Below, in pieces: positions 1 to 64,000 of a DNA stretch of 64,000 nt (within the stretch, counting starts at the first letter, position 1; each line of letters begins with the position of its first letter). The position numbers and the translations under genes are program-made. The DNA is from Peptococcaceae bacterium. Lineage in GTDB: Bacteria; Bacillota; Peptococcia; Peptococcales; Peptococcaceae. A model generated the notes under the pieces. The model made no database searches. It was given only the letters and a program-made list of their open reading frames with translations, and had not been told where the DNA came from. The stretch is taken from NCBI GenBank assembly GCA_017547685.1, contig JAFYPD010000028.1:2009-66008 (forward strand), written 5' to 3'.

Positions 1-1498
1 TGAATGCAGCTTTGATTCTCTCATAATCGCCAGTGAAGTCCAGATACAGTGCAGGCATCTGGTCAAAGTAGATACCCATTGCACCGTAGTATTCAGCATT
101 GAATCTGAATACGTCTGCATCCCACAAGTCCGGAGTGTCATAGTTTGTGTGATACAGTTTGTTGTAGAAATCATGTACTGTTTCCTGATCTTCCTGCAGC
201 AGGAATCCATTGATTACAGTAGGAACACCTGCCAGATAGTATGAGAAGTCATCGGAGTAAGTATATGCCTGATAGCCTTCTGTCTTAACGCCTTCGGAGT
301 AGATACTCTTGTCAGCAGACAGTGGATATGTGTTGGAGTAGAAGTCGATCATGTTGTAGAATGCCGGAGCTGTATTGGAGTATACATATTCAGCGAATTT
401 ATACGCCGGCAGTTCGAAGTTGATGAATGCCAGAGTTGTGCCGATCCATTCCGGGTGCATGTTGTTGATCATTTCCCAAGCACCAACCGTCCAGTCATAC
501 TGAGTACCGTAACCGCCCCATTCTTCTGCACCATGCAGGCAGAATACGATATCGTTTTCAGGGACATAACCGGAGTCTTTCATTGCTTTTGCGATGGTCA
601 GAACTTCCGCAACAGCGCAGTTGTCGTCCTGGAAACCGTAGAAGTGGCAGTCATAGTGAGCACCGAAGATTACTCTGTTTTCGGAGCTCTTACCTTTGAT
701 TGTACCATAAACGTTGTAAGTGATACCGTCACCTTTGTCGGAAGTGATATTGTTAACTGTCAGAGTACCTGTTGCACTACCAACTTTGATTTTTTCCTGA
801 AGTTCTTTTGCATCAGCAGCGCCGATGGAACAAGCAGGGATAGACATTGGAGCACAGATATCATTGGAGTTCAGTGCATCATCTGCGATTTCAGCAAAGC
901 CGCCCGTCTGAGCGAACAGGATCGCTGCAGCGCCCTGATGTTCAGCTTCCAGCATTGGGTAAGTTACCCACCAATCAGCTCTTTGATTTACATCCGCCAA
1001 TACGATCTTGCCTTTTACGTCTAGGCCTTCGTATTCAGCAGCTGTTCCTGTGCCAACATATACGATTTCGCTAGTGATGCCGTCTGCATCCGTCCCTCTC
1101 GCTTCATAAGAATATACTTTGTATTCTTTGCCGTCGATTACCAGACTAGCGCCTCTTGCATCGAAGATGTCACATGGAGCACCTTCCTTTTGAACATCCT
1201 CAAGACCGAGATCCTTCATAACACCTACCAGATAGTCCGCAGCCTTATGTTCTGCTTCGGAACCTGCATTTCTGCCGCCCAAGTCCGGAGTAGAAAAGTA
1301 TTCAGGGTTAGTTGAAAGTTCATAAGCGATTTCATAGCCATAATCAGTATCGATGTTTCCAATAAATCCATCATACATTGCCTGCAGTTCATCAGGAATC
1401 GCATACGCTCCGTTATCATAAGTTCCGTCATCGCCACAGCCAGTCAGGCAAAGCGCCAGCAGCAAAACAGCTGCCAGCAAAGTCATCATTTTTTTCAT
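1..1498 (-). CDS. Lipoprotein, PA-domain/M28-family aminopeptidase (C-terminal end beyond window edge)
   Basis: Not in the ORF track because there is no stop in the window. In the stretches I translated by hand (positions 2-58, ~481-540 and 1381-1498) the minus frame is open from ATG 1498 (GGAGG at 1506-1510); the rest was not checked. The N-terminus MKKMMTLLAAVLLLALCLTGCGDD is a signal peptide plus lipobox. LHGAEEWGGYGTQYDW at ~490-540 matches the M28 metal-ligand GAEE motif. The + ORFs 455..1024 and 847..1074 are antisense shadows. Confidence 0.7.
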   Translation of the reverse strand, partial: MKKMMTLLAAVLLLALCLTGCGDDGTYDNGAYAIPDELQAMYDGFIGNIDTDYGYEIAYELSTNPEYFSTPDLGGRNAGSEAEHKAADYLVGVMKDLGLEDVQKEGAPCDIFDARGASLVIDGKEYKVYSYEARGTDADGITSEIVYVGTGTAAEYEGLDVKGKIVLADVNQRADWWVTYPMLEAEHQGAAAILFAQTGGFAEIADDALNSNDICAPMSIPACSIGAADAKELQEKIKVGSATGTLTVNNITSDKGDGITYNVYGTIKGKSSENRVIFGAHYDCHFYGFQDDNCAVAEVLTIAKAMKDSGYVPENDIVFCLHGAEEWGGYGTQYDWTVGAWEMINNMHPEWIGTTLAFINFELPAYKFAEYVYSNTAPAFYNMIDFYSNTYPLSADKSIYSEGVKTEGYQAYTYSDDFSYYLAGVPTVINGFLLQEDQETVHDFYNKLYHTNYDTPDLWDADVFRFNAEYYGAMGIYFDQMPALYLDFTGDYERIKAAF

Positions 1499-1612
1499 TG
1501 TAATTCCTCCTTGTTTTCTATCTCAACTGCTTTTGCAGAATGAGTACATTATGATTTTTTATTTTTCTTTCTAACTTCACTCAGTCGCTTTCTGTCCTCG
1601 TTGTCAATAAAG

Positions 1613-1862
1613 TTACTGATCAGAAGCAATGCCTGTGTTCTTCTGAATCTTCTTCAGTTCCTGCTGCATATTCTTGCGCAGCTTCAAATCCAAAGCGCCC
1701 AGAGGTTCGTCCAGCAGCAGAACCTGTGGTAGTCTTGCCGCAGCCGGACGGGCCAAGCAAAGTGATGAACTCATTATCGTGAATGTCCAGGCTGATACAG
1801 TCCAACACCGTTTCATCTCCAAAAGATTTGGAGATATTGCGTAGCGCAATTATCTTTTTCAT
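1613..1862 (-). pseudogene. Collapsed ABC-transporter ATPase remnant (PotA-like)
   Basis: ATG 1862 is preceded by AAAGGAG. It encodes [45 protein letters not shown] (Walker A). Three codons later, in another frame, comes [32 protein letters not shown] (Walker B/D-loop) followed by a stop. The Q-loop, LSGGQ signature and H-loop are absent. Confidence 0.75.
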
Positions 1863-2407
1863 TCTCTTTGCTCCTTTTTTCTTTGCTGCATAAGTCAGCA
1901 CAATTCCGAAAAGAGCACAAAAAAAGTGGCATGTCACTTCCGCAGCATGCCACTCGTAAAAATCATATGATAAAGATTGTCCAATTCGAAAATCCCCCCC
2001 TCCTATATCCGCCAATGGCGTAGAAAAGAGAGAAAGGGTACAAATAGATTCAATACCCCCACCCATAATGGCAGCGATACTGTACTGGAATCAACCGGAA
2101 TCACAATTAGATCAGAGTCTATATAGCAAAGATACTTTTACTACTCTTATTGATCATTTCACAAGTTCATGCCTGAGGCACTTTCGGTTATAAAGTAACC
2201 AACTTATAAAACTGAGCTTTTAACTCAACCAATAAGGCAACAGAAGTTGCCAACTGCCTTTACGCAGTTTGCGGCTTTTGACCCGGCTGTCCGTATGGCC
2301 TTAGCCGATGAATCATCGGCGGTCAAAAATCTTGCTTCGGAAACACTGTTCCAATTGAGATCCTGTTAAGGATACAACAAATTACTGAAAAAGTCAATAG
2401 CAGACAT

Positions 2408-2446
2408 ATCGCCCGCAGGATTTCTCCCACGGGCGATGATTTTTTA
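2408..2446 (+). terminator. Stem-loop plus T-run (orphan intrinsic-terminator-like hairpin)
   Basis: atcgcccg (2408-2415) pairs with cgggcgat (2430-2437) and is followed by gattttttt. No intact + strand gene lies upstream. Confidence 0.4.
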
Positions 2447-2451
2447 GCTAT

Positions 2452-2727
2452 CTAAAGGCTTGTACGCTGCCACTTTCCTTCCTGCTTTTCCTGCACCACA
2501 TATTTCTGTGCTGCTGTCACCAGCGCCTGATAATCCTCACGCTCTACAGCCATCTTGAACGTCAGTGAAAGGGCTTTGCTTCGATCTGCTCCACAGCCTG
2601 GATAGAAACCTGTTTCTGCTGAACACGCTCAATGGTTTGCTCCAATGCGGTAAGTTTCTCTTTGCGTTTTTCTCGCTTAAATTCCAGAACATTCAAATGC
2701 TCTTTGTGTTCGCCCTTTTGCTCCCAC
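2452..2727 (-). pseudogene. Frameshifted C-terminal remnant of a Mob/Pre (MobV-type) plasmid recombination/relaxase protein
   Basis: Two minus frames read EWEQKGEHKEHLNVLEFKREKRKEKLTALEQTIERVQQKQVSIQAVEQIEAKPFH* and LTFKMAVEREDYQALVTAAQKYVVQEKQEGKWQRTSL*. A coiled coil followed by an AKP...V..EDY..L..AA motif is what I remember from the C-terminal part of Mob_Pre proteins. There is no start codon and no N-terminal relaxase domain. Confidence 0.35.
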
Positions 2728-2830
2728 TCAGTAATTGCACAGCCGCGGCATAGTAATCTCGCCGATGCCGAAGATTTCGTGTTTCACCTGCTCGCCGGAG
2801 GCCACGCATAGTATTGTTTCGCCTTGCACC
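2728..2830 (-). pseudogene. Orphan duplicate of the uxaA 3' end (last ~30 codons plus stop)
   Basis: Translates to GETILCVASGEQVKHEIFGIGEITMPRLCNY*, compared with the intact gene end GEALLQMILRVASGELVKHEIFGIGEIAMPRLCNYC* at 3965-4075. About 74/80 nt are identical over 2729-2808 vs 3969-4048 by hand alignment. An in-frame stop lies immediately upstream of the fragment. Confidence 0.8.
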
Positions 2831-2968
2831 AACTGTTAAAATGTGGTATTCTATACACAGGAACGACAAGGTACAAATCATTACATTCATCACACCCTAT
2901 ACACAGCAGGCTTTCACACAACCATAACAGCACTTCCTTAAAATATCACAATTTCAGGAGGAATGTTT

Positions 2969-3889
2969 ATGTCAGACCATGCAAACAGAACTTACAAAGA
3001 CAGCGTGTTTTCAAAGTATTTTCGGGAAAACAAAGAAGGGCTTGTGGAACTCTTTAACGCCATTGAAGGAACCAGTTATCCGCTCGACACACCAGTAGTA
3101 GTAGAGACGCTGGAGGATGTACTATACAAGGAAAAAATCAACGATTTATCCTTTCGGCTGAATGAGCAGATACTGGTGCTGATAGAACATCAGTCAACAA
3201 TTAATGAAAATATGGCATTGCGTTTACTAATGTACGTGGCAAGGCTGTATGAAAAGCTGCTGAACCAGTGGGAAAAACGAGTTATGTATGAGGAAAGGCG
3301 GATTTTAATTCCGACACCAAAATTTGTGGTACTATATAACAGCAAAGCACCTTATCCGGAACATAGTGAACAATATTTATCCCAGTCATTTCTGGTAAAA
3401 GAGGATTACCCGGCACTAGAGTTGAAGGTAGATGTATATAATATTAATTATGGAGAAAATAACAAACTGCTGCAGAAAAGTAAACATCTGAATGATTACA
3501 GTCTATTTATTCATGCAATAAATCAGGAGTATACAGCCGGTAAACCTCTGACTGATGCAATTAAAGAAGCAATATCTTATTGTATTGAGCACGATATTAT
3601 GGGAAAATTTCTGCAAAAGAACGGAAGCGAGGTGCGAAACATGCTGATTGGTGAATGGAAAACGGAAGAAGCTATGGAATATATCGAGAAAAAAGCAAAA
3701 AAAGAAGGAGAAAAACTCGGTCGTACAGAAGAACGCGAAAAACTGATTCGTGCGTTCAGTGATTTGCTGACACCGGAACAGATTGCAGAAAAACTGCAGC
3801 TACCGGTAGAATCTATACTGGCAATTCTGCAAAATGCCACTGTGGTTGCAGAGCCGGAAGTATCTTACGAAGCAAAGAAAACAGAATAA
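2969..3889 (+). CDS. Rpn-family recombination-promoting nuclease / putative transposase (PD-(D/E)XK, YhgA-like)
   Basis: N-terminus MSDHANRTYKDSVFSKYFRENKEGLVELFNAI... and LVLIEHQSTINENMALRLLMYVARLYEKLL (E-x-Q nuclease core) are typical of the family. AGGAGG at 2956-2961 favours ATG 2969 over the track start 2963. Confidence 0.8.
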   Translation: MSDHANRTYKDSVFSKYFRENKEGLVELFNAIEGTSYPLDTPVVVETLEDVLYKEKINDLSFRLNEQILVLIEHQSTINENMALRLLMYVARLYEKLLNQWEKRVMYEERRILIPTPKFVVLYNSKAPYPEHSEQYLSQSFLVKEDYPALELKVDVYNINYGENNKLLQKSKHLNDYSLFIHAINQEYTAGKPLTDAIKEAISYCIEHDIMGKFLQKNGSEVRNMLIGEWKTEEAMEYIEKKAKKEGEKLGRTEEREKLIRAFSDLLTPEQIAEKLQLPVESILAILQNATVVAEPEVSYEAKKTE

Positions 3890-3895
3890 CGCTAC

Positions 3896-3951
3896 AAAAA
3901 CAACCCTCCTCTGCCCTGTCAGACTGACAACGCAAGGAGGGTTTTGTTTTT
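3896..3951. terminator. Bidirectional intrinsic terminator between the Rpn gene (+) and uxaA (-)
   Basis: aaaaacaaccctcct ... aggagggttttgttttt, a GC-rich stem flanked by an A-run and a T-run, placed between convergent stop codons at 3889 and 3965. Confidence 0.7.
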
Positions 3952-3964
3952 ACATATAGTTTAG

Positions 3965-5143
3965 TTAACAGTAATTGCACAGCCGCGGCATGGCAATCTC
4001 GCCGATGCCGAAAATTTCGTGTTTTACCAGCTCGCCGGAGGCCACGCGCAGAATCATCTGCAGCAGAGCTTCGCCCAGTTCTGCTATGGTCTGTTCCTGC
4101 CTTAGCGACGGGCTTGTGTCAAAGTCGATAAAGTCTTCCATCCAGGATGCGGTATGTTCGTTGCCAGTCAGTTTCAGCACCGGTGCAACGGGGTTGCCGC
4201 TGGGGGTTCCCCTTCCTGTGCTGAAGATGGTCAGCTGGGCACCGCCCGCTGTCATCTCGGCCACGGAACACACATCATAAGCGCAGGTATCCATCACCAC
4301 CGTACCTTTGGTATTCACCCTGTCGCAGGACTGCAGCACAGCCTGAATGGGCCGGGTGCCTGCCTTGTGAATGCAGCCCAGTGATTTCTCTTCCAGCGTG
4401 GTAATGCCGCCTGCCTTGTTGCCCTGCGACGGGTTGCCGCTGCGGATATTCTCACCCAAATCGATAAATTTCTGCTCACAGCGGGCCACAATGTCTAAAA
4501 TCTGCTGGCCGATTTCGTCTGTTGCGGCCTGTTTTGCCAGCACCTTCTCCGCACCCACAAACTCCGGCGTTTCACTGATAATGGATGTTGCGCCCAAATC
4601 TGCCAGGCGGTCGCACACATAGCCAATCACCAGATTGGCTGATAAACCCGATGTGGGGTCAGAGCCGCCGCAGTTGGTGCCCACAATCAAATCGGATATC
4701 GGGCACGGCACCCGGCTGCACTGTGCCGCCTGAGCAATCAATTCGCCGGCCAGCCGCTTCCCTTCGGCCACGGTGCGTTTCACACCGCCGCACTGCTGAA
4801 TCTCCACCGCTTCCACCGGTTTATCGGTCTGCAGCCGAATGGCTTCTTTCACAATCTCCCACTGCAGCTGTTCACAGCCCAGGCCAACCAGCAGCACACC
4901 GTACACATTGGGATTTGCCGCCAGCCCGGCCAGCAGTTTTAAGGTCATTGCTCTATCGCCAGCCACCTGTCCGCAGCCGTTCTGGTTATGGATGCCCACT
5001 GCACCGGGCAGATTGCGGGTAATCATTTCTGCCACATCACTGGAACAGGCGCAGGTTGGAATTACCAGCACATGATTGCGCACGCCCGCGCGGCCATCGG
5101 TCCGCCGATACCCCATAAAAGTAAACGCATCCTGTTTTTCCAT
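3965..5143 (-). CDS. uxaA: UxaA-family (altronate/galactarate-type) dehydratase, large catalytic subunit
   Basis: 392-aa ORF. MGYRRTDGRAGVRNHVLVIPTCACS..., GLGCEQ and GTNCGGSDPTSGLSANL are characteristic of the UxaA C-terminal domain. Confidence 0.85.
   Translation of the reverse strand: MEKQDAFTFMGYRRTDGRAGVRNHVLVIPTCACSSDVAEMITRNLPGAVGIHNQNGCGQVAGDRAMTLKLLAGLAANPNVYGVLLVGLGCEQLQWEIVKEAIRLQTDKPVEAVEIQQCGGVKRTVAEGKRLAGELIAQAAQCSRVPCPISDLIVGTNCGGSDPTSGLSANLVIGYVCDRLADLGATSIISETPEFVGAEKVLAKQAATDEIGQQILDIVARCEQKFIDLGENIRSGNPSQGNKAGGITTLEEKSLGCIHKAGTRPIQAVLQSCDRVNTKGTVVMDTCAYDVCSVAEMTAGGAQLTIFSTGRGTPSGNPVAPVLKLTGNEHTASWMEDFIDFDTSPSLRQEQTIAELGEALLQMILRVASGELVKHEIFGIGEIAMPRLCNYC
3969..4075. repeat. 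Direct-repeat partner (functional copy) of fragment 2728-2830
   Basis: See the hand alignment with 2728-2830; same orientation, 1241 bp apart. Confidence 0.8.
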
Positions 5144-5427
5144 TACGCCTCTCCTCCTTCCGGCGGTTCACTGTCGGCATTGTGGGTATGCACCCACTGC
5201 CCGGCAGCAATATCTGCTGCGGCATAGCCCATAGGCTGCCCGTATTTATAAATTATCTCTCCCCGCTTCATGGCCCGTCTTGCGATTTTGTGATACTGCG
5301 GAATATCCTCCAGCGCTGTGATATCTTCCGTGCCCGTACTTGCCGTTTCACCGGCCTGTACTGCCTCCAGAACGGTCAGCACAGTATCGTTATCTTCTAT
5401 CCGCACAGCTTTCTTTTTTGCCGTCAT
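5143..5427 (-). CDS. SAF-domain protein, split N-terminal subunit of the UxaA-family dehydratase
   Basis: 94 aa. The pattern ...DIPQYHKIARRAMKRGEIIYKYGQPMGYAAADIAAGQWVHTHN is the SAF/UxaA N-terminal pattern. The stop overlaps the uxaA start by 1 nt. Confidence 0.75.
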   Translation of the reverse strand: MTAKKKAVRIEDNDTVLTVLEAVQAGETASTGTEDITALEDIPQYHKIARRAMKRGEIIYKYGQPMGYAAADIAAGQWVHTHNADSEPPEGGEA

Positions 5428-5442
5428 ACATACACCCCTTTA

Positions 5443-5480
5443 CAAAAAACTGCTCCTCTCAATTTTGATAAGAGCAGCAG
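5443..5480 (-). terminator. Weak hairpin plus U-run immediately upstream of the SAF/uxaA RBS (possible attenuator)
   Basis: The minus strand reads ctgctgctcttatcaaaattgagaggagcag followed by ttttttg. The RBS AAGGGG and ATG 5427 follow directly after. Confidence 0.3.
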
Positions 5481-5585
5481 CTTTTCTGTTATTGCCTGTT
5501 ATTAATGCGATGTTGTTATTATCATGTTATTTTTTATAATAGTCTGCCAGCTTGCGGAAGGCTTACAGTAAGAAATACTGTATTT

Positions 5586-6131
5586 TTACGCCAGCGGCAG
5601 GTTTTGTTCCACAGCAGCATCTAAAGCTTTCAGGGTCAGCGTATTGTTTTCCAGCAGCAGATAGCCTCTTGTGCTTTCCTGTTTTGGCAGTGTGACCGAG
5701 CCCGGATTTGCCAGAATATAATCGCCTCTGTCCTCCAGCACCGGGATATGGGTGTGCCCGTGCAGCAGCACGTCCCCCGGCTGCAGCATCGGCAGTGCAG
5801 TTTCATTGTAATGATGCCCGTGGGTGGCAAAAATCATTCGGTTACCGGCCGATAAAATGCAGTAATCGGCCATGATTGGAAACTCCAGCATCATCTGGTC
5901 TACCTCGCCGTCGCAATTGCCTCTCACACATAAAATCTGCCGTTTCCGCGCATTCAGCATAGCCGCCACAGCCTTCGGGTCGTATTCTTCCGGCAGCGGA
6001 TTGCGCGGCCCGTGATACAGAAGATCCCCCAGCAATAACAATTTGTCCGCCTGTTCCGCATCAAAAGCTTCCAGCAGTTTGCGGCAGTACAGCGCCGAGC
6101 CGTGAATGTCCGATGCAATCATTATTTTCAT
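5586..6131 (-). CDS. yfcE: YfcE-type metallophosphoesterase (MJ0936 family phosphodiesterase)
   Basis: Carries MKIMIASDIHGS, LLLLGDLLYHGPRN, GNCD and THGH/HGHTH metal-ligand motifs. Confidence 0.85.
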   Translation of the reverse strand: MKIMIASDIHGSALYCRKLLEAFDAEQADKLLLLGDLLYHGPRNPLPEEYDPKAVAAMLNARKRQILCVRGNCDGEVDQMMLEFPIMADYCILSAGNRMIFATHGHHYNETALPMLQPGDVLLHGHTHIPVLEDRGDYILANPGSVTLPKQESTRGYLLLENNTLTLKALDAAVEQNLPLA

Positions 6132-6146
6132 TGTGCAGCACTCCTT

Positions 6147-6887
6147 TTATAACTCCATCTGTTTGAGAAAATCCCTGCTCTTTAACCTCCAGTTCAGCAC
6201 CTGCTGCAGCTGCAGCTCCATATACTGTTCCAGCGACTGCCGCCCATCCCTGCTGATGTATACCCAGCCCAGTTTATGCATCGGTATATTATCCAGCGCT
6301 TTCAGCACCGTTATCCCTTCCTGCGTCAGCACAGCACCGCTCTGCTGCCCATGGCTGCATAAATGGCAAAGCACACCGCCCTGCACACCGTAATAGCGTT
6401 CTCCGTGCAGCGGGGTACCGCATTGCAGGCAATGATTCAGCTGCAGGCCGTAGCCCTGCAGTTCCAGCAGGCGCACTTCCAGATGGCGCACAGCCAGCCA
6501 CGGATTGATATGTTCCAGCAGATACATGGTCTGCAGAATCAGTAAAAACAGCGCTTCATCCGGCTGGCTCTCGGCAATGACCTGATCCAGCAGTTCAGCC
6601 GCATAACCGGCATAACTCATGCGGGCAAAATCGCTGCGAAGCGACGGAAAGGCCGTCTCTGTGGACGCACCGGTCACCACAGGGAACGCTTTGCCGGCTG
6701 TCAGCACCAGACTGGTGTGACTGAACAGCAGAATTCCGCTGCGCAGTTTGCTGGCCGTTTTTTTCACGCCGCGCGCCTGCACGGTTATTTTGCCCTGCTC
6801 ACGGGTATACACCGTAAGCAGCTGGTCTGCCTCTTTATAATCTCTGCTGCGCAGAATAACACCGTTCACATGCTGATACTGTTCCAC
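6147..6887 (-). CDS. recO: DNA repair protein RecO
   Basis: GVILRSRDYKEADQLLTVYTREQGKITVQARGVKK OB-fold N-terminus, plus a C-terminal CLQCG...CHLC zinc motif. GTG start at 6887. Confidence 0.9.
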   Translation of the reverse strand: MEQYQHVNGVILRSRDYKEADQLLTVYTREQGKITVQARGVKKTASKLRSGILLFSHTSLVLTAGKAFPVVTGASTETAFPSLRSDFARMSYAGYAAELLDQVIAESQPDEALFLLILQTMYLLEHINPWLAVRHLEVRLLELQGYGLQLNHCLQCGTPLHGERYYGVQGGVLCHLCSHGQQSGAVLTQEGITVLKALDNIPMHKLGWVYISRDGRQSLEQYMELQLQQVLNWRLKSRDFLKQMEL

Positions 6888-6987
6888 CTGGTTCCTCTTC
6901 TTCCTGTTCCAGCTGACAGCCTAACAGATAATAGCCAATCTGGCCGTTCTGACGAAATAACTCCCAGCATACCTGCTGCAATTCCAT
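6835..6987 (-). CDS. yqzL: YqzL-like small protein (below the ORF-track size cutoff)
   Basis: Hand-translated ORF (MVG)MELQQVCWELFRQNGQIGYYLLGCQLEQEEEE... The W-x-LF-x-x-(T/N)G-x-I-x-x-YLL pattern and the position directly upstream of recO match Bacillus yqzL. It overlaps the recO 5' end by ~50 nt. The alternative start is ATG 6996. Confidence 0.5.
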   Translation of the reverse strand: MELQQVCWELFRQNGQIGYYLLGCQLEQEEEEPGGTVSACERCYSAQQRL

Positions 6988-7070
6988 ACCGACCATCCTT
7001 TCTGTTCTTTGCTATATCTGTAGTGTCTGTTGCATTTTTTGTTTTATCCAGCCCATTTTTTCCAGAGCAT

Positions 7071-7106
7071 GAAAATTGAAATGATTTCGAACTGGAAATC
7101 ATTTCA
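7071..7106 (-). terminator. Intrinsic terminator after the alarmone-synthetase gene
   Basis: 12-bp perfect stem, tgaaatgatttc (7077-7088) with gaaatcatttca (7095-7106). It lies 13 nt after stop 7119 and is followed by a short T-run on the minus strand. Confidence 0.6.
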
Positions 7107-7118
7107 AACATACTTGCA

Positions 7119-7898
7119 CTATGCTTCTTCGCCTGTTTCCGCCAGGTTCGCATCGGCTGTTTTCGCCATGTTGGCAGCCTGTGCGGCCCGTTCTTCCTCA
7201 CTGAGGTACGGCGTCATTTTATTGCGGATATCCTGCATTTTTTCATCCAGCAGCGCAGCTAAATCGGCACACTGATTCAGGCCAATCAGCACCTGACGCG
7301 GCACCACTTTTCCTTTTTTGTAATACAGCTTGTGTTCCAGGCTGGCCCAGAAATCCATAGCGATGGTGCGAATCTGTACTTCAATGGTCACCAGTTCTGT
7401 TTTGTCTGTCAGAAACACCGGCACCTCCACCAGCAGATGCAGACTGCGGTAGCCGTTGTCTTTCGGATTTTTGATATAATCCTTCACTTCTTTGATGGTT
7501 AAGTCCGCCTGCCCGGCCAGCTTTTCGTAAATTTCATATACATCTTCCACAAAAGAACAAACAACACGGATTCCGCCAATATCATGCAGATTTTCCCGTG
7601 CACTCTGCGCGGATACCGGATATCCCTGCCGAATCAGTTTTTCCACTGTTTTTTTGGGGTTTTTGATCCGGGTTTCAATGTGCTCAATCGGGTTGGATGC
7701 GTGCAGAAAATCATACTCCGCATTGAGAATATTCAGTTTTGTCACAATCTCATCCAGCCCGAATTTATGAATAATAAACAAATACCGCCACTCGTTCAGT
7801 TCTTTACTTTCTTCTACATCAATCAGATCCCGCAGCTGATCCACTTCACTCAGAAAACTTCCATTGCTGTTATCAATTACTACTGACATTTCAGACAC
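7119..7898 (-). CDS. Small alarmone synthetase, RelA/SpoT-domain GTP pyrophosphokinase (RelQ/RelP/YwaC type)
   Basis: ...NPIEHIETRIKNPKKTVEKL..., LHDIGGIRVVCSFVEDVY, YRSLHLLVEVPV and EVQIRTIAMDFWASLEH are the synthetase-domain motifs. There is no hydrolase domain. Confidence 0.85.
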   Translation of the reverse strand: MSEMSVVIDNSNGSFLSEVDQLRDLIDVEESKELNEWRYLFIIHKFGLDEIVTKLNILNAEYDFLHASNPIEHIETRIKNPKKTVEKLIRQGYPVSAQSARENLHDIGGIRVVCSFVEDVYEIYEKLAGQADLTIKEVKDYIKNPKDNGYRSLHLLVEVPVFLTDKTELVTIEVQIRTIAMDFWASLEHKLYYKKGKVVPRQVLIGLNQCADLAALLDEKMQDIRNKMTPYLSEEERAAQAANMAKTADANLAETGEEA

Positions 7899-8050
7899 TC
7901 CTTACTTCTGTTCATCCTTGCAGATCCACTTTTGCTTACAGTGTTTATTTCAACGGAAAGCAATTTCTTTCCTTTACAGTTTATGTTATAATTACTTGCA
8001 TATTCATTATAACACCTTTCAATTGATTATTCCAGAGGGGGTAACTACTT

Positions 8051-9847
8051 ATGTCTCTTGATGGTATCGCCATTCACGCCCTGGCTGATGAGCTGCACCA
8101 GCAGCTGGCAGGCGGCCGCATTGATAAAATCCAGCAGCCTGATGCCACTACCATTGTGCTGTCTGTCCGCCAGCCGGGCCGCAATGATAAATTATTACTG
8201 TCCTGCAATCCGCAGACAGCCCGCATTGGCCTCACTACCATAGCCAAAGCCAGCCCGATGCAGCCGCCGCTGTTCTGCATGGTGCTTCGCAAGCATCTGG
8301 AGGGGAGCAGGATTATAGAAATCCGCCAGAATCAGTGGGAGCGCGTCATTGAAATTGTCTGCGAAGGCTACGATGAGATGGGCGAGAGAGCCACCCGCAT
8401 TTTAATTGGTGAGTTTATGGGCAAACACAGCAACCTGATTCTTATCAACCCGCAAACCAATGTGATTCTGGACAGCGCCCGCCGCTTAGGCTTTGATATG
8501 AGCCAGTACCGGCAGGTACTGCCCGGCCTTACTTACATCACACCGCCGCCGCAGGATAAACTGTCGCTGATGGAACTCACACAGGATGATCTGGTTGCAT
8601 TTTTCATGGAAGCACCGTCCAGTATGAGCCTGAAAAAAATTCTGCTGAACCATATTGCCGGTTTTGGCCCGCAGACCGCCGCCGAACTGATTCAGCGCAG
8701 CGGATTAAACCCCGATGACCGGGTGGATTTTTTAGGCCAGTACGATTACGACCGCATCTGGCAGCAGATATTGTGGCTGCGCGGCCTGCTGGAGCAGAAT
8801 GCCTGCCAGCCGACCCTGGTGGAGGACGGTAAAAAAGCCATTGCCTTTGCACCGTTCCCGCTGCAGCAGTTTGCCCAATATGAACAGAAACAGCTGGATT
8901 CCATGAGCCAGCTGGTGGAACAGTTCATTGGCCGCAAAGAGCAGGATAACCTGTTCCGTCAGCGAACCGGTGACCTGGAACGCATTATCAACCGGGAAAT
9001 GGAACGCTGCGAGAAAAAACTGGCACTGCAGCTGGAGAAAGTGCAGGAAGGCGAAGACGCCGAACACTTTAAAATCTGGGGCGAACTGCTCACCGCCAAT
9101 CTGTATCAGATTAAACAGGGCGAATCCGCCGAGGTGATCAATTACTACGACCCGCACCAGCAGACCATTACCATTCCGATGCAGGCCAATCTGACACCAA
9201 ACGAAAACGCACAGAAATACTTCAAAAAATATGCCAAGGCGAAAGCCGGTGCCCAGCAGTCCATCATTCAGGCGGAACACACCCAGGATGAGCTGAACTA
9301 TCTGGACAGCATCAAAAACAGCCTGCGCAACGCACAGACGACCAATGATTTACAGGACATCCGTCTGGAACTGGAAGCGGCGGAATACGTCAAAGCCCGC
9401 CTGACGAAACAGAACAGGAAAAATAAAAAAGAACCAGAGTTTAAACCGCTGGTTCTGCATTACGGCGATATTGAACTTTTAGTGGGTAAAAATAACGTTC
9501 AAAACGACTACGTTACCACGCGGCTGGCCCGCAACAACGACGTGTGGTTCCACGCCAAGGACATTCCCGGCTCCCATGTGATTATCCGCAACCATCAGGA
9601 ACAGCGGGAACTGACGCAGGACGTGCTGGATTTTGCCGCACACATTGCCGCTTATTTCAGCAAAGGCCGCCAGTCGGCGCTGGTTCCGGTAGACTACACC
9701 TTAAAACGCCATGTACACAAGCCAAACGGCGCCAAACCGGGCCGCGTGATTTACGAAAACCAGAAAACCATCTACATCACCCCGGACGAAGAAGCCATCC
9801 AGGACATTCTGGCACAGGGCGGAAAGAAAACAGAAACAGAAGAATAG
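8051..9847 (+). CDS. rqcH: Ribosome quality-control protein RqcH (NFACT / FbpA family)
   Basis: 598 aa. Has the MSLDGIAIHALADELHQQLAGGRIDKIQQP NFACT-N start, a central coiled coil and a C-terminal DVWFHAKDIPGSHVII NFACT-R motif. Confidence 0.9.
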   Translation: MSLDGIAIHALADELHQQLAGGRIDKIQQPDATTIVLSVRQPGRNDKLLLSCNPQTARIGLTTIAKASPMQPPLFCMVLRKHLEGSRIIEIRQNQWERVIEIVCEGYDEMGERATRILIGEFMGKHSNLILINPQTNVILDSARRLGFDMSQYRQVLPGLTYITPPPQDKLSLMELTQDDLVAFFMEAPSSMSLKKILLNHIAGFGPQTAAELIQRSGLNPDDRVDFLGQYDYDRIWQQILWLRGLLEQNACQPTLVEDGKKAIAFAPFPLQQFAQYEQKQLDSMSQLVEQFIGRKEQDNLFRQRTGDLERIINREMERCEKKLALQLEKVQEGEDAEHFKIWGELLTANLYQIKQGESAEVINYYDPHQQTITIPMQANLTPNENAQKYFKKYAKAKAGAQQSIIQAEHTQDELNYLDSIKNSLRNAQTTNDLQDIRLELEAAEYVKARLTKQNRKNKKEPEFKPLVLHYGDIELLVGKNNVQNDYVTTRLARNNDVWFHAKDIPGSHVIIRNHQEQRELTQDVLDFAAHIAAYFSKGRQSALVPVDYTLKRHVHKPNGAKPGRVIYENQKTIYITPDEEAIQDILAQGGKKTETEE

Positions 9848-9992
9848 AAAAACAGAAGTATCTAACAAATGGGGATTGCTGCGTTTCCAGCCAATTATTT
9901 ATCGCAGCACTCTTGCCCTGTTTCTGATTATTTTATATAATAAAAGTAAACTATAACAACTGGATTCTATCACAAACAGGAGCGTGATTTTT

Positions 9993-10514
9993 ATGAATGC
10001 GGCAAAACCATTCAACCCTGTTACTCTGGAAGAATTTGAACAGATGGAAAAAACACATCATGTAAACTATGAACTGATTGACGGAGTTGTTCTGATGGCG
10101 CCCAGCCCTTCCAGAGAGCATCAGAAAATTGCCAGCAACCTGCATTTTTCTTTGCGTACACAGTTAAAGGAAACCCGCTGTGATTCCCTTTACGAAATGG
10201 ACATTAAGTTTAACGGCAATGTATATAAGCCGGATATGATGGTATTCTGCGATGAAACCGCCGAACTTCCGGAGATTATATTTGAAATTTTAAGCCCTTC
10301 CACACGCCATACTGATTTGCGTATTAAAGTTGTGAAATACGAGGAAATGGGCGTGAAAGAATACTGGATTATCGACCCCAAAGTAAAGGTTATCACCATT
10401 CACGATTTTGTAAATGATACAGCTGAAACCTATGGTATTGAGGACACTGTTGTTTCCATGGCTCAACCAGAATTATCAATTCCAGCTGCAGTGATTTTTG
10501 AAAAAGTATTATAG
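9993..10514 (+). CDS. Uma2-family (DUF820) PD-(D/E)XK endonuclease
   Basis: YELIDGVVLMAPSPSREHQKIASNL..., PDMMVFC and EILSPSTRHTDLRIKVVKYEEMGVKEYWIIDP are the family signature. AGGAG at 9978-9982 favours ATG 9993 over GTG 9984. Confidence 0.85.
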   Translation: MNAAKPFNPVTLEEFEQMEKTHHVNYELIDGVVLMAPSPSREHQKIASNLHFSLRTQLKETRCDSLYEMDIKFNGNVYKPDMMVFCDETAELPEIIFEILSPSTRHTDLRIKVVKYEEMGVKEYWIIDPKVKVITIHDFVNDTAETYGIEDTVVSMAQPELSIPAAVIFEKVL

Positions 10515-10522
10515 AAACCCGA

Positions 10523-10553
10523 AAAGCGCTTATCCTGCATCGATAAGCGCTTT
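10523..10553. terminator. Hairpin between convergent genes (bidirectional terminator)
   Basis: 12-bp perfect stem aaagcgcttatc / gataagcgcttt with a 7-nt loop, placed between stops 10514 (+) and 10561 (-). Confidence 0.65.
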
Positions 10554-10560
10554 CTCTTTG

Positions 10561-11190
10561 CTATTTTCGTTTCGTCCGTTTGTTATTACGCACATAGCCC
10601 AGCTCACGGGTATATTTGTACCAGCTGCTGCGGGCACTGCCTGTAATATCGCAAGCCTCCTGGGCATCAATTTCGCCGGCTGCCCAGCGCTGCGCTGTGG
10701 CATGAAACAGCTCCCAGTCCATCTGTAACGGCGGACGGCCGGATTTTTTGCCCTCCTGCACAGCAGAACCAGAGCTGATACGCTGCTGCTCCTCCTCGCG
10801 GCGCTGCTGTAACTTACTCATATACAACAGCAGATTCAGCATCTGCTGTTCCATCTGCACACCAGCCTCACCCATGGCCTTATACATGCGGCTATCCAGC
10901 TGCACCGCTTCCTGCAGTACCACCACATCCACCTGCAGCTGCTTTGTTAACAGCTGCCACTCCGCAGCCATATCCTCCAGGGTGTAACCAAGACTGTCCA
11001 GCTCATCAACAAACAGCACGTCGCCTGCACGCAGCATATTGCGCAGAAACAGATAATTGCGCCGGTCAAAACTTCTGGTGCGAATATCGCCAAACAAAAA
11101 TCTGTCATCCTCCACCTGTTCCAGCATACGCTGCCGCATCGGGCTCTGCCCCTGTTCTTCTTCCCATTCTCTGATATAGCCGAACTTCAT
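10561..11190 (-). CDS. Serine-recombinase (resolvase/invertase)-like protein with degenerate catalytic site plus C-terminal HTH
   Basis: MKFGYIREWEEEQ aligns to the canonical M..GY.RVST..Q but has no Ser at the nucleophile position. GDVLFVDELDSLG replaces GD.L.V..LDRLGR. The C-terminus GEIDAQEACDITGSARSSWYKYTRELGY looks like an HTH. Confidence 0.6.
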   Translation of the reverse strand: MKFGYIREWEEEQGQSPMRQRMLEQVEDDRFLFGDIRTRSFDRRNYLFLRNMLRAGDVLFVDELDSLGYTLEDMAAEWQLLTKQLQVDVVVLQEAVQLDSRMYKAMGEAGVQMEQQMLNLLLYMSKLQQRREEEQQRISSGSAVQEGKKSGRPPLQMDWELFHATAQRWAAGEIDAQEACDITGSARSSWYKYTRELGYVRNNKRTKRK

Positions 11191-11215
11191 TGTGTTTCAC
11201 CTCATATTATATGCT

Positions 11216-12484
11216 TTATATGTTTCCTTTCAACGCTGCTTTAATATTGCTCTTATATGCCTCCACACCCGGCTGATCAAAGGGATTTACCCCTGTTAAA
11301 TAACAGCTTACCGCACAGGCTTTCTCAAAAAAATACACCATATACCCGAATGATCTGGCACTCAGCTCACTTACCGTTAAGCGGATATTGGGCGTGCCAT
11401 TTTCCAGATGGGCTTTTCGGGCACTTTCCTCCACAATCTGGTTCAGTTCATGCATGGTTCCGGCTTTTCCGGCATATGCGCTGCCTTCCAGCGACACATC
11501 CCGGCGGATTTTCCCGATGGTCAGCACTGTTTCAAAAAACATCTGCCGCCCGTCCTGCAAAAACTGCCCCATGGAGTGCAAATCCGTAGACATCTGCAGT
11601 GACATCGGGATAACCCCTTTGCCCGCTTTACACTCGCTCTCACCGAAAAGCTGCTTCAGCCACTCGGTAAAATAGCGCAGCCTGCCCTCATATACTTCAA
11701 AAATTTCAATGACCTTACCCTGCTGCTGCAGCAGATACCGCAGCAGCCCATACTGATAACAGATATTTTCCGTTAAATCAGCATTGTTACAGGCTCTACA
11801 TGCTACTGCAGCACCCTCCAGCATCGATACGATATCGATACCAGCCACTGCGATTGGCAATAACCCCACCGGTGTTAACACCGAATACCGCCCGCCGATG
11901 TCATCGGGCACCACAAAGGTTTTGTAGCCCTGTTCATCTGCTTCTGCGCGCAATGTACCTTTCGACGCATCGGTGATGGCATAGATCCGTTTTGCCGCCT
12001 CTTTCAGGCCGTATCGCTCCCGCACATAGCCGCGCAGCAACTCAAAGGCGATAGAAGGCTCCAGCGTTGTGCCCGATTTGGAGATAACACAAAGGCAGAC
12101 TTCCTCATCATTGAGCCGTTCCAGCAGTTCCGTATAATAAATAGCACTCAAATGATGCCCCGCAAAATAAATGCGGGGGCGCTGCATTTTTTCTGCATTA
12201 TGCTCGTTGTAAAACGGCGACTGCAAAAGCTCGATACATGCCTTTGCACCTAAATAAGACCCGCCAATACCGATTACCACCAGAGCCGTACACTTCTGCC
12301 GGATTTCCTCTGCAGTATCCAGAATCTCCTGTATCAGTGCCGGCTCCACACGCAGAGGCCAGTCCACCCAGCCCGTGTAAGCATCCTGTTTTTTATTCAG
12401 TTTATTATGAATTTCGTTGAGTTTTGGTTGATACCGTGACCAGGCCAGCGAATCAGACTGTGCCCAGTAATCCAGTTTTAACAT
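11216..12484 (-). CDS. pgi: Glucose-6-phosphate isomerase
   Basis: 422 aa. GIGGSYLGAKA, ISKSGTTLEP, GGRYSVLTPVGLLP and the C-terminal FDQPGVEAYK are PGI signatures. Confidence 0.9.
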   Translation of the reverse strand: MLKLDYWAQSDSLAWSRYQPKLNEIHNKLNKKQDAYTGWVDWPLRVEPALIQEILDTAEEIRQKCTALVVIGIGGSYLGAKACIELLQSPFYNEHNAEKMQRPRIYFAGHHLSAIYYTELLERLNDEEVCLCVISKSGTTLEPSIAFELLRGYVRERYGLKEAAKRIYAITDASKGTLRAEADEQGYKTFVVPDDIGGRYSVLTPVGLLPIAVAGIDIVSMLEGAAVACRACNNADLTENICYQYGLLRYLLQQQGKVIEIFEVYEGRLRYFTEWLKQLFGESECKAGKGVIPMSLQMSTDLHSMGQFLQDGRQMFFETVLTIGKIRRDVSLEGSAYAGKAGTMHELNQIVEESARKAHLENGTPNIRLTVSELSARSFGYMVYFFEKACAVSCYLTGVNPFDQPGVEAYKSNIKAALKGNI

Positions 12485-12513
12485 AATCTTTTCACTTCAC
12501 TTTTTTTACATAT
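12371..12513. repeat. Direct-repeat partner (functional pgi 5' end plus ~30 bp upstream) of 13053-13194
   Basis: About 100/114 nt identical over the coding part by hand alignment. Similarity continues past the start codon into the RBS/leader. Confidence 0.8.
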
Positions 12514-12564
12514 TGTTTCCCCATACCTCGACGTAAGCGCCCAAAAGGTTACAGAAAGCCCTGC

Positions 12565-12927
12565 TTGCTATTAGAACCACCGACGCAATGCCGGTGCGCA
12601 ATATGCTGTATGATGCACTGCAATATGAAAATCAATTGCAGGAAATCACGGCAAAACATCGAATTAAAAAAGAAAGTGATCAACACCTGTACCAATGCCG
12701 GACTAACATTACAATCAGATGACAAGGAGGATATCAATATGTGTAAAGCAATCGACGAAATGCGGGAAGACAGCCGTAACGAAGGCCGCAATGAAGGCCG
12801 TAAGGAAGGCATCGAAATCGGTCGTAAAGAAATGGCTGCCGCATTGTTAAAAGAAAAAATATTTGCCAATGATAAAATTGCTGAACTGACCAAACTCTCC
12901 ATCGAGGAAATTCAACAGCTGCAGTAG
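12565..12927 (+). pseudogene. Truncated, internally deleted and frameshifted Rpn-family nuclease/transposase gene
   Basis: One frame reads TTDAMPVRNMLYDALQYENQLQEITAKHRIKKE...*, the core region of a second Rpn subfamily. Another frame reads MCKAIDEMREDSRNEGRNEGRKEGIEIGRKEMAAALLKEKIFANDKIAELTKLSIEEIQQLQ*, the typical C-terminus. The N-terminal ~80 aa and the middle section are missing. Confidence 0.65.
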
Positions 12928-12983
12928 CAGCAACTGGCTCAGGCATAGCATCAGCTATACTACACGATACAACATTTCACACA

Positions 12984-13010
12984 GAGTGGCGTATACAGCC
13001 GCTCTTTTTT
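12984..13010 (+). terminator. Intrinsic terminator of the Rpn remnant
   Basis: gagtggc-gtataca-gccgctc (one G-U pair) followed by tttttt. Confidence 0.55.
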
Positions 13011-13049
13011 CATGTAATTTCATCGAACCTTCCAACGTGATGATCCATT

Positions 13050-13166
13050 TCAGCCCGTGTAGGCATCCTCTTTTGTATTCAGTTTATTATGAACTTCGTT
13101 GCGTTTTGGTTGATACCGTAACCAGGCCAATAAATCAGACTGTACCCAGCAATCCAGTTTCCTCAT
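13050..13166 (-). pseudogene. Orphan duplicate of the pgi 5' end (start codon plus 38 codons, then stop)
   Basis: Encodes MRKLDCWVQSDLLAWLRYQPKRNEVHNKLNTKEDAYTG*, compared with the intact MLKLDYWAQSDSLAWSRYQPKLNEIHNKLNKKQDAYTGWVDW... Confidence 0.8.
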
Positions 13167-13246
13167 GATTATTTCACTTTTCTTTTTTATCATTACACTT
13201 CTGCCCGCTGTCATTCTGAGCGAGCGAAGCGAAGTTGAAGAATCTC

Positions 13247-14128
13247 TTACCCTCTGTACGTTTTCACAATGCCTTCCAGATAATCCAGAAAGTCATCCCG
13301 TAAATTATCCCGCTGCAGTGCAAATTCCACTGTTGCCTCTAAAAAGCCAAGCTTGTCGCCCACATCATGGCGGCGGCCTTTAAAGGCATATGCCAGCATT
13401 TTTTCCTTTAATGCCAGTGTTTTCAATGCATCCGTCAGCTGAATTTCATTTCCGGCACCCGGCGCTGTTTTTTCCAGAATATCAAACACAGCCGGTGTAA
13501 TAATATAGCGGCCCATAATTGCCACATTGCTCGGCGCTACATCCGGTTTTGGCTTTTCCACCAGAGAACGAACCGTATACAGCCCATCACTGATTTTATC
13601 CCCGTCTACAATCCCATATTTGGAGATATCCTCCCGGGCAACCTCTTTTACACCCAGAATACTGCACTGTTCCCGCTCGTACAAATCCATCATCTGCTTT
13701 AAACATGGATAGCCAGGGCTGTCTACAATATCATCCCCCAGCATGACCGCAAAGGGTTCATTACCGATAAAATTTTTCGCACAGTACACCGCATGGCCTA
13801 ACCCCAGCGCTGTTTTCTGGCGCACAAACTGAATATTTGCCATACCCGCAATATCCTGAATCTGCTCCAGCATATCATATTTGCCCTTCTTCTCCAGTTC
13901 CATTTCCAGTTCTACCGAACGGTCAAAATGATCCTCTATAACCGATTTGTACCGGCCAATAATAATTAAAATATCCTCAATGCCGCTTTCCACAGCCTCC
14001 TCCACAATATACTGGATGGTAGGCTTGTCCACCACCGGCAGCATCTCCTTGGGCTGCGATTTGGTCGCCGGTAAAAACCGTGTACCGAAACCAGCGGCCG
14101 GGATAATCGCTTTTGTTATTTTTTGCAT
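13247..14128 (-). CDS. galU: UTP--glucose-1-phosphate uridylyltransferase
   Basis: KAIIPAAGFGTRFLPATKSQPKEMLPVVDKPTIQYIVEEA and VEKP motifs. Confidence 0.9.
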   Translation of the reverse strand: MQKITKAIIPAAGFGTRFLPATKSQPKEMLPVVDKPTIQYIVEEAVESGIEDILIIIGRYKSVIEDHFDRSVELEMELEKKGKYDMLEQIQDIAGMANIQFVRQKTALGLGHAVYCAKNFIGNEPFAVMLGDDIVDSPGYPCLKQMMDLYEREQCSILGVKEVAREDISKYGIVDGDKISDGLYTVRSLVEKPKPDVAPSNVAIMGRYIITPAVFDILEKTAPGAGNEIQLTDALKTLALKEKMLAYAFKGRRHDVGDKLGFLEATVEFALQRDNLRDDFLDYLEGIVKTYRG

Positions 14129-14214
14129 GATTGGCTCCTTCTATACTGAGCATATTAATGTCAACTAATTTTAATTAACAACTAACTTATCAATAACGTT
14201 ATATACAATTCTCA

Positions 14215-16653
14215 CTATTTTGCCTTCAATTCGGTATATTTACACTTCACTTTGTTTATACTTTTTTTTGCCGCAACTACTATACCTTCTTCTTGAACGC
14301 AAACAACAAATTTATTAAAGTACTTTTTGAATATGCCTATTTTTTGATTATATGTTACTTTCTGATTATTCTTCAAAGAAAAAACTTTTAATTTTTCAAT
14401 TTCTTGATTAGCATATTTCAAATCTTTTTTCAAATTCAAAATTTCATCATAAAGAAGTTCATCGACAGTTGCATTTTTATGAGGCATTTTCAAAGCATTA
14501 CTCAACCATTCCATACTACGATTTCGTTCTTTTTCAAGCCTTTCCTCCACGAAATCATAGTTTATTACTTTATTATCTAAGTTTCTAACTTTTATATCTT
14601 GAGCATCATTTACTAAAAACTGTTCAATACAAAGTAATTCACTTAATGAATTAAATCTTGAATTTCCTCTCAATTCATTTAAAAAACAAACAAACTGCTT
14701 ATGGAAAATAATCGAATAACAAAATCCATGGTAAGAATCGGTTACAATAAATTCACTATTTTTAAACAACCATAACCAATCAGCAATTTCAAGATTGTCC
14801 TGTATATTTTCATCGAAGTCGAATGCTTTTTTATTTTCTTCTGGTTTTTCAGCTTGGGCATCTAAAATTATTTTGTATTTGATACCCAAATCATTGGCCT
14901 TTTCTTTTATTATGTTATATTTTTCTTTTGTTGGGTTTAAAATGTATGCTAAAAGATATTTTTCTGAATAAATTCTTTTCGAAAGTTTGATTGCTTGTTC
15001 ATAACTTTCTTTAGGACATAAAAAAACCGGATCCAACGTATGGGCAGCCTTTACACCAAACTCATCTTCACAAATTTTTACGCCATCTTTTTCACGTACT
15101 GAAATTGCATCAAATTTTTTTAAATTGTATGCCACTTTCAATTTTTCTTCGCCTTGAAAAAATGACTGTGCATGCCCAAATGATGTTGCATAAGCAATTC
15201 GTTTGTGCTTATCATCAGCAAAATCCAAAAAGAAATATTGTCCCATTTCTTTTGTACTATACCAGTTCCAGAGTTGGTCCGAACCTACTAAAAATGTCTC
15301 ACAATGATAATTCATTTTTTTCGTTTCTTCAAAAGTGTATCTTAAGCTAGTTTCATAAAAATGATTTGCGAATCTTCTTGTTGCTGTGTTCGGTTTATTT
15401 CTATCTGAATCTGAAAATGCCGGCCAATCAATCATTAAAACAGTTTTTTTTAATTTCTTAGTCAACACTTCATGCATTGCAAAATTTGTCAATGCGCTGC
15501 CATAATTTAAACCATACCACCAGCCTACATAGCCGATATCAAATCTACGGTTTAAACCATAATCTACAGCTTTATCAAAATCATAAATATCTAGCAAATC
15601 AAAAAAACGTTGCCGTCGATTGTTCAATAAAGAAGAACTATGCAATTGCGAATTATATTTTTTTGCGTGTTCTAAAGAACTTTTTTCAAAAAGTTTTGTC
15701 TGTTCTATTATTTCAGGAACTAAACTAAATGCTTTTTCATTGTTTACTAATACCAAACTTGTTCCTTTTTTATCGTCATACTCTGGCGTTAGTCTATTCA
15801 CATCCCAAAAATCAGCTAAAGTAAAATCACCTTGTCTAGGTATCGTTGCAAACTTACATTTCCCACAAGATTTTCTGATAGAGATTAATTTCAAAAAACT
15901 ATTCAACCAATAGCATTCATTACGTTTTAACTTATAACTTTTCTCATTTTCATGCTTTATTACCGTTGATACATTCCAGCCACCAAAAGATTTATCACGA
16001 AAATTCATATATTTTATTGGCCCATTAGCTTCTATTTTTTCTTGAACAAACTTTTTAAACGCTTTTTGCGATGGTACTCCATGGCAAACTAAATCTGCCG
16101 TATATAAATTGTCATAGTCTTTGCCTAAATACGCATATATACCAGCCACCTGGCACGGACACCCAGAAAATAATACAAGTTTATTCTCATCTAATAAAGT
16201 TTTTATCTCCGAATATACTCTTTTCGTATTACTTTGCACATATTTTGATCCTCTCAAACGGGGCAAGTCATTTTTATCTGATATTACAATATGTTCAACC
16301 GCTGTGTAATCGTCGGTATATGCGGCACCACATACATAGCCATCTTTCTCCAACACATAATTAGCCAGAACTGTAAACATACCGCCTGAAGAACTTACCA
16401 TACGGATTTCATCATCTGCCCACATTGCGTAACACTCTGGATTACTATTGTTATTGTATTGTGGATTTTTCACTGCACAACTCTGTAAGCATAACCCACA
16501 ATCAACACACAACGTATCGTCAATTACCGGAAACAGAAAACCTTCACTGTCATATTCCATACGAATCGCATTATGCGGACATTTATTATAACATGCACCA
16601 CAGCCTGTACACTCTTCGTGCCGAATTTCTCTAATTGTGCCCATAGAATTCAC
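14215..16653 (-). CDS. Fusion protein: 2x[4Fe-4S] ferredoxin plus F420-hydrogenase-beta (FrhB)-like domain plus polysaccharide pyruvyl transferase plus C-terminal coiled coil
   Basis: 812 aa. The N-terminus has CTGCGACYNKCP and CVDCGLCLQSC cluster motifs followed by the FrhB-like GGMFT...SGCPCQ region. The C-terminal half has RIAYATSFG...VREKDG...TDSYHGFCYSIIFHKQF, typical of PS_pyruv_trans. The last ~80 aa are Lys/Glu-rich heptad-like sequence. Confidence 0.75.
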   Translation of the reverse strand: MNSMGTIREIRHEECTGCGACYNKCPHNAIRMEYDSEGFLFPVIDDTLCVDCGLCLQSCAVKNPQYNNNSNPECYAMWADDEIRMVSSSGGMFTVLANYVLEKDGYVCGAAYTDDYTAVEHIVISDKNDLPRLRGSKYVQSNTKRVYSEIKTLLDENKLVLFSGCPCQVAGIYAYLGKDYDNLYTADLVCHGVPSQKAFKKFVQEKIEANGPIKYMNFRDKSFGGWNVSTVIKHENEKSYKLKRNECYWLNSFLKLISIRKSCGKCKFATIPRQGDFTLADFWDVNRLTPEYDDKKGTSLVLVNNEKAFSLVPEIIEQTKLFEKSSLEHAKKYNSQLHSSSLLNNRRQRFFDLLDIYDFDKAVDYGLNRRFDIGYVGWWYGLNYGSALTNFAMHEVLTKKLKKTVLMIDWPAFSDSDRNKPNTATRRFANHFYETSLRYTFEETKKMNYHCETFLVGSDQLWNWYSTKEMGQYFFLDFADDKHKRIAYATSFGHAQSFFQGEEKLKVAYNLKKFDAISVREKDGVKICEDEFGVKAAHTLDPVFLCPKESYEQAIKLSKRIYSEKYLLAYILNPTKEKYNIIKEKANDLGIKYKIILDAQAEKPEENKKAFDFDENIQDNLEIADWLWLFKNSEFIVTDSYHGFCYSIIFHKQFVCFLNELRGNSRFNSLSELLCIEQFLVNDAQDIKVRNLDNKVINYDFVEERLEKERNRSMEWLSNALKMPHKNATVDELLYDEILNLKKDLKYANQEIEKLKVFSLKNNQKVTYNQKIGIFKKYFNKFVVCVQEEGIVVAAKKSINKVKCKYTELKAK

Positions 16654-16656
16654 CTC

Positions 16657-17619
16657 TTAACCATTTGCAAGTTTCAGAAAAATTAAAAAAACATATTTTT
16701 CTTTCAGTTCAAGTTTATTTTTACAAACCAAAACATCCGCATTTTCTAAAATTTTATAAATTTCTCTTGCATATTGCTTTTTATTACTAAATTTCGCTTC
16801 ACATAAATCCACAAGTAAAAATCTAGTAATCCAGCTCAAATATTCAGCTCCATACAACTTTAAAAAACCTTTTTCCTGCCAATAGTCTGTAATAATGCGA
16901 ACCATTCCAATATGAAGTTTGAATTTTTGCTCAAAATCCCGTCCTACGGTCTCCATCAAAGACCCTTCGCGATACCAGCGATAGTTATAAAGCTTATCTG
17001 CAATGAACGCAATACTGCCTGCCTGAGGGAACAGACATAACTGAAAAATCAGATCCTCACCAAAACGAATAGACTCATCAAATAAAATATCTGTTTTTTC
17101 TAAAAAAGACCTCTTAATGCAATTTCTCCAAACAAATGGTGTTGCACCTTGGTGCTTAAATAATGCATCTGGCTCAAACTGTTTATAAAATTTTGTTTTT
17201 GGAGACAATACTTTTCTCAACCAGTCATTTGGATACGGAATGGTAGGGAAAATATGACTTCCAAACACAATAATATCTGCATTATTCTCCAATCGTTCAA
17301 TATATACTCGTTCACAGGCATTAACACTCAAATAATCGTCAGAATCTAAAAATATGAGATACTCGCCTGTGGCTTGCTTTATACCAGCATTCCGTGCAGA
17401 TGATAACCCACCATTTTCTTTATTAACCAGACAAATTCTATTGTCAATTTTCATGTAATCTTCAATAATAGAAACGGAATTGTCTTTTGTTCCATCGTTT
17501 ACACAGATGATTTCAATATCCATTAAAGTTTGATTGAGGACACTCTCAAGACAACGACCAAGATAATTTTCAACATTATACACCGGAATGATTATCGATA
17601 TTTTAGGATTCTTATTCAT
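16657..17619 (-). CDS. Family-2 glycosyltransferase
   Basis: ISIIIPVYNVENYLGRCLESVLNQT, CVNDGTKD and LDSDD (DxD) motifs. ATGA overlap with the upstream gene. Confidence 0.85.
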   Translation of the reverse strand: MNKNPKISIIIPVYNVENYLGRCLESVLNQTLMDIEIICVNDGTKDNSVSIIEDYMKIDNRICLVNKENGGLSSARNAGIKQATGEYLIFLDSDDYLSVNACERVYIERLENNADIIVFGSHIFPTIPYPNDWLRKVLSPKTKFYKQFEPDALFKHQGATPFVWRNCIKRSFLEKTDILFDESIRFGEDLIFQLCLFPQAGSIAFIADKLYNYRWYREGSLMETVGRDFEQKFKLHIGMVRIITDYWQEKGFLKLYGAEYLSWITRFLLVDLCEAKFSNKKQYAREIYKILENADVLVCKNKLELKEKYVFLIFLKLANG

Positions 17620-18791
17620 CGTCTCACCTTCCGCATCACTTTCTGATAAACACGTTTCAATGTATAAAACATTCCATGTTCTTTATAGCAGCGGTAGCCA
17701 CCATAAAGTTTTCTTGGAACATAAGTAATTTTTCGCACTACTTTATAAACAGGAGATTTTTGTTCTACCAGCTGTACAGTTTTATTATGGCCTGAACCAA
17801 TCATGTTATTGGTATGATAAATAACGGGATCTTCAATTAATTTCTGTAAATCTTTCCACTTATACCATTCAAAATATTCTTTATCCAGCGTTCCATTTTC
17901 CATATCAGACTTAAATTCTCCGCTAGCTCGCTCAATAAAGATGTATTTAAACTTCAATCCTAATCGGTCGTAATTCCACATATAAGTGTCATATTTTATT
18001 CTATTTTTTAAACATTCTAATTTTGCTTTTAACTGCGGGCGTTCATTTAAAAACCGATCCATTTCTTCATACTCATCACAAACACAGAACACTTTTCCTT
18101 TAGAATTTACCGAGGAATTTTCATTATCCTGACGATAGTGTAAAAACGCATCCTGCACTAATTGTATTCTTTCTGCACATGCCCAAACTTTAAAATTAAA
18201 ACCGGCATCCTGATAGGATGCACCAGGTGTTTCGTTAAATTTAATATCGTTGTTTTCTAAAAAATCTTTTCGATAAATTGCAGACCAGATTGTTGGTTTA
18301 ATATTAAAAAACTCCACCATTTCCATTTTAGATTTAAAATCATTTCTAGGACAAATTGTTCGATTGCTAATGACTTTAGACACAATTTCCACTTTTTCGT
18401 TTTTTTCATTCGGAATCGAATAATACAAATAATATCCGGATTTAACAACATCTAAATTATGTTGTTTCGCACGTTCATATAATGTCTCAAACATATTTAA
18501 TTCGGCATAATCATCAGATTCCACAATACCTACATATTCACCAGTTGCCATGGCAAAACCACAGTTCATAGAATGGCCGTAACCGCTGTTCTCTTTGTCA
18601 ATAATTTTTACACGACTATCTTTTGCCGCATATTCCTGCATAATTGCCAGCGAACTATCTTTAGAACCATCATTTACGCAGATAATTTCAATTTCTTTCA
18701 ATGTCTGGTTTACAACACTGTCCAGACACTGTCTTAAATATTTTTCAACATTATAAATTGGAATTACAATTGATACTTTTGGCTGCAACAT
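17616..18791 (-). CDS. Family-2 glycosyltransferase with extended C-terminal domain (paralogue of 21446..22525)
   Basis: VSIVIPIYNVEKYLRQCLDSVVNQT, CVNDGSKD and VESDD motifs. The C-terminal region YQDAGFNFKVWACAERIQLVQDAFLHYRQDNENSSV is shared with the 21446 gene. Confidence 0.85.
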   Translation of the reverse strand: MLQPKVSIVIPIYNVEKYLRQCLDSVVNQTLKEIEIICVNDGSKDSSLAIMQEYAAKDSRVKIIDKENSGYGHSMNCGFAMATGEYVGIVESDDYAELNMFETLYERAKQHNLDVVKSGYYLYYSIPNEKNEKVEIVSKVISNRTICPRNDFKSKMEMVEFFNIKPTIWSAIYRKDFLENNDIKFNETPGASYQDAGFNFKVWACAERIQLVQDAFLHYRQDNENSSVNSKGKVFCVCDEYEEMDRFLNERPQLKAKLECLKNRIKYDTYMWNYDRLGLKFKYIFIERASGEFKSDMENGTLDKEYFEWYKWKDLQKLIEDPVIYHTNNMIGSGHNKTVQLVEQKSPVYKVVRKITYVPRKLYGGYRCYKEHGMFYTLKRVYQKVMRKVRR

Positions 18792-18808
18792 AAAAATTCC
18801 CTCCCGAT

Positions 18809-19912
18809 TTATGCATCAAACTCTTCTCTTACAGCCTCTAGTGCTGCTATGATGGTTTTATCCATATCATAGTATTTATATCCGCCCAGTCTTCCGCCAA
18901 AGATTATCTGGTTCTGTTCTTTCGCCAGTTCCTGATACTGCTGATACAAGCTATTATTTCGCTCATCATTAATTGGATAATACGGTTCATCACCCTGTTT
19001 CCATTCTGACGGATATTCACGGGAAATCACTGTTTTCGACTGTTTCCCAAATTCAAAATGCTTGTGTTCAATAATTCTGGTATATGGCACTTCACGTTCC
19101 GTATAATTGACAACAGCATTCCCCTGATAGTTTTCCTCGTTTAATACCTCTGTTTCAAAGCGAACCGAACGGTACTGTAATACACCTAACTGGTAATCAA
19201 AAAATTCGTCAATCATACCGGTAAATACCGTTTTTGCTGCAATTTCAGGATTATCTTTAATAAAATCAAAATAATCAGTAGAGAGTTTTACATCAATACC
19301 ATTCAGCATTTTTTCAATAATTGCTGTATAGCCACCAATTGGAATGCCTTGATACCGATCATTAAAATAATTGTTATCATACGTAAAACGTACTGGTAAA
19401 CGCTTAATAATAAACGATGGCAGTTCTTTACAATTTCTGCCCCATTGTTTTTCTGTATAGCCTTTTACCAGTTTCTGATAAATGTCTGTTCCAACCAGAG
19501 AAAGCGCCTGTTCTTCTAAATTCTGCGGTTCTGTTATATTGAGTTCAGCAATCTGATCAGCAATTTTCATTTTAGCTTCCTGCGGTGTACGAATCCCCCA
19601 CATTTTACTAAAAGTATTCATATTAAATGGCATATTGTACAGTTCATCTTTATAAACAGCAATTGGAGAATTCACATAGTGATTAAACTCTGCAAACTGA
19701 TTCACATAGTCCCAAACTGCTTTGTCACTGGTATGAAAAATATGAGCCCCATATCTATGCACATTAATGTCTTCAATATTTTCCGTATAAATATTTCCAC
19801 CAACATGATTACGACGATCAATTACAAGACATTTCTTGCCCCGTTTATTTGCTTCGTAAGCAAATACCGCTCCATATAAACCTGCACCAACTATCAAATA
19901 ATCATAATGCAT
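18809..19912 (-). CDS. glf: UDP-galactopyranose mutase
   Basis: MHYDYLIVGAGLYGAVFA (FAD fold), GGNIYT, HRYGAHIFHT, GIPIGGYT and GRLGGYKYYDMD motifs. ATG 19912 is preferred over GTG 19921. Confidence 0.9.
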   Translation of the reverse strand: MHYDYLIVGAGLYGAVFAYEANKRGKKCLVIDRRNHVGGNIYTENIEDINVHRYGAHIFHTSDKAVWDYVNQFAEFNHYVNSPIAVYKDELYNMPFNMNTFSKMWGIRTPQEAKMKIADQIAELNITEPQNLEEQALSLVGTDIYQKLVKGYTEKQWGRNCKELPSFIIKRLPVRFTYDNNYFNDRYQGIPIGGYTAIIEKMLNGIDVKLSTDYFDFIKDNPEIAAKTVFTGMIDEFFDYQLGVLQYRSVRFETEVLNEENYQGNAVVNYTEREVPYTRIIEHKHFEFGKQSKTVISREYPSEWKQGDEPYYPINDERNNSLYQQYQELAKEQNQIIFGGRLGGYKYYDMDKTIIAALEAVREEFDA

Positions 19913-19923
19913 TATTATCACCT

Positions 19924-20652
19924 TTACTTTTTCATATATTTCTCATACATATCACACATCGTTTTTGTATCGCCAATACCACGCATCTCGCCTTTTTCCA
20001 GCCATACCACCTGGGTACACATTTCCCGAATCTGTGCCATGGAATGGGATACCAGAATGGTGGTAGTCCCGCCGCTCATCATTTCTCGCATTCGGTTTTC
20101 ACTTTTTTTACGAAACCTGATGTCACCCACAGACAATACTTCATCTAACACCAGAATGTCCGGGTTCACTCTGCTGGCTAACGAAAAGGCCAGTTTGCTT
20201 TTCATCCCGCTGGATAATTTTTTAAACGCTGCATCTTCAAACTCTCTCAGTTCGGAAAACTCAATGATATTCTCATATTCATTATCTACAAATTCTCTGG
20301 TATAGCCTAATAATGCCCCTCGCAGATACACGTTCTCTTTTACCGTTAAATCACCATCAAACCCGGCACCCAGTTCCAGCAAAGCCGCAACGGAACCATT
20401 AGCAGTAATGCTGCCTTTGGTTGGTGGCATAATACCGGCCAACACTTTTAAAATGGTGGACTTTCCGGAACCGTTGGAACCAATAATGCCCAGCAGTGTT
20501 CCCTTTTCCACATGAAAACTCACATCGCGCAACGCCCAGAATTCTTTTACCATCATCTGGCCTTTTGCTTTTTTTATCAAATATTCTTTTATGCCAATAT
20601 CCTTAAAGTCGCCCATAATGTAGCGCACGGATACGTTATTTACATCTATCAT
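19924..20652 (-). CDS. Polysaccharide/teichoic-acid export ABC transporter ATP-binding protein (TagH/Wzt type)
   Basis: GIIGSNGSGKST (Walker A), LSSGMKSKLAF (signature) and ILVLDEVLSVGD (Walker B). Confidence 0.85.
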   Translation of the reverse strand: MIDVNNVSVRYIMGDFKDIGIKEYLIKKAKGQMMVKEFWALRDVSFHVEKGTLLGIIGSNGSGKSTILKVLAGIMPPTKGSITANGSVAALLELGAGFDGDLTVKENVYLRGALLGYTREFVDNEYENIIEFSELREFEDAAFKKLSSGMKSKLAFSLASRVNPDILVLDEVLSVGDIRFRKKSENRMREMMSGGTTTILVSHSMAQIREMCTQVVWLEKGEMRGIGDTKTMCDMYEKYMKK

Positions 20653-20663
20653 TGTTTTATCTC

Positions 20664-21434
20664 CTATACATAATACAGGAATTTGTAATTGTATTTTTTG
20701 TACATCCAGCAGCCAATACCAAACAGCAGCAGAGATACTGCCAGCATAACACCGTGAAATTCTATGGAAGGAATCACACCATCAATCACCACACTGCGAA
20801 AATAAGTCACATAGTAGTACAAAGGATTCAGATAAAAAATCCACTGCTTATCACCTAAAATGTCAGTAGTATAAAAAATCGGGGTGGCATACATCAATGC
20901 TGTACTGAATACACCGTATAAATACTGCACATCCCGAAAGAACACAAATAATGCCGATAAAATCAGCCCGATACCTAAAATCAGTAGAAACATACATGCT
21001 ATTGGATATAACAGTGTAATGAATTTCCAGGTAATCGGCAGCCCGTAAGCCACAATAAACACAGCATAAATCACCAAGGTTAAAAAGAAATTAATACTGC
21101 TGGATGCCACTCGGGAAAACAGAAACATATACTTCGGCACTTTCACCTTTGAAAAAATGCTGGCATTGGCCATTAACGAGTTCATGGCTCCATTGGTGGC
21201 ATCGTTATAGTATTGAAAAATCAGCCATCCGGAAAACAGATAAATGGTGTAATACTCCTGCGTACGGCCAAAAAATGTGCCAAATACAAAATTTAATACC
21301 AGTAAGGTAAATAACGGTGCCAGCATACTCCAAAGCACACCTAAAAAACTGCGCTTGTATTTCTTTTTAAAATCTCGTTTTACCAGTTCGGTAAACACAA
21401 ATTTGTGTCGTTTATATAAATTGATTAAATTCAA
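20664..21434 (-). CDS. ABC-2 type polysaccharide export permease (TagG/Wzm type)
   Basis: 256 aa. The N-terminus LVKRDFKKKYKRSFLGVLWSMLAPL is the ABC-2 signature. About 6 hydrophobic segments. It sits adjacent to the ATPase gene. Confidence 0.8.
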   Translation of the reverse strand: MNLINLYKRHKFVFTELVKRDFKKKYKRSFLGVLWSMLAPLFTLLVLNFVFGTFFGRTQEYYTIYLFSGWLIFQYYNDATNGAMNSLMANASIFSKVKVPKYMFLFSRVASSSINFFLTLVIYAVFIVAYGLPITWKFITLLYPIACMFLLILGIGLILSALFVFFRDVQYLYGVFSTALMYATPIFYTTDILGDKQWIFYLNPLYYYVTYFRSVVIDGVIPSIEFHGVMLAVSLLLFGIGCWMYKKYNYKFLYYV

Positions 21435-21445
21435 GTTTTTGTCAC

Positions 21446-22525
21446 TTACTTTCTAAGTAATCTTTTTATCACTGCCTGTACCATACAGGTTAATCCAGCG
21501 ATTCTGCCGATTAATAAAGCACGATACACTTTGTTCGGCAGTTTCTGACGAAACGGTAGAATCACCTGTTCCCGCTTCCAGAACTGCTGCGGCTGTTCTA
21601 AAATCATTTGGAGCATACGCGCATCCGTTTTTGAAAACTCCGCCATCTGCATCTGGCCGCTGTGCTGCAACTGGTTAAAATCCTGCTGCATCTGAATCAG
21701 GAAATCTTCACACAACTCCGGTTTCAGCCGCACATAATTCCATAAGTAGGTATGGAACATCGCCTCATTTCTTATTTTATGTAATACGCTGTATGCTTTT
21801 TTCTGGTTTAAAAAAGAATTAATTGCCTGATATTCCTTCCGGATAAAGGATGCCTTTCCAGCAGAATGCACCGAGGAGTTCTCATTGTCCTGCCGGTAAT
21901 ACAGCAACGCATCCGGTAACAATACTACCCGTTCAGCAGCAGCAAATACTTTAAATGTGAACGAAGTATCCTGATAAGCCGCTCCCGGTGTTTCCAGAAA
22001 AGAAATCTGGTTATCCATTAAAAATGTCCGTTTATATATACCAGACCAAATACTTGGCTGAATACGGAATAATCTCTGATATGCCCATGGATGAATTACC
22101 TGATTGTACGGGAGATTTTTTAATACCGGTTCTGCTTTTGTTTTTTCTTTTGGTTTCGACCAGTAACGATAGAAATTGCTTTTCACAATCTGTGCCTGAT
22201 AATGTACAGCTGTCTGATACAGTTTTTCATACAAATCCGGGGCCGCAAAATCATCGGATTCCACAACACCGATATATTCCCCCTGTGCCATTTGCAAACC
22301 GGTATTCATTGCTTTCCCATAACCGCCGTTTTCTTTATGAACCACGTGAACACGCTGATCCTTTGCAGCGTAATGATCTAAAATTCTACCAGAACTGTCT
22401 GTTGAACCATCATCTATGCAAATAATCTCAATATCCCGCAGAGTCTGTGCAAGAATGCTGTCCAGACATTTCGGCAGATATTTCTCCACATTATAAACCG
22501 GTACCAGAACACTTACTTTGCACAT
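21446..22525 (-). CDS. Family-2 glycosyltransferase (paralogue of 17616..18791)
   Basis: MCKVSVLVPVYNVEKYLPKCLDSILAQT, CIDDGSTD and VESDD motifs. AAGGGGA plus ATG 22525 immediately follows the upstream stop, so the start is trimmed from the track value 22558. Confidence 0.85.
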   Translation of the reverse strand: MCKVSVLVPVYNVEKYLPKCLDSILAQTLRDIEIICIDDGSTDSSGRILDHYAAKDQRVHVVHKENGGYGKAMNTGLQMAQGEYIGVVESDDFAAPDLYEKLYQTAVHYQAQIVKSNFYRYWSKPKEKTKAEPVLKNLPYNQVIHPWAYQRLFRIQPSIWSGIYKRTFLMDNQISFLETPGAAYQDTSFTFKVFAAAERVVLLPDALLYYRQDNENSSVHSAGKASFIRKEYQAINSFLNQKKAYSVLHKIRNEAMFHTYLWNYVRLKPELCEDFLIQMQQDFNQLQHSGQMQMAEFSKTDARMLQMILEQPQQFWKREQVILPFRQKLPNKVYRALLIGRIAGLTCMVQAVIKRLLRK

Positions 22526-22526
22526 A

Positions 22527-23303
22527 TTATTTCCCCTTACGATACTTCTTCCATCCATTCACCGCATACTGCACAAAGTACCATCCGGAACGCAGCATGC
22601 CATATCCCAGATAACGCCGATAAACTTCCCATCTGCCCTGCGCTGCTTTCCATTTATTTGCGGAACGTCCTGTTTGCGCTAATCGATAACGGGTTAAACA
22701 CTGGTTCAGCACACAGCCTTTTGCTCCGCTCTGTAGCAGTTCCAGCCAGTACACATAATCCTCATGATTATATGTACCATCCATGGTATGCGCCCTGGCA
22801 ACTTCGCTGCGAATCACTGCGGAAGAGCAGCAAATATAGTTTTCTTTTAATAAATCTTCCATCATAATTTTCTGATGGCGCATCATACGTGTTTTAATAT
22901 GCTGTCCATCATCATTCACCATTTCATAAGCAGTACAGCTGAAATCACACTGCTGCTGTTCCATCCAGGCAATCTGCTGATGCAGTTTATCATTATGCCA
23001 GCCATCATCACTGTCTAAAAAGGCAATATGCTGGCCCTGAGCCAGATGAATACCTCTATTGCGTGTATCAGCCACACCCTGATTTTTCTGGTTTCTTATT
23101 ACCTGAATACGGCTGTCTTTTTCTGCCCAGCGGTACAGCATTTGCAGGCTGTTATCGGTGGAGCAGTCATCAATAGCCAGCAGTTCAAAATCCGGCATGG
23201 TCTGCTGTAATACCGATGTGATAGTGCGGTTTAAATATCGTTCACTGTTATACACCGGCAAAATAATAGAGCACACCGGCTGTTTTTTCTGCTTCAAACC
23301 CAT
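22527..23303 (-). CDS. Family-2 glycosyltransferase
   Basis: CSIILPVYNSERYLNRTITSVLQQT, AIDDCSTD and LDSDD motifs. The start is uncertain: the track uses TTG 23330, which lies inside the palindrome at 23322-23357, and ATG 23303 gives the usual short N-terminus. Confidence 0.8.
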   Translation of the reverse strand: MGLKQKKQPVCSIILPVYNSERYLNRTITSVLQQTMPDFELLAIDDCSTDNSLQMLYRWAEKDSRIQVIRNQKNQGVADTRNRGIHLAQGQHIAFLDSDDGWHNDKLHQQIAWMEQQQCDFSCTAYEMVNDDGQHIKTRMMRHQKIMMEDLLKENYICCSSAVIRSEVARAHTMDGTYNHEDYVYWLELLQSGAKGCVLNQCLTRYRLAQTGRSANKWKAAQGRWEVYRRYLGYGMLRSGWYFVQYAVNGWKKYRKGK

Positions 23304-23321
23304 CACCTCGATAAATTCAAA

Positions 23322-23357
23322 AGTGTCCAAAAAGGTATACTTTTCTGCACACTATTT
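23322..23357. promoter_or_regulatory. Palindromic box copy 1 (candidate operator)
   Basis: agtgtccaaaaaggtatacttttctgcacactattt. 33/36 identical to copy 2. Imperfect dyad centred on GTATAC. Confidence 0.5.
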
Positions 23358-23394
23358 TTTTCCAGCAAATTTCACAGCTAACTCACTATATCTA

Positions 23395-23434
23395 GTGGAT
23401 ATACAGGGTTCATTCCCTATATATCCACTTTTTT
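23395..23434 (+). other. Hairpin plus T-run between the two palindromic boxes
   Basis: gtggatata ... tatatccac followed by tttttt. There is no + strand gene to terminate, so its function is unclear. Confidence 0.3.
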
Positions 23435-23447
23435 ATTTCCATTTTCT

Positions 23448-23483
23448 AGTGTCCAAAAAGGTATACTTTTTCGGACACTATTT
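23448..23483. promoter_or_regulatory. Palindromic box copy 2 (candidate operator or 5' stem-loop)
   Basis: agtgtccaaaaaggtatactttttcggacactattt. The half-sites match 14/16 as an inverted repeat. It lies just downstream of a candidate extended -10 (tgatagaat, minus strand, ~23493-23501). Confidence 0.5.
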
Positions 23484-23579
23484 ATTGTATATTCTATCAT
23501 AGATTTCTACAAATGAAAACAACAAATATCCCCCGTTTCAAAGGGATTTTCATTTATTTCTATCACTGTTTTTATTCTG

Positions 23580-26500
23580 TTACAATATCTCCCACGCGGC
23601 TTTGCTGCCTTTTTCGGTTTTGGTGACTACCAGTTTCCGGTCAATCTGATGTTTCAGTTCGGTAACGTGAGAGATAATGCCCACCAGCCGTTTCCCGCCG
23701 GACAGCTCATTTAAAATGGCAATGGCCTGGTTGCGGGTTTCTTCGCTGAGGGAGCCGAACCCTTCATCAATAAACATGGTGTCAATGTGCACGCTGCTGG
23801 CTGTATTCTGAATCATATCGGCCATGCCCAGCGCCAGGGAAAGGGCTGCCATAAAGGATTCGCCGCCGGATAATGTTTTCACATCGCGGCTCTGGTCGTT
23901 CACAATGCTGTACACATCCAGATCAAGCCCTACAAATCCCTGACTGGCTAAATCTTCTGTATCGCGGCACTGCAGAATAAACTGGCCGCCGCTCATCACA
24001 TACAGCCGTTTGTTGGCGTTGTCCACAATCTGCTGAAAATATCTGCGCTGGATATAAGTCTGAAATTTCAGATGTTTTCCGCTTAATTTTCCGTTAGCTG
24101 TGGCATCCAGATTTCTGAGAATGCTGTTTTCCCGCAGCATGGTTTCTCTGCTTCGGTACAGGTTCTGTACCTTATGATGTACATCCCGGTTATTCTCTAT
24201 CTGGCTGAACAGCAGCGTTGCTGTGTCCCGGTTCTGCTTCATCTGCACCTGCAGTTCCTGCAGTTTTGCCTGATAGCTCTGCGTATCCTGTTTTTCTTTC
24301 CCTTTCACTTCGTCTTCCACGGTGCGAATCTGTGCATGGTTTTCCCGTATCTGATTCTGGTACTGTTCCAGCATCGCTTCGGCAGCTTCCAGTTCAGCCA
24401 GTGGCATCCGGCTGTCACGGTAAGCGCCTTCTGTTATAAAGCCCTGCGCCTGCATGGTCTGTACAAACATCTGATACGCGGCATTCTGTTTTTCCGTCAG
24501 GCTAGTCAGCGTGTTCTGCTGCATCTGCTGCGCGCCCCGTTTTTCCTGCAGCTGATGCACAATATTCTGCAGCTTTGTTTCTTCTGTCTCCCAGCCGGTT
24601 TTCAGCTGCTGCAGCTGCTGTTTCAGCTTATCTGCCGCAGTGCGTGCATCCGTCTCTGTGCTGTACTGCAGCTGCCCTTTCAGCGTTTCCACAGTTGTTG
24701 CATAACCTGCCAGTTTCACTTTTTCATCCTGCAGCTTCTGATACAGTGCCTGCTGTTCTGTGGTTTTCTGCCCGATTTCCTGTTCCAGTGCTGTCAGGGT
24801 TTCTGCGAGTTTCTTTAACGCCTGCTGTGTTTTCTCTGCCGCAGTTCTTCTAACCTGCAGCTGTTTTTTCTCTTCGGCAGCGGCAGATTTTTTCGCCTCC
24901 ACATCCTGTATAGAAACTGCGGGTAAGCGGAATGACACATCGTAGTACTTCTGGCCGTTTTTCAGCACTTCTTTTTCCTGTGCTTTATAGTCACTGATTG
25001 CCTGCTGTAAGTTGCTCTTTGCCTTCTGTGCTTCTTCTCTTGCCTGCTCCAGTTTGTTCTGTGCCGCTTTCAGGGTGCTGCTCTCCACCAGCGTGTTTGC
25101 TGTGTGAGATACCGGCTCATGGTGCCGGGAACCGCACACCGGGCAGGGCTGCCCCTCTTCCAGGCTCTGGGCCAGAATGGCCGCCTGACTGTCCAGAAAC
25201 TGCTGATACAGCTGATTATAGGCTTCTTCCTGCCGCTGTTTCATGTTCTCTGCCTCATTGGCGAGAATGCGCAGTTTCTGCCCGCTGATTCTGGCTGCTT
25301 CCAGCTGTTTCATATCCGCTATCAGGTTTTCAAATTCCGATAGCAGTTCACTGCACCGTTTCAGTTCGCCATCCAGCACTTCCACATGCTCCTGCTTCTG
25401 TTCCAGTTCTTCCTTGCGCTGCACAGTTGTCTGTTTCTGCTGCATCTTCCCGGCAAGCAGTGTTTCCCCGTCCTGCCAGGTTTTCTGCAGCGTGTCACAG
25501 ATGTTCTGCATCTGCGCCTGCCGGGTCACTGCTGTTTCATATGCCTGATACTGCGGGTAGGCTGCCTCAATTCGGGCAATTCTGCTGTTAAAGTCCGGCT
25601 GCTGCTGTTCATACTGTGCTTTTTTCTCTGCGGCAGCAGGCTCCTGCGCCTTTCGCGCGTTTTCCAGGGTATCAATGGCAGTCTGCATAGCACGCAGTTC
25701 CGTCTGACAGGTTTCTGTTTCCTGTTTGCGATCCAGATAAGCCGCTTCTTTCTGCTGTACCAGGTCGGCCTTTTTGCCCAGCGCTGCTTTCTGCTGCAGT
25801 CGTTCCATTTCGCCTCGCCTGTCATCCAGATTCTGTTTTATCTGCAGAAAGCCCTGGTATTTTTCCCAGATGGCATTAAAGGTTTCGGCATCATTTAGCG
25901 TTTTCTGCAGCTGGTCACAGGCTTTCTGGTCAATGGTTTCCTGCCGGCTTAATGCCTGCCGGTTTTCTTCTGCCTCTGCAATCAGCTGAGAGATATACGC
26001 TGTCACCTCATCAGCCTTTGCCGATGCGCGGAAACAGGTGTGTGTTTCAAACTGTTCAGCATACGCACTGTTTTCCATCAGCCGCAGCCGCTGCAGTTCC
26101 ATCTGAATGGCTTCTTCATTGCGTTTCAGCGCAATGCTGCTTTCTTTGGCACGCTCCTGCAGTTCCTGCTCCATATACCGATACACGCGCGTATCAAAAA
26201 TTTTCGCAAAAATCTCCATGCGCTCTTTGGACGTTGCCTGCAGCAGCTTCATAAACTCACCCTGTGCCAGCATGGCGATCTGGGTAAACTGGGAGGCATC
26301 CAGCCCGATAATCTCCCGGATTTTTTTATCGGTCTCTGTTTTTTTGCCGGGATAGCTGGTGCCATCAGGCAGAATCAGTTCCACATCGGGCCCCAGCGGT
26401 GTTTTGTTTTTCTCATATACGGTATTTCCGTCTGCATCTGTTTTTGCTTTATATTTCTCCTGCTTCGGCCGCCGAATCACAGTGTAAATCTGGTCATAGT

Positions 26501-26747
26501 ACAGAAACTGAAATTCCACTTCTGTAATCAGGTCCTGCCGCGCATACTGGCTGCGCATCATCTCGCCGCTGCGTTTTCCGCCGCTGGTTTCATCAAACAG
26601 GGCAAAGGTAATGGCATCAAAGATGGTGGTTTTGCCGGCACCGGTATCACCGGTAATCAGAAACAGGCCGTTCTGCACCTGGGTGAAATCAATACGGGCC
26701 TGCTGGTAAGAACCAAATGCCTGCATGTTCAGATAAATCGGTTTCAC
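23580..26747 (-). CDS. sbcC: Exonuclease SbcC (Rad50-like ATPase)
   Basis: 1055 aa. FLITGDTGAGKTTIFDAI (Walker A), a long coiled coil with the CPVCGSRHH zinc hook, LSGGESFMAALSLAL (signature) and MFIDEGFGSL (Walker B). GTG start directly after the sbcD stop. Confidence 0.9.
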   Translation of the reverse strand: MKPIYLNMQAFGSYQQARIDFTQVQNGLFLITGDTGAGKTTIFDAITFALFDETSGGKRSGEMMRSQYARQDLITEVEFQFLYYDQIYTVIRRPKQEKYKAKTDADGNTVYEKNKTPLGPDVELILPDGTSYPGKKTETDKKIREIIGLDASQFTQIAMLAQGEFMKLLQATSKERMEIFAKIFDTRVYRYMEQELQERAKESSIALKRNEEAIQMELQRLRLMENSAYAEQFETHTCFRASAKADEVTAYISQLIAEAEENRQALSRQETIDQKACDQLQKTLNDAETFNAIWEKYQGFLQIKQNLDDRRGEMERLQQKAALGKKADLVQQKEAAYLDRKQETETCQTELRAMQTAIDTLENARKAQEPAAAEKKAQYEQQQPDFNSRIARIEAAYPQYQAYETAVTRQAQMQNICDTLQKTWQDGETLLAGKMQQKQTTVQRKEELEQKQEHVEVLDGELKRCSELLSEFENLIADMKQLEAARISGQKLRILANEAENMKQRQEEAYNQLYQQFLDSQAAILAQSLEEGQPCPVCGSRHHEPVSHTANTLVESSTLKAAQNKLEQAREEAQKAKSNLQQAISDYKAQEKEVLKNGQKYYDVSFRLPAVSIQDVEAKKSAAAEEKKQLQVRRTAAEKTQQALKKLAETLTALEQEIGQKTTEQQALYQKLQDEKVKLAGYATTVETLKGQLQYSTETDARTAADKLKQQLQQLKTGWETEETKLQNIVHQLQEKRGAQQMQQNTLTSLTEKQNAAYQMFVQTMQAQGFITEGAYRDSRMPLAELEAAEAMLEQYQNQIRENHAQIRTVEDEVKGKEKQDTQSYQAKLQELQVQMKQNRDTATLLFSQIENNRDVHHKVQNLYRSRETMLRENSILRNLDATANGKLSGKHLKFQTYIQRRYFQQIVDNANKRLYVMSGGQFILQCRDTEDLASQGFVGLDLDVYSIVNDQSRDVKTLSGGESFMAALSLALGMADMIQNTASSVHIDTMFIDEGFGSLSEETRNQAIAILNELSGGKRLVGIISHVTELKHQIDRKLVVTKTEKGSKAAWEIL

Positions 26748-27905
26748 CTACACCATCTCCTTTGCTGTTTCAATCACATCGGCAATCACGCGGGCCTCTT
26801 CCTCGCTCATGGGCTGGCCGTTCATCTCCTGATAAAACGCCTGAAAGGCCTCAAACGGTGTCAGATGCTCCTCACTGGACATGGTATGTGCCAGCTTATG
26901 CCGGATGCGCGTGTTATCCAGCCGCACTTCCAGAATTCTGCGATACCGCTCCTCCAGCTGGTCTTTCGGGCGATACAGCCCGTCTTCATCCTTCAGCGTA
27001 ATGCTGACATAATCCTCCAGCGGCGCATGATCCAGATGCAGCAGCTCTTCCAGCGTGCCCTCCAGCTTTCTGACATCATGCAGCGGCGTCAGCGGAAGCT
27101 GCTCTATCTGTAACGGCACACCTTTTTCCTGCAGGGTAACCATAGTGATGCCTTTCTGATGCCGCGCCTCACTCACCGAATATTTCAGCGGTGTACCGCT
27201 GTAGCGAATATGCTCTGCGCCCATCTTCTGTGCACCGTGAATATGCCCCAGCGCCACATAATCAAAGTTCTGCACATGGCAGATATCCACGCTGTCAATA
27301 CCGCCCACCGCAATATAATTCTGTTCCGAGTCACACCGTTCCGGCTCTGCTGTACCAGCCACAAAAAACTGATGGGCAACCAGCACATTGCGCTTTGTAT
27401 CATCAATGGTTTCCCGGTTCAGTACCGCCGCTACGGCTGTATCGTAACTGGTAACCACGCCTTCCTCAAATAACTGCCGCACATCACGGGGACGAATAAA
27501 CGGCAGCAGATAAAAATTCACATCTCCGTACGCATCCTGTACTGTGATTTTTTTCAGATATTCCTCCTGCCCCGGCGCTTTCGCAGAAATATAAATCCGG
27601 CTTTTCTCCAGAAATGCACTGGCATAGCTCAGCCGGGAGGCATTGTCATGATTGCCGGCAATCAGCAGTACCGGCATCGGTTTTGGCAGTCTGGTCAGCC
27701 GGTTCAGAAACTGGTTAAAAATTTCATAGGCCTCGGCCGACGGCGCCGATTTATCATAAATATCACCGGCAATCACCATAACATCCGGTTCATGCGCTTC
27801 CGCTGCCAGAATGATTTTTTCTAACATATCTTCCTGCTCTTCTCTCAGATTATAGTAGTGCAGCTGTTTTCCTATGTGCAAATCTGATATATGAAAAATC
27901 TTCAT
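26748..27905 (-). CDS. sbcD: Exonuclease SbcD (Mre11-like nuclease)
   Basis: MKIFHISDLHIG, IAGDIYD, IAGNHD, VAHQF and LGHIH phosphoesterase motifs. Confidence 0.9.
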   Translation of the reverse strand: MKIFHISDLHIGKQLHYYNLREEQEDMLEKIILAAEAHEPDVMVIAGDIYDKSAPSAEAYEIFNQFLNRLTRLPKPMPVLLIAGNHDNASRLSYASAFLEKSRIYISAKAPGQEEYLKKITVQDAYGDVNFYLLPFIRPRDVRQLFEEGVVTSYDTAVAAVLNRETIDDTKRNVLVAHQFFVAGTAEPERCDSEQNYIAVGGIDSVDICHVQNFDYVALGHIHGAQKMGAEHIRYSGTPLKYSVSEARHQKGITMVTLQEKGVPLQIEQLPLTPLHDVRKLEGTLEELLHLDHAPLEDYVSITLKDEDGLYRPKDQLEERYRRILEVRLDNTRIRHKLAHTMSSEEHLTPFEAFQAFYQEMNGQPMSEEEARVIADVIETAKEMV

Positions 27906-27915
27906 AGCAACCTCC

Positions 27916-30900
27916 CTAGAGTAAATAAATCAGCATACCGGGCAGCGCAAACACAGCCCCCATCCAGCCTCTGTTCTCAATATGCACCAGATAATGGCCG
28001 GCAAAGCCGCGCACCACCCGTTCCAGATGAGCACTGTCCATGGCAATCAGCTGCACCTCGGTCAGACGGGATAAGTCCATCGCCTGCAGCAGTCTGGTGC
28101 CATAGGTTTCCGCTGTTGCAAACACAGCCTGCATCACCGGCTGCATCAGTACATTGCGGCTCTCTTGCGGCAGTAACCGCGGCCACTGTTCCGCCAGCTG
28201 CAGAATCAGCAGTTCGGCTTCATACTGCATCCATTGTTCTGCGTTGTCGTCCAGTAAAATCTCATGTACCGCCTGTTCCAGGGCTTCTGCCGTATCCGGC
28301 CAGCACAGCCACTGCTGCGGCCGTGTAATCGCTATATTTTCCAGCAGCCGCAGCTGGAAGCCGCGCAGCAAATCAGATAGCTGGTCATACGGAACCATCT
28401 GCTGCAGCGGAATGGTTTCCATACAGCCTCGCGTTAACTGACGCAGTGTAATGATACCAATCGTTTCGTCATAAATATTCTGCACCAGCGGCTGCCAGCT
28501 CTGAACAGCAGCTTCCGCATTGCGCTGCCACTGAAACCCCAGTTGAATCTGGACACGTTCCAGCAGCCCGTCTATCTGAATCAGACGGCCCCATGCTGCA
28601 ATCGGCTGGCGGCTGATCTGTTCTGCAGCCTGTCCTGCAATGCGGCCCGCACACTGATGCACCACCGGCTGTTCCAGCAAGGTTTCCAGCACATGTGCCA
28701 TCTGCTTCTGGTCGACCGGTACCTGTAAAACTGCTGGAAACAGATGTTCCTCCCAGCATACCTGAAACAGGCCCTGCAGCTCTCTGCTTTTTACCGACAG
28801 GAAAATCGGCAGTTTCTGATGCAGTACCCGCTCTGCCACCTGTGCCACAATGATATCCCCATCCATCATCGCATATCCCATCCGCTGCATGAGCCCCATA
28901 CGGTTTAAGATGGCGGTCTGCACCGCAGCCGTGATGTGCTCCTGTTTGTTCTGCAGTATCTGCAGCAATGCCTGCTCCGCCATGCGGAATAAGCTGGACA
29001 GGTTCTGTTCCACCCAGTTTCCGCTGCTGTGTTCCAGCCATTGTTTGATCCGTTCCGCCGACAGGAATCGGCCTGCCAGTTTCGCCACATGATTGCTGTG
29101 CTCTTTCTGGCTCATCCACCCCTCTAACTGATTTTGTATATTCCTCCGCAGATGCTGTGTTTCTGCATGCAGTAGCTGCTGCACTGTTTTATCACTGTGC
29201 AAAAGCGCATGGCCTGCTGCCTTTAAATCCGGCACCGACTGGGCAGTTATAAACCGCCGTGCCATATGCCAGAACTGTTCTGCCGATACGATGCTGTTTA
29301 AGTACACATCACGGTGTATCTGCCGGTTCAGCCACTGTTCCAGCATCGGCAATATCTGCTGTTCAGGCTGCAATCCATCGGACTGACTGCTGCGCAGAAA
29401 AGCAAAGGGCATACCGCCAAACCGCTCTAGCATCATGTGCGTGCTCTGTTCTCCGTTCTGTTTCAGCCACTGCAGCAGCGGCTGTACAATGGTCTGTCGG
29501 CGGATTGCCAGCTCTGCGGATACCATCTGCATCACCTGTTCATCGGCTGCCAGTGCATTGCCGAGCGATTGCAGTTCCGGCGCTAACTTCTGCAGCATTT
29601 CGCTTAATATGGTCTCATTGATGACATAGCGGTCCACCAGATGACCCATACTGCGGGCGAACCGCGCCTTCTGTTTTGGAATCACACCCTGCATCATCTC
29701 AATGCCGCCCACCGGCTCATACGGCCAGAATAATCCTTTTACAGCTACACAGTTCGTGCTGTAGCCGACCGCACCAAACACAGCCGACTTCCCGGCCAGC
29801 ACACTGGCAATCACCGCAGGGCTTGCAGCAGCCGTCACAGGAAGTGCCGCCGATAATGCAGTGCCAACAGTAGCGCCAGCCACAGCCCCCATACCGGCAC
29901 CCAGATAATTTAACGGCTGAAATTCCTGACCCATCAAATCTTCTACCAGCTTTAACATCTCTTCATTGCTCAGCCGCTGAATCTGTTCTTCTGCCAGTCT
30001 GCTCAGCTGTCCCTGCATCTTGTCCAGACCGGTCTGCGACAGCAATTGCACCAGCTGCGGCTGCTGTGTTTTTATCCAGCCCTGAGCAAAGGCCAGCAAA
30101 TCGCTCAGTGTATTGTCTGCCGCCATACTGCCAAGCCACTGCTGCCCGCGCTGCATCAGCATCTGTTCCAGCGCTGTGTACAGCGGCCGGTAAACAGCAT
30201 CGGACGAAGCCTGCGGCAGTTTGTCAGCCAGATAGCTGCAGCCCTGCCGCACCGCCTGTTCCACTACAGTATGCAGCCTGGTTTCATCCAGCTGCAGAAA
30301 CTGCGATACAGTCGTTTGTTGCAAGCTATCCCTCTGTTTGAAAAGGAACGCGGATAAATCCAGTTTATCCATGCTGCGCACCACAATATCAGCCAGCAGC
30401 AGTTCTATCTGCTGCTGATGCTCCGCCAGCTTCAGCGAACCCGGCTTCCAGTCCAGCAGGGCTGCCGCCCACGCTTCGCCAGACTTCTCCACCATCCGCT
30501 GCAGATTATCTGTCAGTAATGTCTGCACGACTTTTTGCAGCGCCTGTTTTTCATTTAACTTCTGAACCAGTTCCCCCAGCTTCTGCTCCGTGAGCTGTTC
30601 CCGGATACGCTGCATCAGCAGCACAACTGCTTCATGGCTGGTCTGCTCATTCAGCACACTCTGCTGCAGCAAATCCACCAGACTGCTCTGTTCCAGCACC
30701 TGGGCCAGAACCGTTTCTTTCAGTTGTTCCAGCAGCATGCCTTTCATGCCGCCAATTTCGCCTGCAATCTCGTCGATGGCATCTTCCAGCATGGCATTGA
30801 CCGAGGTTTCATTCCGCTGCAGCCAGTCCATCACCCGTTCCATCACCAGCGGAATCTGCTGCTGCAAAAGTGGGGTCAGCTCTTCCAGTAAACCTTCCGG

Positions 30901-31776
30901 CACAATCTCCGCCGCCGGTACATCAATGGTTTCCAAAGCAAGAATGGTCTGTTCTGCCACATAGGCCAGAAAAGCCTGCCCTTCCTCCGATGCCAGCAGG
31001 TTTTGTACCAGCAGTGCCAGTTCTTTTTCATCACAGGCCAGATACTGGCGCAATGTGTACTGTTCCATTGCACCGTCCAGTTCCAGTAATACCGGACGCA
31101 GTTCTATCTTCTGAATACTGTGCTGCAGCAGCTGATGCAGCACCTCTCCATACTGCAGGCAAATCTGCTGCGGCCACTGCCGGCTCAGCACAGCCGCATT
31201 GTTCAGCACAGTATCACAGAAAGCGCCCAGTCCCAGCTGCTCCAGCGACTGCTGACCGCGCGCTTTCTGCCATCCATTCCAGAATCGTACGGCAAAAGCC
31301 TCCTGCTGTAAGGTATCCAGCAGAATGGTTTCCAGCTGACCGCTGATCTGCTGACACTGCTGTTCTGTTAACAGGCGTTCCACCGGCAGATATTTTTTCA
31401 GCAGCAGTAAAATCTGCTCTTTTTCCTGATGCAGAAACTGCACCAGCAAGTCCTTCAGGAAAGCGGTGATTTCTGCATAATCCGGGAGATCATCCAGTTT
31501 CTGATGTTCCAGCGCCTGCGGCAGCTGTTGCTGCAAAAAATCGTCCAGCGCCTCCGCCAGTGTCTGCTGTACCTCCGGCAGCGCCAGCTGTTTTTCCAGC
31601 ACAGCTCTGGTCAATACCTGATCCTCCAGCAGCAAACCGGCTTCCTTTGCAAAATCATCCCGTGTCTGTTCAATCACGCCGCCCGGCTTAAACAGGCTGC
31701 GAATCGCTGTATCGTTGGTCATATAGCCAGTCAATGCACCGAACAGTGTTTCCGTCAGCAGTTGCATCAGCATCAC
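27916..31776 (-). CDS. 1286-aa membrane protein made of two tandem DUF445-like modules; function unknown
   Basis: The N-terminus LFGALTGYMTNDTAIRSLFKP and the internal FGAVGYSTNCVAVKGLFWPYEP (~nt 29712-29777) both match the DUF445 G-Y-x-T-N-x-x-A-(I/V)-x-x-LF-x-P start. Each module ends in a hydrophobic Gly-rich segment (NYLGAGMGAVAGATVG; NRGWMGAVFALPGMLIYLL). The sequence is very Gln/Leu-rich. Its stop is 10 nt from the sbcD ATG, and the GGAGG lies between them. Confidence 0.6.
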   Translation of the reverse strand: MMLMQLLTETLFGALTGYMTNDTAIRSLFKPGGVIEQTRDDFAKEAGLLLEDQVLTRAVLEKQLALPEVQQTLAEALDDFLQQQLPQALEHQKLDDLPDYAEITAFLKDLLVQFLHQEKEQILLLLKKYLPVERLLTEQQCQQISGQLETILLDTLQQEAFAVRFWNGWQKARGQQSLEQLGLGAFCDTVLNNAAVLSRQWPQQICLQYGEVLHQLLQHSIQKIELRPVLLELDGAMEQYTLRQYLACDEKELALLVQNLLASEEGQAFLAYVAEQTILALETIDVPAAEIVPEGLLEELTPLLQQQIPLVMERVMDWLQRNETSVNAMLEDAIDEIAGEIGGMKGMLLEQLKETVLAQVLEQSSLVDLLQQSVLNEQTSHEAVVLLMQRIREQLTEQKLGELVQKLNEKQALQKVVQTLLTDNLQRMVEKSGEAWAAALLDWKPGSLKLAEHQQQIELLLADIVVRSMDKLDLSAFLFKQRDSLQQTTVSQFLQLDETRLHTVVEQAVRQGCSYLADKLPQASSDAVYRPLYTALEQMLMQRGQQWLGSMAADNTLSDLLAFAQGWIKTQQPQLVQLLSQTGLDKMQGQLSRLAEEQIQRLSNEEMLKLVEDLMGQEFQPLNYLGAGMGAVAGATVGTALSAALPVTAAASPAVIASVLAGKSAVFGAVGYSTNCVAVKGLFWPYEPVGGIEMMQGVIPKQKARFARSMGHLVDRYVINETILSEMLQKLAPELQSLGNALAADEQVMQMVSAELAIRRQTIVQPLLQWLKQNGEQSTHMMLERFGGMPFAFLRSSQSDGLQPEQQILPMLEQWLNRQIHRDVYLNSIVSAEQFWHMARRFITAQSVPDLKAAGHALLHSDKTVQQLLHAETQHLRRNIQNQLEGWMSQKEHSNHVAKLAGRFLSAERIKQWLEHSSGNWVEQNLSSLFRMAEQALLQILQNKQEHITAAVQTAILNRMGLMQRMGYAMMDGDIIVAQVAERVLHQKLPIFLSVKSRELQGLFQVCWEEHLFPAVLQVPVDQKQMAHVLETLLEQPVVHQCAGRIAGQAAEQISRQPIAAWGRLIQIDGLLERVQIQLGFQWQRNAEAAVQSWQPLVQNIYDETIGIITLRQLTRGCMETIPLQQMVPYDQLSDLLRGFQLRLLENIAITRPQQWLCWPDTAEALEQAVHEILLDDNAEQWMQYEAELLILQLAEQWPRLLPQESRNVLMQPVMQAVFATAETYGTRLLQAMDLSRLTEVQLIAMDSAHLERVVRGFAGHYLVHIENRGWMGAVFALPGMLIYLL

Positions 31777-31835
31777 GCATCATCTCCATTCATCCTCTAT
31801 GTAAACAAATCATTTGCAAAATGCGGTAATATTTT

Positions 31836-31864
31836 ATTATAACATAGAAAACAGGGAATTACAA
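31836..31864 (-). promoter_or_regulatory. Sigma-A-type promoter for the DUF445-sbcD-sbcC operon
   Basis: The minus strand reads TTGTAA-N17-TATAAT with a TGt extended -10, about 60 nt upstream of start 31776. Confidence 0.6.
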
Positions 31865-31916
31865 AAAATCAGACAGCGCATCAGGGTTAACATGCCCCGC
31901 AAAATCGAAAATACAT

Positions 31917-31956
31917 AAAAAAGGATGAGACTCCCGGCAAAACCGAGTGTCTCATC
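31917..31956 (-). terminator. Intrinsic terminator after yafQ
   Basis: gatgagac (31924-31931) pairs with gtctcatc (31949-31956). On the minus strand it is followed by tttttt. It begins right after stop 31957. Confidence 0.7.
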
Positions 31957-32244
31957 TTACCTTCCGAACAGATCGCTGTGCGTTCCCGTTCTGGATAATG
32001 TTAATACGAGCAAATCGTTCTCAATCCGATAAATCAATAACCAATCTGGCTGAATGTGGCACTCACGGTGTCCGACCCAGTTCCCGGTCAATGCATGGTC
32101 TTTGTTTTGCTCTGAAAGCTGTTCGCCGCTTGCCAGTTTGCGAATGATGTCATCAAGGAGATCAATGTCCAGATGGCGCTTCATTGCCAATTTATAATCT
32201 TTCTTGAACTGATTTGTCCAAACGATGTCTAAATGTTTGTTCAT
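31957..32244 (-). CDS. yafQ: Type II toxin, YafQ family (RelE/ParE superfamily mRNA interferase)
   Basis: WTNQFKKDYKLAMKR...LSEQNKDHALTGNWVGHRECHIQPDWLLIYRIENDLLVLTLSRTGTHSDLF is the YafQ signature. 4-nt overlap with the antitoxin gene. Confidence 0.85.
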   Translation of the reverse strand: MNKHLDIVWTNQFKKDYKLAMKRHLDIDLLDDIIRKLASGEQLSEQNKDHALTGNWVGHRECHIQPDWLLIYRIENDLLVLTLSRTGTHSDLFGR

Positions 32245-32522
32245 TCTTTCAACGCCCTCAGCGCTTCATCTACATCAGAGTAACGTTTTACAGACGGATC
32301 ACGGGCAATGCGTTCTGCTTCCAACATTGCTGCAATCGTCTCCTTATTCGGCTGCTCTATGCGAACATCAAAAGGAAAACCGCCGACACGAAGAGACTGG
32401 CGGAGAAACACATTGATAGCGGTGGTAAGGTTAATGCCTAATTCACCATACATCGCTTCGCACTGTTTCTTAATATCGCTGTCCATACGGACGCTGAAAT
32501 TAGTAGTAGCCATGTTTGTCAA
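32241..32522 (-). CDS. dinJ: Type II antitoxin, RelB/DinJ family
   Basis: TNFSVRMDSDIKKQCEAMYGELGINLTTAINVFLRQSLRVGGFPFDV is the DinJ ribbon-helix-helix N-terminus. Confidence 0.85.
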   Translation of the reverse strand: MTNMATTNFSVRMDSDIKKQCEAMYGELGINLTTAINVFLRQSLRVGGFPFDVRIEQPNKETIAAMLEAERIARDPSVKRYSDVDEALRALKE

Positions 32523-32645
32523 CCCCCTTCTTTACTATTACACTTATATTGTATGTATTTTGCATTGCATAGTCAATCTATTAGACAGAAAATTTTACGA
32601 CCTAACATAATCAACATACTCACTAACACCTCAACAGAACCATAT

Positions 32646-32680
32646 AAAAAACCGCTATACCAGTATTACTGGCATAACGG
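32646..32680 (-). terminator. Intrinsic terminator after metK
   Basis: The minus strand reads ccgttatgccagtaatactggtatagcgg followed by tttttt, 35 nt after stop 32715. Confidence 0.6.
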
Positions 32681-32714
32681 CTTATCTTTTTATGCAATAT
32701 GCAGTTTGTTCTTC

Positions 32715-33896
32715 TTATTCAGCAACTGCTTTTTTCAGAACTTCCACTTTGTCTAATTTTTCCCATGGCAGGTCTAAATCGGTGCGGCCAAAGTGACCAT
32801 AGGCAGCCGTCTGTTTGTAGATTGGACGGCGCAGGTCCAGTTCACGAATGATGCCTGCTGGACGCAGGTCAAAGTTTTCCAGCACTGCTTTCGCGATTTT
32901 TTCTTCATCCACTTTGTTGGTGCCGAAGGTATCTACCAGTACAGATACAGGCTGTGCCACACCGATGGCATAAGCCAGCTGCACTTCGCAGCGGTCTGCA
33001 AGCCCTGCTGCTACGATATTTTTTGCAACGTAACGGGCAGCATACGCACCGGAACGGTCAACTTTTGTACAGTCTTTCCCGGAGAACGCACCGCCGCCGT
33101 GACGCGCCATACCGCCGTAGGTATCTACAATAATTTTACGGCCGGTTAAGCCGGTATCACCCTGCGGACCGCCGATTACGAAACGGCCGGTAGGATTGAT
33201 GAAATATTTTGTATTTTTATCCAGGAATTCAGCCGGAATTACCGGTTTAATTACTTTTTCAATCACATCTTCACGAATCTGTTCCAGTGTTGCTTCGCCT
33301 TTATGCTGAGTGGAAATAACCACTGCGTCTACGCGAACCGGTTTTTCATCTTCATATTCTACTGTAACCTGAGATTTCCCGTCCGGCAGTAAATAAGCGA
33401 TTTCACCGGATTTACGCAGTTCGGTCAGGCGTCTGGTTAAACCGTGTGCCAGATAAACAGGCAGCGGCATGTAGCTTTCTGTTTCATTGGTTGCATAACC
33501 AAACATCATGCCCTGGTCGCCGGCACCGATTGCATCCGCTTCATCCATATCACCATCTCTTGCTTCCAGCGCAACATCAACGCCCATCGCAATATCCGGA
33601 GACTGTTCGTCAATGGAAGTCAGAACTGCACTGGTGTTGCAGTCAAAACCGTAGGTTGCATTGGTGTAACCGATTTCTCTGATGGTTTCCCGCACAATTT
33701 TAGGCATGTCCACATAGCAGGTGGTGCTGATTTCACCGGCAATCAGAGCCATACCGGTGGTTAAGAATGTTTCGCAGGCTACACGAGCCATCGGGTCTTT
33801 TTCCATAATTGCATCCAGAATCGCATCGGAAATCTGGTCTGCCATTTTATCTGGATGCCCTTCTGTTACAGATTCAGAAGTGAATAATTTACGCAT
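32715..33896 (-). CDS. metK: S-adenosylmethionine synthase
   Basis: [37 protein letters not shown] and [19 protein letters not shown] motifs. Confidence 0.95.
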
Positions 33897-33944
33897 TCGT
33901 TCACAACTCCTTGTGTAAATGATATCTTTTCATTTGAAAAATAA

Positions 33945-35141
33945 TTACTTGTTTCTCGCCTGATATAACTGCAATACCAGATCAAGCAGACGGTCCGCCG
34001 CATCCTCTTTCGCCAGCACCGGTAATGCTGTTACACTGCCGTCAGCGCCGTATACGGTAATCTGGTTGGTATCTTTGCCAAATCCACTGTGCTGCTGGGT
34101 TACATCGTTTGCTGCAATAAAGTCCAGATGTTTCCGCTGCAATTTGCCGAGCGCATTCTGCTGCACATCATTGGTTTCTGCGGCAAAGCCCATCAGAATC
34201 TGGTTCTGCTTGTGTTCCCCCAGCCATGCCAGAATGTCAGGGTTACGCTCCAGCTCCAGCACCATATCGCCGTCAGATTTTTTAATTTTCTGCGCTGCTG
34301 CTGTTTTTGGCCGGTAGTCAGCCACAGCTGCCGCCTTGATAACAACATCGGCACTGCTGTACTGTTCCTGCACGGCCGCAAACATGTCCCGCGCCGACTG
34401 CACCGGAACCACGGTAACATTAGCCGGTACCGCCTGACTGGACGGACCGCTCACCAGCACCACATCTGCACCGCGGTTGGCGGCCTGACGGGCAATGGCA
34501 TAGCCCATTTTCCCGCTGCTGTGGTTGGTTATGTACCGCACCGGGTCAACTGCTTCCCGGGTAGGCCCTGCCGTCACCACAATGCGCATACCCTGCAGAT
34601 CCTGCTTCCGCAAGGTTTCCAGCACAGCAGCAATCTGCTGCGGACTTGCCATTTTTCCCTTGCCGGAAGTACCGCATGCCAGATTTCCCTCTACCGGGTC
34701 AATAAAACCATAGCCTGCATCCCGCAGTATTGCGATATTGCGCTGTACCAGCGGATTGGCATACATCTGGTCATTCATGGCCGGTGCAAAAAACACCGGA
34801 GCCGTTGCCGCCATCACACAGGTGGACAGCAAATCATCGGCAAAGCCATGAGCCACTTTACCGATAAAATCGGCAGTGGCAGGCACAATCAGCATACAGT
34901 CCGCCCAGCGCGCCAGGCCGATATGCTCTACCTGCCATTCAGGGCTTTCCTGTATCTGAAACAGACTGGTGTACACCGGATTGCCGGATAATGTCTGCAA
35001 TGTCAGCGGTGTGATAAACTGCTGTGCCGCATCGGTCATGATACAGCGCACAGCATGCCCCTGCTTACCAAGCAGACTGACCAGTTCGGCTGCTTTGTAG
35101 GCGGCAATTCCGCCGGTTACTCCTACAATTACATTTGCCAT
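33945..35141 (-). CDS. coaBC: Bifunctional phosphopantothenoylcysteine decarboxylase / phosphopantothenate-cysteine ligase
   Basis: IVGVTGGIAAYKA, PAMNDQMY, VTAGPTREAVDPVRYITNHSSGKMG and AAVADYRP motifs. Confidence 0.95.
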   Translation of the reverse strand: MANVIVGVTGGIAAYKAAELVSLLGKQGHAVRCIMTDAAQQFITPLTLQTLSGNPVYTSLFQIQESPEWQVEHIGLARWADCMLIVPATADFIGKVAHGFADDLLSTCVMAATAPVFFAPAMNDQMYANPLVQRNIAILRDAGYGFIDPVEGNLACGTSGKGKMASPQQIAAVLETLRKQDLQGMRIVVTAGPTREAVDPVRYITNHSSGKMGYAIARQAANRGADVVLVSGPSSQAVPANVTVVPVQSARDMFAAVQEQYSSADVVIKAAAVADYRPKTAAAQKIKKSDGDMVLELERNPDILAWLGEHKQNQILMGFAAETNDVQQNALGKLQRKHLDFIAANDVTQQHSGFGKDTNQITVYGADGSVTALPVLAKEDAADRLLDLVLQLYQARNK

Positions 35142-35348
35142 TTATTTAATGCCTTCTGTTGTCTGTTCGTAAGAAATCTTATCTTCGCCGATTTCCTGCA
35201 GCGCCATAGTGACAGGTTTTTTTGCGTCGCCGCTGTTCAGCGGTTCCGCACCGTCAACAATTTCTCTCGCCCGTTTTGCTGCTGCACAAACCAGAGAATA
35301 TTTGCTGTCTGCTTTTGTTAATAATTTGTCAATTGTCGGTTCTACCAT
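35142..35348 (-). CDS. rpoZ: DNA-directed RNA polymerase subunit omega
   Basis: MVEPTIDKLLTKADSKYSLVCAAAKRAREI. GGAGG sits 7 nt upstream of ATG 35348. The track start 35408 would overlap gmk. Confidence 0.85.
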   Translation of the reverse strand: MVEPTIDKLLTKADSKYSLVCAAAKRAREIVDGAEPLNSGDAKKPVTMALQEIGEDKISYEQTTEGIK

Positions 35349-35374
35349 GTTAAGACCTCCATGTTCTATTTGAC

Positions 35375-35977
35375 TTATTTTAAATCCAGATTGCGCGCGC
35401 TGCGGCATTTTTCTGCCAGTAAGACGGCCTCCATTTTTGCAGCGGCTTTCTCCACATCATCGTTAATGATGATGTAATCATATTTATCACGGTAAGCCAG
35501 CTCACTTTCTGCGCAGCTCAACCGTTTTTCCACTTCTTCTGCCGATTCGGTTCCGCGGCCGGTTAAACGGCTGCGCAATTCCTCCAGCGATGGCGGCGCA
35601 ATAAACACCAGCACTGCTTCATCGGCGGCTTTCCGCACCTGCAGCGCACCCTGCGGGTCAATCTCCAGAATGCAGTCTTTGCCGGAAGCCAGCACCTCTT
35701 CTACAAAAGCACGAGGTGTGCCATAGTAGTTGTCATAAACCTGCGCCCATTCCAGAAACCCGTTCTGGTCACGCAGCGCTTCAAATTTCTCTTTGCTGAA
35801 AAAGAAATACTCACGGCCGTGTTCTTCGCCGGCGCGAGGCTTTCTTGTGGTTGCCGAAATCGAATAGCGAACGGCATCGCCCAGATGGCTGCGCACCACA
35901 CCGCAGACCGTGCCTTTCCCTGTACCGGACGGGCCGGACAGAACCACCAGTATTCCGCGTTTTGTTTCCTGCTCCAT
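35375..35977 (-). CDS. gmk: Guanylate kinase
   Basis: ILVVLSGPSGTGKGTV, SATTRKPRAGEEHGREYFF and YGT motifs. A GAGGTG RBS supports ATG 35977. Confidence 0.9.
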   Translation of the reverse strand: MEQETKRGILVVLSGPSGTGKGTVCGVVRSHLGDAVRYSISATTRKPRAGEEHGREYFFFSKEKFEALRDQNGFLEWAQVYDNYYGTPRAFVEEVLASGKDCILEIDPQGALQVRKAADEAVLVFIAPPSLEELRSRLTGRGTESAEEVEKRLSCAESELAYRDKYDYIIINDDVEKAAAKMEAVLLAEKCRSARNLDLK

Positions 35978-36036
35978 AGCATTCACCTCTATCATTATTG
36001 CCTGCTGTATTGCATTTTAACGTTATATTCCTGTAT

Positions 36037-36276
36037 TTATTCTGTATCCAGCCGGCCTGTCAGTGTTTCAGGCTGAATGGCCGACAGCAGAATATACTGG
36101 CTGTCGGTAAATACCACAGCTCTCGTTTTGCGGCCGTGGGTCACGTCAATGACCGTTCCTGCCTCTTTTGCCTCCTGCACAAGCCGTTTCACCGGCGCAC
36201 TCTCCGGCGACACAATGGCTACCACCTTGTCTACCGACACCATATTGTCAAATCCGATGCTCATAAACTGGTGCAT
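36037..36276 (-). CDS. remA: RemA/YlzA-family (DUF370) regulator
   Basis: SIGFDNMVSVDKVVAIVSPESAPVKRLVQEAKEAGTVIDVTHGRKTRAVV is the RemA signature. It keeps the conserved position between yicC and gmk. Confidence 0.85.
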   Translation of the reverse strand: MHQFMSIGFDNMVSVDKVVAIVSPESAPVKRLVQEAKEAGTVIDVTHGRKTRAVVFTDSQYILLSAIQPETLTGRLDTE

Positions 36277-36297
36277 CACACATACCTCCCCCGGAGA

Positions 36298-37173
36298 TTA
36301 CTCGATGTTCTGTACCTGTTCTCTGACTTTCTCCAGTTCACTCTTCATCTCTACCACCAGGCGGCCTGTTTCCAGGTCATTGGCCTTGGAACCGATGGTA
36401 TTGGTTTCCCGGTTCATCTCTTGAATCAGGAAATCCAGTTTGCGGCCAATGCTGCCATTCTGGGCTGCAATGATGTAAAACTGTTCAAAATGGCTCTGCA
36501 GACGTACCAGTTCTTCATCGATACAGCTTTTTTCTGCAAAGTAAGCCACTTCCTGTGCAAGCCGTTCCGGGTCCACCGCAGAATTGCTCAACAGTTCTGC
36601 AATACGGCCTTCCAGTTTTTCTTTATATTCCACTAAAATCTGCGGACTGCGTTCGTTCACCTGCGCTGCCAGATTCTGCAGACCGGCCACTTTTTCCCGC
36701 AGGTTTTCCCCGATATGTGCGCCTTCCTGCTCCCGCATAGCAACATGATGTTCCATTGCCTGACGCAGCACCTGCTCCATCAGCGGCCACAATGCTTTCA
36801 CATCCGGCTCGTTTTCCTCTTTGAGGATAACATCCGGCAGGGTCATCAGGCGGTACGGGTCTGGTGTGTAATTACTGCCGACGGTTTCCGCCAGCTGCTG
36901 CAGAGCGTGATGATAGGCCAGCGCTCTCTGCTGGTCAATCTGCACCGGTTTTTCCGCATCGGCCAGTTCCTGTGTGCGCACAAACACATCCACCTTGCCG
37001 CGCTCGATGTACTCACCGATTACCTTTTTCATTTTATCTTCAAGGGCCAGAAACATTCTCGGCTGCTTGATTGTGATTTCACTGTAACGATGGTTGACTG
37101 CTTTTACTTCAACCACAATTTTCAGGGCGCCGTTGTCGCCTTCGCCCCGGCCATAGCCTGTCATACTTCTCAT
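36298..37173 (-). CDS. yicC: YicC/YloC-family stress-induced protein
   Basis: MRSMTGYGRGE start with GGAGG upstream, VEVKAVNHRY, and C-terminal GRKLDFLIQEMNRETNTIGSKAND. Confidence 0.85.
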   Translation of the reverse strand: MRSMTGYGRGEGDNGALKIVVEVKAVNHRYSEITIKQPRMFLALEDKMKKVIGEYIERGKVDVFVRTQELADAEKPVQIDQQRALAYHHALQQLAETVGSNYTPDPYRLMTLPDVILKEENEPDVKALWPLMEQVLRQAMEHHVAMREQEGAHIGENLREKVAGLQNLAAQVNERSPQILVEYKEKLEGRIAELLSNSAVDPERLAQEVAYFAEKSCIDEELVRLQSHFEQFYIIAAQNGSIGRKLDFLIQEMNRETNTIGSKANDLETGRLVVEMKSELEKVREQVQNIE

Positions 37174-37301
37174 GTTTCTTCGGCCTCCAGAAAAAAATTT
37201 CAACTTATATTGTAACCTATCCGGCTTCAAAAAGAAAGCTATCTTTCGCTATCTTTCAAAGATTATTTTTTGATTCATTTTTTTACTCAAAAATGATTCC
37301 T

Positions 37302-39329
37302 TCAGCCTTTTGTCTTTTTCGCCACATGTTTCTGACTGCCCGCACCATTCCTGCGTGTTCCTTCTTTTCCGGTACGGAATTTTTCCTGATTTCTGCTATC
37401 TGGACGCGTGTCCCGTTTTCCGGAACCTGTCTTTTCAGGCTTCGCCGGTTTCTGATTCCAGTTTTGCTTCTGCCCTGCGCCGGATGCATTTCGTTTGTTC
37501 TTCTGCCCGGCTCCCTCTGCTTTCACTTTCGGCTTCGCAGGCCGAATCAGACATTTTGGCCCATAGCCGATTAAATCCTGCCGATTGGCCTTCACCAGTG
37601 CTTCATGCACCAGATCATAGTTTTTCGGATTACGATACTGCATCAGTGCACGCTGCATAGCTTTTTCATGCGGGTCGCGAGGTACATACACAGGCTCCAT
37701 GGTGCGCGGGTCATAGCCGCTGTAATACATGGCTGTTGCCATACTGCCCGGTGTTGGAATAAAATCCTGCACCTGTTCCGGATTATAACCGATATCGCGG
37801 ATATATTCGGCCAGAATCACCGCATCCTCCAGCGTGCAGCCCGGATGACTGGACATAAAGTACGGAACCAGATACTGTTCCTTTCCCACCCGCTTGTTGT
37901 AGGCAAAATAACGTTTTACAAACTTCTCATACACCTGACGCTGCGGTTTCCCCATATAGTGCAGCGCATGCGGGGAAACATGTTCCGGCGCTACTTTTAA
38001 CAGCCCGCTGATATGATATTCACACATCTCATCAAAAAAAGCCGGGGCCGGGTCCGCCATAATGTAGTCAAAGCGCACACCGGAACGGATAAATACTTTT
38101 TTCACCTTATCCAGATTTCGCACTGTTCGCAGAATATCCAGATATTCTTTGTGGTCAACCTCTAAATTTGGACATAAATCCGGGAATAGACACTGACGCT
38201 CCTTGCATGCCCCCACCTTCAGCTGTTTTTTACAGCTCATGTTGCGGAAGTTTCCGGTAGGCCCGCCCACATCGTGGATATAGCCTTTGAAATTCGGCAG
38301 CTGTGTCATCTGCTTCGCCTCTTCCACAATGGATTCTTTGCTGCGATTCTGAATAATGCGTCCCTGGTGGAAGTTGATGGCACAGAAGGTGCATCCGCCA
38401 TAACAGCCCCGGTGATCCGTGATACTGAATTCCACCTCCAGCAGCGCCGGAATTCCGCCCGCTTTCTCATAGCGCGGATGATAGGTTCGCCGGAACGGCA
38501 GCCTGTATAATTCGTCCATCTCCGGCTGGCTCAGCGGTTTGGCCGGCGGCAGCTGAATCAGATAGCGGTCACCGTGCGGCTGCACTAGGATCTTGCCTAA
38601 AAACGGATTCTGCTCTTTATTCTGAACGGCAAATGCCTCAGCAAATTTCTTCTTGTCTTTTTTTACATCTTCATAGCTCGGCAATACAATATAATCGCCT
38701 TTTTTCGGCAGCGTATCGCTCCAGTAGCAGGTGCCCTGCACCTGTTTCATTTTATGCAGCGGCCAGCCCTTTTCAAACCCGTGCGCCAGTTCTTTTAACT
38801 GATGTTCACTCATGCCGTACATCAGCAGATCGGCACCGGAGGTTTCCAGAATGGACGGGCGCACGTTTTCATCCCAGTAATCATAATGGGCAAACCGGCG
38901 CAGGCTGGCTTCCACACCGCCAATCATCAGCGGTACATCAGGATAAGCCTCGCGCACCAGCCGGCAGTACACATCTACCGCCCTGTCCGGCCGCAGACCC
39001 TTCTGCCCGCCAGGCGAATAGGCATCGCTGCTGCGCGGTTTTTTGGCTGCGGTGTAATGATTCACCATGGAGTCGATATTGCCGCTGGCCACGATAAACC
39101 CGTATCGCGGCCGGCCAAAGGTTTTCATACTCTCACAGCGGGTGAAATCGGGCTGGGCGATAATCCCCACCCGGAAGCCCTCATGTTCCAGCAGCCGGCC
39201 CACCAGCGCTGTGCCAAAGCTGGGATGATCCACATAGGCATCACCAGTGACCAGCACAAAGTCCAGTTCATCCCAGCCTCTGTGCTCCATGTCCTTCCGG
39301 TTTACCGGTAAAAACAGATTGTCAGCCAT
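37302..39329 (-). CDS. ygiQ: YgiQ-family (UPF0313) radical SAM protein with basic Lys/Arg-rich C-terminal tail
   Basis: [35 protein letters not shown]-terminal domain and a [11 protein letters not shown] radical-SAM cluster motif. GGAGG-supported ATG 39329 overlaps the upstream stop by 8 nt. Confidence 0.85.
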
Positions 39330-40740
39330 GGCACACCTCCAGTTCTTTCTCAATAAAGATTTTCCCCGGATTCAGAAATCCTGCCGGGTCCAGGCTGTCT
39401 TTCACCGCTTTCTGCGCCAGATAGCCGTCACGGCCCAGTTCCTGCAGCAGATACGGCGCTTTCATAAAGCCGATGCCGTGTTCCCCGGATAAGGTGCCGC
39501 CCAGCTCCAGTGCTCTGGCAAACAGTTCATCAATGGCTTTGCTGACCCGTTCCATCTCTTCTGCATTGCGCTTGTCAGTCATGATGTTCGGATGCAGATT
39601 GCCGTCACCGGCATGACCAAACACCACCATATTCAGCTTATATGTTTCAGCGATTTCTTTGACCGCCTGAATCATGTTCGGAATATTGCCCGGCGGCACT
39701 GCAATATCTTCTCCGATTTTGGTCGGATTGATTTTCCCGCAGGCACCGGAAATAGATTTGCGCGCTTTCCACAATGCAGCCCGCTCTGTTTCATTATGAG
39801 CTACCTGAATTTCCACGGCACCGTTTTCTTTGCAGATGCGAATCACCTGTTCCAGCTGCTGTTCCACTTCCCAGCTGTCACCGTCCACCTCCAGCAGTAC
39901 AAACGCTGCTTTTGTGGTATCCAGCCCGATCTGCAGAAAATTTTCCACGGCACGAATGGTCATCTGGTCCATAATCTCAATGGTGGTTGGCACTACACCG
40001 GCACTAATGATAGCACTGACCGTACGAGCTGCCGCGTCCAGTTCATCGTACTGGGCCAGCGCTGTTTTAATCGCCTCCGGTTTTGGCAGCAGACGCACGG
40101 TGATACGCGTAATAATCGCCAGCGTTCCCTCCGATCCGGTAAAGAGCATCGGCAAGTCCAGCCAGCCGGTTAATCCGTCTATTTTATTGCCAACCGTGAT
40201 AATCTCACCGTCCGGCAGAATCAGTTCCAGTTCCAGTACATAGTCCCGGGTCACGCCATATTTCACACCGCGGCCGCCGCCGGCACATTCGGCCACATTG
40301 CCGCCCAGCGTAGACATACCGCTGCTGGAAGGGTCCGGCGGATAGAACAGTCCTTTTTTTGCCGCAGCGGCAATGAGTTCATTGGTAACAACACCCGGCT
40401 CTGCCACCGCATACCGCTCTTCCGCATTGATTTCAATAATCCGTTTGAATGCGGTCATCTCCATCAGAATACCGCCATCCAGCGCCACAGGGCCGCCGGA
40501 TAAACAGGTACCGGCACCACGCACCGTCAGCGGAATCTGATGCTTTGCTGCAAGTTTCACCACCGCGGCAGCTTCCTCTACTGTGTGCGGCTTTACCACC
40601 ACATCAGGCATATGATTCTGAAAGGTGCTGTCGAAGGAATACACCATCAGTTTTTCCACAGCCGTGTGTACATGTTTCGCTCCCACAGCAGCCCGCAGCC
40701 CATCCAGAACTTCCTCGGTCAGCCTGCTTGTTTCGCTCAT
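39322..40740 (-). CDS. glcD: FAD-linked oxidase, GlcD-like (glycolate/D-lactate oxidoreductase subunit)
   Basis: 472 aa. [17 protein letters not shown]...[17 protein letters not shown]-binding PCMH domain, and C-terminal [14 protein letters not shown]. Confidence 0.85.
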
Positions 40741-40742
40741 GG

Positions 40743-42056
40743 TTATCCCTCCTTCCGGTTCTGATGCAGGCCGTAGCTTTCCGCCAGCAGCTCTGCCACA
40801 TGTTTTGTTTCAACAGCAATGCCGTCCTGTGCCAGCCCGTCTTTGATGTGCATCAGGCAGGCCGGGCATCCCACAGCCACCACATCAGCTCCTGTTTCGG
40901 CAATATGCGCCGTTTTCTGCCGATTAATGTCACGGGACAGCTCATAATATTTCAGATTGAACGAACCGCCGGAACCGCAGCAGCCGTCCGCTTTTTCCAT
41001 CTCAATAAAGGTACTTTCCGGAATGGCCTTCAGCAGCTGACGCGGCTGTTTGTTTATCTTCTGCCCCCGGTTCAGATGGCAGGAATCATGATAGGTAATT
41101 TTTTTCTGCAATGGATGCAGATTATCGGTGTCAATGCCAATCATCACCAGGAATTCGCTGATATCTTTTGTCTTTTTACCCAGTTCCAGGGCCAGATTGT
41201 AATCCGGATGGTTCTCTCCCAGCACTCTGGCAAACTCTTCTTTCCAGGCCAGGCCGCCCGACCCGCAGGCCGTCACAATATAATCAATATTCAGCTTGCT
41301 GAAAATCGCCAGATTTTTATGAATCAAATCAGAAGAAATTTCTTTTTCCCCGGAGGTAAACAGCGGGGTGGCACAGCAGTGCTGCTCTTTTGGAGTAATC
41401 ACTGTCACACCGTTCAGATTTAGCACATCTATCAAATCCTGCCCGATTTGCGGGTAGACATAGTTAATCATACAGCCGGTAAAAAAGCCGACCTTATATT
41501 TTTCTTCGCCTCTGGCTTTTGATTCCAGCGGCACAATTTTTTTCAGGCTCTTTCGCGGCAGGTTCGGAATAATTCTACGCTGGTTAAAACCAGCCATCGG
41601 CAGCGGCACACGAGCCACCTGGCCGTGCCCGTCAGGTGCCGGCTTAAAAATCAGACGCTGAAATATGGAACCGCAGGTTAAACCAAAATCAAAAAACTTC
41701 CGCCAGTGCAGTGCCCGAAAAATAGACTGTTTGGTGAACGACAGCCCTCTTTCTTTTACAATCTCTTCCCGCATCTCCAGAAAAATCTGGTACGTATTCA
41801 CGCCCGACGGGCAGTTGGCGGTGCAGCCTTTGCACATCACGCATTTGCCAATCATCTCAACAAAACCGTCACTCAAGAGAAAATCACCGTGAATAAACTG
41901 ATCTACTAAATACAGCTTTCCTCTTGCGGTATAGGATTCATCGTCAAGCACCTGATGAATGGGGCAGAACTGACGGCAGGTGCCGCAGCGAATACATTTA
42001 GACAGTTCCTTTTCCCAGCGCTCTATTTTGCTCTGTTCAATTGCCATACTGCACAC
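40743..42056 (-). CDS. glcF: (Fe-S)-binding protein, GlcF-like (two 4Fe-4S motifs plus CCG domains)
   Basis: CIRCGTCRQFCP and CVMCKGCTANCP ferredoxin motifs, with HDSCH and CCG(S)GG cysteine-rich repeats. Confidence 0.8.
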   Translation of the reverse strand: MCSMAIEQSKIERWEKELSKCIRCGTCRQFCPIHQVLDDESYTARGKLYLVDQFIHGDFLLSDGFVEMIGKCVMCKGCTANCPSGVNTYQIFLEMREEIVKERGLSFTKQSIFRALHWRKFFDFGLTCGSIFQRLIFKPAPDGHGQVARVPLPMAGFNQRRIIPNLPRKSLKKIVPLESKARGEEKYKVGFFTGCMINYVYPQIGQDLIDVLNLNGVTVITPKEQHCCATPLFTSGEKEISSDLIHKNLAIFSKLNIDYIVTACGSGGLAWKEEFARVLGENHPDYNLALELGKKTKDISEFLVMIGIDTDNLHPLQKKITYHDSCHLNRGQKINKQPRQLLKAIPESTFIEMEKADGCCGSGGSFNLKYYELSRDINRQKTAHIAETGADVVAVGCPACLMHIKDGLAQDGIAVETKHVAELLAESYGLHQNRKEG

Positions 42057-43071
42057 CGCCTTTCTGTACGGGATTCAAACGTCCTTCAGCATCAAATTTT
42101 TCTTTCAGCTGCTGCCATATCTTTGCTGCACCGGCTGGTGCAAATCCGTACTGATACTGATAATACCAGTTGCCGCATCCGCCAAGCCTCCCGGCCGCTT
42201 CGCACAGCTGCCGGTACACTTCAGCATCGGCCTGCTGCGGTATCAGCTGCATACTGCCCTGCATCGGGCTGTACCAGCAGCCGATATTGTTCTGTTCCAG
42301 TTCCTGCAGCATAACGTCACACTGAAGAGAAGGTACTTTTATACCATCATTCCAGATGGTGCGGCTGCGCAGCTGCTGTAAACCACGCCATAATTCCTCC
42401 GGCTGTTCGTTAATTTTTAAATCAATCTGCAAGGCTTCAGCCAGTTTGCAGATTTCCCACAAATCCCGCTGCAGCCGTTCGGCACTGCCGCTGCACACCA
42501 TCATCAGGCGCCCGCCGGTTTGTTCAATCTGTTTCGCTGCCGCAGCATTCCAGTACACACACACCTTGGGATTCAGCTTCTGCTGCCGCAAACCGCGCAC
42601 CAGTTCCATCAGTACAGCTGTATCGGCTATCGGTGCCTCCATCACAGCCTGCATCGGCTCCTGTGAAATCAGTTTGATGGTAAAGGCCAGCGGAATGGCC
42701 AGAGTTTCCCTGCTGCTGATATAAAACCGGCACATATCGTACCCTGTCACATTTTTCACCGTTTTGCCCGCCACCTGCAGCACAGTGCCGTCAGCCAGCA
42801 TCACTTCCAGCCCCAGCACCTGATACCGCGGCTGATTATACCGCAAACTGGTGAGACTCAGCATCTGCTCCGCAAAAAAAACACCCAGTGTCACATCACG
42901 CAAATCCTCGGTCATAGCCGCCATGTGCAAACCATACTCGTTCACGGCATCCTCCAGTTCGCCCAGTGTCACACCGCGCTCTGCAGTTACCGTTAAATTG
43001 ACCGCATCGATTTCCCGAATTTTGTTCCAGTTCTGAAAATCTTTTATTCCATAAGGTTTATAGGTCGTCAT
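42037..43071 (-). CDS. GlcE-like FAD-binding-domain subunit (divergent)
   Basis: VLGLEVMLADGTVLQVAGKTVKNVTGYDMCRF resembles the GlcE/GlcD KNVAGYD segment. It overlaps glcF-like by 20 nt. ATG 43071 is preferred over TTG 43092. Confidence 0.6.
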   Translation of the reverse strand: MTTYKPYGIKDFQNWNKIREIDAVNLTVTAERGVTLGELEDAVNEYGLHMAAMTEDLRDVTLGVFFAEQMLSLTSLRYNQPRYQVLGLEVMLADGTVLQVAGKTVKNVTGYDMCRFYISSRETLAIPLAFTIKLISQEPMQAVMEAPIADTAVLMELVRGLRQQKLNPKVCVYWNAAAAKQIEQTGGRLMMVCSGSAERLQRDLWEICKLAEALQIDLKINEQPEELWRGLQQLRSRTIWNDGIKVPSLQCDVMLQELEQNNIGCWYSPMQGSMQLIPQQADAEVYRQLCEAAGRLGGCGNWYYQYQYGFAPAGAAKIWQQLKEKFDAEGRLNPVQKGGVQYGN

Positions 43072-43172
43072 TGCAACATCCCCTGTCCGCAAAATCTATA
43101 TAAAACATCGTATAAACTATATACTTCGTAACAAATTATTATAGCATAAGGCAGGCGAGAATAAAAGACAGG

Positions 43173-43229
43173 AAAACAGGCCGCGTGCTGTTTATCCCAT
43201 AACGGACAGACAGACACCCGGCCTGTTTT
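43173..43229. terminator. Long-loop hairpin downstream of the HD gene
   Basis: aaaacaggccg (43173-43183) pairs with cggcctgtttt (43219-43229) around a 35-nt loop. A-run and T-run flanks are built into the stem. Confidence 0.4.
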
Positions 43230-43273
43230 TATTTGTTAGCCATGATCCCGTTTTCTTTTTCCATCAGCCTTCT

Positions 43274-43933
43274 TCACAAAATCCGCTGCTGATTGATGGT
43301 CAGCCGGAACTGCAGACTTAGTTTTTCTGCAGCTTTGCGGCACAGCAGCATACGTTCCATAAAAATTTCGAAATAATCCATCACTGCACAGATTTCGGTA
43401 TCAATCTGCAGACTCAGCTCGATGTGACTGTCTTTTTCCACGTGCAGCTCTGATTTTTTTACCGAATAATTTACTCTGTCATGAATATCAAAGGTGGCAA
43501 AGTCTTTATTGCGTACCCGGCTGCAACGCACATCGGCCTTGTCGGCCAGAATAACAGCAGCCGAAATAGGATTTACCGGAAAAGCAGACCCTTCGTCATG
43601 GTTGCCAATGGCAGTAACGATGGTCGCAATATCATCCGGCTCCACCTGCATTTCTTTCAGCAGGTAAAAGGCCATCAGGGCACTGTTCTGGGCATGATCC
43701 TGCCGGTTAATCATATTGCCCATATCGTGCATATACCCGGCAATGCGGGCCAGTTCTGCATCACGCTCCGGATAACCCAGTTTCAGCAGAATTTCATGTG
43801 CCCAGTTCGCTACTTTGTGGACATGTGCAAAACTATGCTCGGTATATCCCATCGCGCGCATGGATTCATCCGCACGTTCAATATACAGACGGATTTCCGG
43901 ATTTTTATAAATATCTTCAAACCTTATCTTCAT
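43274..43933 (-). CDS. HD-domain phosphohydrolase
   Basis: HSFAHVHKVANWA...IAGYMHDMGN...GNHDE gives the H...HD...D metal-ligand pattern. Confidence 0.75.
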   Translation of the reverse strand: MKIRFEDIYKNPEIRLYIERADESMRAMGYTEHSFAHVHKVANWAHEILLKLGYPERDAELARIAGYMHDMGNMINRQDHAQNSALMAFYLLKEMQVEPDDIATIVTAIGNHDEGSAFPVNPISAAVILADKADVRCSRVRNKDFATFDIHDRVNYSVKKSELHVEKDSHIELSLQIDTEICAVMDYFEIFMERMLLCRKAAEKLSLQFRLTINQQRIL

Positions 43934-44106
43934 AGATTCATCAGCCCTTTTGTCACAATTTCATCAGATTCCCAGCCAGTAAAAGCACAATTCTGTATCA
44001 AAACATTTCTGCACCCGCTGGTCAACGTCCTGCACAAAAGCCTGAACATTTGCATCAAACTTTTCCGGGACAGTTCTTTTATTTTCTCCCGATCTTCCGG
44101 GTTCAT
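43930..44106 (-). CDS. Possible 58-aa ORF coupled to the HD gene (below track cutoff; may be frameshifted)
   Basis: Hand-translated MNPEDREKIKELSRKSLMQMF...GLMNL*. Its TGA overlaps the HD ATG (ATGA). A second frame reads more protein-like (EKFDANVQAFVQDVDQRVQKCFDTELCFYWLGI*) but has no start codon. Confidence 0.25.
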   Translation of the reverse strand: MNPEDREKIKELSRKSLMQMFRLLCRTLTSGCRNVLIQNCAFTGWESDEIVTKGLMNL

Positions 44107-44137
44107 TCTGTTTGGACCGTAATGCTTAAAACCTTTT

Positions 44138-45706
44138 TCATTTTCTGAGTTTCAGAAAGGATACTTTGCCGTCTTCAATCATCATGCCGGCAGTATGTTC
44201 TGTTGTTTTAAACAGTATTTTTCCTTTCCGGTTGAGAATCATCGTGGTGTAAGCAGACTGGCTGTTATCAGCAAAGTCAACAACAAAAAAATCCTCCTGC
44301 ACTTCCATATCGGTCACGATACCGCCCGGATTCAGTACATCAGAACTGCCCATCACCCACAGTTCCCCTGTGGTTCCATGTGCATAGCAGATGGTATTAT
44401 CCAGTACCACAAACTGTTTTACCGGCACGCTGGACACCAGTTCCGCCGTTCCGCCTGTCAGCGGCAGCCGATACAGCTGCTGCGCTTCATTCAGATAATA
44501 CACGATGTTGTTTTCAACAGCAAAATACGTAATGGTTTCATCGGTCAGTTTCCGCACAGAGCCGCTTTTATAATTCACTGCAAGCAGACAGGGGTTTTTC
44601 GCGGCATCAGATACTTCCTCGCCCAGACTGCCCAGTATCAGCAATTCATTACCACTTCTGAAAACCAGACTACCGGCACAGCAGAATGGCGTGTCGCTGA
44701 CTGGTACAAATGTCCTTTCCATCGGCCGCTTCATCTGCAGACTACCCGGTCCCGCATCATTCTGATATTCATGCAGCACCATTAAGTCTGCATAGCAATA
44801 TATCTGCCCGCTGCCGCGATAAATTTCCTGCCATTTCCCGTCAGGCAGAATCTGAATATAGTGCTGCTGTTCCTGTCCCAGCTGCATTTGCGTGAACATC
44901 AGCAGCACTGTATTATTCTCTACATGCAGCGTCGGCCGGCAGTAACGGTTATCATCCAGCGGTTCCTGCTGCAGCGGCAGCTGATATACACACCTGGCTT
45001 TTTTGGGATGATTTACTGAAGCCTGCCAGATTTCTCCTCGCTGACCCTCGTAATAATAATATTCCCCGGCCTTCACAAATGCGCCAGCGCCATCTTTGTA
45101 GGTTTTGATCGGCAAGCCGATTTCTTTGGCTGTAACTGTACCCGGGGAATCAATCGATACGCCATCTACTTTACTGTAACTGTACTTCCAGCCAAACTCG
45201 TCCATCACGTAATGTTCCGTCATCGGAAAATACGTGATATCCCGGAACAGCAGAATGGGATATGATTCCGCGCTGTGATGAACCGGCTGATTATTCACCT
45301 GCACCGGCCCGGTATGAATGATTGCTGTTCCGGTTTTGCCGTTAGGCAGATAGCGTTTATAGCCGTGCCAGCTCCAGCGCACACCATTTTGATGCACACC
45401 GATTCCATCCGTTACACTGTATGTCGTCTCCACACCCATAAATCGACTTCCGTAATACGTCATGGGAAAATAAATCATATTGTCATAAACCAGCAGCGGA
45501 TACTGTGCATGCCGGTTGTCAAATTCCATGTTATTCAAGGTAATGTCAAAGTCAGGCAGGGTTACAGTCACTTCATTACCGTTATGCACAGCACCCCTCA
45601 CACTGCCGGAATCCTGCCTTGCATCTGCCAGACCAGCCGGCAGCAAAGCAGCAATCAGCAAAGCTGTGGTCAGTATTCTTCCAACTCGTTTCTGTACTCC
45701 GTTCAT
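44138..45706 (-). CDS. Secreted protein: signal peptide, duplicated YPLLV(Y/F)-type module, C-terminal beta-propeller-like (DUF5050-like) region
   Basis: AGGAG plus ATG 45706. MNGVQKRVGRILTTALLIAALLPAGLADA is a signal peptide. Residues ~46-189 are homologous to the amidase N-terminus at 58444-58890. The track start 45862 would overlap the prsW-like gene. Confidence 0.6.
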   Translation of the reverse strand: MNGVQKRVGRILTTALLIAALLPAGLADARQDSGSVRGAVHNGNEVTVTLPDFDITLNNMEFDNRHAQYPLLVYDNMIYFPMTYYGSRFMGVETTYSVTDGIGVHQNGVRWSWHGYKRYLPNGKTGTAIIHTGPVQVNNQPVHHSAESYPILLFRDITYFPMTEHYVMDEFGWKYSYSKVDGVSIDSPGTVTAKEIGLPIKTYKDGAGAFVKAGEYYYYEGQRGEIWQASVNHPKKARCVYQLPLQQEPLDDNRYCRPTLHVENNTVLLMFTQMQLGQEQQHYIQILPDGKWQEIYRGSGQIYCYADLMVLHEYQNDAGPGSLQMKRPMERTFVPVSDTPFCCAGSLVFRSGNELLILGSLGEEVSDAAKNPCLLAVNYKSGSVRKLTDETITYFAVENNIVYYLNEAQQLYRLPLTGGTAELVSSVPVKQFVVLDNTICYAHGTTGELWVMGSSDVLNPGGIVTDMEVQEDFFVVDFADNSQSAYTTMILNRKGKILFKTTEHTAGMMIEDGKVSFLKLRK

Positions 45707-45830
45707 TGTGCAAACTCCTTTTTCATATTTGACACCGATTGTATTATGGCATAAAAACAGCCTCAATGGCAGGGATTTTGCATAAACGGTAAGATTTCTG
45801 TCATAAACGGCAATGTAGTACCGGATTTTA

Positions 45831-46565
45831 TCAGCGAATAACGGAGCGATAAGACATCTCACCCAGATAATGATCGTGATGTGCCTGACGTTTCACCATG
45901 CGCAAAGAAATCCAGAACATCACTGCAATGAATACAACAAATATCCAGGTAAAATGTGCAGCTTCCATGGAAGCAATAAAATCATACGTGCCGTGCAGCA
46001 GAACCGGGCACAGCACTGCCAGCTTGCCATAGCGTTTTGCCTTCTCATGATCACCAAACCGGTCAAATTTTTTAGCCAGGCCATACCACACGCCCATAAA
46101 AACTCCAAAACAGGCATGCCCCGGGATGGCTGTGACAGCACGCAGAAGCGCTACTTCCAGGCCATACAGCGCCACATAGCTGATATTTTCCCACAATGCA
46201 AAGCCCAGTGATACAAACACGGCATACACCACACCGTCAAACCGGCAGTTAAAATGCGTGGAATGCCAGGTACGCCATTTCAGCAGCAGATATTTGAATC
46301 CTTCCTCTGAGAACGCCACCACAAAAAAGTAAAACAAAAAGTTGTAACGTACGCTGCCTTCCCGGAACAGCAGCCCCACAACAACACTGCCGAACATCTC
46401 GGCAATCATCGCCAGAAAAGTCGCCACGATGCCGCACACTGCCAGAGAAAGCAGTAAGCCGGCAGGCTCCTTCTCCACCCGGTCAGCCTGATAAATTTTA
46501 TACAGCAGATAGATTGCCGGCAGCACAGCCGCCGCAATCAGTACAGGATTTGTTATCAATGTCAC
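45831..46565 (-). CDS. prsW: PrsW-family intramembrane glutamic/metalloprotease
   Basis: Multi-TM protein with FSEEGFKYLLL (EExxK) and LHGTYDF (HxxxD) motifs. Confidence 0.8.
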   Translation of the reverse strand: MTLITNPVLIAAAVLPAIYLLYKIYQADRVEKEPAGLLLSLAVCGIVATFLAMIAEMFGSVVVGLLFREGSVRYNFLFYFFVVAFSEEGFKYLLLKWRTWHSTHFNCRFDGVVYAVFVSLGFALWENISYVALYGLEVALLRAVTAIPGHACFGVFMGVWYGLAKKFDRFGDHEKAKRYGKLAVLCPVLLHGTYDFIASMEAAHFTWIFVVFIAVMFWISLRMVKRQAHHDHYLGEMSYRSVIR

Positions 46566-46693
46566 TTCCTCGCTTTCCCGTTCCGGTTATTACCGGACAT
46601 TTTCTTCATCTTACACGGTATGTACCGATTTGTCCAGAACTTTACTGCCTGTTTGTATTACCGCCATCGCACACCCATCTGTTCAACAGAGAA

Positions 46694-46722
46694 TTGCCAT
46701 CGTTCCGAATTTCTTTTATAAT
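46694..46722 (+). promoter_or_regulatory. Sigma-A-type promoter of the uracil-DNA glycosylase gene
   Basis: TTGCCA-N17-TATAAT, 36 nt upstream of ATG 46758. Confidence 0.45.
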
Positions 46723-46757
46723 AAAGGTATCTGATTGTCATGAAGGAGGAAGCCGTA

Positions 46758-47330
46758 ATGTATACCTGGGACGAACTTGAAACAATGCTTCATCAGTGCA
46801 GCCGCTGTGCATTAAGCCAGAGCCGCAATCTGCCCGTTATGGGGCGGGGCAGCCACAAGGCCAGTATTATGCTTGTCGCCGAAGCGCCCGGCGCTCAGGA
46901 AGACCAGCAGGGTCTTCCTTTTGTCGGCCCGGCCGGACGTGTGCTGGACATTCTGCTGGCATCAGCCAATCTCACACGGCAGGATGTGTATATCACCAAT
47001 ATCATCAAATGCCATCCGCCGGGTAACCGTGACCCAAAACCGGAAGAACAGAACGCCTGTATGCCGTTCCTGCGCTGCGAAACCGCTTTACTGCGGCCGC
47101 CTGTTATCGTTTGTTTAGGCCGTATTGCTGCCCAGAAGCTCATCGACCCGCACTTTAAAATCATGAGACAGCACGGCACATGGGTGGAGCGCAAAGGCTA
47201 CTGGATGACAGCCGTATACCACCCGTCTTTCATTTTGCGCGACCCGTCCAGACTGGAAGAGACAAAAAAAGACTTCCAGAGTGTCATCCGGAAGCTGCAG
47301 GAAATTGAGGACAGTAAATATCCTCTGTAA
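46758..47330 (+). CDS. Family-4 uracil-DNA glycosylase (Fe-S type)
   Basis: CSRCALSQSRNLPVMGRG...IMLVAEAPGAQEDQQGLPFVGPAGRVLD and YITNIIKCHPPGNRDP motifs. AAGGAGG supports ATG 46758. Confidence 0.85.
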   Translation: MYTWDELETMLHQCSRCALSQSRNLPVMGRGSHKASIMLVAEAPGAQEDQQGLPFVGPAGRVLDILLASANLTRQDVYITNIIKCHPPGNRDPKPEEQNACMPFLRCETALLRPPVIVCLGRIAAQKLIDPHFKIMRQHGTWVERKGYWMTAVYHPSFILRDPSRLEETKKDFQSVIRKLQEIEDSKYPL

Positions 47331-47357
47331 GACATTTGAAAGGAGATGCTATCCGTC

Positions 47358-47675
47358 ATGGACGCAATCACATTCTTTTTTCTGTTATGGTTCATTCCGT
47401 TCACAATCAGTTCCGGCATTACCTGGTTTTTTAAAAAGCGTAATCAAAACATCTGGCCTTTCACAACACTTCTTATTGTTCTTAACGTTTTACTGATTGT
47501 CGGCTCTCAGAATCCTATCACTGTCACAAAATGGCTGTATCGTTTAACTGGCTGCTATAATGCAGAAGCTGTTGCTTTCAATTTACTTTTTGCGATTCTT
47601 ATCTTTTCCGGACTGCTGACAGGTACAGGTTTGGGATATTTTCTACGGCTTTGGAAGCATAAACAGCATTCATAA
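47358..47675 (+). CDS. Small hydrophobic membrane protein, unknown function
   Basis: About 3 predicted hydrophobic helices. No recognisable motif. Follows the UDG gene by 28 nt. Confidence 0.5.
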   Translation: MDAITFFFLLWFIPFTISSGITWFFKKRNQNIWPFTTLLIVLNVLLIVGSQNPITVTKWLYRLTGCYNAEAVAFNLLFAILIFSGLLTGTGLGYFLRLWKHKQHS

Positions 47676-47685
47676 TAAAACGGGG

Positions 47686-47712
47686 CTGAATATTTTCATG
47701 AAAAATATTCAG
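47686..47712. terminator. Bidirectional hairpin between convergent genes
   Basis: ctgaatatttt (47686-47696) pairs with aaaatattcag (47702-47712), an 11-bp perfect stem with a 5-nt loop. Confidence 0.6.
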
Positions 47713-47726
47713 GTGCTTCTTTATTT

Positions 47727-48410
47727 TTATTCCCCGGCATTCTGCCGTTTTTTCTTTAAAAATTCCATGCGCTGCAAGGCATCCCGGTCGTCCGGTGCGT
47801 ATTCCAGCGCTTTGGTTAAATCGGCCTCTGCCTCATTAAACCGGTTCAGTACGGTGTACAGGCTGCCTCTGCCTTTGTAGGCATAGGAATAGTACGGATC
47901 CAGCTCCAGTGATTTGTTGAAGCTTTCCAGGCTCTTCTCCCACTCTTCCAGCTTGTAGTAGAGATTTCCCTTATCCTTATACACAATAGCTGCTGAGTAC
48001 GGGGATAACTCCAGCACACGGTTCAGCCCCTCCAGCGCCGATTCAAAGTCCTCCATATCCATTTCAATCAGCGCTTTATCCCAGATGGCCAGCGCATAGT
48101 CCGGATTGACAGCCAGAGCAGTATTATAATCCGCCAATGCCGCATCCACATCACCCATATTCAGAAACAGCAGTGCACGATTGTAGTAGTATCCTTCATC
48201 GTCCTGTTTCCGTTCGATGGCGCGATCGTAATCCTCCAGCGCCTTGCTGTATTCTTTTAAGCTGTGATTGTAAATATTTGCCCGGTAAAAATAAGCCTGC
48301 GGCTGTGCTGCATCCAGCTCGATGGCTTTTGCAAACCAGTCCAGTGCTTCTTCAAACCGTTCATAGTTTTTGGCCTCCACGCCTTTTTTCAACGCTTCCT
48401 GATATTCCAC
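47727..48410 (-). CDS. Tetratricopeptide-repeat protein
   Basis: 227 aa of repeated A..Y..RA/G..Y...G.Y..AL.DY..A(I/L)ELDP 34-residue units. Confidence 0.8.
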   Translation of the reverse strand: MEYQEALKKGVEAKNYERFEEALDWFAKAIELDAAQPQAYFYRANIYNHSLKEYSKALEDYDRAIERKQDDEGYYYNRALLFLNMGDVDAALADYNTALAVNPDYALAIWDKALIEMDMEDFESALEGLNRVLELSPYSAAIVYKDKGNLYYKLEEWEKSLESFNKSLELDPYYSYAYKGRGSLYTVLNRFNEAEADLTKALEYAPDDRDALQRMEFLKKKRQNAGE

Positions 48411-48423
48411 TCCAATCCCTCCG

Positions 48424-49299
48424 TCAGCCGAAAATTTTTCTGTTCAGTTCCAGCCCTGTGGGGGTAACTGCTAAACCGCCCCGTGCTGTTTCCCGCAGTG
48501 TTTCCGGCAGGCTGCGGCCAACCGAACCCATGGCCGTAATCACTTCATCCACCGGAATCACACTGGTAATGCCAGCCAGTGCCATATCAGCCATGACCAT
48601 GGCCAGTGATGCCCCTAAGGCATTTCGTTTGGCACAAGGCACCTCCACCAGACCCGCCACCGGGTCACAAACCAGCCCCATCACATTTTTGATAACCATG
48701 GCGCATGCTTCGCCAGCCTGTTCCGGTGTACCGCCGCGCAGTTCCACCGCAGCCGCTGCCGCCATCGCCGATGCTGCGCCGCACTCGGCCTGACATCCGC
48801 CAACTGCGCCGGATACGGAAGCTCTGTGGGCAATCACCATCCCGATGCCGGCACAGGTCATCAGAGCCAGCGCAATCTGGTCATCGGATAAATCATCCAT
48901 CTCCTGTATTTTTTTCAGCACACCAGGCACAATACCGCAGGACCCGGCCGTCGGGCATGCCACAATACGCCCCATGGTGGCATTCACTTCCGCCACAGCC
49001 AGTGCATAACTCACCGCTTCCATCACGTTAAGCCCGGATAACAGCCCCTTTTCCCCCTGGCAATAATCGTAAAGCCTGCGTCCTTCACCGCCGATTAACC
49101 CGCCTTTGGATTTCTGCGGATTCTTGATACCGGTGGCAATGGATTCCTTCATCACCTGCCAGTTATGTTTCATCTGTGCCAGCACGTCTTCTTCCGAAAT
49201 CTGCCTCAGTGCCGCTTCCTGTTTTACCATAGCCTGCCCGATGCTGCTGTTATTGTCATGCGCAAGCTGAATTAACGTTTCTACCGAACCAATAACCAT
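48424..49299 (-). CDS. sdaAA: L-serine ammonia-lyase (Fe-S dependent), alpha subunit
   Basis: IVACPTAGSCGIVPG, CQAECGAASAMAAAA and VCDPVAGLVEVPCAKRNA motifs. Confidence 0.9.
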   Translation of the reverse strand: MVIGSVETLIQLAHDNNSSIGQAMVKQEAALRQISEEDVLAQMKHNWQVMKESIATGIKNPQKSKGGLIGGEGRRLYDYCQGEKGLLSGLNVMEAVSYALAVAEVNATMGRIVACPTAGSCGIVPGVLKKIQEMDDLSDDQIALALMTCAGIGMVIAHRASVSGAVGGCQAECGAASAMAAAAAVELRGGTPEQAGEACAMVIKNVMGLVCDPVAGLVEVPCAKRNALGASLAMVMADMALAGITSVIPVDEVITAMGSVGRSLPETLRETARGGLAVTPTGLELNRKIFG

Positions 49300-49331
49300 A
49301 CTATGCCCTCCTGTTCCAGTCTGTGTATTGT

Positions 49332-50003
49332 CTAAAACGGTTTTATAAATTTTACGTCCAGTACCGGGCGCATAGCGATGATTTCTTTCAATGCCTCTTC
49401 CGGCACTTCCTGGTCTGTCTCAACAACCATGTATGCAATGGTATTCTTCTCCTGCCGGAACACTTTCATGGCAGCAATATTTACCTGATAGTCCACCAGA
49501 ACACCGGTGATTTTATGAATCACACCCGGCTGATCCAGATGGGTATCAATCAGCGTCGGATAAATCCCTTCAATTTCTACCGGAAAACCATCCAGCTCCG
49601 TAATCAGCACTTTTCCGCCGCCGATAGAACAGCCCGTCACTGTCTTTTCACTGCCGTCAGACAGTTTCATGACAAATTTTGCAGTATTGGCATGATACCC
49701 GTCTCCCAAATCGGCAGCGATAAAAGTATAGCACAACCCTGCCTCATCCGCCAGACGATAGGAGTCACGAATGCGAACATCATCCGTCTCCATGCCGAGC
49801 AGCCCGCCCAGCAGGGCCAGGTCAGTCCCATGCCCTTTATACGTCTGCGCAAAAGAACCATGCAGATAAATCCGCACTTCCGATGGCAGTTCCTTCGCGA
49901 TGGCTCTGGCAAACCGGCCCAGACGCACTGCACCTGCAGTGTGCGAACTGGATGGCCCGACCATTACCGGCCCGATTATATCAAAACAACTGTATTCACT
50001 CAT
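49332..50003 (-). CDS. sdaAB: L-serine ammonia-lyase, beta subunit
   Basis: FDIIGPVMVGPSSSHTAGAVRLG plus a C-terminal ACT-like domain. Confidence 0.9.
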   Translation of the reverse strand: MSEYSCFDIIGPVMVGPSSSHTAGAVRLGRFARAIAKELPSEVRIYLHGSFAQTYKGHGTDLALLGGLLGMETDDVRIRDSYRLADEAGLCYTFIAADLGDGYHANTAKFVMKLSDGSEKTVTGCSIGGGKVLITELDGFPVEIEGIYPTLIDTHLDQPGVIHKITGVLVDYQVNIAAMKVFRQEKNTIAYMVVETDQEVPEEALKEIIAMRPVLDVKFIKPF

Positions 50004-50095
50004 ACAAAGCCCTCCTGTCCTTCACAGCGGAACAATTTTTGTATATGTACTGCCATTTTACTATTTATAACCGCAATATGTAAATATCAAACCGC

Positions 50096-50139
50096 AAAAA
50101 AGAGGCTGAAACCGAAGTCTCAGCCTCTTAATTTTTTTT
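50096..50139. terminator. Bidirectional intrinsic terminator after ilvB2
   Basis: agaggctga (50101-50109) pairs with tcagcctct (50120-50128). An A-run lies upstream and an 8-T run downstream. Confidence 0.7.
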
Positions 50140-50175
50140 ATTCCAGTGATAGATTTCTATACACGTTTTTGCACA

Positions 50176-51846
50176 TTACACCTCTGGAGCAAGGAACATA
50201 TCATCCAGTGCATGACCGCCTAATACAATCGGCAGACATAAGTCATCCGGATCAATAGCAATCTCGATAATAGAGAAGCGGCCATTTTCGAATGCTTCTT
50301 TCAGAATTTCCGGTGCTTCTTCCCTGCTGGTGATCTGATAGCCTGCTGCGCCGTAGGCTTTTGCAAGCATCATAAAATCTACTGTTTTGCTGAAGTGAAC
50401 ACCGCTGTAACGCTGCCCGCTGTAGTGATACTGCAGCTGACGCACCATACCTAGAACATTGTTGTTGAATACCATAATTTTAATTGGCAGTTCCTGTTCC
50501 AGAATGGTTCCCAGTTCATGCATGCACATCTGGAAGCTGCCGTCGCCGGTTACTGCAATAACCAGATTGTCCGGGCAGGCAACCTGAGCGCCTACCGCTG
50601 CTGGAATACCGTAGCCCATCGTCCCCAGACCGCCTGAGCTGATAAACTTACGTGGTGTGGTAAAGTTATAGCTGTTTGCAGTCCATACCTGATGCTGGCC
50701 AACATCAGTTGTCACAATGGTTTTATCTTTATCCACCAGAGATTCTACCAGCTGCATGGTCCATGGCACATTGATACCGTCGGACATTGGCAGCGGAATC
50801 TGTGGATATAAAGATTCACATACAATCAGGTCATCCTGTTTTTCCAGCTGTGTGTTCAAGTCATCCAGAACAGCGCGCAAATCACCAACGATTGGAATAT
50901 TGATATCTACGTTTTTACCGATTTCTGCCGGGTCAACGTCTACGTGGATAATCTCTGCGTTTGGCGCAAAGCTGCCAGGTGTACTGATTACACGGTCATC
51001 AAAGCGCATCCCCAGTGCCAGCAGGCAGTCACAGTCCTGCACAGCCAGGTTGGCACCCTCGTTGCCGTAAGTGCCCAGCATGCCGAGAAACCGCGCTTCG
51101 CTGGCAGGATAACCGGATAATCCCATCATGGTGGAAACAACCGTTGCATTTTTCATCTGCGCCAGTTTCATAACAGCTGCAGTGGAATTGCTTGCCACAA
51201 CACCGCCGCCTACACAGATAACCATTTTTCTGGAGGCTTTGATTGTCTTCACTGCGCGTTTAATCATACCCATATGGCCGGAAACAGTTGGTTTATAGCT
51301 GCGAATATCTACTTCTTTCACCGGTACATATTCGGTCACCGCCTGAGAGATATCACGCGGAATATCAATCAGAACAGGACCCGGGCGGCCTGTGCGCGCA
51401 ATGTAGAATGCTTCCGCAATAATGCGCGGCAGATCTTCCACATTCTGTACCAGATAATTGTGTTTTGTAATTGGAGAGGTAATCCCTGTGATGTCGATTT
51501 CCTGAAACGCATCAGTCCCAATCATCGAGCGAGGAACCTGACCTGTGATCGCTACCAGCGGAACGGAGTCCATGTTGGCTGTCGCAATCCCGGTTACCAG
51601 GTTGGTTGCACCAGGGCCGGAAGTCGCCAGACATACACCCACTTTGCCAGTTGCACGAGCATAACCGCTGGCTGCATGAGCACCGCCCTGTTCATTCCGG
51701 ACCAGCACGTGGCGGATATTACTTGTTTTTAATGCATCATAAATTTCTAACACTGCCCCGCCTGGATAGCCAAAAATGGTATCAACCCCTTGGGCTTCCA
51801 GGGCACTAATCAAAATCTGCGCTCCGTTTTGCTGCATTGCTTTCAC
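50176..51846 (-). CDS. ilvB: Acetolactate synthase large (catalytic) subunit, second paralogue in the operon
   Basis: GYPGGAVLEIYDAL, GYARATGKVGVCLATSGPGATNLVTGIATANMDSVP and GLGTMGYGIPAA..GDGSFQM (ThDP motif). Confidence 0.9.
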   Translation of the reverse strand: MKAMQQNGAQILISALEAQGVDTIFGYPGGAVLEIYDALKTSNIRHVLVRNEQGGAHAASGYARATGKVGVCLATSGPGATNLVTGIATANMDSVPLVAITGQVPRSMIGTDAFQEIDITGITSPITKHNYLVQNVEDLPRIIAEAFYIARTGRPGPVLIDIPRDISQAVTEYVPVKEVDIRSYKPTVSGHMGMIKRAVKTIKASRKMVICVGGGVVASNSTAAVMKLAQMKNATVVSTMMGLSGYPASEARFLGMLGTYGNEGANLAVQDCDCLLALGMRFDDRVISTPGSFAPNAEIIHVDVDPAEIGKNVDINIPIVGDLRAVLDDLNTQLEKQDDLIVCESLYPQIPLPMSDGINVPWTMQLVESLVDKDKTIVTTDVGQHQVWTANSYNFTTPRKFISSGGLGTMGYGIPAAVGAQVACPDNLVIAVTGDGSFQMCMHELGTILEQELPIKIMVFNNNVLGMVRQLQYHYSGQRYSGVHFSKTVDFMMLAKAYGAAGYQITSREEAPEILKEAFENGRFSIIEIAIDPDDLCLPIVLGGHALDDMFLAPEV

Positions 51847-51871
51847 CCCTAAACGATTTCTGTTGACCGGA

Positions 51872-52864
51872 TTATTTCTGTAACCAAGGCATTTTATCTC
51901 TTAATTCTTTCCCGACCTGTTCAATCTGGTGGTCAGCTACAATTGCACGCATGCGGTTGAAGGATGGACGGCCAGCCTGGTTTTCCAGAATCCAGTTTTT
52001 CGCAAATACGCCTTTCTGGATGTCATCCAGAATACGTTTCATTTCTTTTTTGGTTTCTTCTGTGATAACGCGAGGACCGCTCACATAGTCACCGTATTCT
52101 GCAGTGTCACTGATGGAATAGTGCATATATTCCAGACCGCCTACATACATCAGGTCTACAATCAGTTTTAATTCATGGAAGCATTCAAAGTAAGCACTTT
52201 CCGGCTGGTAGCCTGCTTCAACCAGTGTTTCAAAACCAGCCTGTACCAGTGCACTAACACCGCCGCACAGAATTGCCTGTTCACCAAACAGGTCGGTTTC
52301 GGTTTCTTCTTTGAAGGTTGTTTCCAGTACACCAGCTTTGGTGCAGCCTACTGCTCTTGCAAATGCCAGCGCAACATTTTTGCAGTTGCCGGTTGCATCC
52401 TGTTCTACGGCTACCAGACCCGGTACGCCGGTACCCTGCTGAACAGCTTTGCGGAAGCTATGGCCAGGGGATTTTGGAGCTACCATGAATACATCTACAT
52501 CTGCGGGAGGTACAATCTGTTTGAAGTGAATGTTAAAACCGTGAGAAAAGCTCAATGCTTTGCCGGCTGTCATATGAGGCGCAATTTCTTTATTATATAC
52601 TTCAGCCTGTTTTTCGTCCGGAATCAGAACATGAATAACATCAGCTGCAGCTGCTGCATCCGCAACAGTCATAACCTGCAGACCATCTTCTTCTGCTTTC
52701 GCCCAGTTTTTGCTGCCTGCACGCAGACCAACCACAACTTTCATACCGGCATCACGCAGGTTCTGTGCCTGTGCATGGCCCTGGCTGCCGTAGCCGATTA
52801 CCGCGATTGTTTTACCATTTAAGTATTCTAAATTTGCATCCTGATCATAATACATAACTGCCAT
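51872..52864 (-). CDS. ilvC: Ketol-acid reductoisomerase (NADP+)
   Basis: [12 protein letters not shown]..., [18 protein letters not shown] and [17 protein letters not shown] motifs. GGAGG supports ATG 52864. Confidence 0.95.
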
Positions 52865-53060
52865 TGTTTGTTTCCTCCCCAAAATTGAAAAATTAAATTT
52901 TAATTTTTATGTGTAAACAAAATTACTTCCATTTTCGCCAGACCTTGAACACCGTTAAACGGATTTGGCGTTTCTTTTTTCTTAGGACGCCGTTATTTTT
53001 TCGTAGAGCAAGGCGAAAAAAATTCAAAACAACGCAACTATACGGAAAAAAGAACAAGTC

Positions 53061-53546
53061 CTATTTTTCTTTTGGACTGCGAACCATCGCAGAAATACCC
53101 GTCTTTACAATCTCTTGAATGCCAAACGGCTGCAGAGATTTCAGAATTGCTTCAATTTTTGATTCATCGCCGGTTGCTTCAATGATTAAAGAACGGCGGC
53201 CGATATCGATAATTCTTGCACGGAAGATATCCATCAGCTGAATGATTTCGCCTCTGGTTTCTCTGTCGGCTGCCACACGTACCAGCAGCAGCTGACGGCA
53301 AACGGTATCGTCGTTGGTTAAATCGTTTACTTTGATAACGTCAACCAGCTTGTGCAACTGTTTAGTTACCTGCTCAATGGTTTTTTCGTCGCCATCCACC
53401 ACGATAGTCATGCGGGAAATGGATTTGTCCTCGGTATCACTTACAACCAGACTTTCAATGTTGTATCCTCTTCTGGAGAACAGATTGGAAACTTTCGCCA
53501 GTACACCCGGATTATTCTCTACTAAAACTGCTACTTTATGCTTCAT
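53061..53546 (-). CDS. ilvN: Acetolactate synthase small (regulatory) subunit
   Basis: HKVAVLVENNPGVLAKVSNLFSRRGYNIESL ACT domain plus the C-terminal AHAS small-subunit domain. Confidence 0.9.
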   Translation of the reverse strand: MKHKVAVLVENNPGVLAKVSNLFSRRGYNIESLVVSDTEDKSISRMTIVVDGDEKTIEQVTKQLHKLVDVIKVNDLTNDDTVCRQLLLVRVAADRETRGEIIQLMDIFRARIIDIGRRSLIIEATGDESKIEAILKSLQPFGIQEIVKTGISAMVRSPKEK

Positions 53547-53550
53547 ATCT

Positions 53551-55224
53551 CTACTCCCCCACTAAAATGTCGTCCAGCGTTTTACCTGCCGGCACCATCG
53601 GATATACATCGGCACCTGCATCGATTCTGAAATCGATAAACCATCCTTCTCTGGAGGTTAATGCGGCTGCCAGTTTTTCATCACACTGTTCCAGTGTGTC
53701 AATGCGCATGTAATTGATGCCGTAAGCATCGGCCAGTTTGCCCCAGTCCGGCGCACTGTCCAGAATGGTTGCAGAATAGTTCTGGTCAAAGAACAGCTTT
53801 TGCCACTGGTGTACCATGCCTAAAAATCCATTGTTCATCAGACAGATTTTGATTGGCAGTTTGAATTTTTTCATAATGGCCATTTCCTGCATGTTCATCT
53901 GGAAGCTGCCGTCACCGGTAATTAAAATCACATTGCGATCCGGGAAGCCGAACTGCGACCCAATAGCCGCCGGGAACCCGAAGCCCATAGTGCCCAGGCC
54001 GCCCGATGTGATAAACTGTCTTGGCCCTTTTGTATTCAGGAACAGCGCTGCCCACATCTGGTGCTGACCAACGTCAGTCACCACAATGGTATTTTCATCT
54101 ACGTATTTATCAATAAAGCCGAAAGTTTCTTTTGGAGGCAGTACACTGCCGACCGGAGATTTTACTTCGTAACGGCTCTGCTGCACCTCTTCCATCCATG
54201 CTTTGTGTTCACACTGCGGCAGCACTTCTGCCAGCGCATCCAGGAAGTCGGCACTGTCTGCAACCAGCGGATAGGTTGGGGTGACGGTTTTTCCAATTTC
54301 AGCAGCATCGATATCTACATGAATGATTCGCTTTGCATTTGGTGCAAAACCGCTCACATTACTGGTTACACGGTCATCAAAGCGCATCCCCACTGCCACC
54401 AGACAGTCACAGTGCTGTACGGTGTAGTTTGCTTCTACTGTACCGTGCATCCCCGGCATCCCAATATCATATGGATTGTTATCCGGGAACACGCCGCGAG
54501 CCATCAGAGTGGTGGATACCGGCATATCTGCTTTCTGCGCAATGCTGTACAGCAGCTCCCGGTTTTCCAGCCGGTTATTTACACCGCCGCCGACTACCAT
54601 CATTGGTTTTTCTGCCTCTTTGATATAGTTGGCAACTTTCAGGACCTGTTCTTTATTCACCTGACAAGGTTTATATTTCATTTCAATGCGGTTGCGAACG
54701 GTACCGGTATCGTACGGCACCTGCACATTCTGCACGAAAACGTCTTTTGGAATGTCAATCACAACCGGACCAGGACGCCCTGTACTTGCCACATAAAAAG
54801 CCTCTGCCACGATATCCGGCAGCTGAGCTGCATCGGTTACCGCATAGGTATGTTTGCAGATTGGCTGACAGATTCCAGTCATGTGCGCTTCCTGAAAGCC
54901 GTCTTTCCCTAATAATTCTTTGACTACCTGACCCATAATACAAACCATCGGGATGGAGTCCATGTTAGCGGTAGCAATCCCGGTTACCAGATTGGTTGCC
55001 CCTGGACCGGATGTTGCAAAGCAAACACCCACTTTCCCGGTTGCTCTGGCGTAGCCGTCGGCCGCATGGGCCGCGCCCTGTTCATGGCGTACCAGAATAT
55101 GATGAATATTCGGAAACTCTTTTAAACGGTCATACAGCGGAATCACGACGCCGCCCGGCAGACCAAACACGGTATCCACACCGTGTAATTCTAAACAATG
55201 TAATAAAATATCAGCACCTAACAC
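53551..55224 (-). CDS. ilvB: Acetolactate synthase large (catalytic) subunit, first gene of the operon
   Basis: GLPGGVVIPLYDRL, GYARATGKVGVCFATSGPGATNLVTGIATANMDSIP and GLGTMGFGFPAA..GDGSFQMN motifs. GTG start with a GGAGGTG RBS. Confidence 0.9.
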   Translation of the reverse strand: MLGADILLHCLELHGVDTVFGLPGGVVIPLYDRLKEFPNIHHILVRHEQGAAHAADGYARATGKVGVCFATSGPGATNLVTGIATANMDSIPMVCIMGQVVKELLGKDGFQEAHMTGICQPICKHTYAVTDAAQLPDIVAEAFYVASTGRPGPVVIDIPKDVFVQNVQVPYDTGTVRNRIEMKYKPCQVNKEQVLKVANYIKEAEKPMMVVGGGVNNRLENRELLYSIAQKADMPVSTTLMARGVFPDNNPYDIGMPGMHGTVEANYTVQHCDCLVAVGMRFDDRVTSNVSGFAPNAKRIIHVDIDAAEIGKTVTPTYPLVADSADFLDALAEVLPQCEHKAWMEEVQQSRYEVKSPVGSVLPPKETFGFIDKYVDENTIVVTDVGQHQMWAALFLNTKGPRQFITSGGLGTMGFGFPAAIGSQFGFPDRNVILITGDGSFQMNMQEMAIMKKFKLPIKICLMNNGFLGMVHQWQKLFFDQNYSATILDSAPDWGKLADAYGINYMRIDTLEQCDEKLAAALTSREGWFIDFRIDAGADVYPMVPAGKTLDDILVGE

Positions 55225-55291
55225 TGATTACAACACCTCCTGCAAACTATCTGAAGCTTTTTTATCGTCTTTCTGATTGCCCTTTTCTACT

Positions 55292-55321
55292 GTATCATAA
55301 CAGTTTATTCTGTTATGATAC
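55292..55321. promoter_or_regulatory. Perfect 12-bp inverted repeat in the ilv leader (operator or 5' stem-loop)
   Basis: gtatcataacag-tttatt-ctgttatgatac, about 9 nt downstream of the predicted TSS. No U-run follows on either strand. Confidence 0.45.
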
Positions 55322-55336
55322 AAGAACATTGCAATT

Positions 55337-55365
55337 AGTATACACTTCTGATTTTCAAATTGCAA
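55337..55365 (-). promoter_or_regulatory. Sigma-A-type promoter of the ilv operon
   Basis: The minus strand reads TTGCAA-N17-TATACT, about 110 nt upstream of GTG 55224. Confidence 0.5.
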
Positions 55366-55447
55366 CCATATTGTAAAAATTTTTTATAAAAAATGCTAAT
55401 ACTGCTGACTATGCGATAATACTGTATTCACAACGGTTTTATAAGGA

Positions 55448-55476
55448 TTGACGCAGCAGAAATACTGGTATAAAAT
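55448..55476 (+). promoter_or_regulatory. Sigma-A-type promoter of the DUF401-like gene
   Basis: TTGACG-N17-TAAAAT, divergent from the ilv promoter. Confidence 0.45.
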
Positions 55477-55533
55477 GCAACTAGATTTTCCTGACTGTTG
55501 TTATATTTTATTGAAGAAAGAAGGCATCTTGCA

Positions 55534-56751
55534 ATGTATGCACTATTCCAAATAGTATTATCTCTGGCGCTTATGATTGCGCTGCTGAATAAGCGAGTTC
55601 CTATCAGCTATGCTGTGCTGGCAGCCACGCTCGTGCTGTTTGTGCTGTCAGGGCTGGTTCCATCCCATCTGGGCGAAGCCCTTTACTCCACGGCTGTGAG
55701 CTTCACAACATGGAATATGGTGTTCACCCTCTATCTGGTGATGTGCCTGGAATATATCCTGCGCACCAGCGGAATTCTGAAAAATTTTACCCAGGCCGCC
55801 GGCAATCTGTTCCACGACAACCGCATTGTACTGGCCGTGATGCCCGCCTTTTTAGGCTTTCTGCCTTCGCTTGGAGGCGCTATCTTCTCCGCTCCGATGG
55901 TAGAGGAAGCGGCACAGCCGTATAAACTGTCACCGGAAAAGAAAACCGCTATCAACTACTGGTTCCGTCATGTGTGGGAATTCTGTAATCCGATTCTGCC
56001 TTCCCTGCTGTTGGCCTCCACCTTCACCGCCATTCCGATTGGACAGATTGTGGGCCATCAGTTTATTATGTCTTTCGCCGCAATCTTTATCGGTGCTGTG
56101 CTGATGCTGCGGGGAAAAGAGTATGAAATTACAGAACAGCCTGAAAACACAGAGATAACCGGCAATAAAAAAGAACAGATTACTGCCGTGGTGTTAGCCA
56201 TCGGCCCGATTCTGCTCAATGTATTTTTTGTTACGGTGTGCAATATGAATACCACCGCATCTATGCTGCTGATTGTGGCACTTCTGGCGATTGTACTGCG
56301 TTACACACCAAAGCAGTGGATTGCCATGTTCCGGGATTCCTTAAACATACCAATCATCACCAGCATTCTGTCTATTCTGTTTTTCCAGGGAATGTTATAT
56401 GCCGCCGGCACCATCGACGGACTGATTGCATTTTTCCAGTCATCGGGCATTCCTGCCAGTGCAGTTGTTTATTTAACCGCCTTCTTTATGGGATTGCTCA
56501 CCGGCCTGCCGCAAGGGTTCGCAGCCATCGCCTTTCCGCTGATTCTGCCGATGCTGGGGCCCGGCAGCCTGGATGCACTGGCACTCACCTATATCTGCGG
56601 TTTAACCGGCGTGATGTTATCACCGGCCCACCTGTGTCTGATTGTTACCGTGGAGTATTTTCACTCCACCATGTTCGGATCGTTGAAACCGGCCGCCATT
56701 GCACAGGTTTTCCTGCTGGCTTTCTGCTTTATCTGGATGACTGTGTTTTAA
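55534..56751 (+). CDS. Polytopic membrane protein, DUF401-like (putative transporter)
   Basis: About 10-12 hydrophobic segments. PAFLGFLPSLGGAIFSAPMVEEA and NYWFRHVWEF resemble what I recall of DUF401. ATG 55534 is preferred over TTG 55498. Confidence 0.55.
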   Translation: MYALFQIVLSLALMIALLNKRVPISYAVLAATLVLFVLSGLVPSHLGEALYSTAVSFTTWNMVFTLYLVMCLEYILRTSGILKNFTQAAGNLFHDNRIVLAVMPAFLGFLPSLGGAIFSAPMVEEAAQPYKLSPEKKTAINYWFRHVWEFCNPILPSLLLASTFTAIPIGQIVGHQFIMSFAAIFIGAVLMLRGKEYEITEQPENTEITGNKKEQITAVVLAIGPILLNVFFVTVCNMNTTASMLLIVALLAIVLRYTPKQWIAMFRDSLNIPIITSILSILFFQGMLYAAGTIDGLIAFFQSSGIPASAVVYLTAFFMGLLTGLPQGFAAIAFPLILPMLGPGSLDALALTYICGLTGVMLSPAHLCLIVTVEYFHSTMFGSLKPAAIAQVFLLAFCFIWMTVF

Positions 56752-56804
56752 CGCCAGCCCGGAAACAAGTTCTTTAATCATATCTTATGAAAAAACAATA
56801 CACA

Positions 56805-56978
56805 AAAACCAGAAACAGACAGTATTGTGAACGGCGCCTTCGCGCTCGAAATGGACTTTTCCGCAGGCTGTTCAGCTGTGTCGGATTGGCGTTTACGCCG
56901 AATCCGACAAAAACAAACAACCAAGGATGCCCAGAGAGGCGAGGAAAGCCTGTAAGTAAACTGTCTGTTTCTGGTTTT
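56805..56978. repeat. 174-bp element bounded by 19-bp perfect inverted repeats, with an internal 12-bp hairpin
   Basis: aaaaccagaaacagacagt (56805-56823) is the exact reverse complement of actgtctgtttctggtttt (56960-56978). The inner stem gtcggattggcg/cgccgaatccgac (56880-56908) has one bulge. The element lies between convergent stops 56751 and 57001. Confidence 0.6.
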
Positions 56979-57000
56979 ATAACTGTTACATAACCTCTAT

Positions 57001-58980
57001 TTACGATACTGGTTTAAACTGATTAAAATACTCCACTACACCTGCATAAATACCTTCCGCCAGTTTCTGACGGTATTCATCGGTTGCAAGCAGTGCCTCA
57101 TCGTGCGGGTTGCTGAGAAACGCCGTTTCCACCAGTACTGATGGATGATTATTCAGCCGCAGTACATAATAGTTGGCCGATTTTGTCACCGATTTTTCGC
57201 TGGTGCTGATTTTAAGCCCGTCACAGATTTTCTGTGCCAGATTATCGGCAAGCGCTTTCTGGCTATAGATTTTACCATTATACGTATAGGTTTGCGCCCC
57301 GGTGGCTGTGGTCTGATCTTCGGTGGAATTAGCATGAATGCTGATATAAATATCCGGTTCCAGAGCATTACTCATCTCGATACGTTCCGTCACAAATACC
57401 TGTTCATTGCGCGCTAAGTCGCCGCGGGTAAATACAACCGTCGCCCCCTGATCCTCCAGCAGCTTCTGCAGTTTGCAGGCAACGGTATAACCCACATCAG
57501 CATCAGTTACATGTTTCATCGTACGCCCCTCGGCACCAACATCCGCCCCGCCGTGGCCAGGATCCAGCACAACCGTACGACCAGCCAGACCGCTGCCTGT
57601 CTGATAGCAGTTCAGAATGAGCCAGTCACCTTCCTGCACCACATCAGTATAACTGCCTTTCTCATATTCCAGTGTCACAGCTGCTTTGCCGTTTCCAGCC
57701 GAAGCAACTTTTACCACGAAGCCTCCGCCCTGAGCCGACAACACATTGTTCACATTCACATTATCCAGTGTCAGTTTCAGCTGCGTTTCGCTGACAGCAT
57801 CCACACTGTAAATATTTCCTTCCCCGTTTCGGATAGATAATATGGTTTTTCTGCCATCCTGCACAATCTGTCCCAGTTCAGCATCGGTTCGCTCACCAGT
57901 AGAAACATCAGCACTGTTTGCAGCCTCTGCTTTGCTGGTCGATACCAGCCAGGAGGCCACCCATAATCTGGCACCATCCTCCATCTGTACCCGATACCAC
58001 ACTTTTCCATCTTTATCTGTGCTGTTGCCAACCACAGTCAGCGCATCACCTTCCAGCACCTGGCCGCCGCGCTCGTAATCTGTCCCAGCTCCAGTACGCA
58101 GATTCACCACATTCCCAGTGACATATACAGTTGTACCATTAGTAATTGTAGTTGTACTCTGCATGTTATTATTTTTGTCGGCAGAAGAATCCGGTTTCGC
58201 CGTCTGTGTCACATTCACCAGCCAGGAGGCAATCCAGCCCTGGCTGTCGTTCTCCGTCTGTACCTGATACCACACTTTGCCGTCAGCGTCAGTTCCGATG
58301 CCCAGTACGAGCAGAGAAGTGCCTGCGGTCACCTGTCCAGCCACGCGATTGTTTGTGCCGGCACCGCTTCTCAAATTCACCAGGTCACCGGTTACAACAG
58401 CCGTTTTTCCCTGAGAATCGTCAGACATGACCGATGTGGGCACTGGTGAAATATTCAGCCCGTTTTCCGCATCAAAGGTATAATTCCAGCCAAACTCGTC
58501 CACCGCAAACCGCCAGGTCAGCGGAAAATAGGTCACATCACGGAACACCAGAAGCGGATATTCCTCTTTGCTGTTGTCCACCGGTTTTCCATTCACTTTG
58601 ATAGCAAACCCTGGCCGGATCGCGGAATAACTGTTTATATTGGTGCTGTCGCTGATATACGGCACATACTGCTGCTGTGCTGTCAGCTGATCCGGTACAA
58701 AGGCAGCTTTTTCAATCCCCAGTCCGGTTTCCATGGTCCATGCCGTTTCCAGGCCTAAAAGGCGGGCATCGTGATAAGTCATGGCTACATAGGTGATATT
58801 TTTATACACCAGCAGCGGATACTGCAGCTGTGTCTGGTCAAAGGCAATACCGTTCAGTGTTACCGGAAAGGACGGCAGCGTTACCGTCACCTGTTCATCC
58901 GCCATGGCAGCGCCGACCGGTGTCAGCAGTAAACCCGCAGTGAGACAGAGTGTCAATATTGTTTTCTTCACATGCTTCAT
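57001..58980 (-). CDS. Secreted N-acetylmuramoyl-L-alanine amidase (Amidase_3) with N-terminal YPLLV(Y/F) module and two SH3b domains
   Basis: Signal peptide MKHVKKTILTLCLTAGLLLTPVGAAMA. Two repeats of V(T/V)G..VNLR(S/T)GAGT......G.....G......G....D.DGKVWY.VQ......W(I/V)ASWLV (SH3b). C-terminal VLDPGHGGADVGA...ISIHANS...VLVETAFLSNPHD. Confidence 0.85.
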   Translation of the reverse strand: MKHVKKTILTLCLTAGLLLTPVGAAMADEQVTVTLPSFPVTLNGIAFDQTQLQYPLLVYKNITYVAMTYHDARLLGLETAWTMETGLGIEKAAFVPDQLTAQQQYVPYISDSTNINSYSAIRPGFAIKVNGKPVDNSKEEYPLLVFRDVTYFPLTWRFAVDEFGWNYTFDAENGLNISPVPTSVMSDDSQGKTAVVTGDLVNLRSGAGTNNRVAGQVTAGTSLLVLGIGTDADGKVWYQVQTENDSQGWIASWLVNVTQTAKPDSSADKNNNMQSTTTITNGTTVYVTGNVVNLRTGAGTDYERGGQVLEGDALTVVGNSTDKDGKVWYRVQMEDGARLWVASWLVSTSKAEAANSADVSTGERTDAELGQIVQDGRKTILSIRNGEGNIYSVDAVSETQLKLTLDNVNVNNVLSAQGGGFVVKVASAGNGKAAVTLEYEKGSYTDVVQEGDWLILNCYQTGSGLAGRTVVLDPGHGGADVGAEGRTMKHVTDADVGYTVACKLQKLLEDQGATVVFTRGDLARNEQVFVTERIEMSNALEPDIYISIHANSTEDQTTATGAQTYTYNGKIYSQKALADNLAQKICDGLKISTSEKSVTKSANYYVLRLNNHPSVLVETAFLSNPHDEALLATDEYRQKLAEGIYAGVVEYFNQFKPVS

Positions 58981-59194
58981 TCCTTTTTTAATAATTTTGT
59001 TGAATTTTTTTAACCTATATTCCTATATCTATTATTTTACACCGAAAGAATTATTGCAAGCATTTTTTTTAACACAAACTTCATCTATATCTGTATTAGT
59101 CCAGCAATCGCTTTGTCTGTGACCGGCATTCAGACGCCGTATTTTACATTGTAAGCGAGGAAATATACGTTTCGCCCCCCTCTACTATCACAGC

Positions 59195-59222
59195 AAAAAA
59201 GAGCCGCCCATTCGGACAGCTC
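59195..59222 (-). terminator. Intrinsic terminator after degV
   Basis: The minus strand reads gagctgtcc-gaat-gggcggctc (9 bp including 2 G-U pairs) followed by tttttt, 21 nt after stop 59243. Confidence 0.6.
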
Positions 59223-59242
59223 CATATCCATATATTCTAAAA

Positions 59243-60103
59243 TTATTTCAACTGGTAAAATGCCAGACCGACTGCGCCCATACCAATATGCGTTGCTACA
59301 ACACTGCCAATCTGCAAATAGATAAATTCATCACATTGAACCTTTTCTTTCAGCTTTTCTACCATATAGTCAGCAATCTCTCTGTTATCACAATATCCTA
59401 CTGTACAATACAGTTTTTTGTCTGGATCAATTTTTTCTGCCAGAATCGCAATCAATCGTTCTAGTGCCTTGTTATCCTTATTGCCGCGCACCTTCTCATA
59501 GGCGCTGATAACGCCATCACTCAGGCACAGCACCGGCTTGATATTCAGCAGAGAACCAAACAGATGGCTTGCCTTGCCGATACGGCCGCCCTTGTGCAGG
59601 TTGTCCAGCGAATCCAGCAGAAAATAGATGGCTGTTTTCTGAATAATTTCTTCTATGCGCTGCAGAATCACATTCAGTTCCAGCCCTTCTTCCACCAGCC
59701 GGGCCGCCGAAAGAACAATCAAACCAAGCCCCATCGTCGCAGTGCGGCTATCAAAATTATACACTTTCACTGCCCCGTCCACCAGACCGGCAGCCAGTAC
59801 ACTGCTCTGATAGGTGCCGCTCAGTTCGCTGGAAATATGGATGGAAATGATATGTTCTGCGTCCTCTGCCGCCAGTTCCCGGTATGCCTCCGCAAACGCA
59901 GCCGGTGACGGCTGAGAAGTCGTCGGCAGTTCTTTTGCAGACTGCAGCAGTTTATAGTATTCATCATTGCTGATATCAATTTTATCTTTATAGGCTTTGC
60001 CTTCCACCAGAACTTCCAGCGGTACAACTTTAATGCCATATCGTTCTACCAGTTCCGGTGTCAGGTCTGCAGTACTGTCAGTCACAATTCTGATGTTCGA
60101 CAT
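59243..60103 (-). CDS. degV: DegV-family fatty-acid-binding protein
   Basis: IRIVTDSTADL, TSQPSPAAF, ISIHISSELSGTYQS and HIGMGAVGLAF motifs. Confidence 0.9.
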   Translation of the reverse strand: MSNIRIVTDSTADLTPELVERYGIKVVPLEVLVEGKAYKDKIDISNDEYYKLLQSAKELPTTSQPSPAAFAEAYRELAAEDAEHIISIHISSELSGTYQSSVLAAGLVDGAVKVYNFDSRTATMGLGLIVLSAARLVEEGLELNVILQRIEEIIQKTAIYFLLDSLDNLHKGGRIGKASHLFGSLLNIKPVLCLSDGVISAYEKVRGNKDNKALERLIAILAEKIDPDKKLYCTVGYCDNREIADYMVEKLKEKVQCDEFIYLQIGSVVATHIGMGAVGLAFYQLK

Positions 60104-60143
60104 GTTAAATCCTCCCCGTTAGCAGTTCTACCAATTCGTCGGT

Positions 60144-61844
60144 TTATTCAACAGAAATGAGATAAGAATAAACGGCCTGTGCACCGTTATACAGTTCAAA
60201 ATCTGCACCTGGATAGATCTCTTCCAGATATGTCAGCAGTTCACCGGCAGCCTCTTCTGTCACATCTGCGCCGTAGTATAAAGTTACCAGTTCAGCTTCG
60301 TTCATTTCCATGTTTTCCAGCGTATCACGGATTAACTGCTGCATTTCATCGCCGACAGCTTTAATTTTGCCTTCCACAATGCCCAGCAGCTGCCCTTCTC
60401 TGATTTCAAACGCATCAATGGAAGTATCACGTACCGCGTAGGTGACTTCACCGGAACGCACATACTGCATGGATTCTGTCATGGCTTCCACATTGTCAGC
60501 CAGCCCGCTCTCGCTGTCATAAGCCATAAGCGCAGCAATCCCCTGCGGGATGGTGCGGCTTGCTACCACCTGAACCTGTACATCCTTGCTCATTTTCGCA
60601 GCCTGATCTGCAGCCATGATAATATTTTTATTGTTTGGCAGCAGAACAACCTGATCTGCATTCACTTTTTCGATTGCGTTGATGAAATCTTCGGTACTTG
60701 GGTTCATGGTCTGACCACCGGTGATAACATAATCAACGCCCAGGCTGGTGAAAATCTCATTCAGCCCTTCCCCTGCACTGACCGCAACCACTGCCATATG
60801 TTTGTGTTCCGCAGGCAGCTCCATACTGCTGTCCGCTACGCCAAACCGCTCACTCTGCGCTTTCATATTTTCAATTTTCATATCGTTTAAATCGCCGTAT
60901 TCCACAAAGTATTCCAGCACTTTGCCCGGACGATTAGTATGCACATGTACTTTTGTGATATCACCGGTGCTCACCACCAGAACGCAGTCACCCAGTGCGC
61001 CCAGATATTCGCGGGCAGCCTCTGCATCAACCTGCTGGCCCTGTCTGCCGCGCACAATTAATTCTGTACAGTACTGGAATGTAATCTGATCCGGATGAAT
61101 GTGGAATTCCGGATAATCATTCTCAACTGCAGCGTCCTGTTTATTTTCTGCTGCAAAGTCAATCTGGCCATTTAAGCCAGCCAGCATCCCTTCCACAATC
61201 GTCAGCAGACCTTTCGCACCGGCATCCACTACACCGGCCTGTTTCAGCACCGGTAAAATTTCCGGTGTGCGTTCCAGACTGCGGCAGCCTTCCTCCAGAT
61301 ATGCTTTCAGGCAATCTTCGATGGTAAAACTGTCATTGTAAACAGATGTTAAATATTCACTTGCTTCTCTGCAGACGGTCAGGATGGTACCTTCCTGCGG
61401 TTTTACAACCGCTTTATAGGCAGATTCCACCCCGCCGGCAAACCCCTCTACAAAACTTTTCGCATCAGCTTCGTTGCCCTTTGTCACAAACACTCTGGAA
61501 ATGCCGCCTAAAATCTGCGACAGAATAACACCCGAGTTGCCGCGGGCGCCCATAAGTGCACCGTAAGACATCTGCTCTGCCACTTTGGCAACCGTTACAT
61601 CTTCCTCTGGAATCTGACCCAGAAAACGTGCTACAGAATTTAAAGTTAAGGACATATTTGTGCCAGTATCGCCATCCGGTACTGGAAAAACATTCAGGCT
61701 GTCAATCGATGCTTTGTCTGTATTCAGTTTGTTTACCCCTGCAAGAACCATGTTCATAAACAGTTTTCCATCAATACATGTATAATCCAACGCAAGATCC
61801 TCCCCGTTTTTTCCCGATAAATCTATCTTATAATCATACATCAT
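60144..61844 (-). CDS. DAK2-domain protein (YloV-like, fatty-acid kinase/DhaL-related)
   Basis: VFPVPDGDTGTNMSLT, GARGNSGVILSQI and PQEGTILTV DhaL-type motifs, plus a long C-terminal domain. Confidence 0.85.
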   Translation of the reverse strand: MMYDYKIDLSGKNGEDLALDYTCIDGKLFMNMVLAGVNKLNTDKASIDSLNVFPVPDGDTGTNMSLTLNSVARFLGQIPEEDVTVAKVAEQMSYGALMGARGNSGVILSQILGGISRVFVTKGNEADAKSFVEGFAGGVESAYKAVVKPQEGTILTVCREASEYLTSVYNDSFTIEDCLKAYLEEGCRSLERTPEILPVLKQAGVVDAGAKGLLTIVEGMLAGLNGQIDFAAENKQDAAVENDYPEFHIHPDQITFQYCTELIVRGRQGQQVDAEAAREYLGALGDCVLVVSTGDITKVHVHTNRPGKVLEYFVEYGDLNDMKIENMKAQSERFGVADSSMELPAEHKHMAVVAVSAGEGLNEIFTSLGVDYVITGGQTMNPSTEDFINAIEKVNADQVVLLPNNKNIIMAADQAAKMSKDVQVQVVASRTIPQGIAALMAYDSESGLADNVEAMTESMQYVRSGEVTYAVRDTSIDAFEIREGQLLGIVEGKIKAVGDEMQQLIRDTLENMEMNEAELVTLYYGADVTEEAAGELLTYLEEIYPGADFELYNGAQAVYSYLISVE

Positions 61845-61922
61845 TCCGAGGAACTTTGCAATTTTTATCTCATTTTTCCTGAAAAATTTTTCTATACCCT
61901 CTATAGAATGACGACGCTATCA

Positions 61923-63110
61923 TCAATAGTACTCGTTGATATACAGATTCTGCACCGGCCACAAACGCTGCAGTACAGCAGCAGTCTCTTTCCCGGTCTG
62001 CAGAAGATTCTGCCGCTGCAGCTGTTCTGCACTGCGGGCACCCATCACCAGCTGGCTCAATGCCTCGATTGTGATGGTGCAGTCAGCCTCGTTTCCCCGG
62101 TTTTCCTCCAGAGCTGTCACGCTGGCCTGTCCATCCGCAATCTGAATGGCAAAAACACCGTGATTCCAGGCTGCAAAGGTATCTTTCACCGCCATGCAGA
62201 AGGCTGCTTTCTCTTCAGCCGGATAACAAATTGTTTCCAGGCACTGCTTTACATCCACAATGCGCGCCATCAGGAACGGATATCGCACCGCAGCATGTTT
62301 CGATGCAGCCATCTGATACACCAGAATATCATCATCAGGCAGTTCCAGCCGCAGCCTTTTATTTTCCGGCACAGCTTTCATCAGAAAATCCAGCAGCCCG
62401 GCACGGGCATCTTCCCGACACCATGCCATCTCGCGGATGAAAATCTTATCTTCCATCGGGGTCCACAGACAATAGCCTTCGGCCGTTCCGTCCTGCTCAA
62501 TCAGATAACAGACTGTCTGTTCCAGTGCCGCATCTTCCAGCAGCAGCTGCCAGTTCTGCGCACTGCGTAACACCGTGCCGTCATAGTTTTCTGCGAACAC
62601 CTCATAAATTCGCTGTAAATCGTCCGCAGCCTCAAACAGACCTGCCTGTCGAATAGTTCCCCATTTTTTTGCCGCACAGCGCAGTTCCTTCGGCGCTATC
62701 TCAATCTGCTGATGAAAATAGCAGAACGGCCAGCCATACCGGTAATAAAACTGCCCTTCAAAAGGCATCAACAGACTGACTGGCTGTCTGTGCTCCCGCT
62801 GCATATGCAGACATTCCTGCAGCAAAGTACGGGCATAGCCTCTATTCCGCGCTTCCGGAGCTGTACATACGCCCACAACATAACCGCAATCCAGTGCAGT
62901 GCCGCGCAGCTGAATACGATAGGGAATCACCTGCGCCGCAGCCAGTATTTTTTCCTCAGCAAACAGCCCCAGTGTATGCTCCGGCTGATAGTACCGTTCA
63001 AAATACCACCGTACAAATTCCGGTGTATCATCAAAGCACTGGAGCCACAGCTGTTTCACCTGTGCCTTATCTTCTGCGTTTGCCCGTCGGCCGAATACGG
63101 TATCAGTCAT
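61923..63110 (-). CDS. GNAT N-acetyltransferase, Eis-like architecture (GNAT plus sterol-carrier-like C-terminus)
   Basis: 395 aa. VGVCTAPEARNRGYARTLLQECL is the acetyl-CoA-binding motif A. Length and N-terminal W..CF..D pattern match the Eis/YpeA-like family. Confidence 0.7.
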   Translation of the reverse strand: MTDTVFGRRANAEDKAQVKQLWLQCFDDTPEFVRWYFERYYQPEHTLGLFAEEKILAAAQVIPYRIQLRGTALDCGYVVGVCTAPEARNRGYARTLLQECLHMQREHRQPVSLLMPFEGQFYYRYGWPFCYFHQQIEIAPKELRCAAKKWGTIRQAGLFEAADDLQRIYEVFAENYDGTVLRSAQNWQLLLEDAALEQTVCYLIEQDGTAEGYCLWTPMEDKIFIREMAWCREDARAGLLDFLMKAVPENKRLRLELPDDDILVYQMAASKHAAVRYPFLMARIVDVKQCLETICYPAEEKAAFCMAVKDTFAAWNHGVFAIQIADGQASVTALEENRGNEADCTITIEALSQLVMGARSAEQLQRQNLLQTGKETAAVLQRLWPVQNLYINEYY

Positions 63111-63997
63111 CCCTGATACACTCCCTTATACTTTTTCACCAGCGATACCGGATGATACGATAATTTTGCTTTGCGCAAGCCCTCATCCCCGGTATCCTCC
63201 TCCCGGTTTACAAACGCTACATCCGGCCACTCATGCAGCAGAAACTCCTGATTAATGGCGCCATACAGCCCGTTAATCAGACTGTTTGCCTTCTCAACAT
63301 GGATAACAACCGTATTGTCATTGAGTTTTTCCCCAAAGGTGAATGCCTCAATCTGGCCATGTAATCGAATCACAGCACCTTTATAATCCAGCTGTTCAAA
63401 ATGATCCAGTGCTTCCCGAATGGCCTGTCTTTCACAAATCAGCCCGTCACTGAATTTCCCGCTGCAGGCTTTCTGCTTACACCACAGCTGCATATACGCC
63501 CAAACATCCTCCAGCATATCGGCAGTTATGGTCTGATATTCATAGTCCGGGTAATTTTTACGGAAATTACTTAAATGATTGCGTTTGCTGTGGTATTTGC
63601 GGCCTTTCAGTTCACGCAAATCGTCACCGCTGTATAAATAATCCTCTAAATCCCGTTCTTCTTCCAGCGCAAACATCCCCGGACAGGTTTCTTCCAGTAC
63701 GGCTGCAAAGGATTCCGTGACTGCACGCAGCATCAGCGGTTTTCCCTGCGCTGCAAAATAATCGCAGAGCTGCAGCAGCACGCCTTTCAGATCACAGGTA
63801 TCATAATCGCCGTATGGCGGCAGAATCCAGCTTTCCTCCGCCTGCCCGGGCTTAATCACCAGCAGGCCGTCCACAACCGTCCACTGTACCGCATAGCAGT
63901 CACGCCAGATAAACAGATTGGTAAAAGTGCACTCTGAATTGTTGTACTGACCCTTCCGGAAATAGTCATCAATCAGTGCTTTGTCTTCTAATGTCAA
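63107..63997 (-). CDS. DUF2156-domain protein (homologue of the MprF/LysX C-terminal aminoacyl-phosphatidylglycerol synthase domain)
   Basis: YFRKGQYNNSECTFTNLFIWRDCY... and YHSKRNHLSNFRK... are DUF2156 hallmarks. The stop overlaps the GNAT start (ATGA). Confidence 0.7.
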   Translation of the reverse strand: MTLEDKALIDDYFRKGQYNNSECTFTNLFIWRDCYAVQWTVVDGLLVIKPGQAEESWILPPYGDYDTCDLKGVLLQLCDYFAAQGKPLMLRAVTESFAAVLEETCPGMFALEEERDLEDYLYSGDDLRELKGRKYHSKRNHLSNFRKNYPDYEYQTITADMLEDVWAYMQLWCKQKACSGKFSDGLICERQAIREALDHFEQLDYKGAVIRLHGQIEAFTFGEKLNDNTVVIHVEKANSLINGLYGAINQEFLLHEWPDVAFVNREEDTGDEGLRKAKLSYHPVSLVKKYKGVYQG

Positions 63998-64000
63998 ATC

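Follow-up and report, generated by a model that had tools for sequence, protein, structure and literature searches.

Genes of the rpn family occur in dozens of phyla, differ in copy number between strains and are believed to spread as single genes. Several integrating elements rebuild the end of the gene that they target, as do e14 or phage 21 at icd, SXT at the 5' end of prfC, and the tRNA-targeting islands. Homology-facilitated illegitimate recombination usually ends in an insertion with deletion of recipient DNA, not with its duplication. The rpn genes of E. coli display neither transposon hallmarks nor target duplications (Kingston 2017, PMC5350276; Zhong 2023, PMC10400941), and tandem duplication has been reported to build rpn arrays (PMC10400941). 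Since the published rpn genes come without target duplications, the repeats that we describe here at the uxaA and pgi genes offer a modest new clue to rpn mobility.

We analyzed a 64,000-nt stretch of DNA from a Peptococcaceae bacterium, referred to as the window; all coordinates are positions within it. The uxaA locus contains the following features.

2446–2727, minus strand: frameshifted and truncated ORF remnant from a family of ~110–124 aa found in mobilisable elements; abuts the orphan uxaA copy
2729–2814, minus strand: orphan copy of the uxaA 3' end (core 2729–2807), with codons for ...VASGEQVKHEIFGIGEITMPRLCNY; the gene's last 4 nt are missing
2803–2807, no strand: CACGC microhomology (5 nt) where the orphan uxaA copy is joined to the cassette 5' end
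2808–2968, plus strand: cassette 5' region with promoter-like TGtTAAAAT (2834–2842), leader and RBS
2969–3889, plus strand: intact Rpn-family (YhgA-like PD-(D/E)XK) gene, 306 aa (308 aa from the alternative start at 2963)
3896–3951, plus strand: rpn terminator, in which a T-run follows a stable hairpin (-26.5 kcal/mol, z -5.4) that is kept in the related cassettes L105–L107
3952–3964, no strand: short AT-rich spacer from the terminator to the uxaA stop codon, weakly similar to the L105/L106 cassette tail
3965–5143, minus strand: intact uxaA large subunit gene, 392 aa (PF04295 and PF20629), ending in NYC*; 3969–4054 is the second repeat copy
5143–5427, minus strand: SAF-domain small subunit of altronate/galactarate dehydratase

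Positions 2729–2807 and 3969–4047 form a direct repeat identical at 74 of 79 nt (blastn of 1 kb against 1 kb, E 6.5e-31), which extends without gaps to 2814 and 4054, for 86 nt at 91% identity and a spacing of 1240. A sequence-only reading of the window had the last ~30 codons and the stop of uxaA occurring twice, 1241 bp apart. The direct repeat stands, but the duplicated stretch comprises only 79–86 nt (26–28 codons) and leaves out the final 4 nt (T TAA) of the gene itself. The orphan, placed by that reading at 2728–2830, is a uxaA copy as far as 2807 or 2814, whereas homology to L105–L107 assigns the rest, from 2808 or 2815 to 2830, to the 5' end of the rpn cassette. The orphan does end in NY*, but this stop arises at the junction and not from uxaA. 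The NYC* ending of the intact gene recurs in three relatives (L001, L002 and L005) and appears as NFC* in L003, making four of five relatives in all. The window holds no third copy of the repeat that would bound a larger element.

The ORF remnant abutting the orphan translates conceptually into a sequence 81% identical to residues 25–115 of P0123, with ~24 N-terminal codons missing. Its homologue P0130 adjoins a MobA_MobL relaxase, a primase and defence genes. Assignment of the remnant as a Mob/Pre relaxase C-terminus drew no support from Pfam, NCBIfam or plasmid tblastn, and a Mob_Pre label or type accompanies just 2 of its 120 listed homology matches.

The two uxaA copies enclose what the sequence-only reading had proposed: a promoter region, one Rpn-family gene recognised by its PF04754 match, and a terminator at the 3896–3951 hairpin. 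Together these make up a solitary cassette of ~1.15 kb with its own promoter region, ORF and terminator, lying directly behind the uxaA stop codon. The gene belongs to the Rpn/YhgA-like family, and by its domain and motif matches its product is a predicted nuclease. The protein matches PF04754 above the gathering cut-off (27.7 bits against 21, E 2.5e-6) and is full length relative to 120 listed homologues, all but a few of which carry PF04754 and several of which are named Rpn family by NCBI. The D...E-x-Q core, residues D59, E73 and Q75, is intact in the window protein and does not vary across an alignment of 26 sequences. The TIGR01784 score of 30 bits falls below the curated cut-off of 52.1, and we therefore regard the protein as a member of a divergent subfamily, assigned by Pfam and the motif. 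It shares with E. coli Rpn (PF04754/TIGR01784) the family and the PD-(D/E)XK D...E-x-Q core (RpnA D63/E82/Q84 type). As in E. coli, the rpn gene forms a single-gene unit of foreign composition (GC ~0.38 against ~0.57 in uxaA) with locus-variable ends, in a family where tandem arrays occur.

Homology of the cassette to L105–L107 is confined to window positions 2803–3947 (83.5% identity), and the L105 and L106 cassettes, 99.3% identical to each other, lie in different flanks. The cassette is therefore a discrete unit. The upstream block with TGtTAAAAT is invariant across four related cassettes at different loci; a simple consensus scanner called neither the promoter nor the terminator of the cassette. 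The spacer at 3952–3964 may be cassette tail or native sequence downstream of uxaA. The L105 cassette neighbours a DUF1846 gene, and the sole contig found through DUF1846 ends ahead of the cassette.

Cassette homology to L105–L107 begins at 2803 and uxaA identity stops at 2807, with CACGC as the overlap. Because the orphan meets the cassette inside this pentanucleotide, which is present both in uxaA and in the region upstream of the cassette, at least one junction is illegitimate. Terminal inverted repeats are absent from the cassette, and no short target site duplication accompanies the L105 or L106 cassettes; a 15-nt imperfect inverted match between 2825–2839 and 3965–3979 was judged to be chance. 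The length of the uxaA repeat and these two absences bear out the earlier statement that it is no transposase-type target duplication. The cassette resembles E. coli rpn in having neither inverted terminal repeats nor a short target duplication, and where an insertion sequence or transposon would leave a short duplication of fixed length, repeat lengths around rpn vary from 41 to 294 nt.

We consider it somewhat more probable than otherwise (about 0.55) that the uxaA repeat arose as the rpn cassette was installed by recombination, in an insertion-duplication with one illegitimate joint. The repeat is best read as neither a transposase target duplication nor an integrase att site nor a paralogue remnant. 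By the most economical route, the cassette and an adjoining piece of uxaA would have formed a DNA circle closed at CACGC, which would then have integrated by a single Campbell-type crossover within the uxaA piece. A polymerase template switch with overlapping joints could give the same product. Either way the cassette would come to be flanked by two copies of the last ~85–110 nt of uxaA, and since the end is duplicated, uxaA retains a complete 3' end and the insertion would be cost-free. The surplus non-functional copy would have drifted to the present ~6–9% divergence. As the orphan lacks T TAA and the native sequence downstream of uxaA and is fused to a foreign ORF, a second event must be assumed; a later rearrangement may have clipped the orphan and joined it to the truncated mobile-element ORF. 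No part of this model requires Rpn to act as a transposase.

The locus shares with Campbell-type insertion-duplication the order of host fragment, insert and host fragment, with a single novel joint corresponding to circle closure. Host repeats flank the insert, one copy is continuous with the host gene, and the novel joint is the CACGC at 2803–2807. The length of the repeat would equal the homology carried, and the host gene stays intact if the carried fragment includes its end. A difference from Campbell-type insertion is that rpn cassettes have no known circular intermediate or vector; no same-locus donor was found either, and the homology used would be short (~85–140 nt).

The uxaA/rpn arrangement is present in 13 of 13 same-species contigs from independent assemblies at 98.6–100% identity, and is therefore not an assembly artefact. 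Exact-protein look-ups returned only strains with both insertions, so that no empty allele emerged within the species, and no pair of occupied and empty alleles was found within any one species. Empty sites, for which the sequence-only reading had proposed a search, do occur in relatives: uxaA is single-copy, with neither fragment nor rpn, at 5 of 5 loci, and pgi is likewise single-copy without rpn at 10 of 10. The pre-insertion site is deduced from these relatives only, at 84–88% protein identity. A history without any link to rpn, in which the fragment is left over from an old uxaA paralogue or resembles uxaA by chance, deserves next to no credence. The bare existence of the fragment is all that speaks for this account, against which stand the blastn E-value, the exact end of the fragment at the cassette boundary, the single uxaA of the relatives, the second case at pgi and the enrichment of repeats around rpn in other genomes described below.

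The second case consists of the following features.

11216–12484, minus strand: intact pgi
12369–12506, minus strand: repeat copy that is the functional pgi 5' end (38 codons and 22 nt upstream)
12507–13050, plus strand: decayed rpn cassette, a 544-nt insert, with a 62-codon C-terminal ORF (12739–12927) and a terminator-like hairpin (~12983–13011)
13051–13188, minus strand: orphan copy of the pgi 5' end, adjoining galU (13247–14128)

The two copies form a 138-nt direct repeat of ~85% identity. The recurrence of the uxaA architecture at pgi, claimed from the letters of the window, thus holds for the repeat-flanked insert, but it is the 5' end of pgi that is duplicated, and rpn survives only as a remnant. 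The remnant matches TIGR01784 at positions 219–273 with 26.1 bits (E 6.6e-6), below the curated cut-off, and gives a weak tblastn match to the Rpn of the uxaA locus. A 16-nt similarity between the tail of the uxaA cassette (3947–3962) and the left end of the pgi insert (12503–12518) was judged to be chance (E 0.59). In the relative L127, pgi comes immediately after galU, which identifies the galU side as the ancestral position of pgi. An orphan pgi end next to the ancestral neighbour galU is the layout that insertion-duplication predicts, and the pgi locus would represent an older event of the same kind, in which the pgi 5' end was duplicated and the rpn gene has since decayed.

The sequence-only reading had favoured one homologous and one illegitimate crossover with DNA of a diverged donor. 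By this account, a form of homology-facilitated illegitimate recombination, the donor carried rpn behind its own uxaA; the homologous crossover fell within uxaA, and the other end was joined illegitimately 86 nt inside the recipient uxaA. The intact 3' end would then be donor DNA, the orphan the recipient's original end, and the divergence of the copies that between donor and recipient. The illegitimate joint at CACGC is indeed present, and such recombination in naturally transformable bacteria likewise combines a joint at 3–10 nt of microhomology with nearby homology, although a duplication is seen here in place of its usual insertion with deletion. No donor came to light: rpn is absent from the 5 related uxaA and 10 related pgi loci, none of these 15 carries a cassette without repeats, and the closest cassette (84% aa) lies in a different genomic context.

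The substitutions between copies point both ways. The uxaA copies differ at 5 of 79 nt, ~3 of them synonymous, too few sites to polarise against outgroups; the Gln of the orphan at an L/Q site does occur in a functional UxaA (L002). Among the 14 coding differences between the pgi copies, the orphan has the outgroup majority state at ~5 and the intact copy at ~7, in an N-terminus that is poorly conserved. Both pgi copies thereby hold states found in functional relatives, as a diverged donor would predict, but the differences are mostly non-synonymous, unlike the prediction for two functional alleles. Incoming DNA recombines more often independently of RecA when RpnA is overexpressed (PMC5350276), but the recombinants in that study were replacements and not additions. 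Repeats of up to 98–100% identity at other rpn loci also speak against donor divergence as the source of the differences. We hold the donor account to be unlikely, and on the best reading a diverged donor is not required for the uxaA repeat.

A scan for close relatives of the Rpn protein in species-representative genomes returned nothing; we gathered rpn homologues by an alignment-based scan and searched the loci for flanking duplications. At 14 of 103 rpn-homologue loci, a solitary rpn gene lies between direct repeats of host origin that measure 40 nt or more; shifted controls show this at 3 of 158 (Fisher p 4e-4). In two independent surveys the repeats around solitary rpn genes were locus-specific, 41–294 nt long and 83–100% identical. 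Targets and repeat lengths are different at every repeat-positive locus, and several repeats span the 3' end or terminator of a neighbouring gene, or its promoter and 5' end. Most of the clear repeats reach 40 nt or more, a length that would be compatible with a homology-dependent step. The suggestion that rpn genes might systematically carry flanking duplications is thus upheld as enrichment only, since ~86% of the surveyed loci have no flanking repeat. Here and at ~14% of the 103 loci, solitary rpn lies inside host repeats of 41–294 nt, unlike in E. coli, where rpnC of strain K-12 has no flanking repeat. The false positives were removed or flagged: in L226 and L234 the apparent repeat is the rpn gene itself in a tandem array, and in L213 it consists of two group II intron ends.

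The long, locus-specific host duplications beside a considerable minority of solitary rpn genes, together with the microhomology joint, constitute a testable footprint of insertion, on which insertion-duplication or template switching can be examined. Such a footprint would explain how rpn can land at the very extremities of genes that are essential or conserved, as with uxaA, pgi and a tRNA, without damaging them. In annotation, short orphan gene-end fragments beside rpn should be read as insertion scars and not as pseudogenes of paralogues. It is quite unlikely, in our estimation, that Rpn mobilises itself without a transposase, by nicking a target and producing variable duplications of ~40–300 nt that preserve gene ends through a template switch or a circle of cassette and flank. 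If true, this would be an undescribed mode of insertion and would explain the single-gene spread of a very widespread defence gene.

The neighbours of repeat-positive rpn genes are housekeeping genes, and none of the best 25 of 68 neighbour families is an integrase. This bears on a further account, in which an element with an integrase targeted the 3' end of uxaA, supplying a replacement gene end, and the cassette is a cis-mobilisable remnant between attL and attR. The uxaA and pgi loci share with elements of the e14/SXT type, for which gene-end reconstitution is typical (e14/icd, SXT/prfC), the placing of an intact gene end and a diverged orphan copy at opposite sides of the insert, at 3' or 5' ends alike. 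They differ in the insert, a single gene of 1.15 kb, in the variable targets and repeat lengths, and in the microhomology joint: on its cassette side the orphan is bounded by an illegitimate joint that lies within cassette sequence. In the window and the same-species contigs, the surroundings of both loci are free of integrase and recombinase genes. The mobile-element remnant abutting the orphan would suit an integrating element, but the two copies do not enclose it, as it lies outside the repeat pair, and a third copy is lacking. The variation of target and repeat length between loci and the empty uxaA and pgi loci of relatives argue likewise, and we rate an integrase origin of the uxaA repeat as very unlikely. 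A locus in favour of it is L091, where a perfect 52-nt repeat covers the 3' half of the tRNA-Met from the anticodon stem onwards, which is a classical integrase-like footprint.

The repeat-positive set is heterogeneous: besides the intron ends of L213 and the tRNA repeat of L091, it has at least two loci, L048 and L240, with other rpn fragments nearby. These fragments, the rpn arrays of the survey (L226, L234) and those of the literature (PMC10400941) would suit a history in which the rpn cassette was duplicated in tandem together with the uxaA end and one cassette was then lost; the orphan's clipped outer end could mark where the first cassette was deleted. Such a history appears improbable. 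The pgi orphan runs straight into the ancestral galU side, so that a second cassette would need precise removal; at uxaA, the sequence beyond the orphan bears no trace of rpn, and a second rpn fragment is absent from most repeat-positive loci. Under insertion-duplication, the copies would start out near-identical and decay afterwards, which fits the range of identities, from 100% to 83%, of flanking repeats elsewhere. In the window, repeat identity is 91–94% where rpn is intact (uxaA) and ~85% where it is a remnant (pgi), and appears to track the state of the rpn gene.

The 3' end of uxaA occurs twice as a direct repeat (2729-2807 and 3969-4047; 74 of 79 nt identical, blastn E 6.5e-31), with an ungapped match of 86 nt at 91% and a spacing of 1240 nt; no third copy was found across the 64 kb window. 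The sequence-only reading, which had placed a direct uxaA-end repeat around an Rpn-family nuclease gene, was correct in this respect, but the doubled part comprises 26-28 codons, not ~30 plus the stop. The surplus copy, or orphan, does not carry the stop of uxaA, as had been supposed: the final four bases (T TAA) are not doubled, and the orphan's stop arises at the junction. Nor does the orphan reach 2830, because 2808/2815-2830 is sequence of the rpn cassette, the single-gene unit enclosed by the repeat. The features of the locus are as follows.

2834-2842: extended -10-like TGtTAAAAT, in an upstream block invariant among four related cassettes
2969-3889 (alternative start 2963), plus strand: rpn, the sole ORF between the uxaA-end copies; PF04754 above cut-off
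3896-3951: strong hairpin and T-run after rpn
3965-5143, minus strand: intact UxaA large subunit, 392 aa, PF04295 and PF20629; its end is the right-hand repeat copy
5143-5427: SAF small subunit, adjoining the UxaA large subunit

The Rpn protein is full length relative to the 120 homologues listed and contains the invariant D59...E73-x-Q75 core; the GC content of its gene is ~0.38 vs ~0.57 in uxaA. A simple consensus scanner called neither the promoter-like element nor the terminator of the cassette. The closest cassettes, on contigs L105-L107, encode a protein (P0002) with 84% amino acid identity to the window Rpn, and their similarity to the window (83.5%) is confined to 2803-3947. Two of them, L105 and L106, are 99.3% identical over 1209 nt in different flanks. 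Since similarity stops at the cassette limits and near-identical copies occupy different surroundings, the cassette is a discrete, recently mobile unit. We checked L105 and L106 and found no target duplication, flanking repeat or terminal inverted repeats; ordinary insertion of such a cassette leaves no repeat, in agreement with PMC10400941, where target-site duplications are explicitly reported absent for rpn genes.

Identity to uxaA stops at 2807 and identity to the related cassettes begins at 2803. The overlap, CACGC, is common to uxaA, where it reads CCACGCG, and to the sequence upstream in the cassette, ACACGCACG; the orphan/cassette boundary at 2803-2807 is a microhomology joint. At this joint the cassette has lost 30 nt or more that L105-L107 still keep. 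On the opposite side, the uxaA stop codon lies 13-21 nt beyond the cassette terminator. At its outer end (2728|2729) the orphan is joined to a small-ORF-family member that is truncated and frameshifted; elsewhere this family occurs in mobilisable elements, adjoining relaxase, primase and defence genes. A further rearrangement is to be assumed at this outer end. The stretch from the M28 peptidase gene to the orphan looks like a patchwork of remnants. It includes an ldcC/SpF59 RNA motif (Rfam RF02440, 64 bits; 2271-2325, minus strand) upstream of an ABC ATPase ORF (1620-1862, minus strand) broken off just past the Walker A region.

The uxaA-rpn arrangement is identical in 13/13 same-species contigs (98.6-100% identity), which come from independent samples and assemblers, so the structure is real and fixed. 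In two same-species contigs rpn is broken in mid-ORF (L017 7900-8054 and L022 6346-6500, near window position 3508) by an insert starting an ORF, MSHYKHLTPKEREKIL, which we take to be the N-terminus of an IS30-family transposase in an IS30-like element; rpn would be inactivated in these strains. Among related Peptococcaceae and other genomes, the sites are empty: a single uxaA end in 5/5 and a single pgi start in 10/10, with no rpn in the flanks of any of these loci. UxaA ends in NYC* or NFC* in four of the five, as in the intact window copy.

A second locus had been described as having the same architecture. A repeat pair does surround an rpn-derived insert at pgi, but here the 5' end of the gene is doubled: 12369-12506, the first 38 codons with 22 nt upstream, recurs at 13051-13188 (138 nt, ~85% identity). 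The insert between the copies contains a short ORF.

12739-12927, plus strand: 62-codon ORF inside the 544-nt insert; TIGR01784 positions 219-273, E 6.6e-6, below cut-off

In the Rpn model this ORF corresponds to the C-terminus, and a terminator-like hairpin, read from the sequence, follows it; the insert is a decayed rpn cassette. The orphan pgi copy adjoins galU, just as pgi directly follows galU in a related genome (L127), and thus holds the ancestral position, the functional pgi having been displaced by the insert. The pgi arrangement was found in two further contigs.

The survey drew rpn-homologue loci from two sources, species-representative genomes (80) and metagenome contigs (80). Both flanks had to measure 300 nt or more, and a locus counted as positive when direct-repeat copies of 40 nt or longer, sharing 80% identity or more, stood upstream and downstream of rpn. 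Positive loci numbered 16/103, or 14/103 once two tandem rpn arrays, where the repeat is rpn itself, were removed. As a control, intervals of matching size were shifted within these loci; 3/158 were positive, one of them an rpn array (Fisher p 4e-4), and an earlier, looser control had a similar outcome. Flanking duplications are thus enriched but confined to a minority, roughly a seventh of the solitary rpn genes. Inverted matches around rpn are rare, and E. coli rpnC has no flanking repeat. The repeats are locus-specific, with lengths of 41-294 nt and identities of 83-100%, and enclose 1.0-1.46 kb with a single rpn; some are plain intergenic sequence, and others fall into the following types.

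L030 (DUF401), L064, L033: 3' end or terminator region of the gene convergent with rpn
L054, L062, L096 (MFS transporter): promoter and first codons of the downstream gene, or the region just upstream of it
L091: 3' half of tRNA-Met, 52 nt, 100% identical
L213: two group II intron ends, not a target duplication

The neighbours of rpn are housekeeping genes, e.g. proS, accA, IMP dehydrogenase and pgi. Where a repeat covers part of an identifiable host gene or tRNA, the copy continuous with it lies downstream of rpn in seven cases (window uxaA, L030, L033, L054, L055, L062, L096) and upstream in two (window pgi, L091); in such small numbers this is at most a possible orientation bias. At L213 the cassette sits between group II intron 3' ends that share 98.5% identity (642-771 and 2201-2329; domain V/VI, RF00029), and a truncated ORF for an intron reverse transcriptase precedes the right-hand one. 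The tandem arrays hold two to four paralogues in ~1.2 kb units (L234 1-3349, L226 1600-5127) and match the published ones (PMC10400941). Neighbouring copies share only 78-89% identity, which makes the arrays either old or a product of different paralogues.

The uxaA fragment is neither a paralogue remnant nor a chance similarity: its end at the cassette boundary, the second locus, the empty relatives and the enrichment exclude both. The repeats are long and variable in length and the sister cassettes repeat-free, which bears out the earlier rejection of a transposase-type target duplication. Attachment-site repeats made by an integrase are unlikely: an integrase and a third repeat copy are absent, the mobile-element scrap sits outside the repeat pair, and the cassette-side boundary is the microhomology joint. 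Among the families listed for neighbours of repeat-positive loci there is likewise no integrase. Such an origin is possible for the tRNA case, L091, where a solitary rpn lies between tRNA-Met and the copy of its 3' half (2756-2835; 4206-4257). This copy spans the anticodon stem to the 3' end plus 6 nt, a classical integrase footprint; no integrase is visible on the contig, which stops 350 nt beyond.

What remains for the repeat is an insertion-duplication, presumably arising when the cassette was installed. A circle of cassette and adjoining gene piece, closed at microhomology, could have integrated by one crossover within that piece; alternatively, a polymerase template switch, the model put forward for RpnA-stimulated recombination (PMC5350276), could have produced overlapping joints. 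The product would be the same if, as proposed in the sequence-only reading, diverged donor DNA had entered by a homologous crossover at one end and an illegitimate one at the other. We favour the circle or the template switch over this route because sister cassettes insert without repeats, so that repeats look secondary or occasional; because repeat identities run as a continuum up to 100%; because no donor-type locus was seen in 15 relatives; and because repeat decay parallels rpn decay in the window. The Rpn family was already known, as were its movement as single genes and the absence of classical transposon ends; long host-derived direct repeats around roughly a seventh of the subfamily's solitary rpn genes, together with a microhomology joint, extend this knowledge.

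Elsewhere in the window, GC content falls to 0.26-0.33 (vs ~0.5) at 14100-16650, over an 812-aa ORF that has Fer4/FrhB and polysaccharide pyruvyl-transferase domains in same-species contigs and adjoins glycosyltransferase paralogues (repeat family D1, 17456-22522); this is probably a glycan cluster gained by horizontal transfer. Gene content varies by strain between the NFACT-family gene and pgi (~9900-11200; loci L013-L018), with a Uma2 nuclease gene and a 209-aa ORF in the window and some strains and an AAA_14/DUF4143 ATPase gene in others. A 39-nt direct repeat, 90% identical (23322-23360 and 23448-23486, spacing 126 nt), lies in intergenic sequence upstream of a 1055-aa ORF.

Follow-up and report, generated by a model that had tools for sequence, protein, structure and literature searches.

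The genes flanking O-antigen and capsule loci are mosaic and hyperdiverse, e.g. gnd beside rfb in E. coli. Long duplications over start or stop codons are known at restriction-modification genes under the term 'insertion with long target duplication' (Nobusato 2000; Furuta 2010, PMC2853133), and in experiments, recircularised fragments that integrate by a single crossover generate duplications of 109-950 bp (PMC3240628). In the arrays of orphan immunity genes and toxin tips of T6SS, Rhs and CDI systems, additive replacement has been attributed to homology-facilitated illegitimate recombination (Kirchberger 2017, PMC5361080). The main paper on Rpn genes finds no flanking duplications at these genes (PMC10400941).

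We analysed a 64,000-nt stretch of DNA from a Peptococcaceae bacterium (GCA_017547685.1, JAFYPD010000028.1:2009-66008), called the window here, in which the ends of two housekeeping genes, pgi and uxaA, are duplicated around Rpn genes. As in the restriction-modification case, a gene for a nuclease or for defence, with neither transposase nor integrase, lies between direct repeats tens to hundreds of bp long, which run over the start or stop codon of a neighbour and keep the target gene intact, and relatives have a single copy. The differences are that the gene here is an Rpn toxin-antitoxin gene, that the repeats are 85-91% identical whereas those of restriction-modification genes are near-identical, that the flanks are not cleanly collinear with a same-species empty site, and that the pgi duplication is allele-specific. 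The initial annotation had suggested an undescribed mechanism of insertion or capture shared by the two loci; the layout itself has been described before, for restriction-modification genes. The joints expected here, one homologous and one illegitimate with a duplicated gene end around an insert, are those of single crossover and homology-facilitated illegitimate recombination (PMC3240628; de Vries & Wackernagel 2002; Prudhomme 2002), although those studies used E. coli plasmid substrates and transformation of competent species while here the process is deduced from its product. The T6SS, Rhs and CDI arrays also show additive replacement at a conserved border that leaves orphaned gene ends and antidote genes, but their orphans are pieces of toxin systems and ours are housekeeping gene ends. 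Like gnd beside rfb, pgi is a housekeeping border gene with raised, patchy diversity that falls with distance; what sets our locus apart is the Rpn gene at the border and the retention of a second, truncated copy of the flanking gene. We suggest, with a probability of about 0.6, that the duplicated pgi 5' end is the footprint of additive recombination between two pgi contexts and not a target-site duplication made by a transposase-like activity of Rpn.

The functional pgi (422 aa; NF010697, E 5.6e-154) lies on the minus strand at 11216-12484, with its true 5' end at 12371-12484. A repeat search of the window gave a direct repeat of 143 nt with 85% identity between the copies at 12369-12511 and 13051-13193, which are 682 nt apart from start to start and enclose an insert of 539 nt. 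It is the top short repeat in a self-BLAST of the 64 kb (86% over 138 nt, E 2e-40). The copy on the functional gene (minus strand) takes in ~27 nt of leader, where a GAAGTGAA motif is conserved, and continues through the ATG and 38 codons, and the likeness of the two copies ends ~27-30 nt 5' of the ATG. The orphan copy, also on the minus strand, likewise has a leader, an ATG and 38 codons, followed by a TGA, and is contiguous with galU; its coding part (13053-13166) translates as MRKLDCWVQSDLLAWLRYQPKRNEVHNKLNTKEDAYTG, with the TGA at the junction. The initial annotation had described a twofold pgi 5' end bracketing an Rpn remnant, with 100 of 114 coding nt identical, a spacing of 682 and a stop at the end of the orphan, and all of this was confirmed. 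Neither inverted repeats flanking the unit nor a mobility gene inside the 682-bp interval were found. The same repeat and Rpn layout is present in two other independent assemblies (L081 and L082), and the orphan is 100% identical across the three. An assembly artefact is ruled out by the agreement of these three assemblies.

The pgi-proximal part of the Rpn-pgi intergenic region (12512-12566, minus strand) lies outside the repeat, yet judging from its alignment it is part of the resident arrangement and common to conspecific strains with an intact Rpn gene, window positions 12300-12566 aligning to 7919-8185 of L093. The joint region at 13012-13050 consists of ~20 nt loosely common with the other alleles and ~19-25 nt confined to galU-type alleles, which might derive from the 3' end of the coding sequence of a neighbour since lost. 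When this filler of ~40 nt was sought elsewhere, it was present in galU-type contigs only.

The Rpn gene between the copies (Rpn2) is, as read from its sequence, dead, since its nuclease core has been lost through two deletions. The scar of the first (12567-12582; window 12566/12583 against L093 7919/7528) stands in for 390 nt of the intact allele, i.e. Rpn codons 1-95 and 104 nt of intergenic sequence, and D68, E89 and Q91 went with it. It is followed on the plus strand by a fragment of codons ~96-126 (AMPVRNMLYDALQYENQLQEITAKHRIKKE; 12583-12673), which is 98-99% identical to L091 and L093 and matches the proteins P0007 and P0009. The second, an internal deletion of 326 nt, shifts the frame at 12673/12674, beyond which the C-terminal part follows (12674-12927, plus strand; window 12674-13010 aligns to L093 6788-7111). 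The remnant ORF (12565-12927) matches positions 179-273 of the 273 in TIGR01784 (E 2e-6, 27.8 bits, against a curated cut-off of 52.1). The PD-(D/E)XK core with its D...ExQ/K residues, which reads RD68V...IE89NQ91 in the intact allele, is missing from it. An intrinsic terminator lies behind the gene at 12983-13011 (plus strand; 12983-13005 before the T-run), and here the homology between the locus alleles begins. The earlier description of a truncated, internally deleted and frameshifted Rpn gene with a terminator of its own is thus accurate, both deletions having been mapped against an intact conspecific allele.

An intact Rpn gene of 320-321 aa (PF04754) occupies the same site in the conspecific contigs L091-L098, L201 and L202, and in every strain of the species sampled an RpnL/RpnS-type Rpn gene lies upstream of and divergent from pgi. 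Homology upstream of pgi between the window and the contigs with intact Rpn reaches 82 nt before the ATG. Past the Rpn terminator, three unrelated flanks start within ~0-40 nt: a glmS type in six contigs (L083-L086, L091, L202), an rmlA/rmlB type in four (L093, L094, L097, L098) and the galU-pgi' type in three (the window, L081, L082). A hypervariable cell-surface glycan locus thus has Rpn-pgi as its fixed border. The orphan, on the variable side, occurs solely alongside galU and the decayed Rpn gene. The galU-like UTP-glucose-1-phosphate uridylyltransferase (PF00483; 13247-14128, minus strand) is the last gene of this strain's glycan locus (~13.2-23.3 kb). We screened the intact Rpn2 alleles for a flanking repeat of any neighbouring gene and found none.

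The 5' two-thirds of pgi itself are highly polymorphic and mosaic among conspecific strains, from which pgi differs at 3-16 nt per 100, the downstream gene at 0-4, and the first 45 residues carry 7-17 of the differences between cluster members. The divergence of 14-15% between orphan and functional copy is within the allelic range at this border, where the mosaic pgi sequences of conspecific strains differ at up to 12-16 nt per 100. The copies differ by nine non-synonymous and two synonymous codon changes. Because the pgi N-terminus is weakly constrained, these counts and their polarisation with relatives fail to separate decay in situ from allelic divergence. No sigma-70-like promoter was found for pgi; it is probably transcribed by read-through from galU, given that and a hairpin without a minus-strand T-run. 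Exact protein look-ups gave no match for the window's pgi or Rpn1, while galU, uxaA and the SAF subunit were matched.

Under additive recombination, a DNA exchange at the glycan border would have paired homologous sequence once, in the pgi 5' region, and been closed by an illegitimate joint ~40 nt past the Rpn terminator; either homology-facilitated illegitimate recombination or the single-crossover integration of a recircularised fragment could have done this. Both pgi 5' ends would therefore be kept and neither replaced. One repeat boundary, ~27-30 nt before the ATG, would be the point where the homology of the two contexts stops, and the other, at codon 38, would be the illegitimate joint itself. 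In the window allele the variable side ends with galU followed by the leader and 38 codons from a different pgi allele, and the relative L010 has this galU-pgi junction intact. Both parental contexts exist: Rpn-pgi without an orphan in L091, L093 and L202, and galU-pgi without Rpn in L010, where galU is directly followed by a single pgi (this contig is 1.7 kb long and comes from a distant relative, whose pgi is 79% identical in amino acids). A conspecific empty site, i.e. galU-pgi without Rpn, was not found among the sampled contigs. As to direction, we lean slightly towards a galU-pgi-type glycan allele having been joined to the resident, already decayed Rpn-pgi border; the reverse, entry of an Rpn cassette into a galU-pgi operon, falls a little short of even odds. 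On this evidence Rpn marks, or travels with, DNA that is prone to recombination and exchanged horizontally, and the locus taken alone does not point to a new mechanism of mobility. If the additive reading is right, the window holds a clear natural example of housekeeping gene ends orphaned by additive, not replacive, exchange of a glycan locus, with an Rpn toxin-antitoxin gene acting as the fixed border of a hypervariable surface-glycan locus. Rpn genes would also join a pattern, 'long target duplication', that has up to now been documented for restriction-modification genes.

The companion locus shows a repeat of 86 nt (91% identity; 2729-2814 and 3969-4054) that brackets an intact Rpn gene of 308 aa, Rpn1 (2963-3889, plus strand; PF04754, 27.7 bits against a cut-off of 21), with an insert of 1154 nt. 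The catalytic region of Rpn1 carries the motifs NDLSF...IEHQ. The functional uxaA-like dehydratase large subunit is on the minus strand at 3965-5143, its 3' end being the copy 3969-4054, and a hairpin terminator formed by an inverted repeat lies between it and Rpn1 (3893-3952). The orphan (2729-2814, minus strand) keeps the last ~28 codons of uxaA and ends ...AATTACTGA, resembling the TGC TGA end of the sister species (...TACTGA in the orphan, ...TAC TGC TGA in the sister species). Rpn1 and the repeat are fixed in all conspecific contigs, and sister species have one copy and no Rpn. The distal flank of uxaA is not collinear with the sister species, two LysR genes being missing. Flanking inverted repeats were absent at this locus, as were a transposase or integrase inside the interval, and the peptide just after the orphan, tested as a possible Rpn tail, had no significant family match. 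The same logic of additive recombination would apply here, with the boundary in the last uxaA codon; at this locus as at pgi, the repeat stops on one side just where the gene homology runs out (in the final codon of uxaA and in the pgi leader, respectively). The second Rpn gene bracketed by a duplicated host-gene end, reported in the initial annotation, is thus real. The geometry of the two loci differs, the copy next to the Rpn terminator being the functional one at uxaA and the orphan at pgi.

An alternative hypothesis, unlikely in our view but deserving attention, is an in-situ 'insertion with long target duplication', in which a cassette of ~1.2 kb with an intact Rpn gene, from terminator to promoter, entered an ancestral galU-pgi operon and duplicated 143 bp across the start of pgi. 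The orphan would then have decayed, other strains would have lost galU and the orphan by a swap of the glycan locus, and Rpn1 would have inserted likewise at the uxaA stop. This fits the criteria of PMC2853133 formally, since at both loci the repeats are >30 bp, the insert is <20 kb, no other mobility gene is present and a start codon (pgi) or stop codon (uxaA) is spanned. The adjacent single-copy galU-pgi of the relative L010 would count towards these criteria as well, the fixation of Rpn1 and its repeat in the species and their absence from the single-copy sister species suit an insertion, and the 9:2 ratio of non-synonymous to synonymous changes would also fit neutral decay of an in-situ duplicate. 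However, the orphan accompanies only a decayed Rpn gene and the intact glmS- and rml-type alleles lack it, so that extra steps are needed. Each repeat has one boundary where the gene homology ends, at uxaA less than a codon away from the stop; recombination between different contexts would lead one to expect this, while for a staggered break it would be a coincidence. The loss of collinearity and of the LysR genes beside uxaA, and a repeat divergence equal to the ordinary allelic divergence at pgi, also speak against it.

We find it quite improbable that Rpn nucleases, in cis or through a paralogue such as Rpn1, break DNA beside their own genes and so create hot spots for duplication-forming additive recombination. 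If they did, Rpn genes would join restriction-modification systems as the second class of nuclease genes to spread, or to reshape the DNA around them, by 'insertion with long target duplication'. The breaks would then account for the breakpoints that lie within tens of bases of an Rpn gene in the three glycan alleles, in the duplicated RpnS tail of L091 and at the two orphaned gene ends. In the capture hypothesis of the initial annotation, which appears very improbable, a nuclease acting in cis or in trans would break DNA beside its own gene and thereby give rise to duplication-forming joints, and duplicated gene ends would be a mark of Rpn mobility. The strongest two short direct repeats inside the window do bracket its only two Rpn genes, and the breakpoints of the three locus alleles, all within ~40 nt of the Rpn terminator, cluster together with the L091 tail duplication at the Rpn 3' end; such clustering of repeats and breakpoints exceeds what is expected of a pure passenger. 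RecA-independent recombination is promoted by overexpressed Rpn proteins (PMC5350276), Zhong et al. raise, as speculation, the idea that recombination could be started locally by RpnL (PMC10400941), and Furuta et al. tie long target duplication to double-strand breakage (PMC2853133). Against capture, intact Rpn2 alleles at the same site have no duplication, and no duplicates of neighbour-gene ends were found at E. coli K-12 rpnA-E. The loci of 80 metagenomic Rpn homologues show tandem arrays and duplicated tails, with no clear neighbour-gene-end duplicates and one ambiguous case (L171). A first flank-repeat screen of these 80 loci had given 34 positives out of 73, which on inspection were tandem arrays, duplicated tails and array spacers. 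In addition, the Rpn gene beside the pgi orphan has no catalytic residues, Rpn genes are enriched in variable, defence-rich regions anyway, and a third duplication in this region brackets a peptidase gene. Neither the shared mechanism nor a general Rpn-specific one is supported; the other suggestion of the annotation, that Rpn genes hitch-hike on homology-assisted recombination, is nearer to the evidence.

The third duplication is again of a gene 5' end and consists of a Shine-Dalgarno sequence and a lipoprotein signal peptide, 81 nt at 94% identity, with copy A at 1434-1514 (minus strand) and its partner ~830 nt past the left end of the window; the pair brackets an M28 peptidase gene and no Rpn gene.

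The orphan could also be the relic of a second resident pgi paralogue, if the genome once had both galU-pgi and Rpn-pgi and the redundant copy was removed by a deletion or inversion, one end of which lay in codon 38 of the pgi linked to galU and the other immediately beyond the Rpn terminator. Two related MAGs have two pgi contigs each in different contexts (L001/L003 and L002/L010), though these may be strain mixtures, and the conspecific L085 is almost without Rpn-linked pgi, implying another pgi elsewhere in that strain. We searched for an intact pgi with the N-terminus of the orphan by a chimeric query and by listing the 90% cluster; neither the top 120 homologues nor the window's cluster, with its 13 members, contained a full-length one. 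Had the allele arisen from a glmS-type ancestor by a simple deletion, glmS would have been lost; we looked for this gene to test such an origin, and the 64-kb window does not have it. We give the paralogue explanation very little credence.

Site-specific integration restoring the target gene end (attL/attR type) by a neighbouring resolvase-like protein is scarcely credible. Diverged duplicates of gene ends are typical of prophage-type elements, e.g. e14 in icd, and a PF00239-like gene lies immediately 3' of pgi; but it is outside the repeat-bounded segment, its product has GYIREWEEEQ where the Ser motif belongs and lacks the catalytic Ser, no recombinase is encoded in the 682-bp unit, and the ends differ between strains. 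An insertion sequence or autonomous transposon is rejected, as there are no terminal inverted repeats, the repeats of 86 and 143 nt are diverged and the ends are strain-variable, in agreement with PMC10400941.

The resolvase-like gene and a Uma2 nuclease-like gene (PADLOC PDC-S03) occupy 9984-11190, downstream of pgi. The block Rpn-pgi-resolvase-Uma2 is species-specific and absent beside RqcH in the sister species (L192). PADLOC gave no match for Rpn1, Rpn2 or RpnS.

The decayed Rpn gene retains a predicted stand-alone RpnS-like ORF of 62 aa (12739-12927, plus strand). Reading the sequence, we found a Shine-Dalgarno AAGGAGG (12724-12730, plus strand) 8 nt before its ATG at 12739, so that an internal ribosome-binding site and a start codon for a small C-terminal protein are present, and gene calls in independent assemblies include this ORF. 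It matches positions 223-273 of TIGR01784 (E 4.8e-6, 26.6 bits, below the NCBIfam cut-off). Its AF2 model (pLDDT 73.6) has three helices (17-39, 44-51 and 55-61), for which the best geometric match by Foldseek is E. coli RpnA-S 7th0, with TM(target) 0.80, rmsd 1.4 A and 28% identity, but with E = 2 and amid many HTH-like matches. Unlike the intragenic RpnL/RpnS systems and stand-alone RpnSs such as ypaA (Zhong 2023, PMC10400941), the window has the toxin part deleted and the predicted RpnS-like ORF alone. RpnS proteins are recognised by a variable number of four-residue repeats starting 8-20 residues after the RpnS Met (PMC10400941); here the EGRN, EGRK and EGIE units begin at residue 15, and length variants of 62-73 aa with 0-3 repeat units, all in frame, occur in the window, L081, L091 and P0001-P0005. 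This RpnS-only ORF with its strain-variable repeat number is a candidate orphan antitoxin.

The 5' end of pgi occurs twice in direct orientation and brackets a decayed Rpn gene (Rpn2), and this arrangement is real and far beyond chance. The repeat search gave copies at 12369-12511 and 13051-13193 (143 nt, 85% identity, spacing 682), the top-ranked short repeat of the window in a self-BLAST (E 2e-40), and the same layout is found in two independent assemblies (L081 and L082), so the repeat around an Rpn remnant described in the initial annotation is borne out. The left copy forms the 5' end of a genuine pgi (422 aa; NF010697, E 5.6e-154), and the right copy, the orphan, has 38 codons followed by TGA and sits 81 nt downstream of galU. 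The coding parts are identical at 100/114 positions and the likeness ends ~27-30 nt upstream of the ATG. The terminator between the copies was confirmed at 12983-13005.

Conspecific contigs share the backbone of pgi, resolvase-like gene, Uma2, RqcH, RelA/SpoT and RecO through uxaA at 95-99% nucleotide identity, and at exactly the Rpn2 site L091-L098, L201 and L202 carry an intact PF04754 gene of 320-321 aa, divergent from pgi. Aligned with the allele of L093, the gene in the window lacks two pieces: a stretch of 390 nt with codons 1-95 (D68, E89 and Q91 among them) and 104 nt of intergenic sequence, with the scar at 12567-12582, and 326 nt inside the gene, with the frame shifted at 12673/12674. 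The window and the intact alleles have the 82 nt before the pgi ATG in common, which places the functional pgi, together with its leader, in the resident Rpn-pgi arrangement. The earlier picture of a truncated, frameshifted remnant is thereby confirmed and refined, also in that it retains a 62-aa ORF (12739-12927) with several features of RpnS, the small C-terminal antitoxin of Rpn systems. The ORF is preceded by AAGGAGG 8 nt upstream, matches the C-terminus of TIGR01784 (profile search, E 4.8e-6) and has three predicted helices, whose geometry is matched best by E. coli RpnA-S (7th0, TM 0.80, rmsd 1.4 A), with a weak E-value. Its EGRx four-residue units start at residue 15 and are gained or lost in frame between strains, a kind of variation that is a hallmark of RpnS antitoxins (PMC10400941). 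L091 has an additional stand-alone RpnS copy next to its intact Rpn, and the small ORF is frameshifted in L083/L084. The ORF may be an orphan antitoxin. It persists on its own after loss of the nuclease part (window 12739-12927; L081 6112-6309; L091 224-418) and no other stretch varies as much between strains that are nearly identical elsewhere: its length is 62, 64, 65, 68, 71 or 73 aa, EGRx units number 0-3, and the C-terminal helix comes in two alternative forms.

Homology between strains starts at the Rpn terminator, beyond which lie three unrelated flanks: the glmS 3' end (L083-L086 with a decayed Rpn, L091 and L202 with an intact one), rmlA/rmlB of a different polysaccharide cluster (L093, L094, L097 and L098, Rpn intact), and the orphan pgi 5' end with galU and an ABC-transporter-type glycan cluster (the window, L081 and L082, Rpn decayed). 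Rpn-pgi therefore marks the constant edge of a hypervariable glycan locus, with the orphan on the variable side. The orphan repeat was not found at the intact Rpn2 alleles, and in a more distant relative (L010) galU is followed directly by pgi, without Rpn. The pgi gene is a mosaic, with up to 12-16 differences per 100 nt among conspecific strains versus 0-4 in the next gene and a disproportionate share in the first 45 residues; thus the 14-15% divergence between orphan and functional copy is ordinary allelic divergence at this border.

Several further observations concern pgi (11216-12484, minus strand). Differences in 100-nt windows reach 16%, especially at 12370-12484, against an identity of at least 99% for the next gene. 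Across 8.8 kb, L082 and the window are 99.9% identical apart from a patch of 6 substitutions in the pgi 5' end. In L085 (1178-1260, corresponding to window 11216-12520) the Rpn-linked pgi is almost wholly gone: what separates the resolvase-like gene from the Rpn remnant is ~30 nt of codons 22-33 and the leader. Two related MAGs each have two pgi contigs (L002 and L010; L001 and L003) with different upstream neighbours, e.g. galU or a surface-protein gene, and it seems that the pgi 5' flank is a clade-wide variable junction or that these bins mix strains.

At the companion locus, every conspecific contig reaching it has the 86-nt uxaA repeat (91-94%) together with an intact 308-aa Rpn (Rpn1, 2963-3889, plus strand). 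Sister species (UxaA 88-90% identical) carry a single copy and lack Rpn; downstream they have two LysR genes, which are absent from the window. The uxaA orphan ends in ...AATTACTGA, resembling the ...AATTAC TGC TGA of sister species minus three bases, and the functional copy ends in TGT TAA, directly abutting the Rpn1 terminator; the repeat boundary therefore lies in the last codon, where gene homology ends. Some strains carry an insertion that disrupts Rpn1 (L183 8922-9054; L185 7992-8038, corresponding to window ~3508) and opens the ORF MSHYKHLTPKEREKIL, which by its sequence looks like an IS30-family transposase. The stretch 1620-2728, between the uxaA orphan and a peptidase gene, contains nothing but gene fragments, a pseudogene graveyard where synteny with sister species breaks off. 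Among the fragments are an ABC ATPase N-terminus and, directly after the orphan, a coiled-coil-like frame that gave no family match.

Gene-end duplication is not Rpn-specific in this genome, since a third case has no Rpn inside. This repeat, 81 nt long (94%), is made up of a Shine-Dalgarno sequence and a lipoprotein signal peptide. Its first copy (1434-1514) heads the M28 peptidase gene that the pair encloses, and its second copy, ~830 nt past the left end of the window, heads a frameshifted solute-binding-protein pseudogene; in L179 the pair is at 10914-10994 and 13256-13334.

Outside this genome, no direct repeat >15 nt flanks rpnA-E of E. coli K-12. Of 80 metagenomic loci surveyed that carry homologues of Rpn (36-46% identity), many show flanking repeats; these repeats represent tandem Rpn arrays, duplicated tails and spacers of arrays, as noted earlier by Zhong et al. 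(PMC10400941). A neighbouring gene end is involved in one locus only, ambiguously (L171), and the control set of 70 loci (850 kb) has three gene-end-type repeats. These results therefore largely indicate no association of Rpn with duplicated gene ends elsewhere, the outcome that the initial annotation had itself named as refuting its proposal. In L171 a 98-nt direct repeat (90%, 1529-1626 and 4279-4375) surrounds an Rpn gene and one member of a set of three acyltransferase paralogues, and one of the repeat copies overlaps the junction of two acyltransferase genes; it is possibly a further gene-end duplicate beside Rpn. The human-gut homologues (L099-L178, e.g. L119, L136, L145 and L176) are arranged in tandem, up to several copies in a row, with spacers of 150-300 nt (85-97% identity), and two short contigs end in identical 55-nt terminal repeats, probably an assembly effect of such arrays.

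The pgi and uxaA loci are alike in that homology between the two contexts runs out at one repeat boundary and an abrupt joint forms the other boundary, as expected when a single homologous interaction is combined with a single illegitimate joint. The process could be homology-facilitated illegitimate recombination, or a single crossover of a recircularised fragment; single-crossover integration gives gene-end duplications of 109-950 bp experimentally (PMC3240628). Descriptively both loci equal the 'insertion with long target duplication' of restriction-modification genes, which includes a lone mcrA nuclease and whose repeats often span start or stop codons, with double-strand breakage suggested as a common factor (PMC2853133). 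No inverted repeats and no recombinase inside the repeat-bounded unit were found, and with the resolvase-like neighbour lacking its catalytic serine, transposon-type and integrase-type insertion are ruled out.

We slightly favour a scenario in which a galU-pgi-type glycan allele was brought in and joined to a resident Rpn-pgi border that had already decayed, because the orphan is seen only with decayed Rpn and the same decayed cassette is found beside the commoner glmS flank too. The strongest rival remains an in-situ duplication at Rpn insertion, followed by the orphan being a relic of a second pgi paralogue. A genuinely Rpn-driven process ranks last: the duplication without Rpn and the repeat-free intact alleles and rpnA-E leave the proposed new Rpn-linked insertion mechanism unsupported, and a causal role of the nuclease keeps a small probability because breakpoints cluster at Rpn 3' ends. 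Rpn joins an already known duplication pattern, and both cases deserve mention because the main Rpn paper states that rpn genes are without flanking duplications (PMC10400941).

The pgi-containing block looks like a small defence islet. Its resolvase-like protein (10561-11190) has GYIREWEEEQ where the catalytic serine motif belongs, Uma2 (9984-10514) matches the PADLOC candidate system PDC-S03, and an AAA_14/DUF4143 ATPase gene between Uma2 and RqcH is present, truncated or absent depending on the strain (L083, L091 and L180).

Follow-up and report, generated by a model that had tools for sequence, protein, structure and literature searches.

A fused pair of DUF445 modules encoded at the head of a predicted sbcD-sbcC operon in Peptococcaceae-type gut bacteria

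Operons in which sbcD and sbcC follow other leader genes are known from Bacillus subtilis (addB-addA-sbcD-sbcC) and from archaea (herA-mre11-rad50-nurA), and the partners encoded there are DNA-end-processing enzymes that have been shown to act in one pathway. We know of no third subunit of bacterial SbcCD, and a literature search for accessory or membrane partners of the complex found nothing relevant. The DUF445/UPF0754 family (PF04286; YheB in B. subtilis and YjiN in Escherichia coli) is widespread in bacteria, from these two species to cyanobacteria and actinobacteria; a functional study was not found in the literature on DUF445, UPF0754, YheB or YjiN. The two meet in the window described here (a 64,000-nucleotide stretch from a Peptococcaceae bacterium), for which a preliminary description reported a giant tandem-DUF445 gene heading sbcD and sbcC. 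As in the B. subtilis and archaeal operons, sbcD and sbcC are promoter-distal, tightly coupled and apparently reliant on the promoter of the upstream gene; unlike in those operons, the leader encodes an uncharacterised helical protein. For DUF445/UPF0754, conserved linkage in an operon with SbcCD would have provided a first lead to function, and a role for its leader as a third SbcCD partner would, if true, be the first functional assignment for the superfamily.

The tandem-DUF445 gene occupies positions 27916..31773 of the reverse strand, encodes 1285 amino acids from an ATG at 31773 and ends with a TAG at 27916-27918. The open reading frame reaches 1286 amino acids when a GTG at 31776 is taken as the start (27916..31776), but the ATG is more likely the true start, because an identical database cluster (P0004) has 1285 residues and homologues open with MLxQL. 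The Gln/Leu-rich helical body noted earlier is evident both in the composition of the protein (15.9 % L, 11.8 % Q) and in AF2 models of its two halves, which are all-helical (pLDDT 75.6 for the first and 77.5 for the second). No NCBIfam model matches the protein, a profile made from the family alignment had 0 matches among PDB sequences at E <= 1, and Foldseek comparison of both half-models with the PDB gave a best E of 0.02, with TM below 0.1. The Foldseek matches (chemoreceptor, SMC and Rad50 coiled coils among others) were set aside as generic long-helix noise and provide no evidence for kinship with Rad50. The double-module DUF445 subfamily is clearly defined, and its predicted fold is without counterpart in the PDB.

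The presence of two DUF445 copies, as originally claimed, is confirmed by Pfam, in which the whole protein scores 84.1 bits against a gathering score of 33.8, and each half exceeds that score when scanned singly (60.1 bits for the N-terminal half and 38.0 bits for the C-terminal half). Module 1 (29812..31773, reverse strand; residues 2-655) comprises the N motif GYMTNDTAIRSLFKP (residues 17-31), about 600 helical residues and the C motif PLNYLGAGMGAVAGATVG, while module 2 (27919..29811, reverse strand; residues 656-1286) comprises the N motif GYSTNCVAVKGLFWPYEP (residues 671-688), a helical body and the hydrophobic tail RGWMGAVFALPGMLIYLL. Each contains the N-terminal motif G-x-x-T-N-x-x-A-[IV]-x-x-L-F-x-P, the Gly-rich hydrophobic C motifs fall at residues 621-638 and 1270-1286, and the N and C motif residues of both modules are invariant in 16 homologues. 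Half-against-half BLASTP aligns the N-terminal 80 amino acids only (34 %, E 7e-7); HHalign extends the match to 568 columns (99.7 %, E 1.1e-25; 1-643 against 3-634), so that the internal duplication is upheld, with modules homologous end to end. At about 640 amino acids each, as against the 368 positions of the Pfam profile, the modules carry helical insertions of about 200 amino acids.

A sigma-70-type promoter precedes the gene at 31836..31864 of the reverse strand (TTGTAA, a 17-nt spacer and the extended -10 element TGtTATAAT; a 10/12 match with the TG present), and its motifs TTTxG and TGxTATAATA do not vary among 7 related loci with differing upstream genes, at a mean column identity of 44 %. 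The genes upstream of the operon match YafQ_toxin and RelB in Pfam. An intrinsic terminator of the yafQ-like toxin gene (31915..31953, reverse strand; GATGAGACACTCGG...CCGGGAGTCTCATC plus a T-run), read directly from the sequence and absent from the list of a simple scan, is predicted to shield the operon from upstream transcription. At the other end of the DUF445 gene, a 10-nt intercistronic spacer (27906..27915, reverse strand) gives the junction TAG-GGAGGTTGCT-ATG, in which the ribosome-binding site AGGGAGG overlaps the stop codon; four other loci likewise have a stop-overlapping AGGAGG junction. Between sbcD, whose stop ends at 26748, and sbcC, which starts at 26747, the gap is zero. Scanning the DUF445 gene at its 3' end, just upstream of sbcD, revealed no candidate promoter, and the terminator scan gave none that was convincing between the three genes; a weak terminator-like hairpin (23528..23547, reverse strand) lies 33 nt past the sbcC stop. 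The operon layout first described, with a strong promoter upstream of the DUF445 gene only, has therefore stood up, and gene geometry, the two scans and the conservation of the promoter together suggest that DUF445, sbcD and sbcC are co-transcribed. A LexA/Cheo box was not found at the promoter; the only nearby site with one mismatch (31741-31752) was rejected, lying inside the coding sequence over the codons of the conserved TETLF; the window as a whole has 12 sites, fewer than the 17.9 expected by chance.

The product of sbcD (26748..27905, reverse strand; 385 amino acids) is an Mre11-type nuclease that scores 151 bits against TIGR00619 (cut-off 77.65), matches Metallophos and SbcD_C, and contains the metallophosphoesterase motifs DLHIG, GDIYD, GNHD and GHIH. 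That of sbcC (23580..26747, reverse strand; 1055 amino acids) is a Rad50-type ATPase with a CPVC zinc hook, in which GDTGAGKTT and DEGFG are also visible and for which AAA_23 (93 bits) and SbcC_Walker_B (42 bits) both pass their cut-offs. It falls below the curated cut-off of TIGR00618 (252.9 versus 478.5 bits, with a full-length alignment, 1-1049 of 1043 positions) and below that of the sbcc_Staph model (356.8 versus 920). This sbcDC pair is the single copy found in the genome.

The linkage is not unique to the strain of the window, and the synteny holds across genera. Within its Peptococcaceae-type family of gut bacteria (f1), the triad is kept in 6 of 8 genera, at 11/13 informative genome loci and 13/14 informative metagenome loci, and is the sole block common to all of the family's loci, their flanking genes being shuffled. 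Gaps are 9-27 nt in most loci, or else there is a 4-nt overlap, and the identity of the DUF445 proteins falls to about 20 %. Searches of sister families f3 and f4, where the giant gene is also present, of the rest of the class and of about 147 further genomes from the phylum did not turn up the triad; at locus L052 the giant gene stands alone without linkage to sbcDC. No DUF445-sbcD adjacency was found in phylogenetically independent lineages, family f1 being its only home, and the linkage evidently had a single origin, in one family. The double-DUF445 architecture itself occurs in three families of one order; the phylum has a few further long DUF445 frames outside them. Among stretches G153, G097 and G152, G153 alone has a giant gene (1258 amino acids), beside open reading frames that, judged by their N-terminal sequence, are seemingly unrelated to DNA repair. 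The proximity of a DUF445 pair to sbcD in G143 was dismissed as coincidence: the two are 14 kb apart with unrelated reading frames between them, and the arrangement is not kept in G100 and G181 of the same family.

Two variations on the operon are informative. In genus g6 a pseudouridine synthase gene comes immediately after the DUF445 gene, with no sbcDC in the operon and a foreign-type sbcD elsewhere in the genome; the synthase is 35 % identical (E 5e-38) to the product of the gene 3' of sbcC in genera g8 and g5, and this one genus deleted sbcDC from the operon while keeping the DUF445 gene. In g8 and g5 there is a 4-nt overlap between sbcC and a PseudoU_synth_2 gene, after which come cca and a second rlu gene. 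Because it runs on into pseudouridine-synthase and CCA-enzyme genes, the operon is functionally mixed, which sets it further apart from the addB-addA and herA operons.

The sbcDC pair of the window has a history of its own. Its SbcD nests in a Lachnospiraceae clade (99/100 support; 50-57 % identity to members such as that of Roseburia hominis) and is only 34-37 % identical to the SbcD of congeners, as against 50-55 % for the DUF445 proteins of those same congeners; SbcD and SbcC are, respectively, 35 % and 27 % identical to the ancestral family type. In the lineage of the window, a Lachnospiraceae-type pair replaced the ancestral sbcDC at its original site while the DUF445 gene continued to be inherited vertically, and a DUF445 tree built with FastTree shows no longer branch, nor is there a visible change in that gene, despite the swap. 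The resident stop-overlapping ribosome-binding junction is retained with both sbcD types and a downstream gene is shared between them, so that the swap occurred in place and was tolerated. The swap has its junction at the sbcD start codon or beyond it, so the kept adjacency is a side effect of recombination inside conserved coding ends.

The description of the leader as a membrane protein is weakly supported: a hydrophobic C-terminal tail at the end of module 2 (27919-27972, reverse strand) is kept in homologues, but hydrophobicity elsewhere is weak by both Kyte-Doolittle and Wimley-White measures. The Gly/Ala-rich 'glycine-zipper' linker that joins the modules (29767..29901, reverse strand; residues 626-670) contains the sole windows of the protein at or above the Kyte-Doolittle cut-off of 1.4 (1.77 at most, in the 639-663 segment), lacks hydrophobicity by the Wimley-White measure and has pLDDT below 50, while its residues G626, G628, G630, G634 and G638 are invariant among homologues. 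A soluble protein, in which a long helical scaffold would lie in the cytoplasm with no membrane role and with the Gly-rich segments as flexible linkers, would agree with the octanol scale, on which the last 16-19 residues alone are consistently hydrophobic across nearly all homologues, with a central segment rich in Ala and Gly instead of Leu, Ile and Phe, and with the low pLDDT of the Gly-rich segments. That reading is nevertheless quite improbable, given that the GxxxGxxxG pattern and the hydrophobic tail are (near-)invariant across homologues and that DUF445 proteins are usually annotated as membrane proteins (one JGI source calls a relative 'uncharacterized membrane protein YheB'). The double-DUF445 protein is probably located at the cytoplasmic membrane, through its tail and its glycine-zipper linker.

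As to the meaning of the linkage, the reading that we favour, with a probability of roughly 0.55, is of a vertically inherited, mixed housekeeping operon headed by a fused DUF445 pair, whose link to SbcCD would be one of shared regulation. The pair consists of expanded modules, each with an N-terminal G-Y-x-T-N...L-F-x-P helix, a long all-helical body and a Gly-rich hydrophobic C-terminal segment; the fusion would be the covalent counterpart of the DUF445 genes that lie side by side in other Bacillota and may function as a pseudo-heterodimer. One conserved extended -10 promoter would drive both the DUF445 gene and the sole sbcD-sbcC found in the genome. Apparently without a promoter of its own here, sbcDC would rely on that promoter and on translational coupling, a reliance sufficient to account for the adjacency with no need of a dedicated partnership, and a specific interaction between DUF445 and SbcCD is presumably absent. 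Some observations pull against shared regulation: the triad outlasts both this divergence of DUF445 (to about 20 % identity) and full turnover of its flanks, and adjacency so kept classically marks genes that are coupled in function; the genes are very tightly coupled, and the SbcCD involved is the only one detected in the genome; and an interaction made through conserved surfaces of SbcCD would outlast a xenologous swap.

The preliminary description had suggested that SbcCD is tethered to the membrane or regulated, or forms part of an unrecognised three-component system. In a true three-component system, a membrane-anchored helical double-DUF445 scaffold would bind the nuclease and localise or restrain it at the membrane, in the manner of Nbs1 in MRN. 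Persistence of the triad as one block in 6 genera whose flanks are shuffled, translational coupling, survival of the linkage through replacement of sbcDC and the finding of no second copy in the genome all accord with such a system, which we nonetheless consider unlikely, and the proposal is not supported: the linkage arose only once, neither the sister families nor the phylum sample show it, the DUF445 gene persists alone beside unrelated genes in g6, L052, f3 and f4, both SbcD and SbcC were exchanged for distant xenologues without a longer DUF445 branch, the position of the recombination junction explains why adjacency outlived the exchange, RNA-modification genes share the operon in g8 and g5, and the signals for membrane anchoring are themselves weak. 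A membrane-associated helical scaffold that positions or gates the hairpin/DSB nuclease as its third partner would tolerate the xenologous swap because contact would be made through conserved SbcCD surfaces; that version, too, is doubtful. Least favoured is a module for defence against phages or plasmids, with an SbcCD-like nuclease coupled to a membrane effector or sensor. SbcC is weakly similar to the SMC-like defence ATPases LmuB, DndD and PbeC of PADLOC and a toxin-antitoxin pair adjoins the locus, but the LmuB matches reflect generic SMC-head similarity, the DUF445 protein matches 0 PADLOC families, the SbcCD is of housekeeping type (full length, with zinc hook, and the only copy found), and the locus is vertical and sits in a core-gene neighbourhood (metK, coaBC), not on an island, so that a defence role is very improbable.

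Set against its nearest relatives, the protein shares with the DUF445/UPF0754 family the HMM, the GY-TN...LF-P motif and the Gly-rich C motif, all found in both halves, and differs in joining two modules in one chain and, in its own family, in heading an sbcDC operon. Adjacent DUF445 gene pairs, present in at least 9 other genomes, resemble it in having two units head to tail on one strand; they are separate genes of about 420 amino acids there, fused and expanded in the window, and none has sbcD beside it. Adjacent pairs and fusion are consistent with a two-module working unit, and DUF445 units appear to work in pairs, in either form. The lead that tied DUF445 to SbcCD is weakened by a linkage that arose once, proved dispensable, tolerated a distant xenologue and belongs elsewhere to an operon with RNA-modification genes, and the useful results that are left are the double-module subfamily, the paired DUF445 units and the in-place xenologous replacement. 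In this last respect the pair of the window is closest to the Lachnospiraceae SbcCD, whose loci have no upstream DUF445 gene, whereas here the pair sits behind the resident one and uses its junction; the locus is a clean case in which a housekeeping repair nuclease was exchanged in place for a xenologue, across bacterial classes, while the resident ribosome-binding junction was kept.

The block under study comprises three minus-strand genes, in which a giant DUF445 gene (ORF 27916-31776, 1286 aa from a GTG start) precedes sbcD (26748-27905, 385 aa) and sbcC (23580-26747, 1055 aa). Translation of the giant protein more probably begins one codon past the GTG, at the ATG at 31773 (1285 aa), since the database cluster of identical sequence has 1285 aa and every homologue starts with MLxQL; a GGAG motif, read in the sequence, precedes the GTG by 7 nt and the ATG by 10 nt. 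The tight layout described earlier is borne out: the DUF445 stop codon (TAG, 27918-27916) and the sbcD ATG are separated by GGAGGTTGCT, a gap of 10 nt whose ribosome-binding site (AGGGAGG) overlaps the stop codon, and the first base of sbcC comes directly after the sbcD stop. The 385-aa protein is SbcD (TIGR00619, 151 bits against a cut-off of 77.65, with Metallophos and SbcD_C domains) and its gene is the only sbcD copy detected in the window's genome, which is 93 % complete. The 1055-aa protein is SbcC, with AAA_23 and SbcC_Walker_B matches above threshold, a CPVC zinc hook and intact Walker motifs; it aligns with TIGR00618 over its full length, yet scores 252.9 bits, below the curated cut-off of 478.5.

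Scanning identified a promoter (TTGTAA-17-TATAAT, with TG upstream) at 31864-31836 on the minus strand. When a promoter or terminator between the three genes was sought in the same way, no promoter candidate was listed towards the 3' end of the DUF445 gene, and the terminator-like matches within coding regions were short and at background level; a weak hairpin follows sbcC. Across the aligned upstream regions of seven loci from the same genus, TTTxG (-35) and TGxTATAATA (extended -10) are invariant amid a mean column identity of only 44 % and differing upstream genes, a phylogenetic footprint that shows the promoter to be genuine and to move with the operon. A strong hairpin with a T-run (~31953-31915) lies upstream of the operon and closes a RelB/YafQ-type toxin-antitoxin pair (31957-32522, minus strand) situated between metK and the operon promoter. 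In the closest relative, at locus L005, no such pair intervenes and metK precedes the DUF445 gene by 186 nt; the pair is therefore a recent insertion. A LexA/Cheo-box-like sequence with one mismatch (GAACAGTGTTTC, 31741-31752), 22-33 nt inside the DUF445 coding sequence over conserved TETLF codons, is probably meaningless, because the window contains fewer such sites than expected by chance.

The presence of two DUF445 signatures, at residues 17-31 and 671-688, was upheld by profile searches. The whole protein scores 84.1 bits against Pfam DUF445, and its N and C halves, scanned apart, score 60.1 and 38.0 bits, each above the gathering score of 33.8 bits. Direct BLASTP comparison of the halves matched no more than their first 80 residues (34 %, E 7e-7); HHalign, using profiles built from 17 homologues per module, aligned module 1 to module 2 end to end (99.7 % probability, E 1.1e-25, 568 columns), with high-confidence anchors in N, central and C motifs, which establishes the internal duplication of a ~640-aa module. 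Each module is an expanded DUF445 (in module 1, ~200 residues interrupt the 368-position profile), and the protein is rich in leucine (15.9 %) and glutamine (11.8 %). A further 33 database clusters hold full-length relatives, all of 1280-1300 aa and 40-66 % identical; the homologue of genus g8 has ~1100 aa. AlphaFold2 models of residues 2-700 and 620-1286 (input alignment of 31 sequences) are fully helical, with pLDDT values of 75.6 and 77.5 and pTM values of 0.36 and 0.35, the latter being as low as would be expected of elongated multi-bundle chains. Foldseek searches with these models returned generic long-helix proteins (best E 0.02, TM < 0.1), profile searches found no solved relative, and no paper assigning a function to DUF445 was found in the literature searched.

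There is modest evidence that the protein is membrane-associated. A Gly/Ala-rich linker (residues 626-670) with an invariant GxxxGxxxG pattern contains the only windows reaching the Kyte-Doolittle cut-off applied (at least 1.4; peak 1.77). On the Wimley-White octanol scale this linker is not favourable, and favourable values are confined to the last 16-19 residues (…GWMGAVFALPGMLIYLL), where nearly all homologues show them; pLDDT is low in both the linker and the C-terminal tail.

The linkage with sbcDC extends well beyond this strain. A census of ~500 scans, covering some 220 different genomes, included species-representative genomes, where the giant family maps to gut 'Peptococcaceae' MAGs and sbcD-sbcC directly follows DUF445 at 11 of 15 loci; of the four others, two run into a contig edge and two are followed by different genes. 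Within the window's GTDB family (38 genomes, 8 genera), match coordinates place DUF445 and sbcD side by side in ~24 genomes from 6 genera; in genus g6 they lie on different contigs, and in the single, incomplete genome of genus g7 sbcD was not found. Metagenome contigs show the linkage at 13 of 14 informative loci, the exception being a stand-alone DUF445 gene amid UPF0182, RqcH, RelA/SpoT and RecO genes (L052). When flanking ORFs were clustered, DUF445-sbcD-sbcC was the sole block common to all loci of the family. Several neighbouring features are more local: recA (6212-7318, 470 bits) precedes the operon by ~680 nt in a single species pair (L002 and L006), probably by coincidence as this is not conserved elsewhere; a 1469-aa ORF without a Pfam match is directly upstream of the operon in one relative (L007, 3267-7676); and one genome carries, on a short contig, a second DUF445-like frame (locus L019, G000:C33:113-1084; 383 aa open, a sub-threshold 26.3 bits).

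Outside the family the picture changes. In the sister families f3 and f4, giant DUF445 genes have MFS, PdaC/DUF3298 and further unrelated genes as neighbours, with sbcD on other contigs, and the f3 copy is broken within module 1. At L022 (6075-10201, genome G070 of f3) the gene is split into ORFs of 492 and 850 aa with overlapping open frames; either a frameshift or pseudogenisation, or else an assembly error, could explain this. Elsewhere in the class, families mostly have a ~200-aa ORF that matches the profile at its two ends only. This is the commonest DUF445 form in class and phylum (profile positions ~2-120 and 305-367 only), and such a 'mini-DUF445' suggests that the core consists of the N and C motifs, with the helical middle as a variable insert. 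In a 151-genome phylum sample no DUF445 match adjoining sbcD was found outside the family; one other giant gene (genome G153) has unrelated neighbours on ORF inspection, and the long frames fetched for two further genomes (G097, G152) hold just ~200-aa DUF445 genes. Confined to one family and absent from its sisters and the phylum sample, the linkage has a single origin.

A functional partnership between the giant protein and SbcCD, whether tethering, regulation or a three-component system, had been proposed from the operon layout, and the history of sbcDC bears on it. Identity matrices for DUF445 and for SbcD and SbcC disagree. The window's DUF445 protein is 50-66 % identical to those of all members of its genus; its SbcD is 68-93 % identical within a group formed with L001, L003 and L005, and only 34-37 % identical to that of the congeners L002, L006, L007 and L008, which is nearer to distant genera (44-52 %). 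SbcC follows suit (1055 aa in the window type, ~897 aa in the other, 26-31 % identity between types). Against Lachnospiraceae proteins, that of Roseburia hominis among them, the window SbcD shows 50-57 % identity, and a maximum-likelihood tree nests it in a Lachnospiraceae clade (99/100), with the remaining linked SbcDs in a clade of their own family (98/100). Lachnospiraceae sbcD loci have no DUF445 gene upstream, and the DUF445 tree follows genus structure, without a lengthened branch for the swapped lineage. The new type occupies the window (23580-27905), L001, L003, L005, L028 and L050, and the old type L002, L006, L007 and L008. A downstream gene occurs both in L005, of the new type, and in L007, of the old, and the unusual junction (a TAG stop overlapping AGGAGG, with the ATG 9-10 nt further on) is shared by the window, L005, L007, L028 and L050; together these show that sbcDC was replaced by a Lachnospiraceae-type pair at the same site in one sub-lineage of the genus. 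Since both sbcD types share this junction, the point of recombination is no further upstream than the sbcD start codon and presumably falls within the conserved FH-x-x-DLHIGK coding region. The adjacency that was kept is thus a by-product of the swap and does not count separately as a sign of functional coupling; the DUF445 protein, for its part, tolerated partners just 35 % (SbcD) and 27 % (SbcC) identical to the old ones.

The remainder of the operon bears on the same question. In genera g8 and g5, sbcC overlaps a PseudoU_synth_2 gene by 4 nt, followed by genes for a CCA-adding enzyme and a second pseudouridine synthase (L025, 14842-17966, with equivalents in L011, L014, L015 and L026). In g6 a pseudouridine-synthase gene (L021, 9037-9873), whose product shares 35 % identity (E 5e-38) with that of the first pseudouridine-synthase gene and only 24 % with that of the second, begins 9 nt after the DUF445 gene, and SbcD is encoded elsewhere in the genome, in yet another foreign-looking clade. 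Because g6 is nested inside the family in the DUF445 tree, its arrangement is derived, which indicates that sbcDC was cleanly deleted from the middle of the operon while the DUF445 gene was kept. The operon is thus functionally mixed, with sbcDC dispensable to it.

The observation of a tandem DUF445 gene heading sbcDC is confirmed, and none of the findings named beforehand as refuting it turned up. The functional role proposed for it fares poorly in the wider comparison: a true DUF445-SbcCD partnership is the less likely alternative. Participation in a defence system is unlikely, as no defence-system model matched the DUF445 protein. The reading we favour, at a probability of roughly 0.55, is that two DUF445 units, fused and probably associated with the membrane, stand at the head of a housekeeping operon of mixed function that has been inherited vertically and in which sbcDC would be held adjacent by its dependence upon the DUF445 promoter and translational coupling.

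A parallel to the fused protein is found in other Bacillota, where adjacent pairs of separate ~420-aa DUF445 genes are frequent. In the window's lineage, in contrast, the two units are joined in one chain, which by analogy with those pairs probably works as a covalent pseudo-heterodimer.
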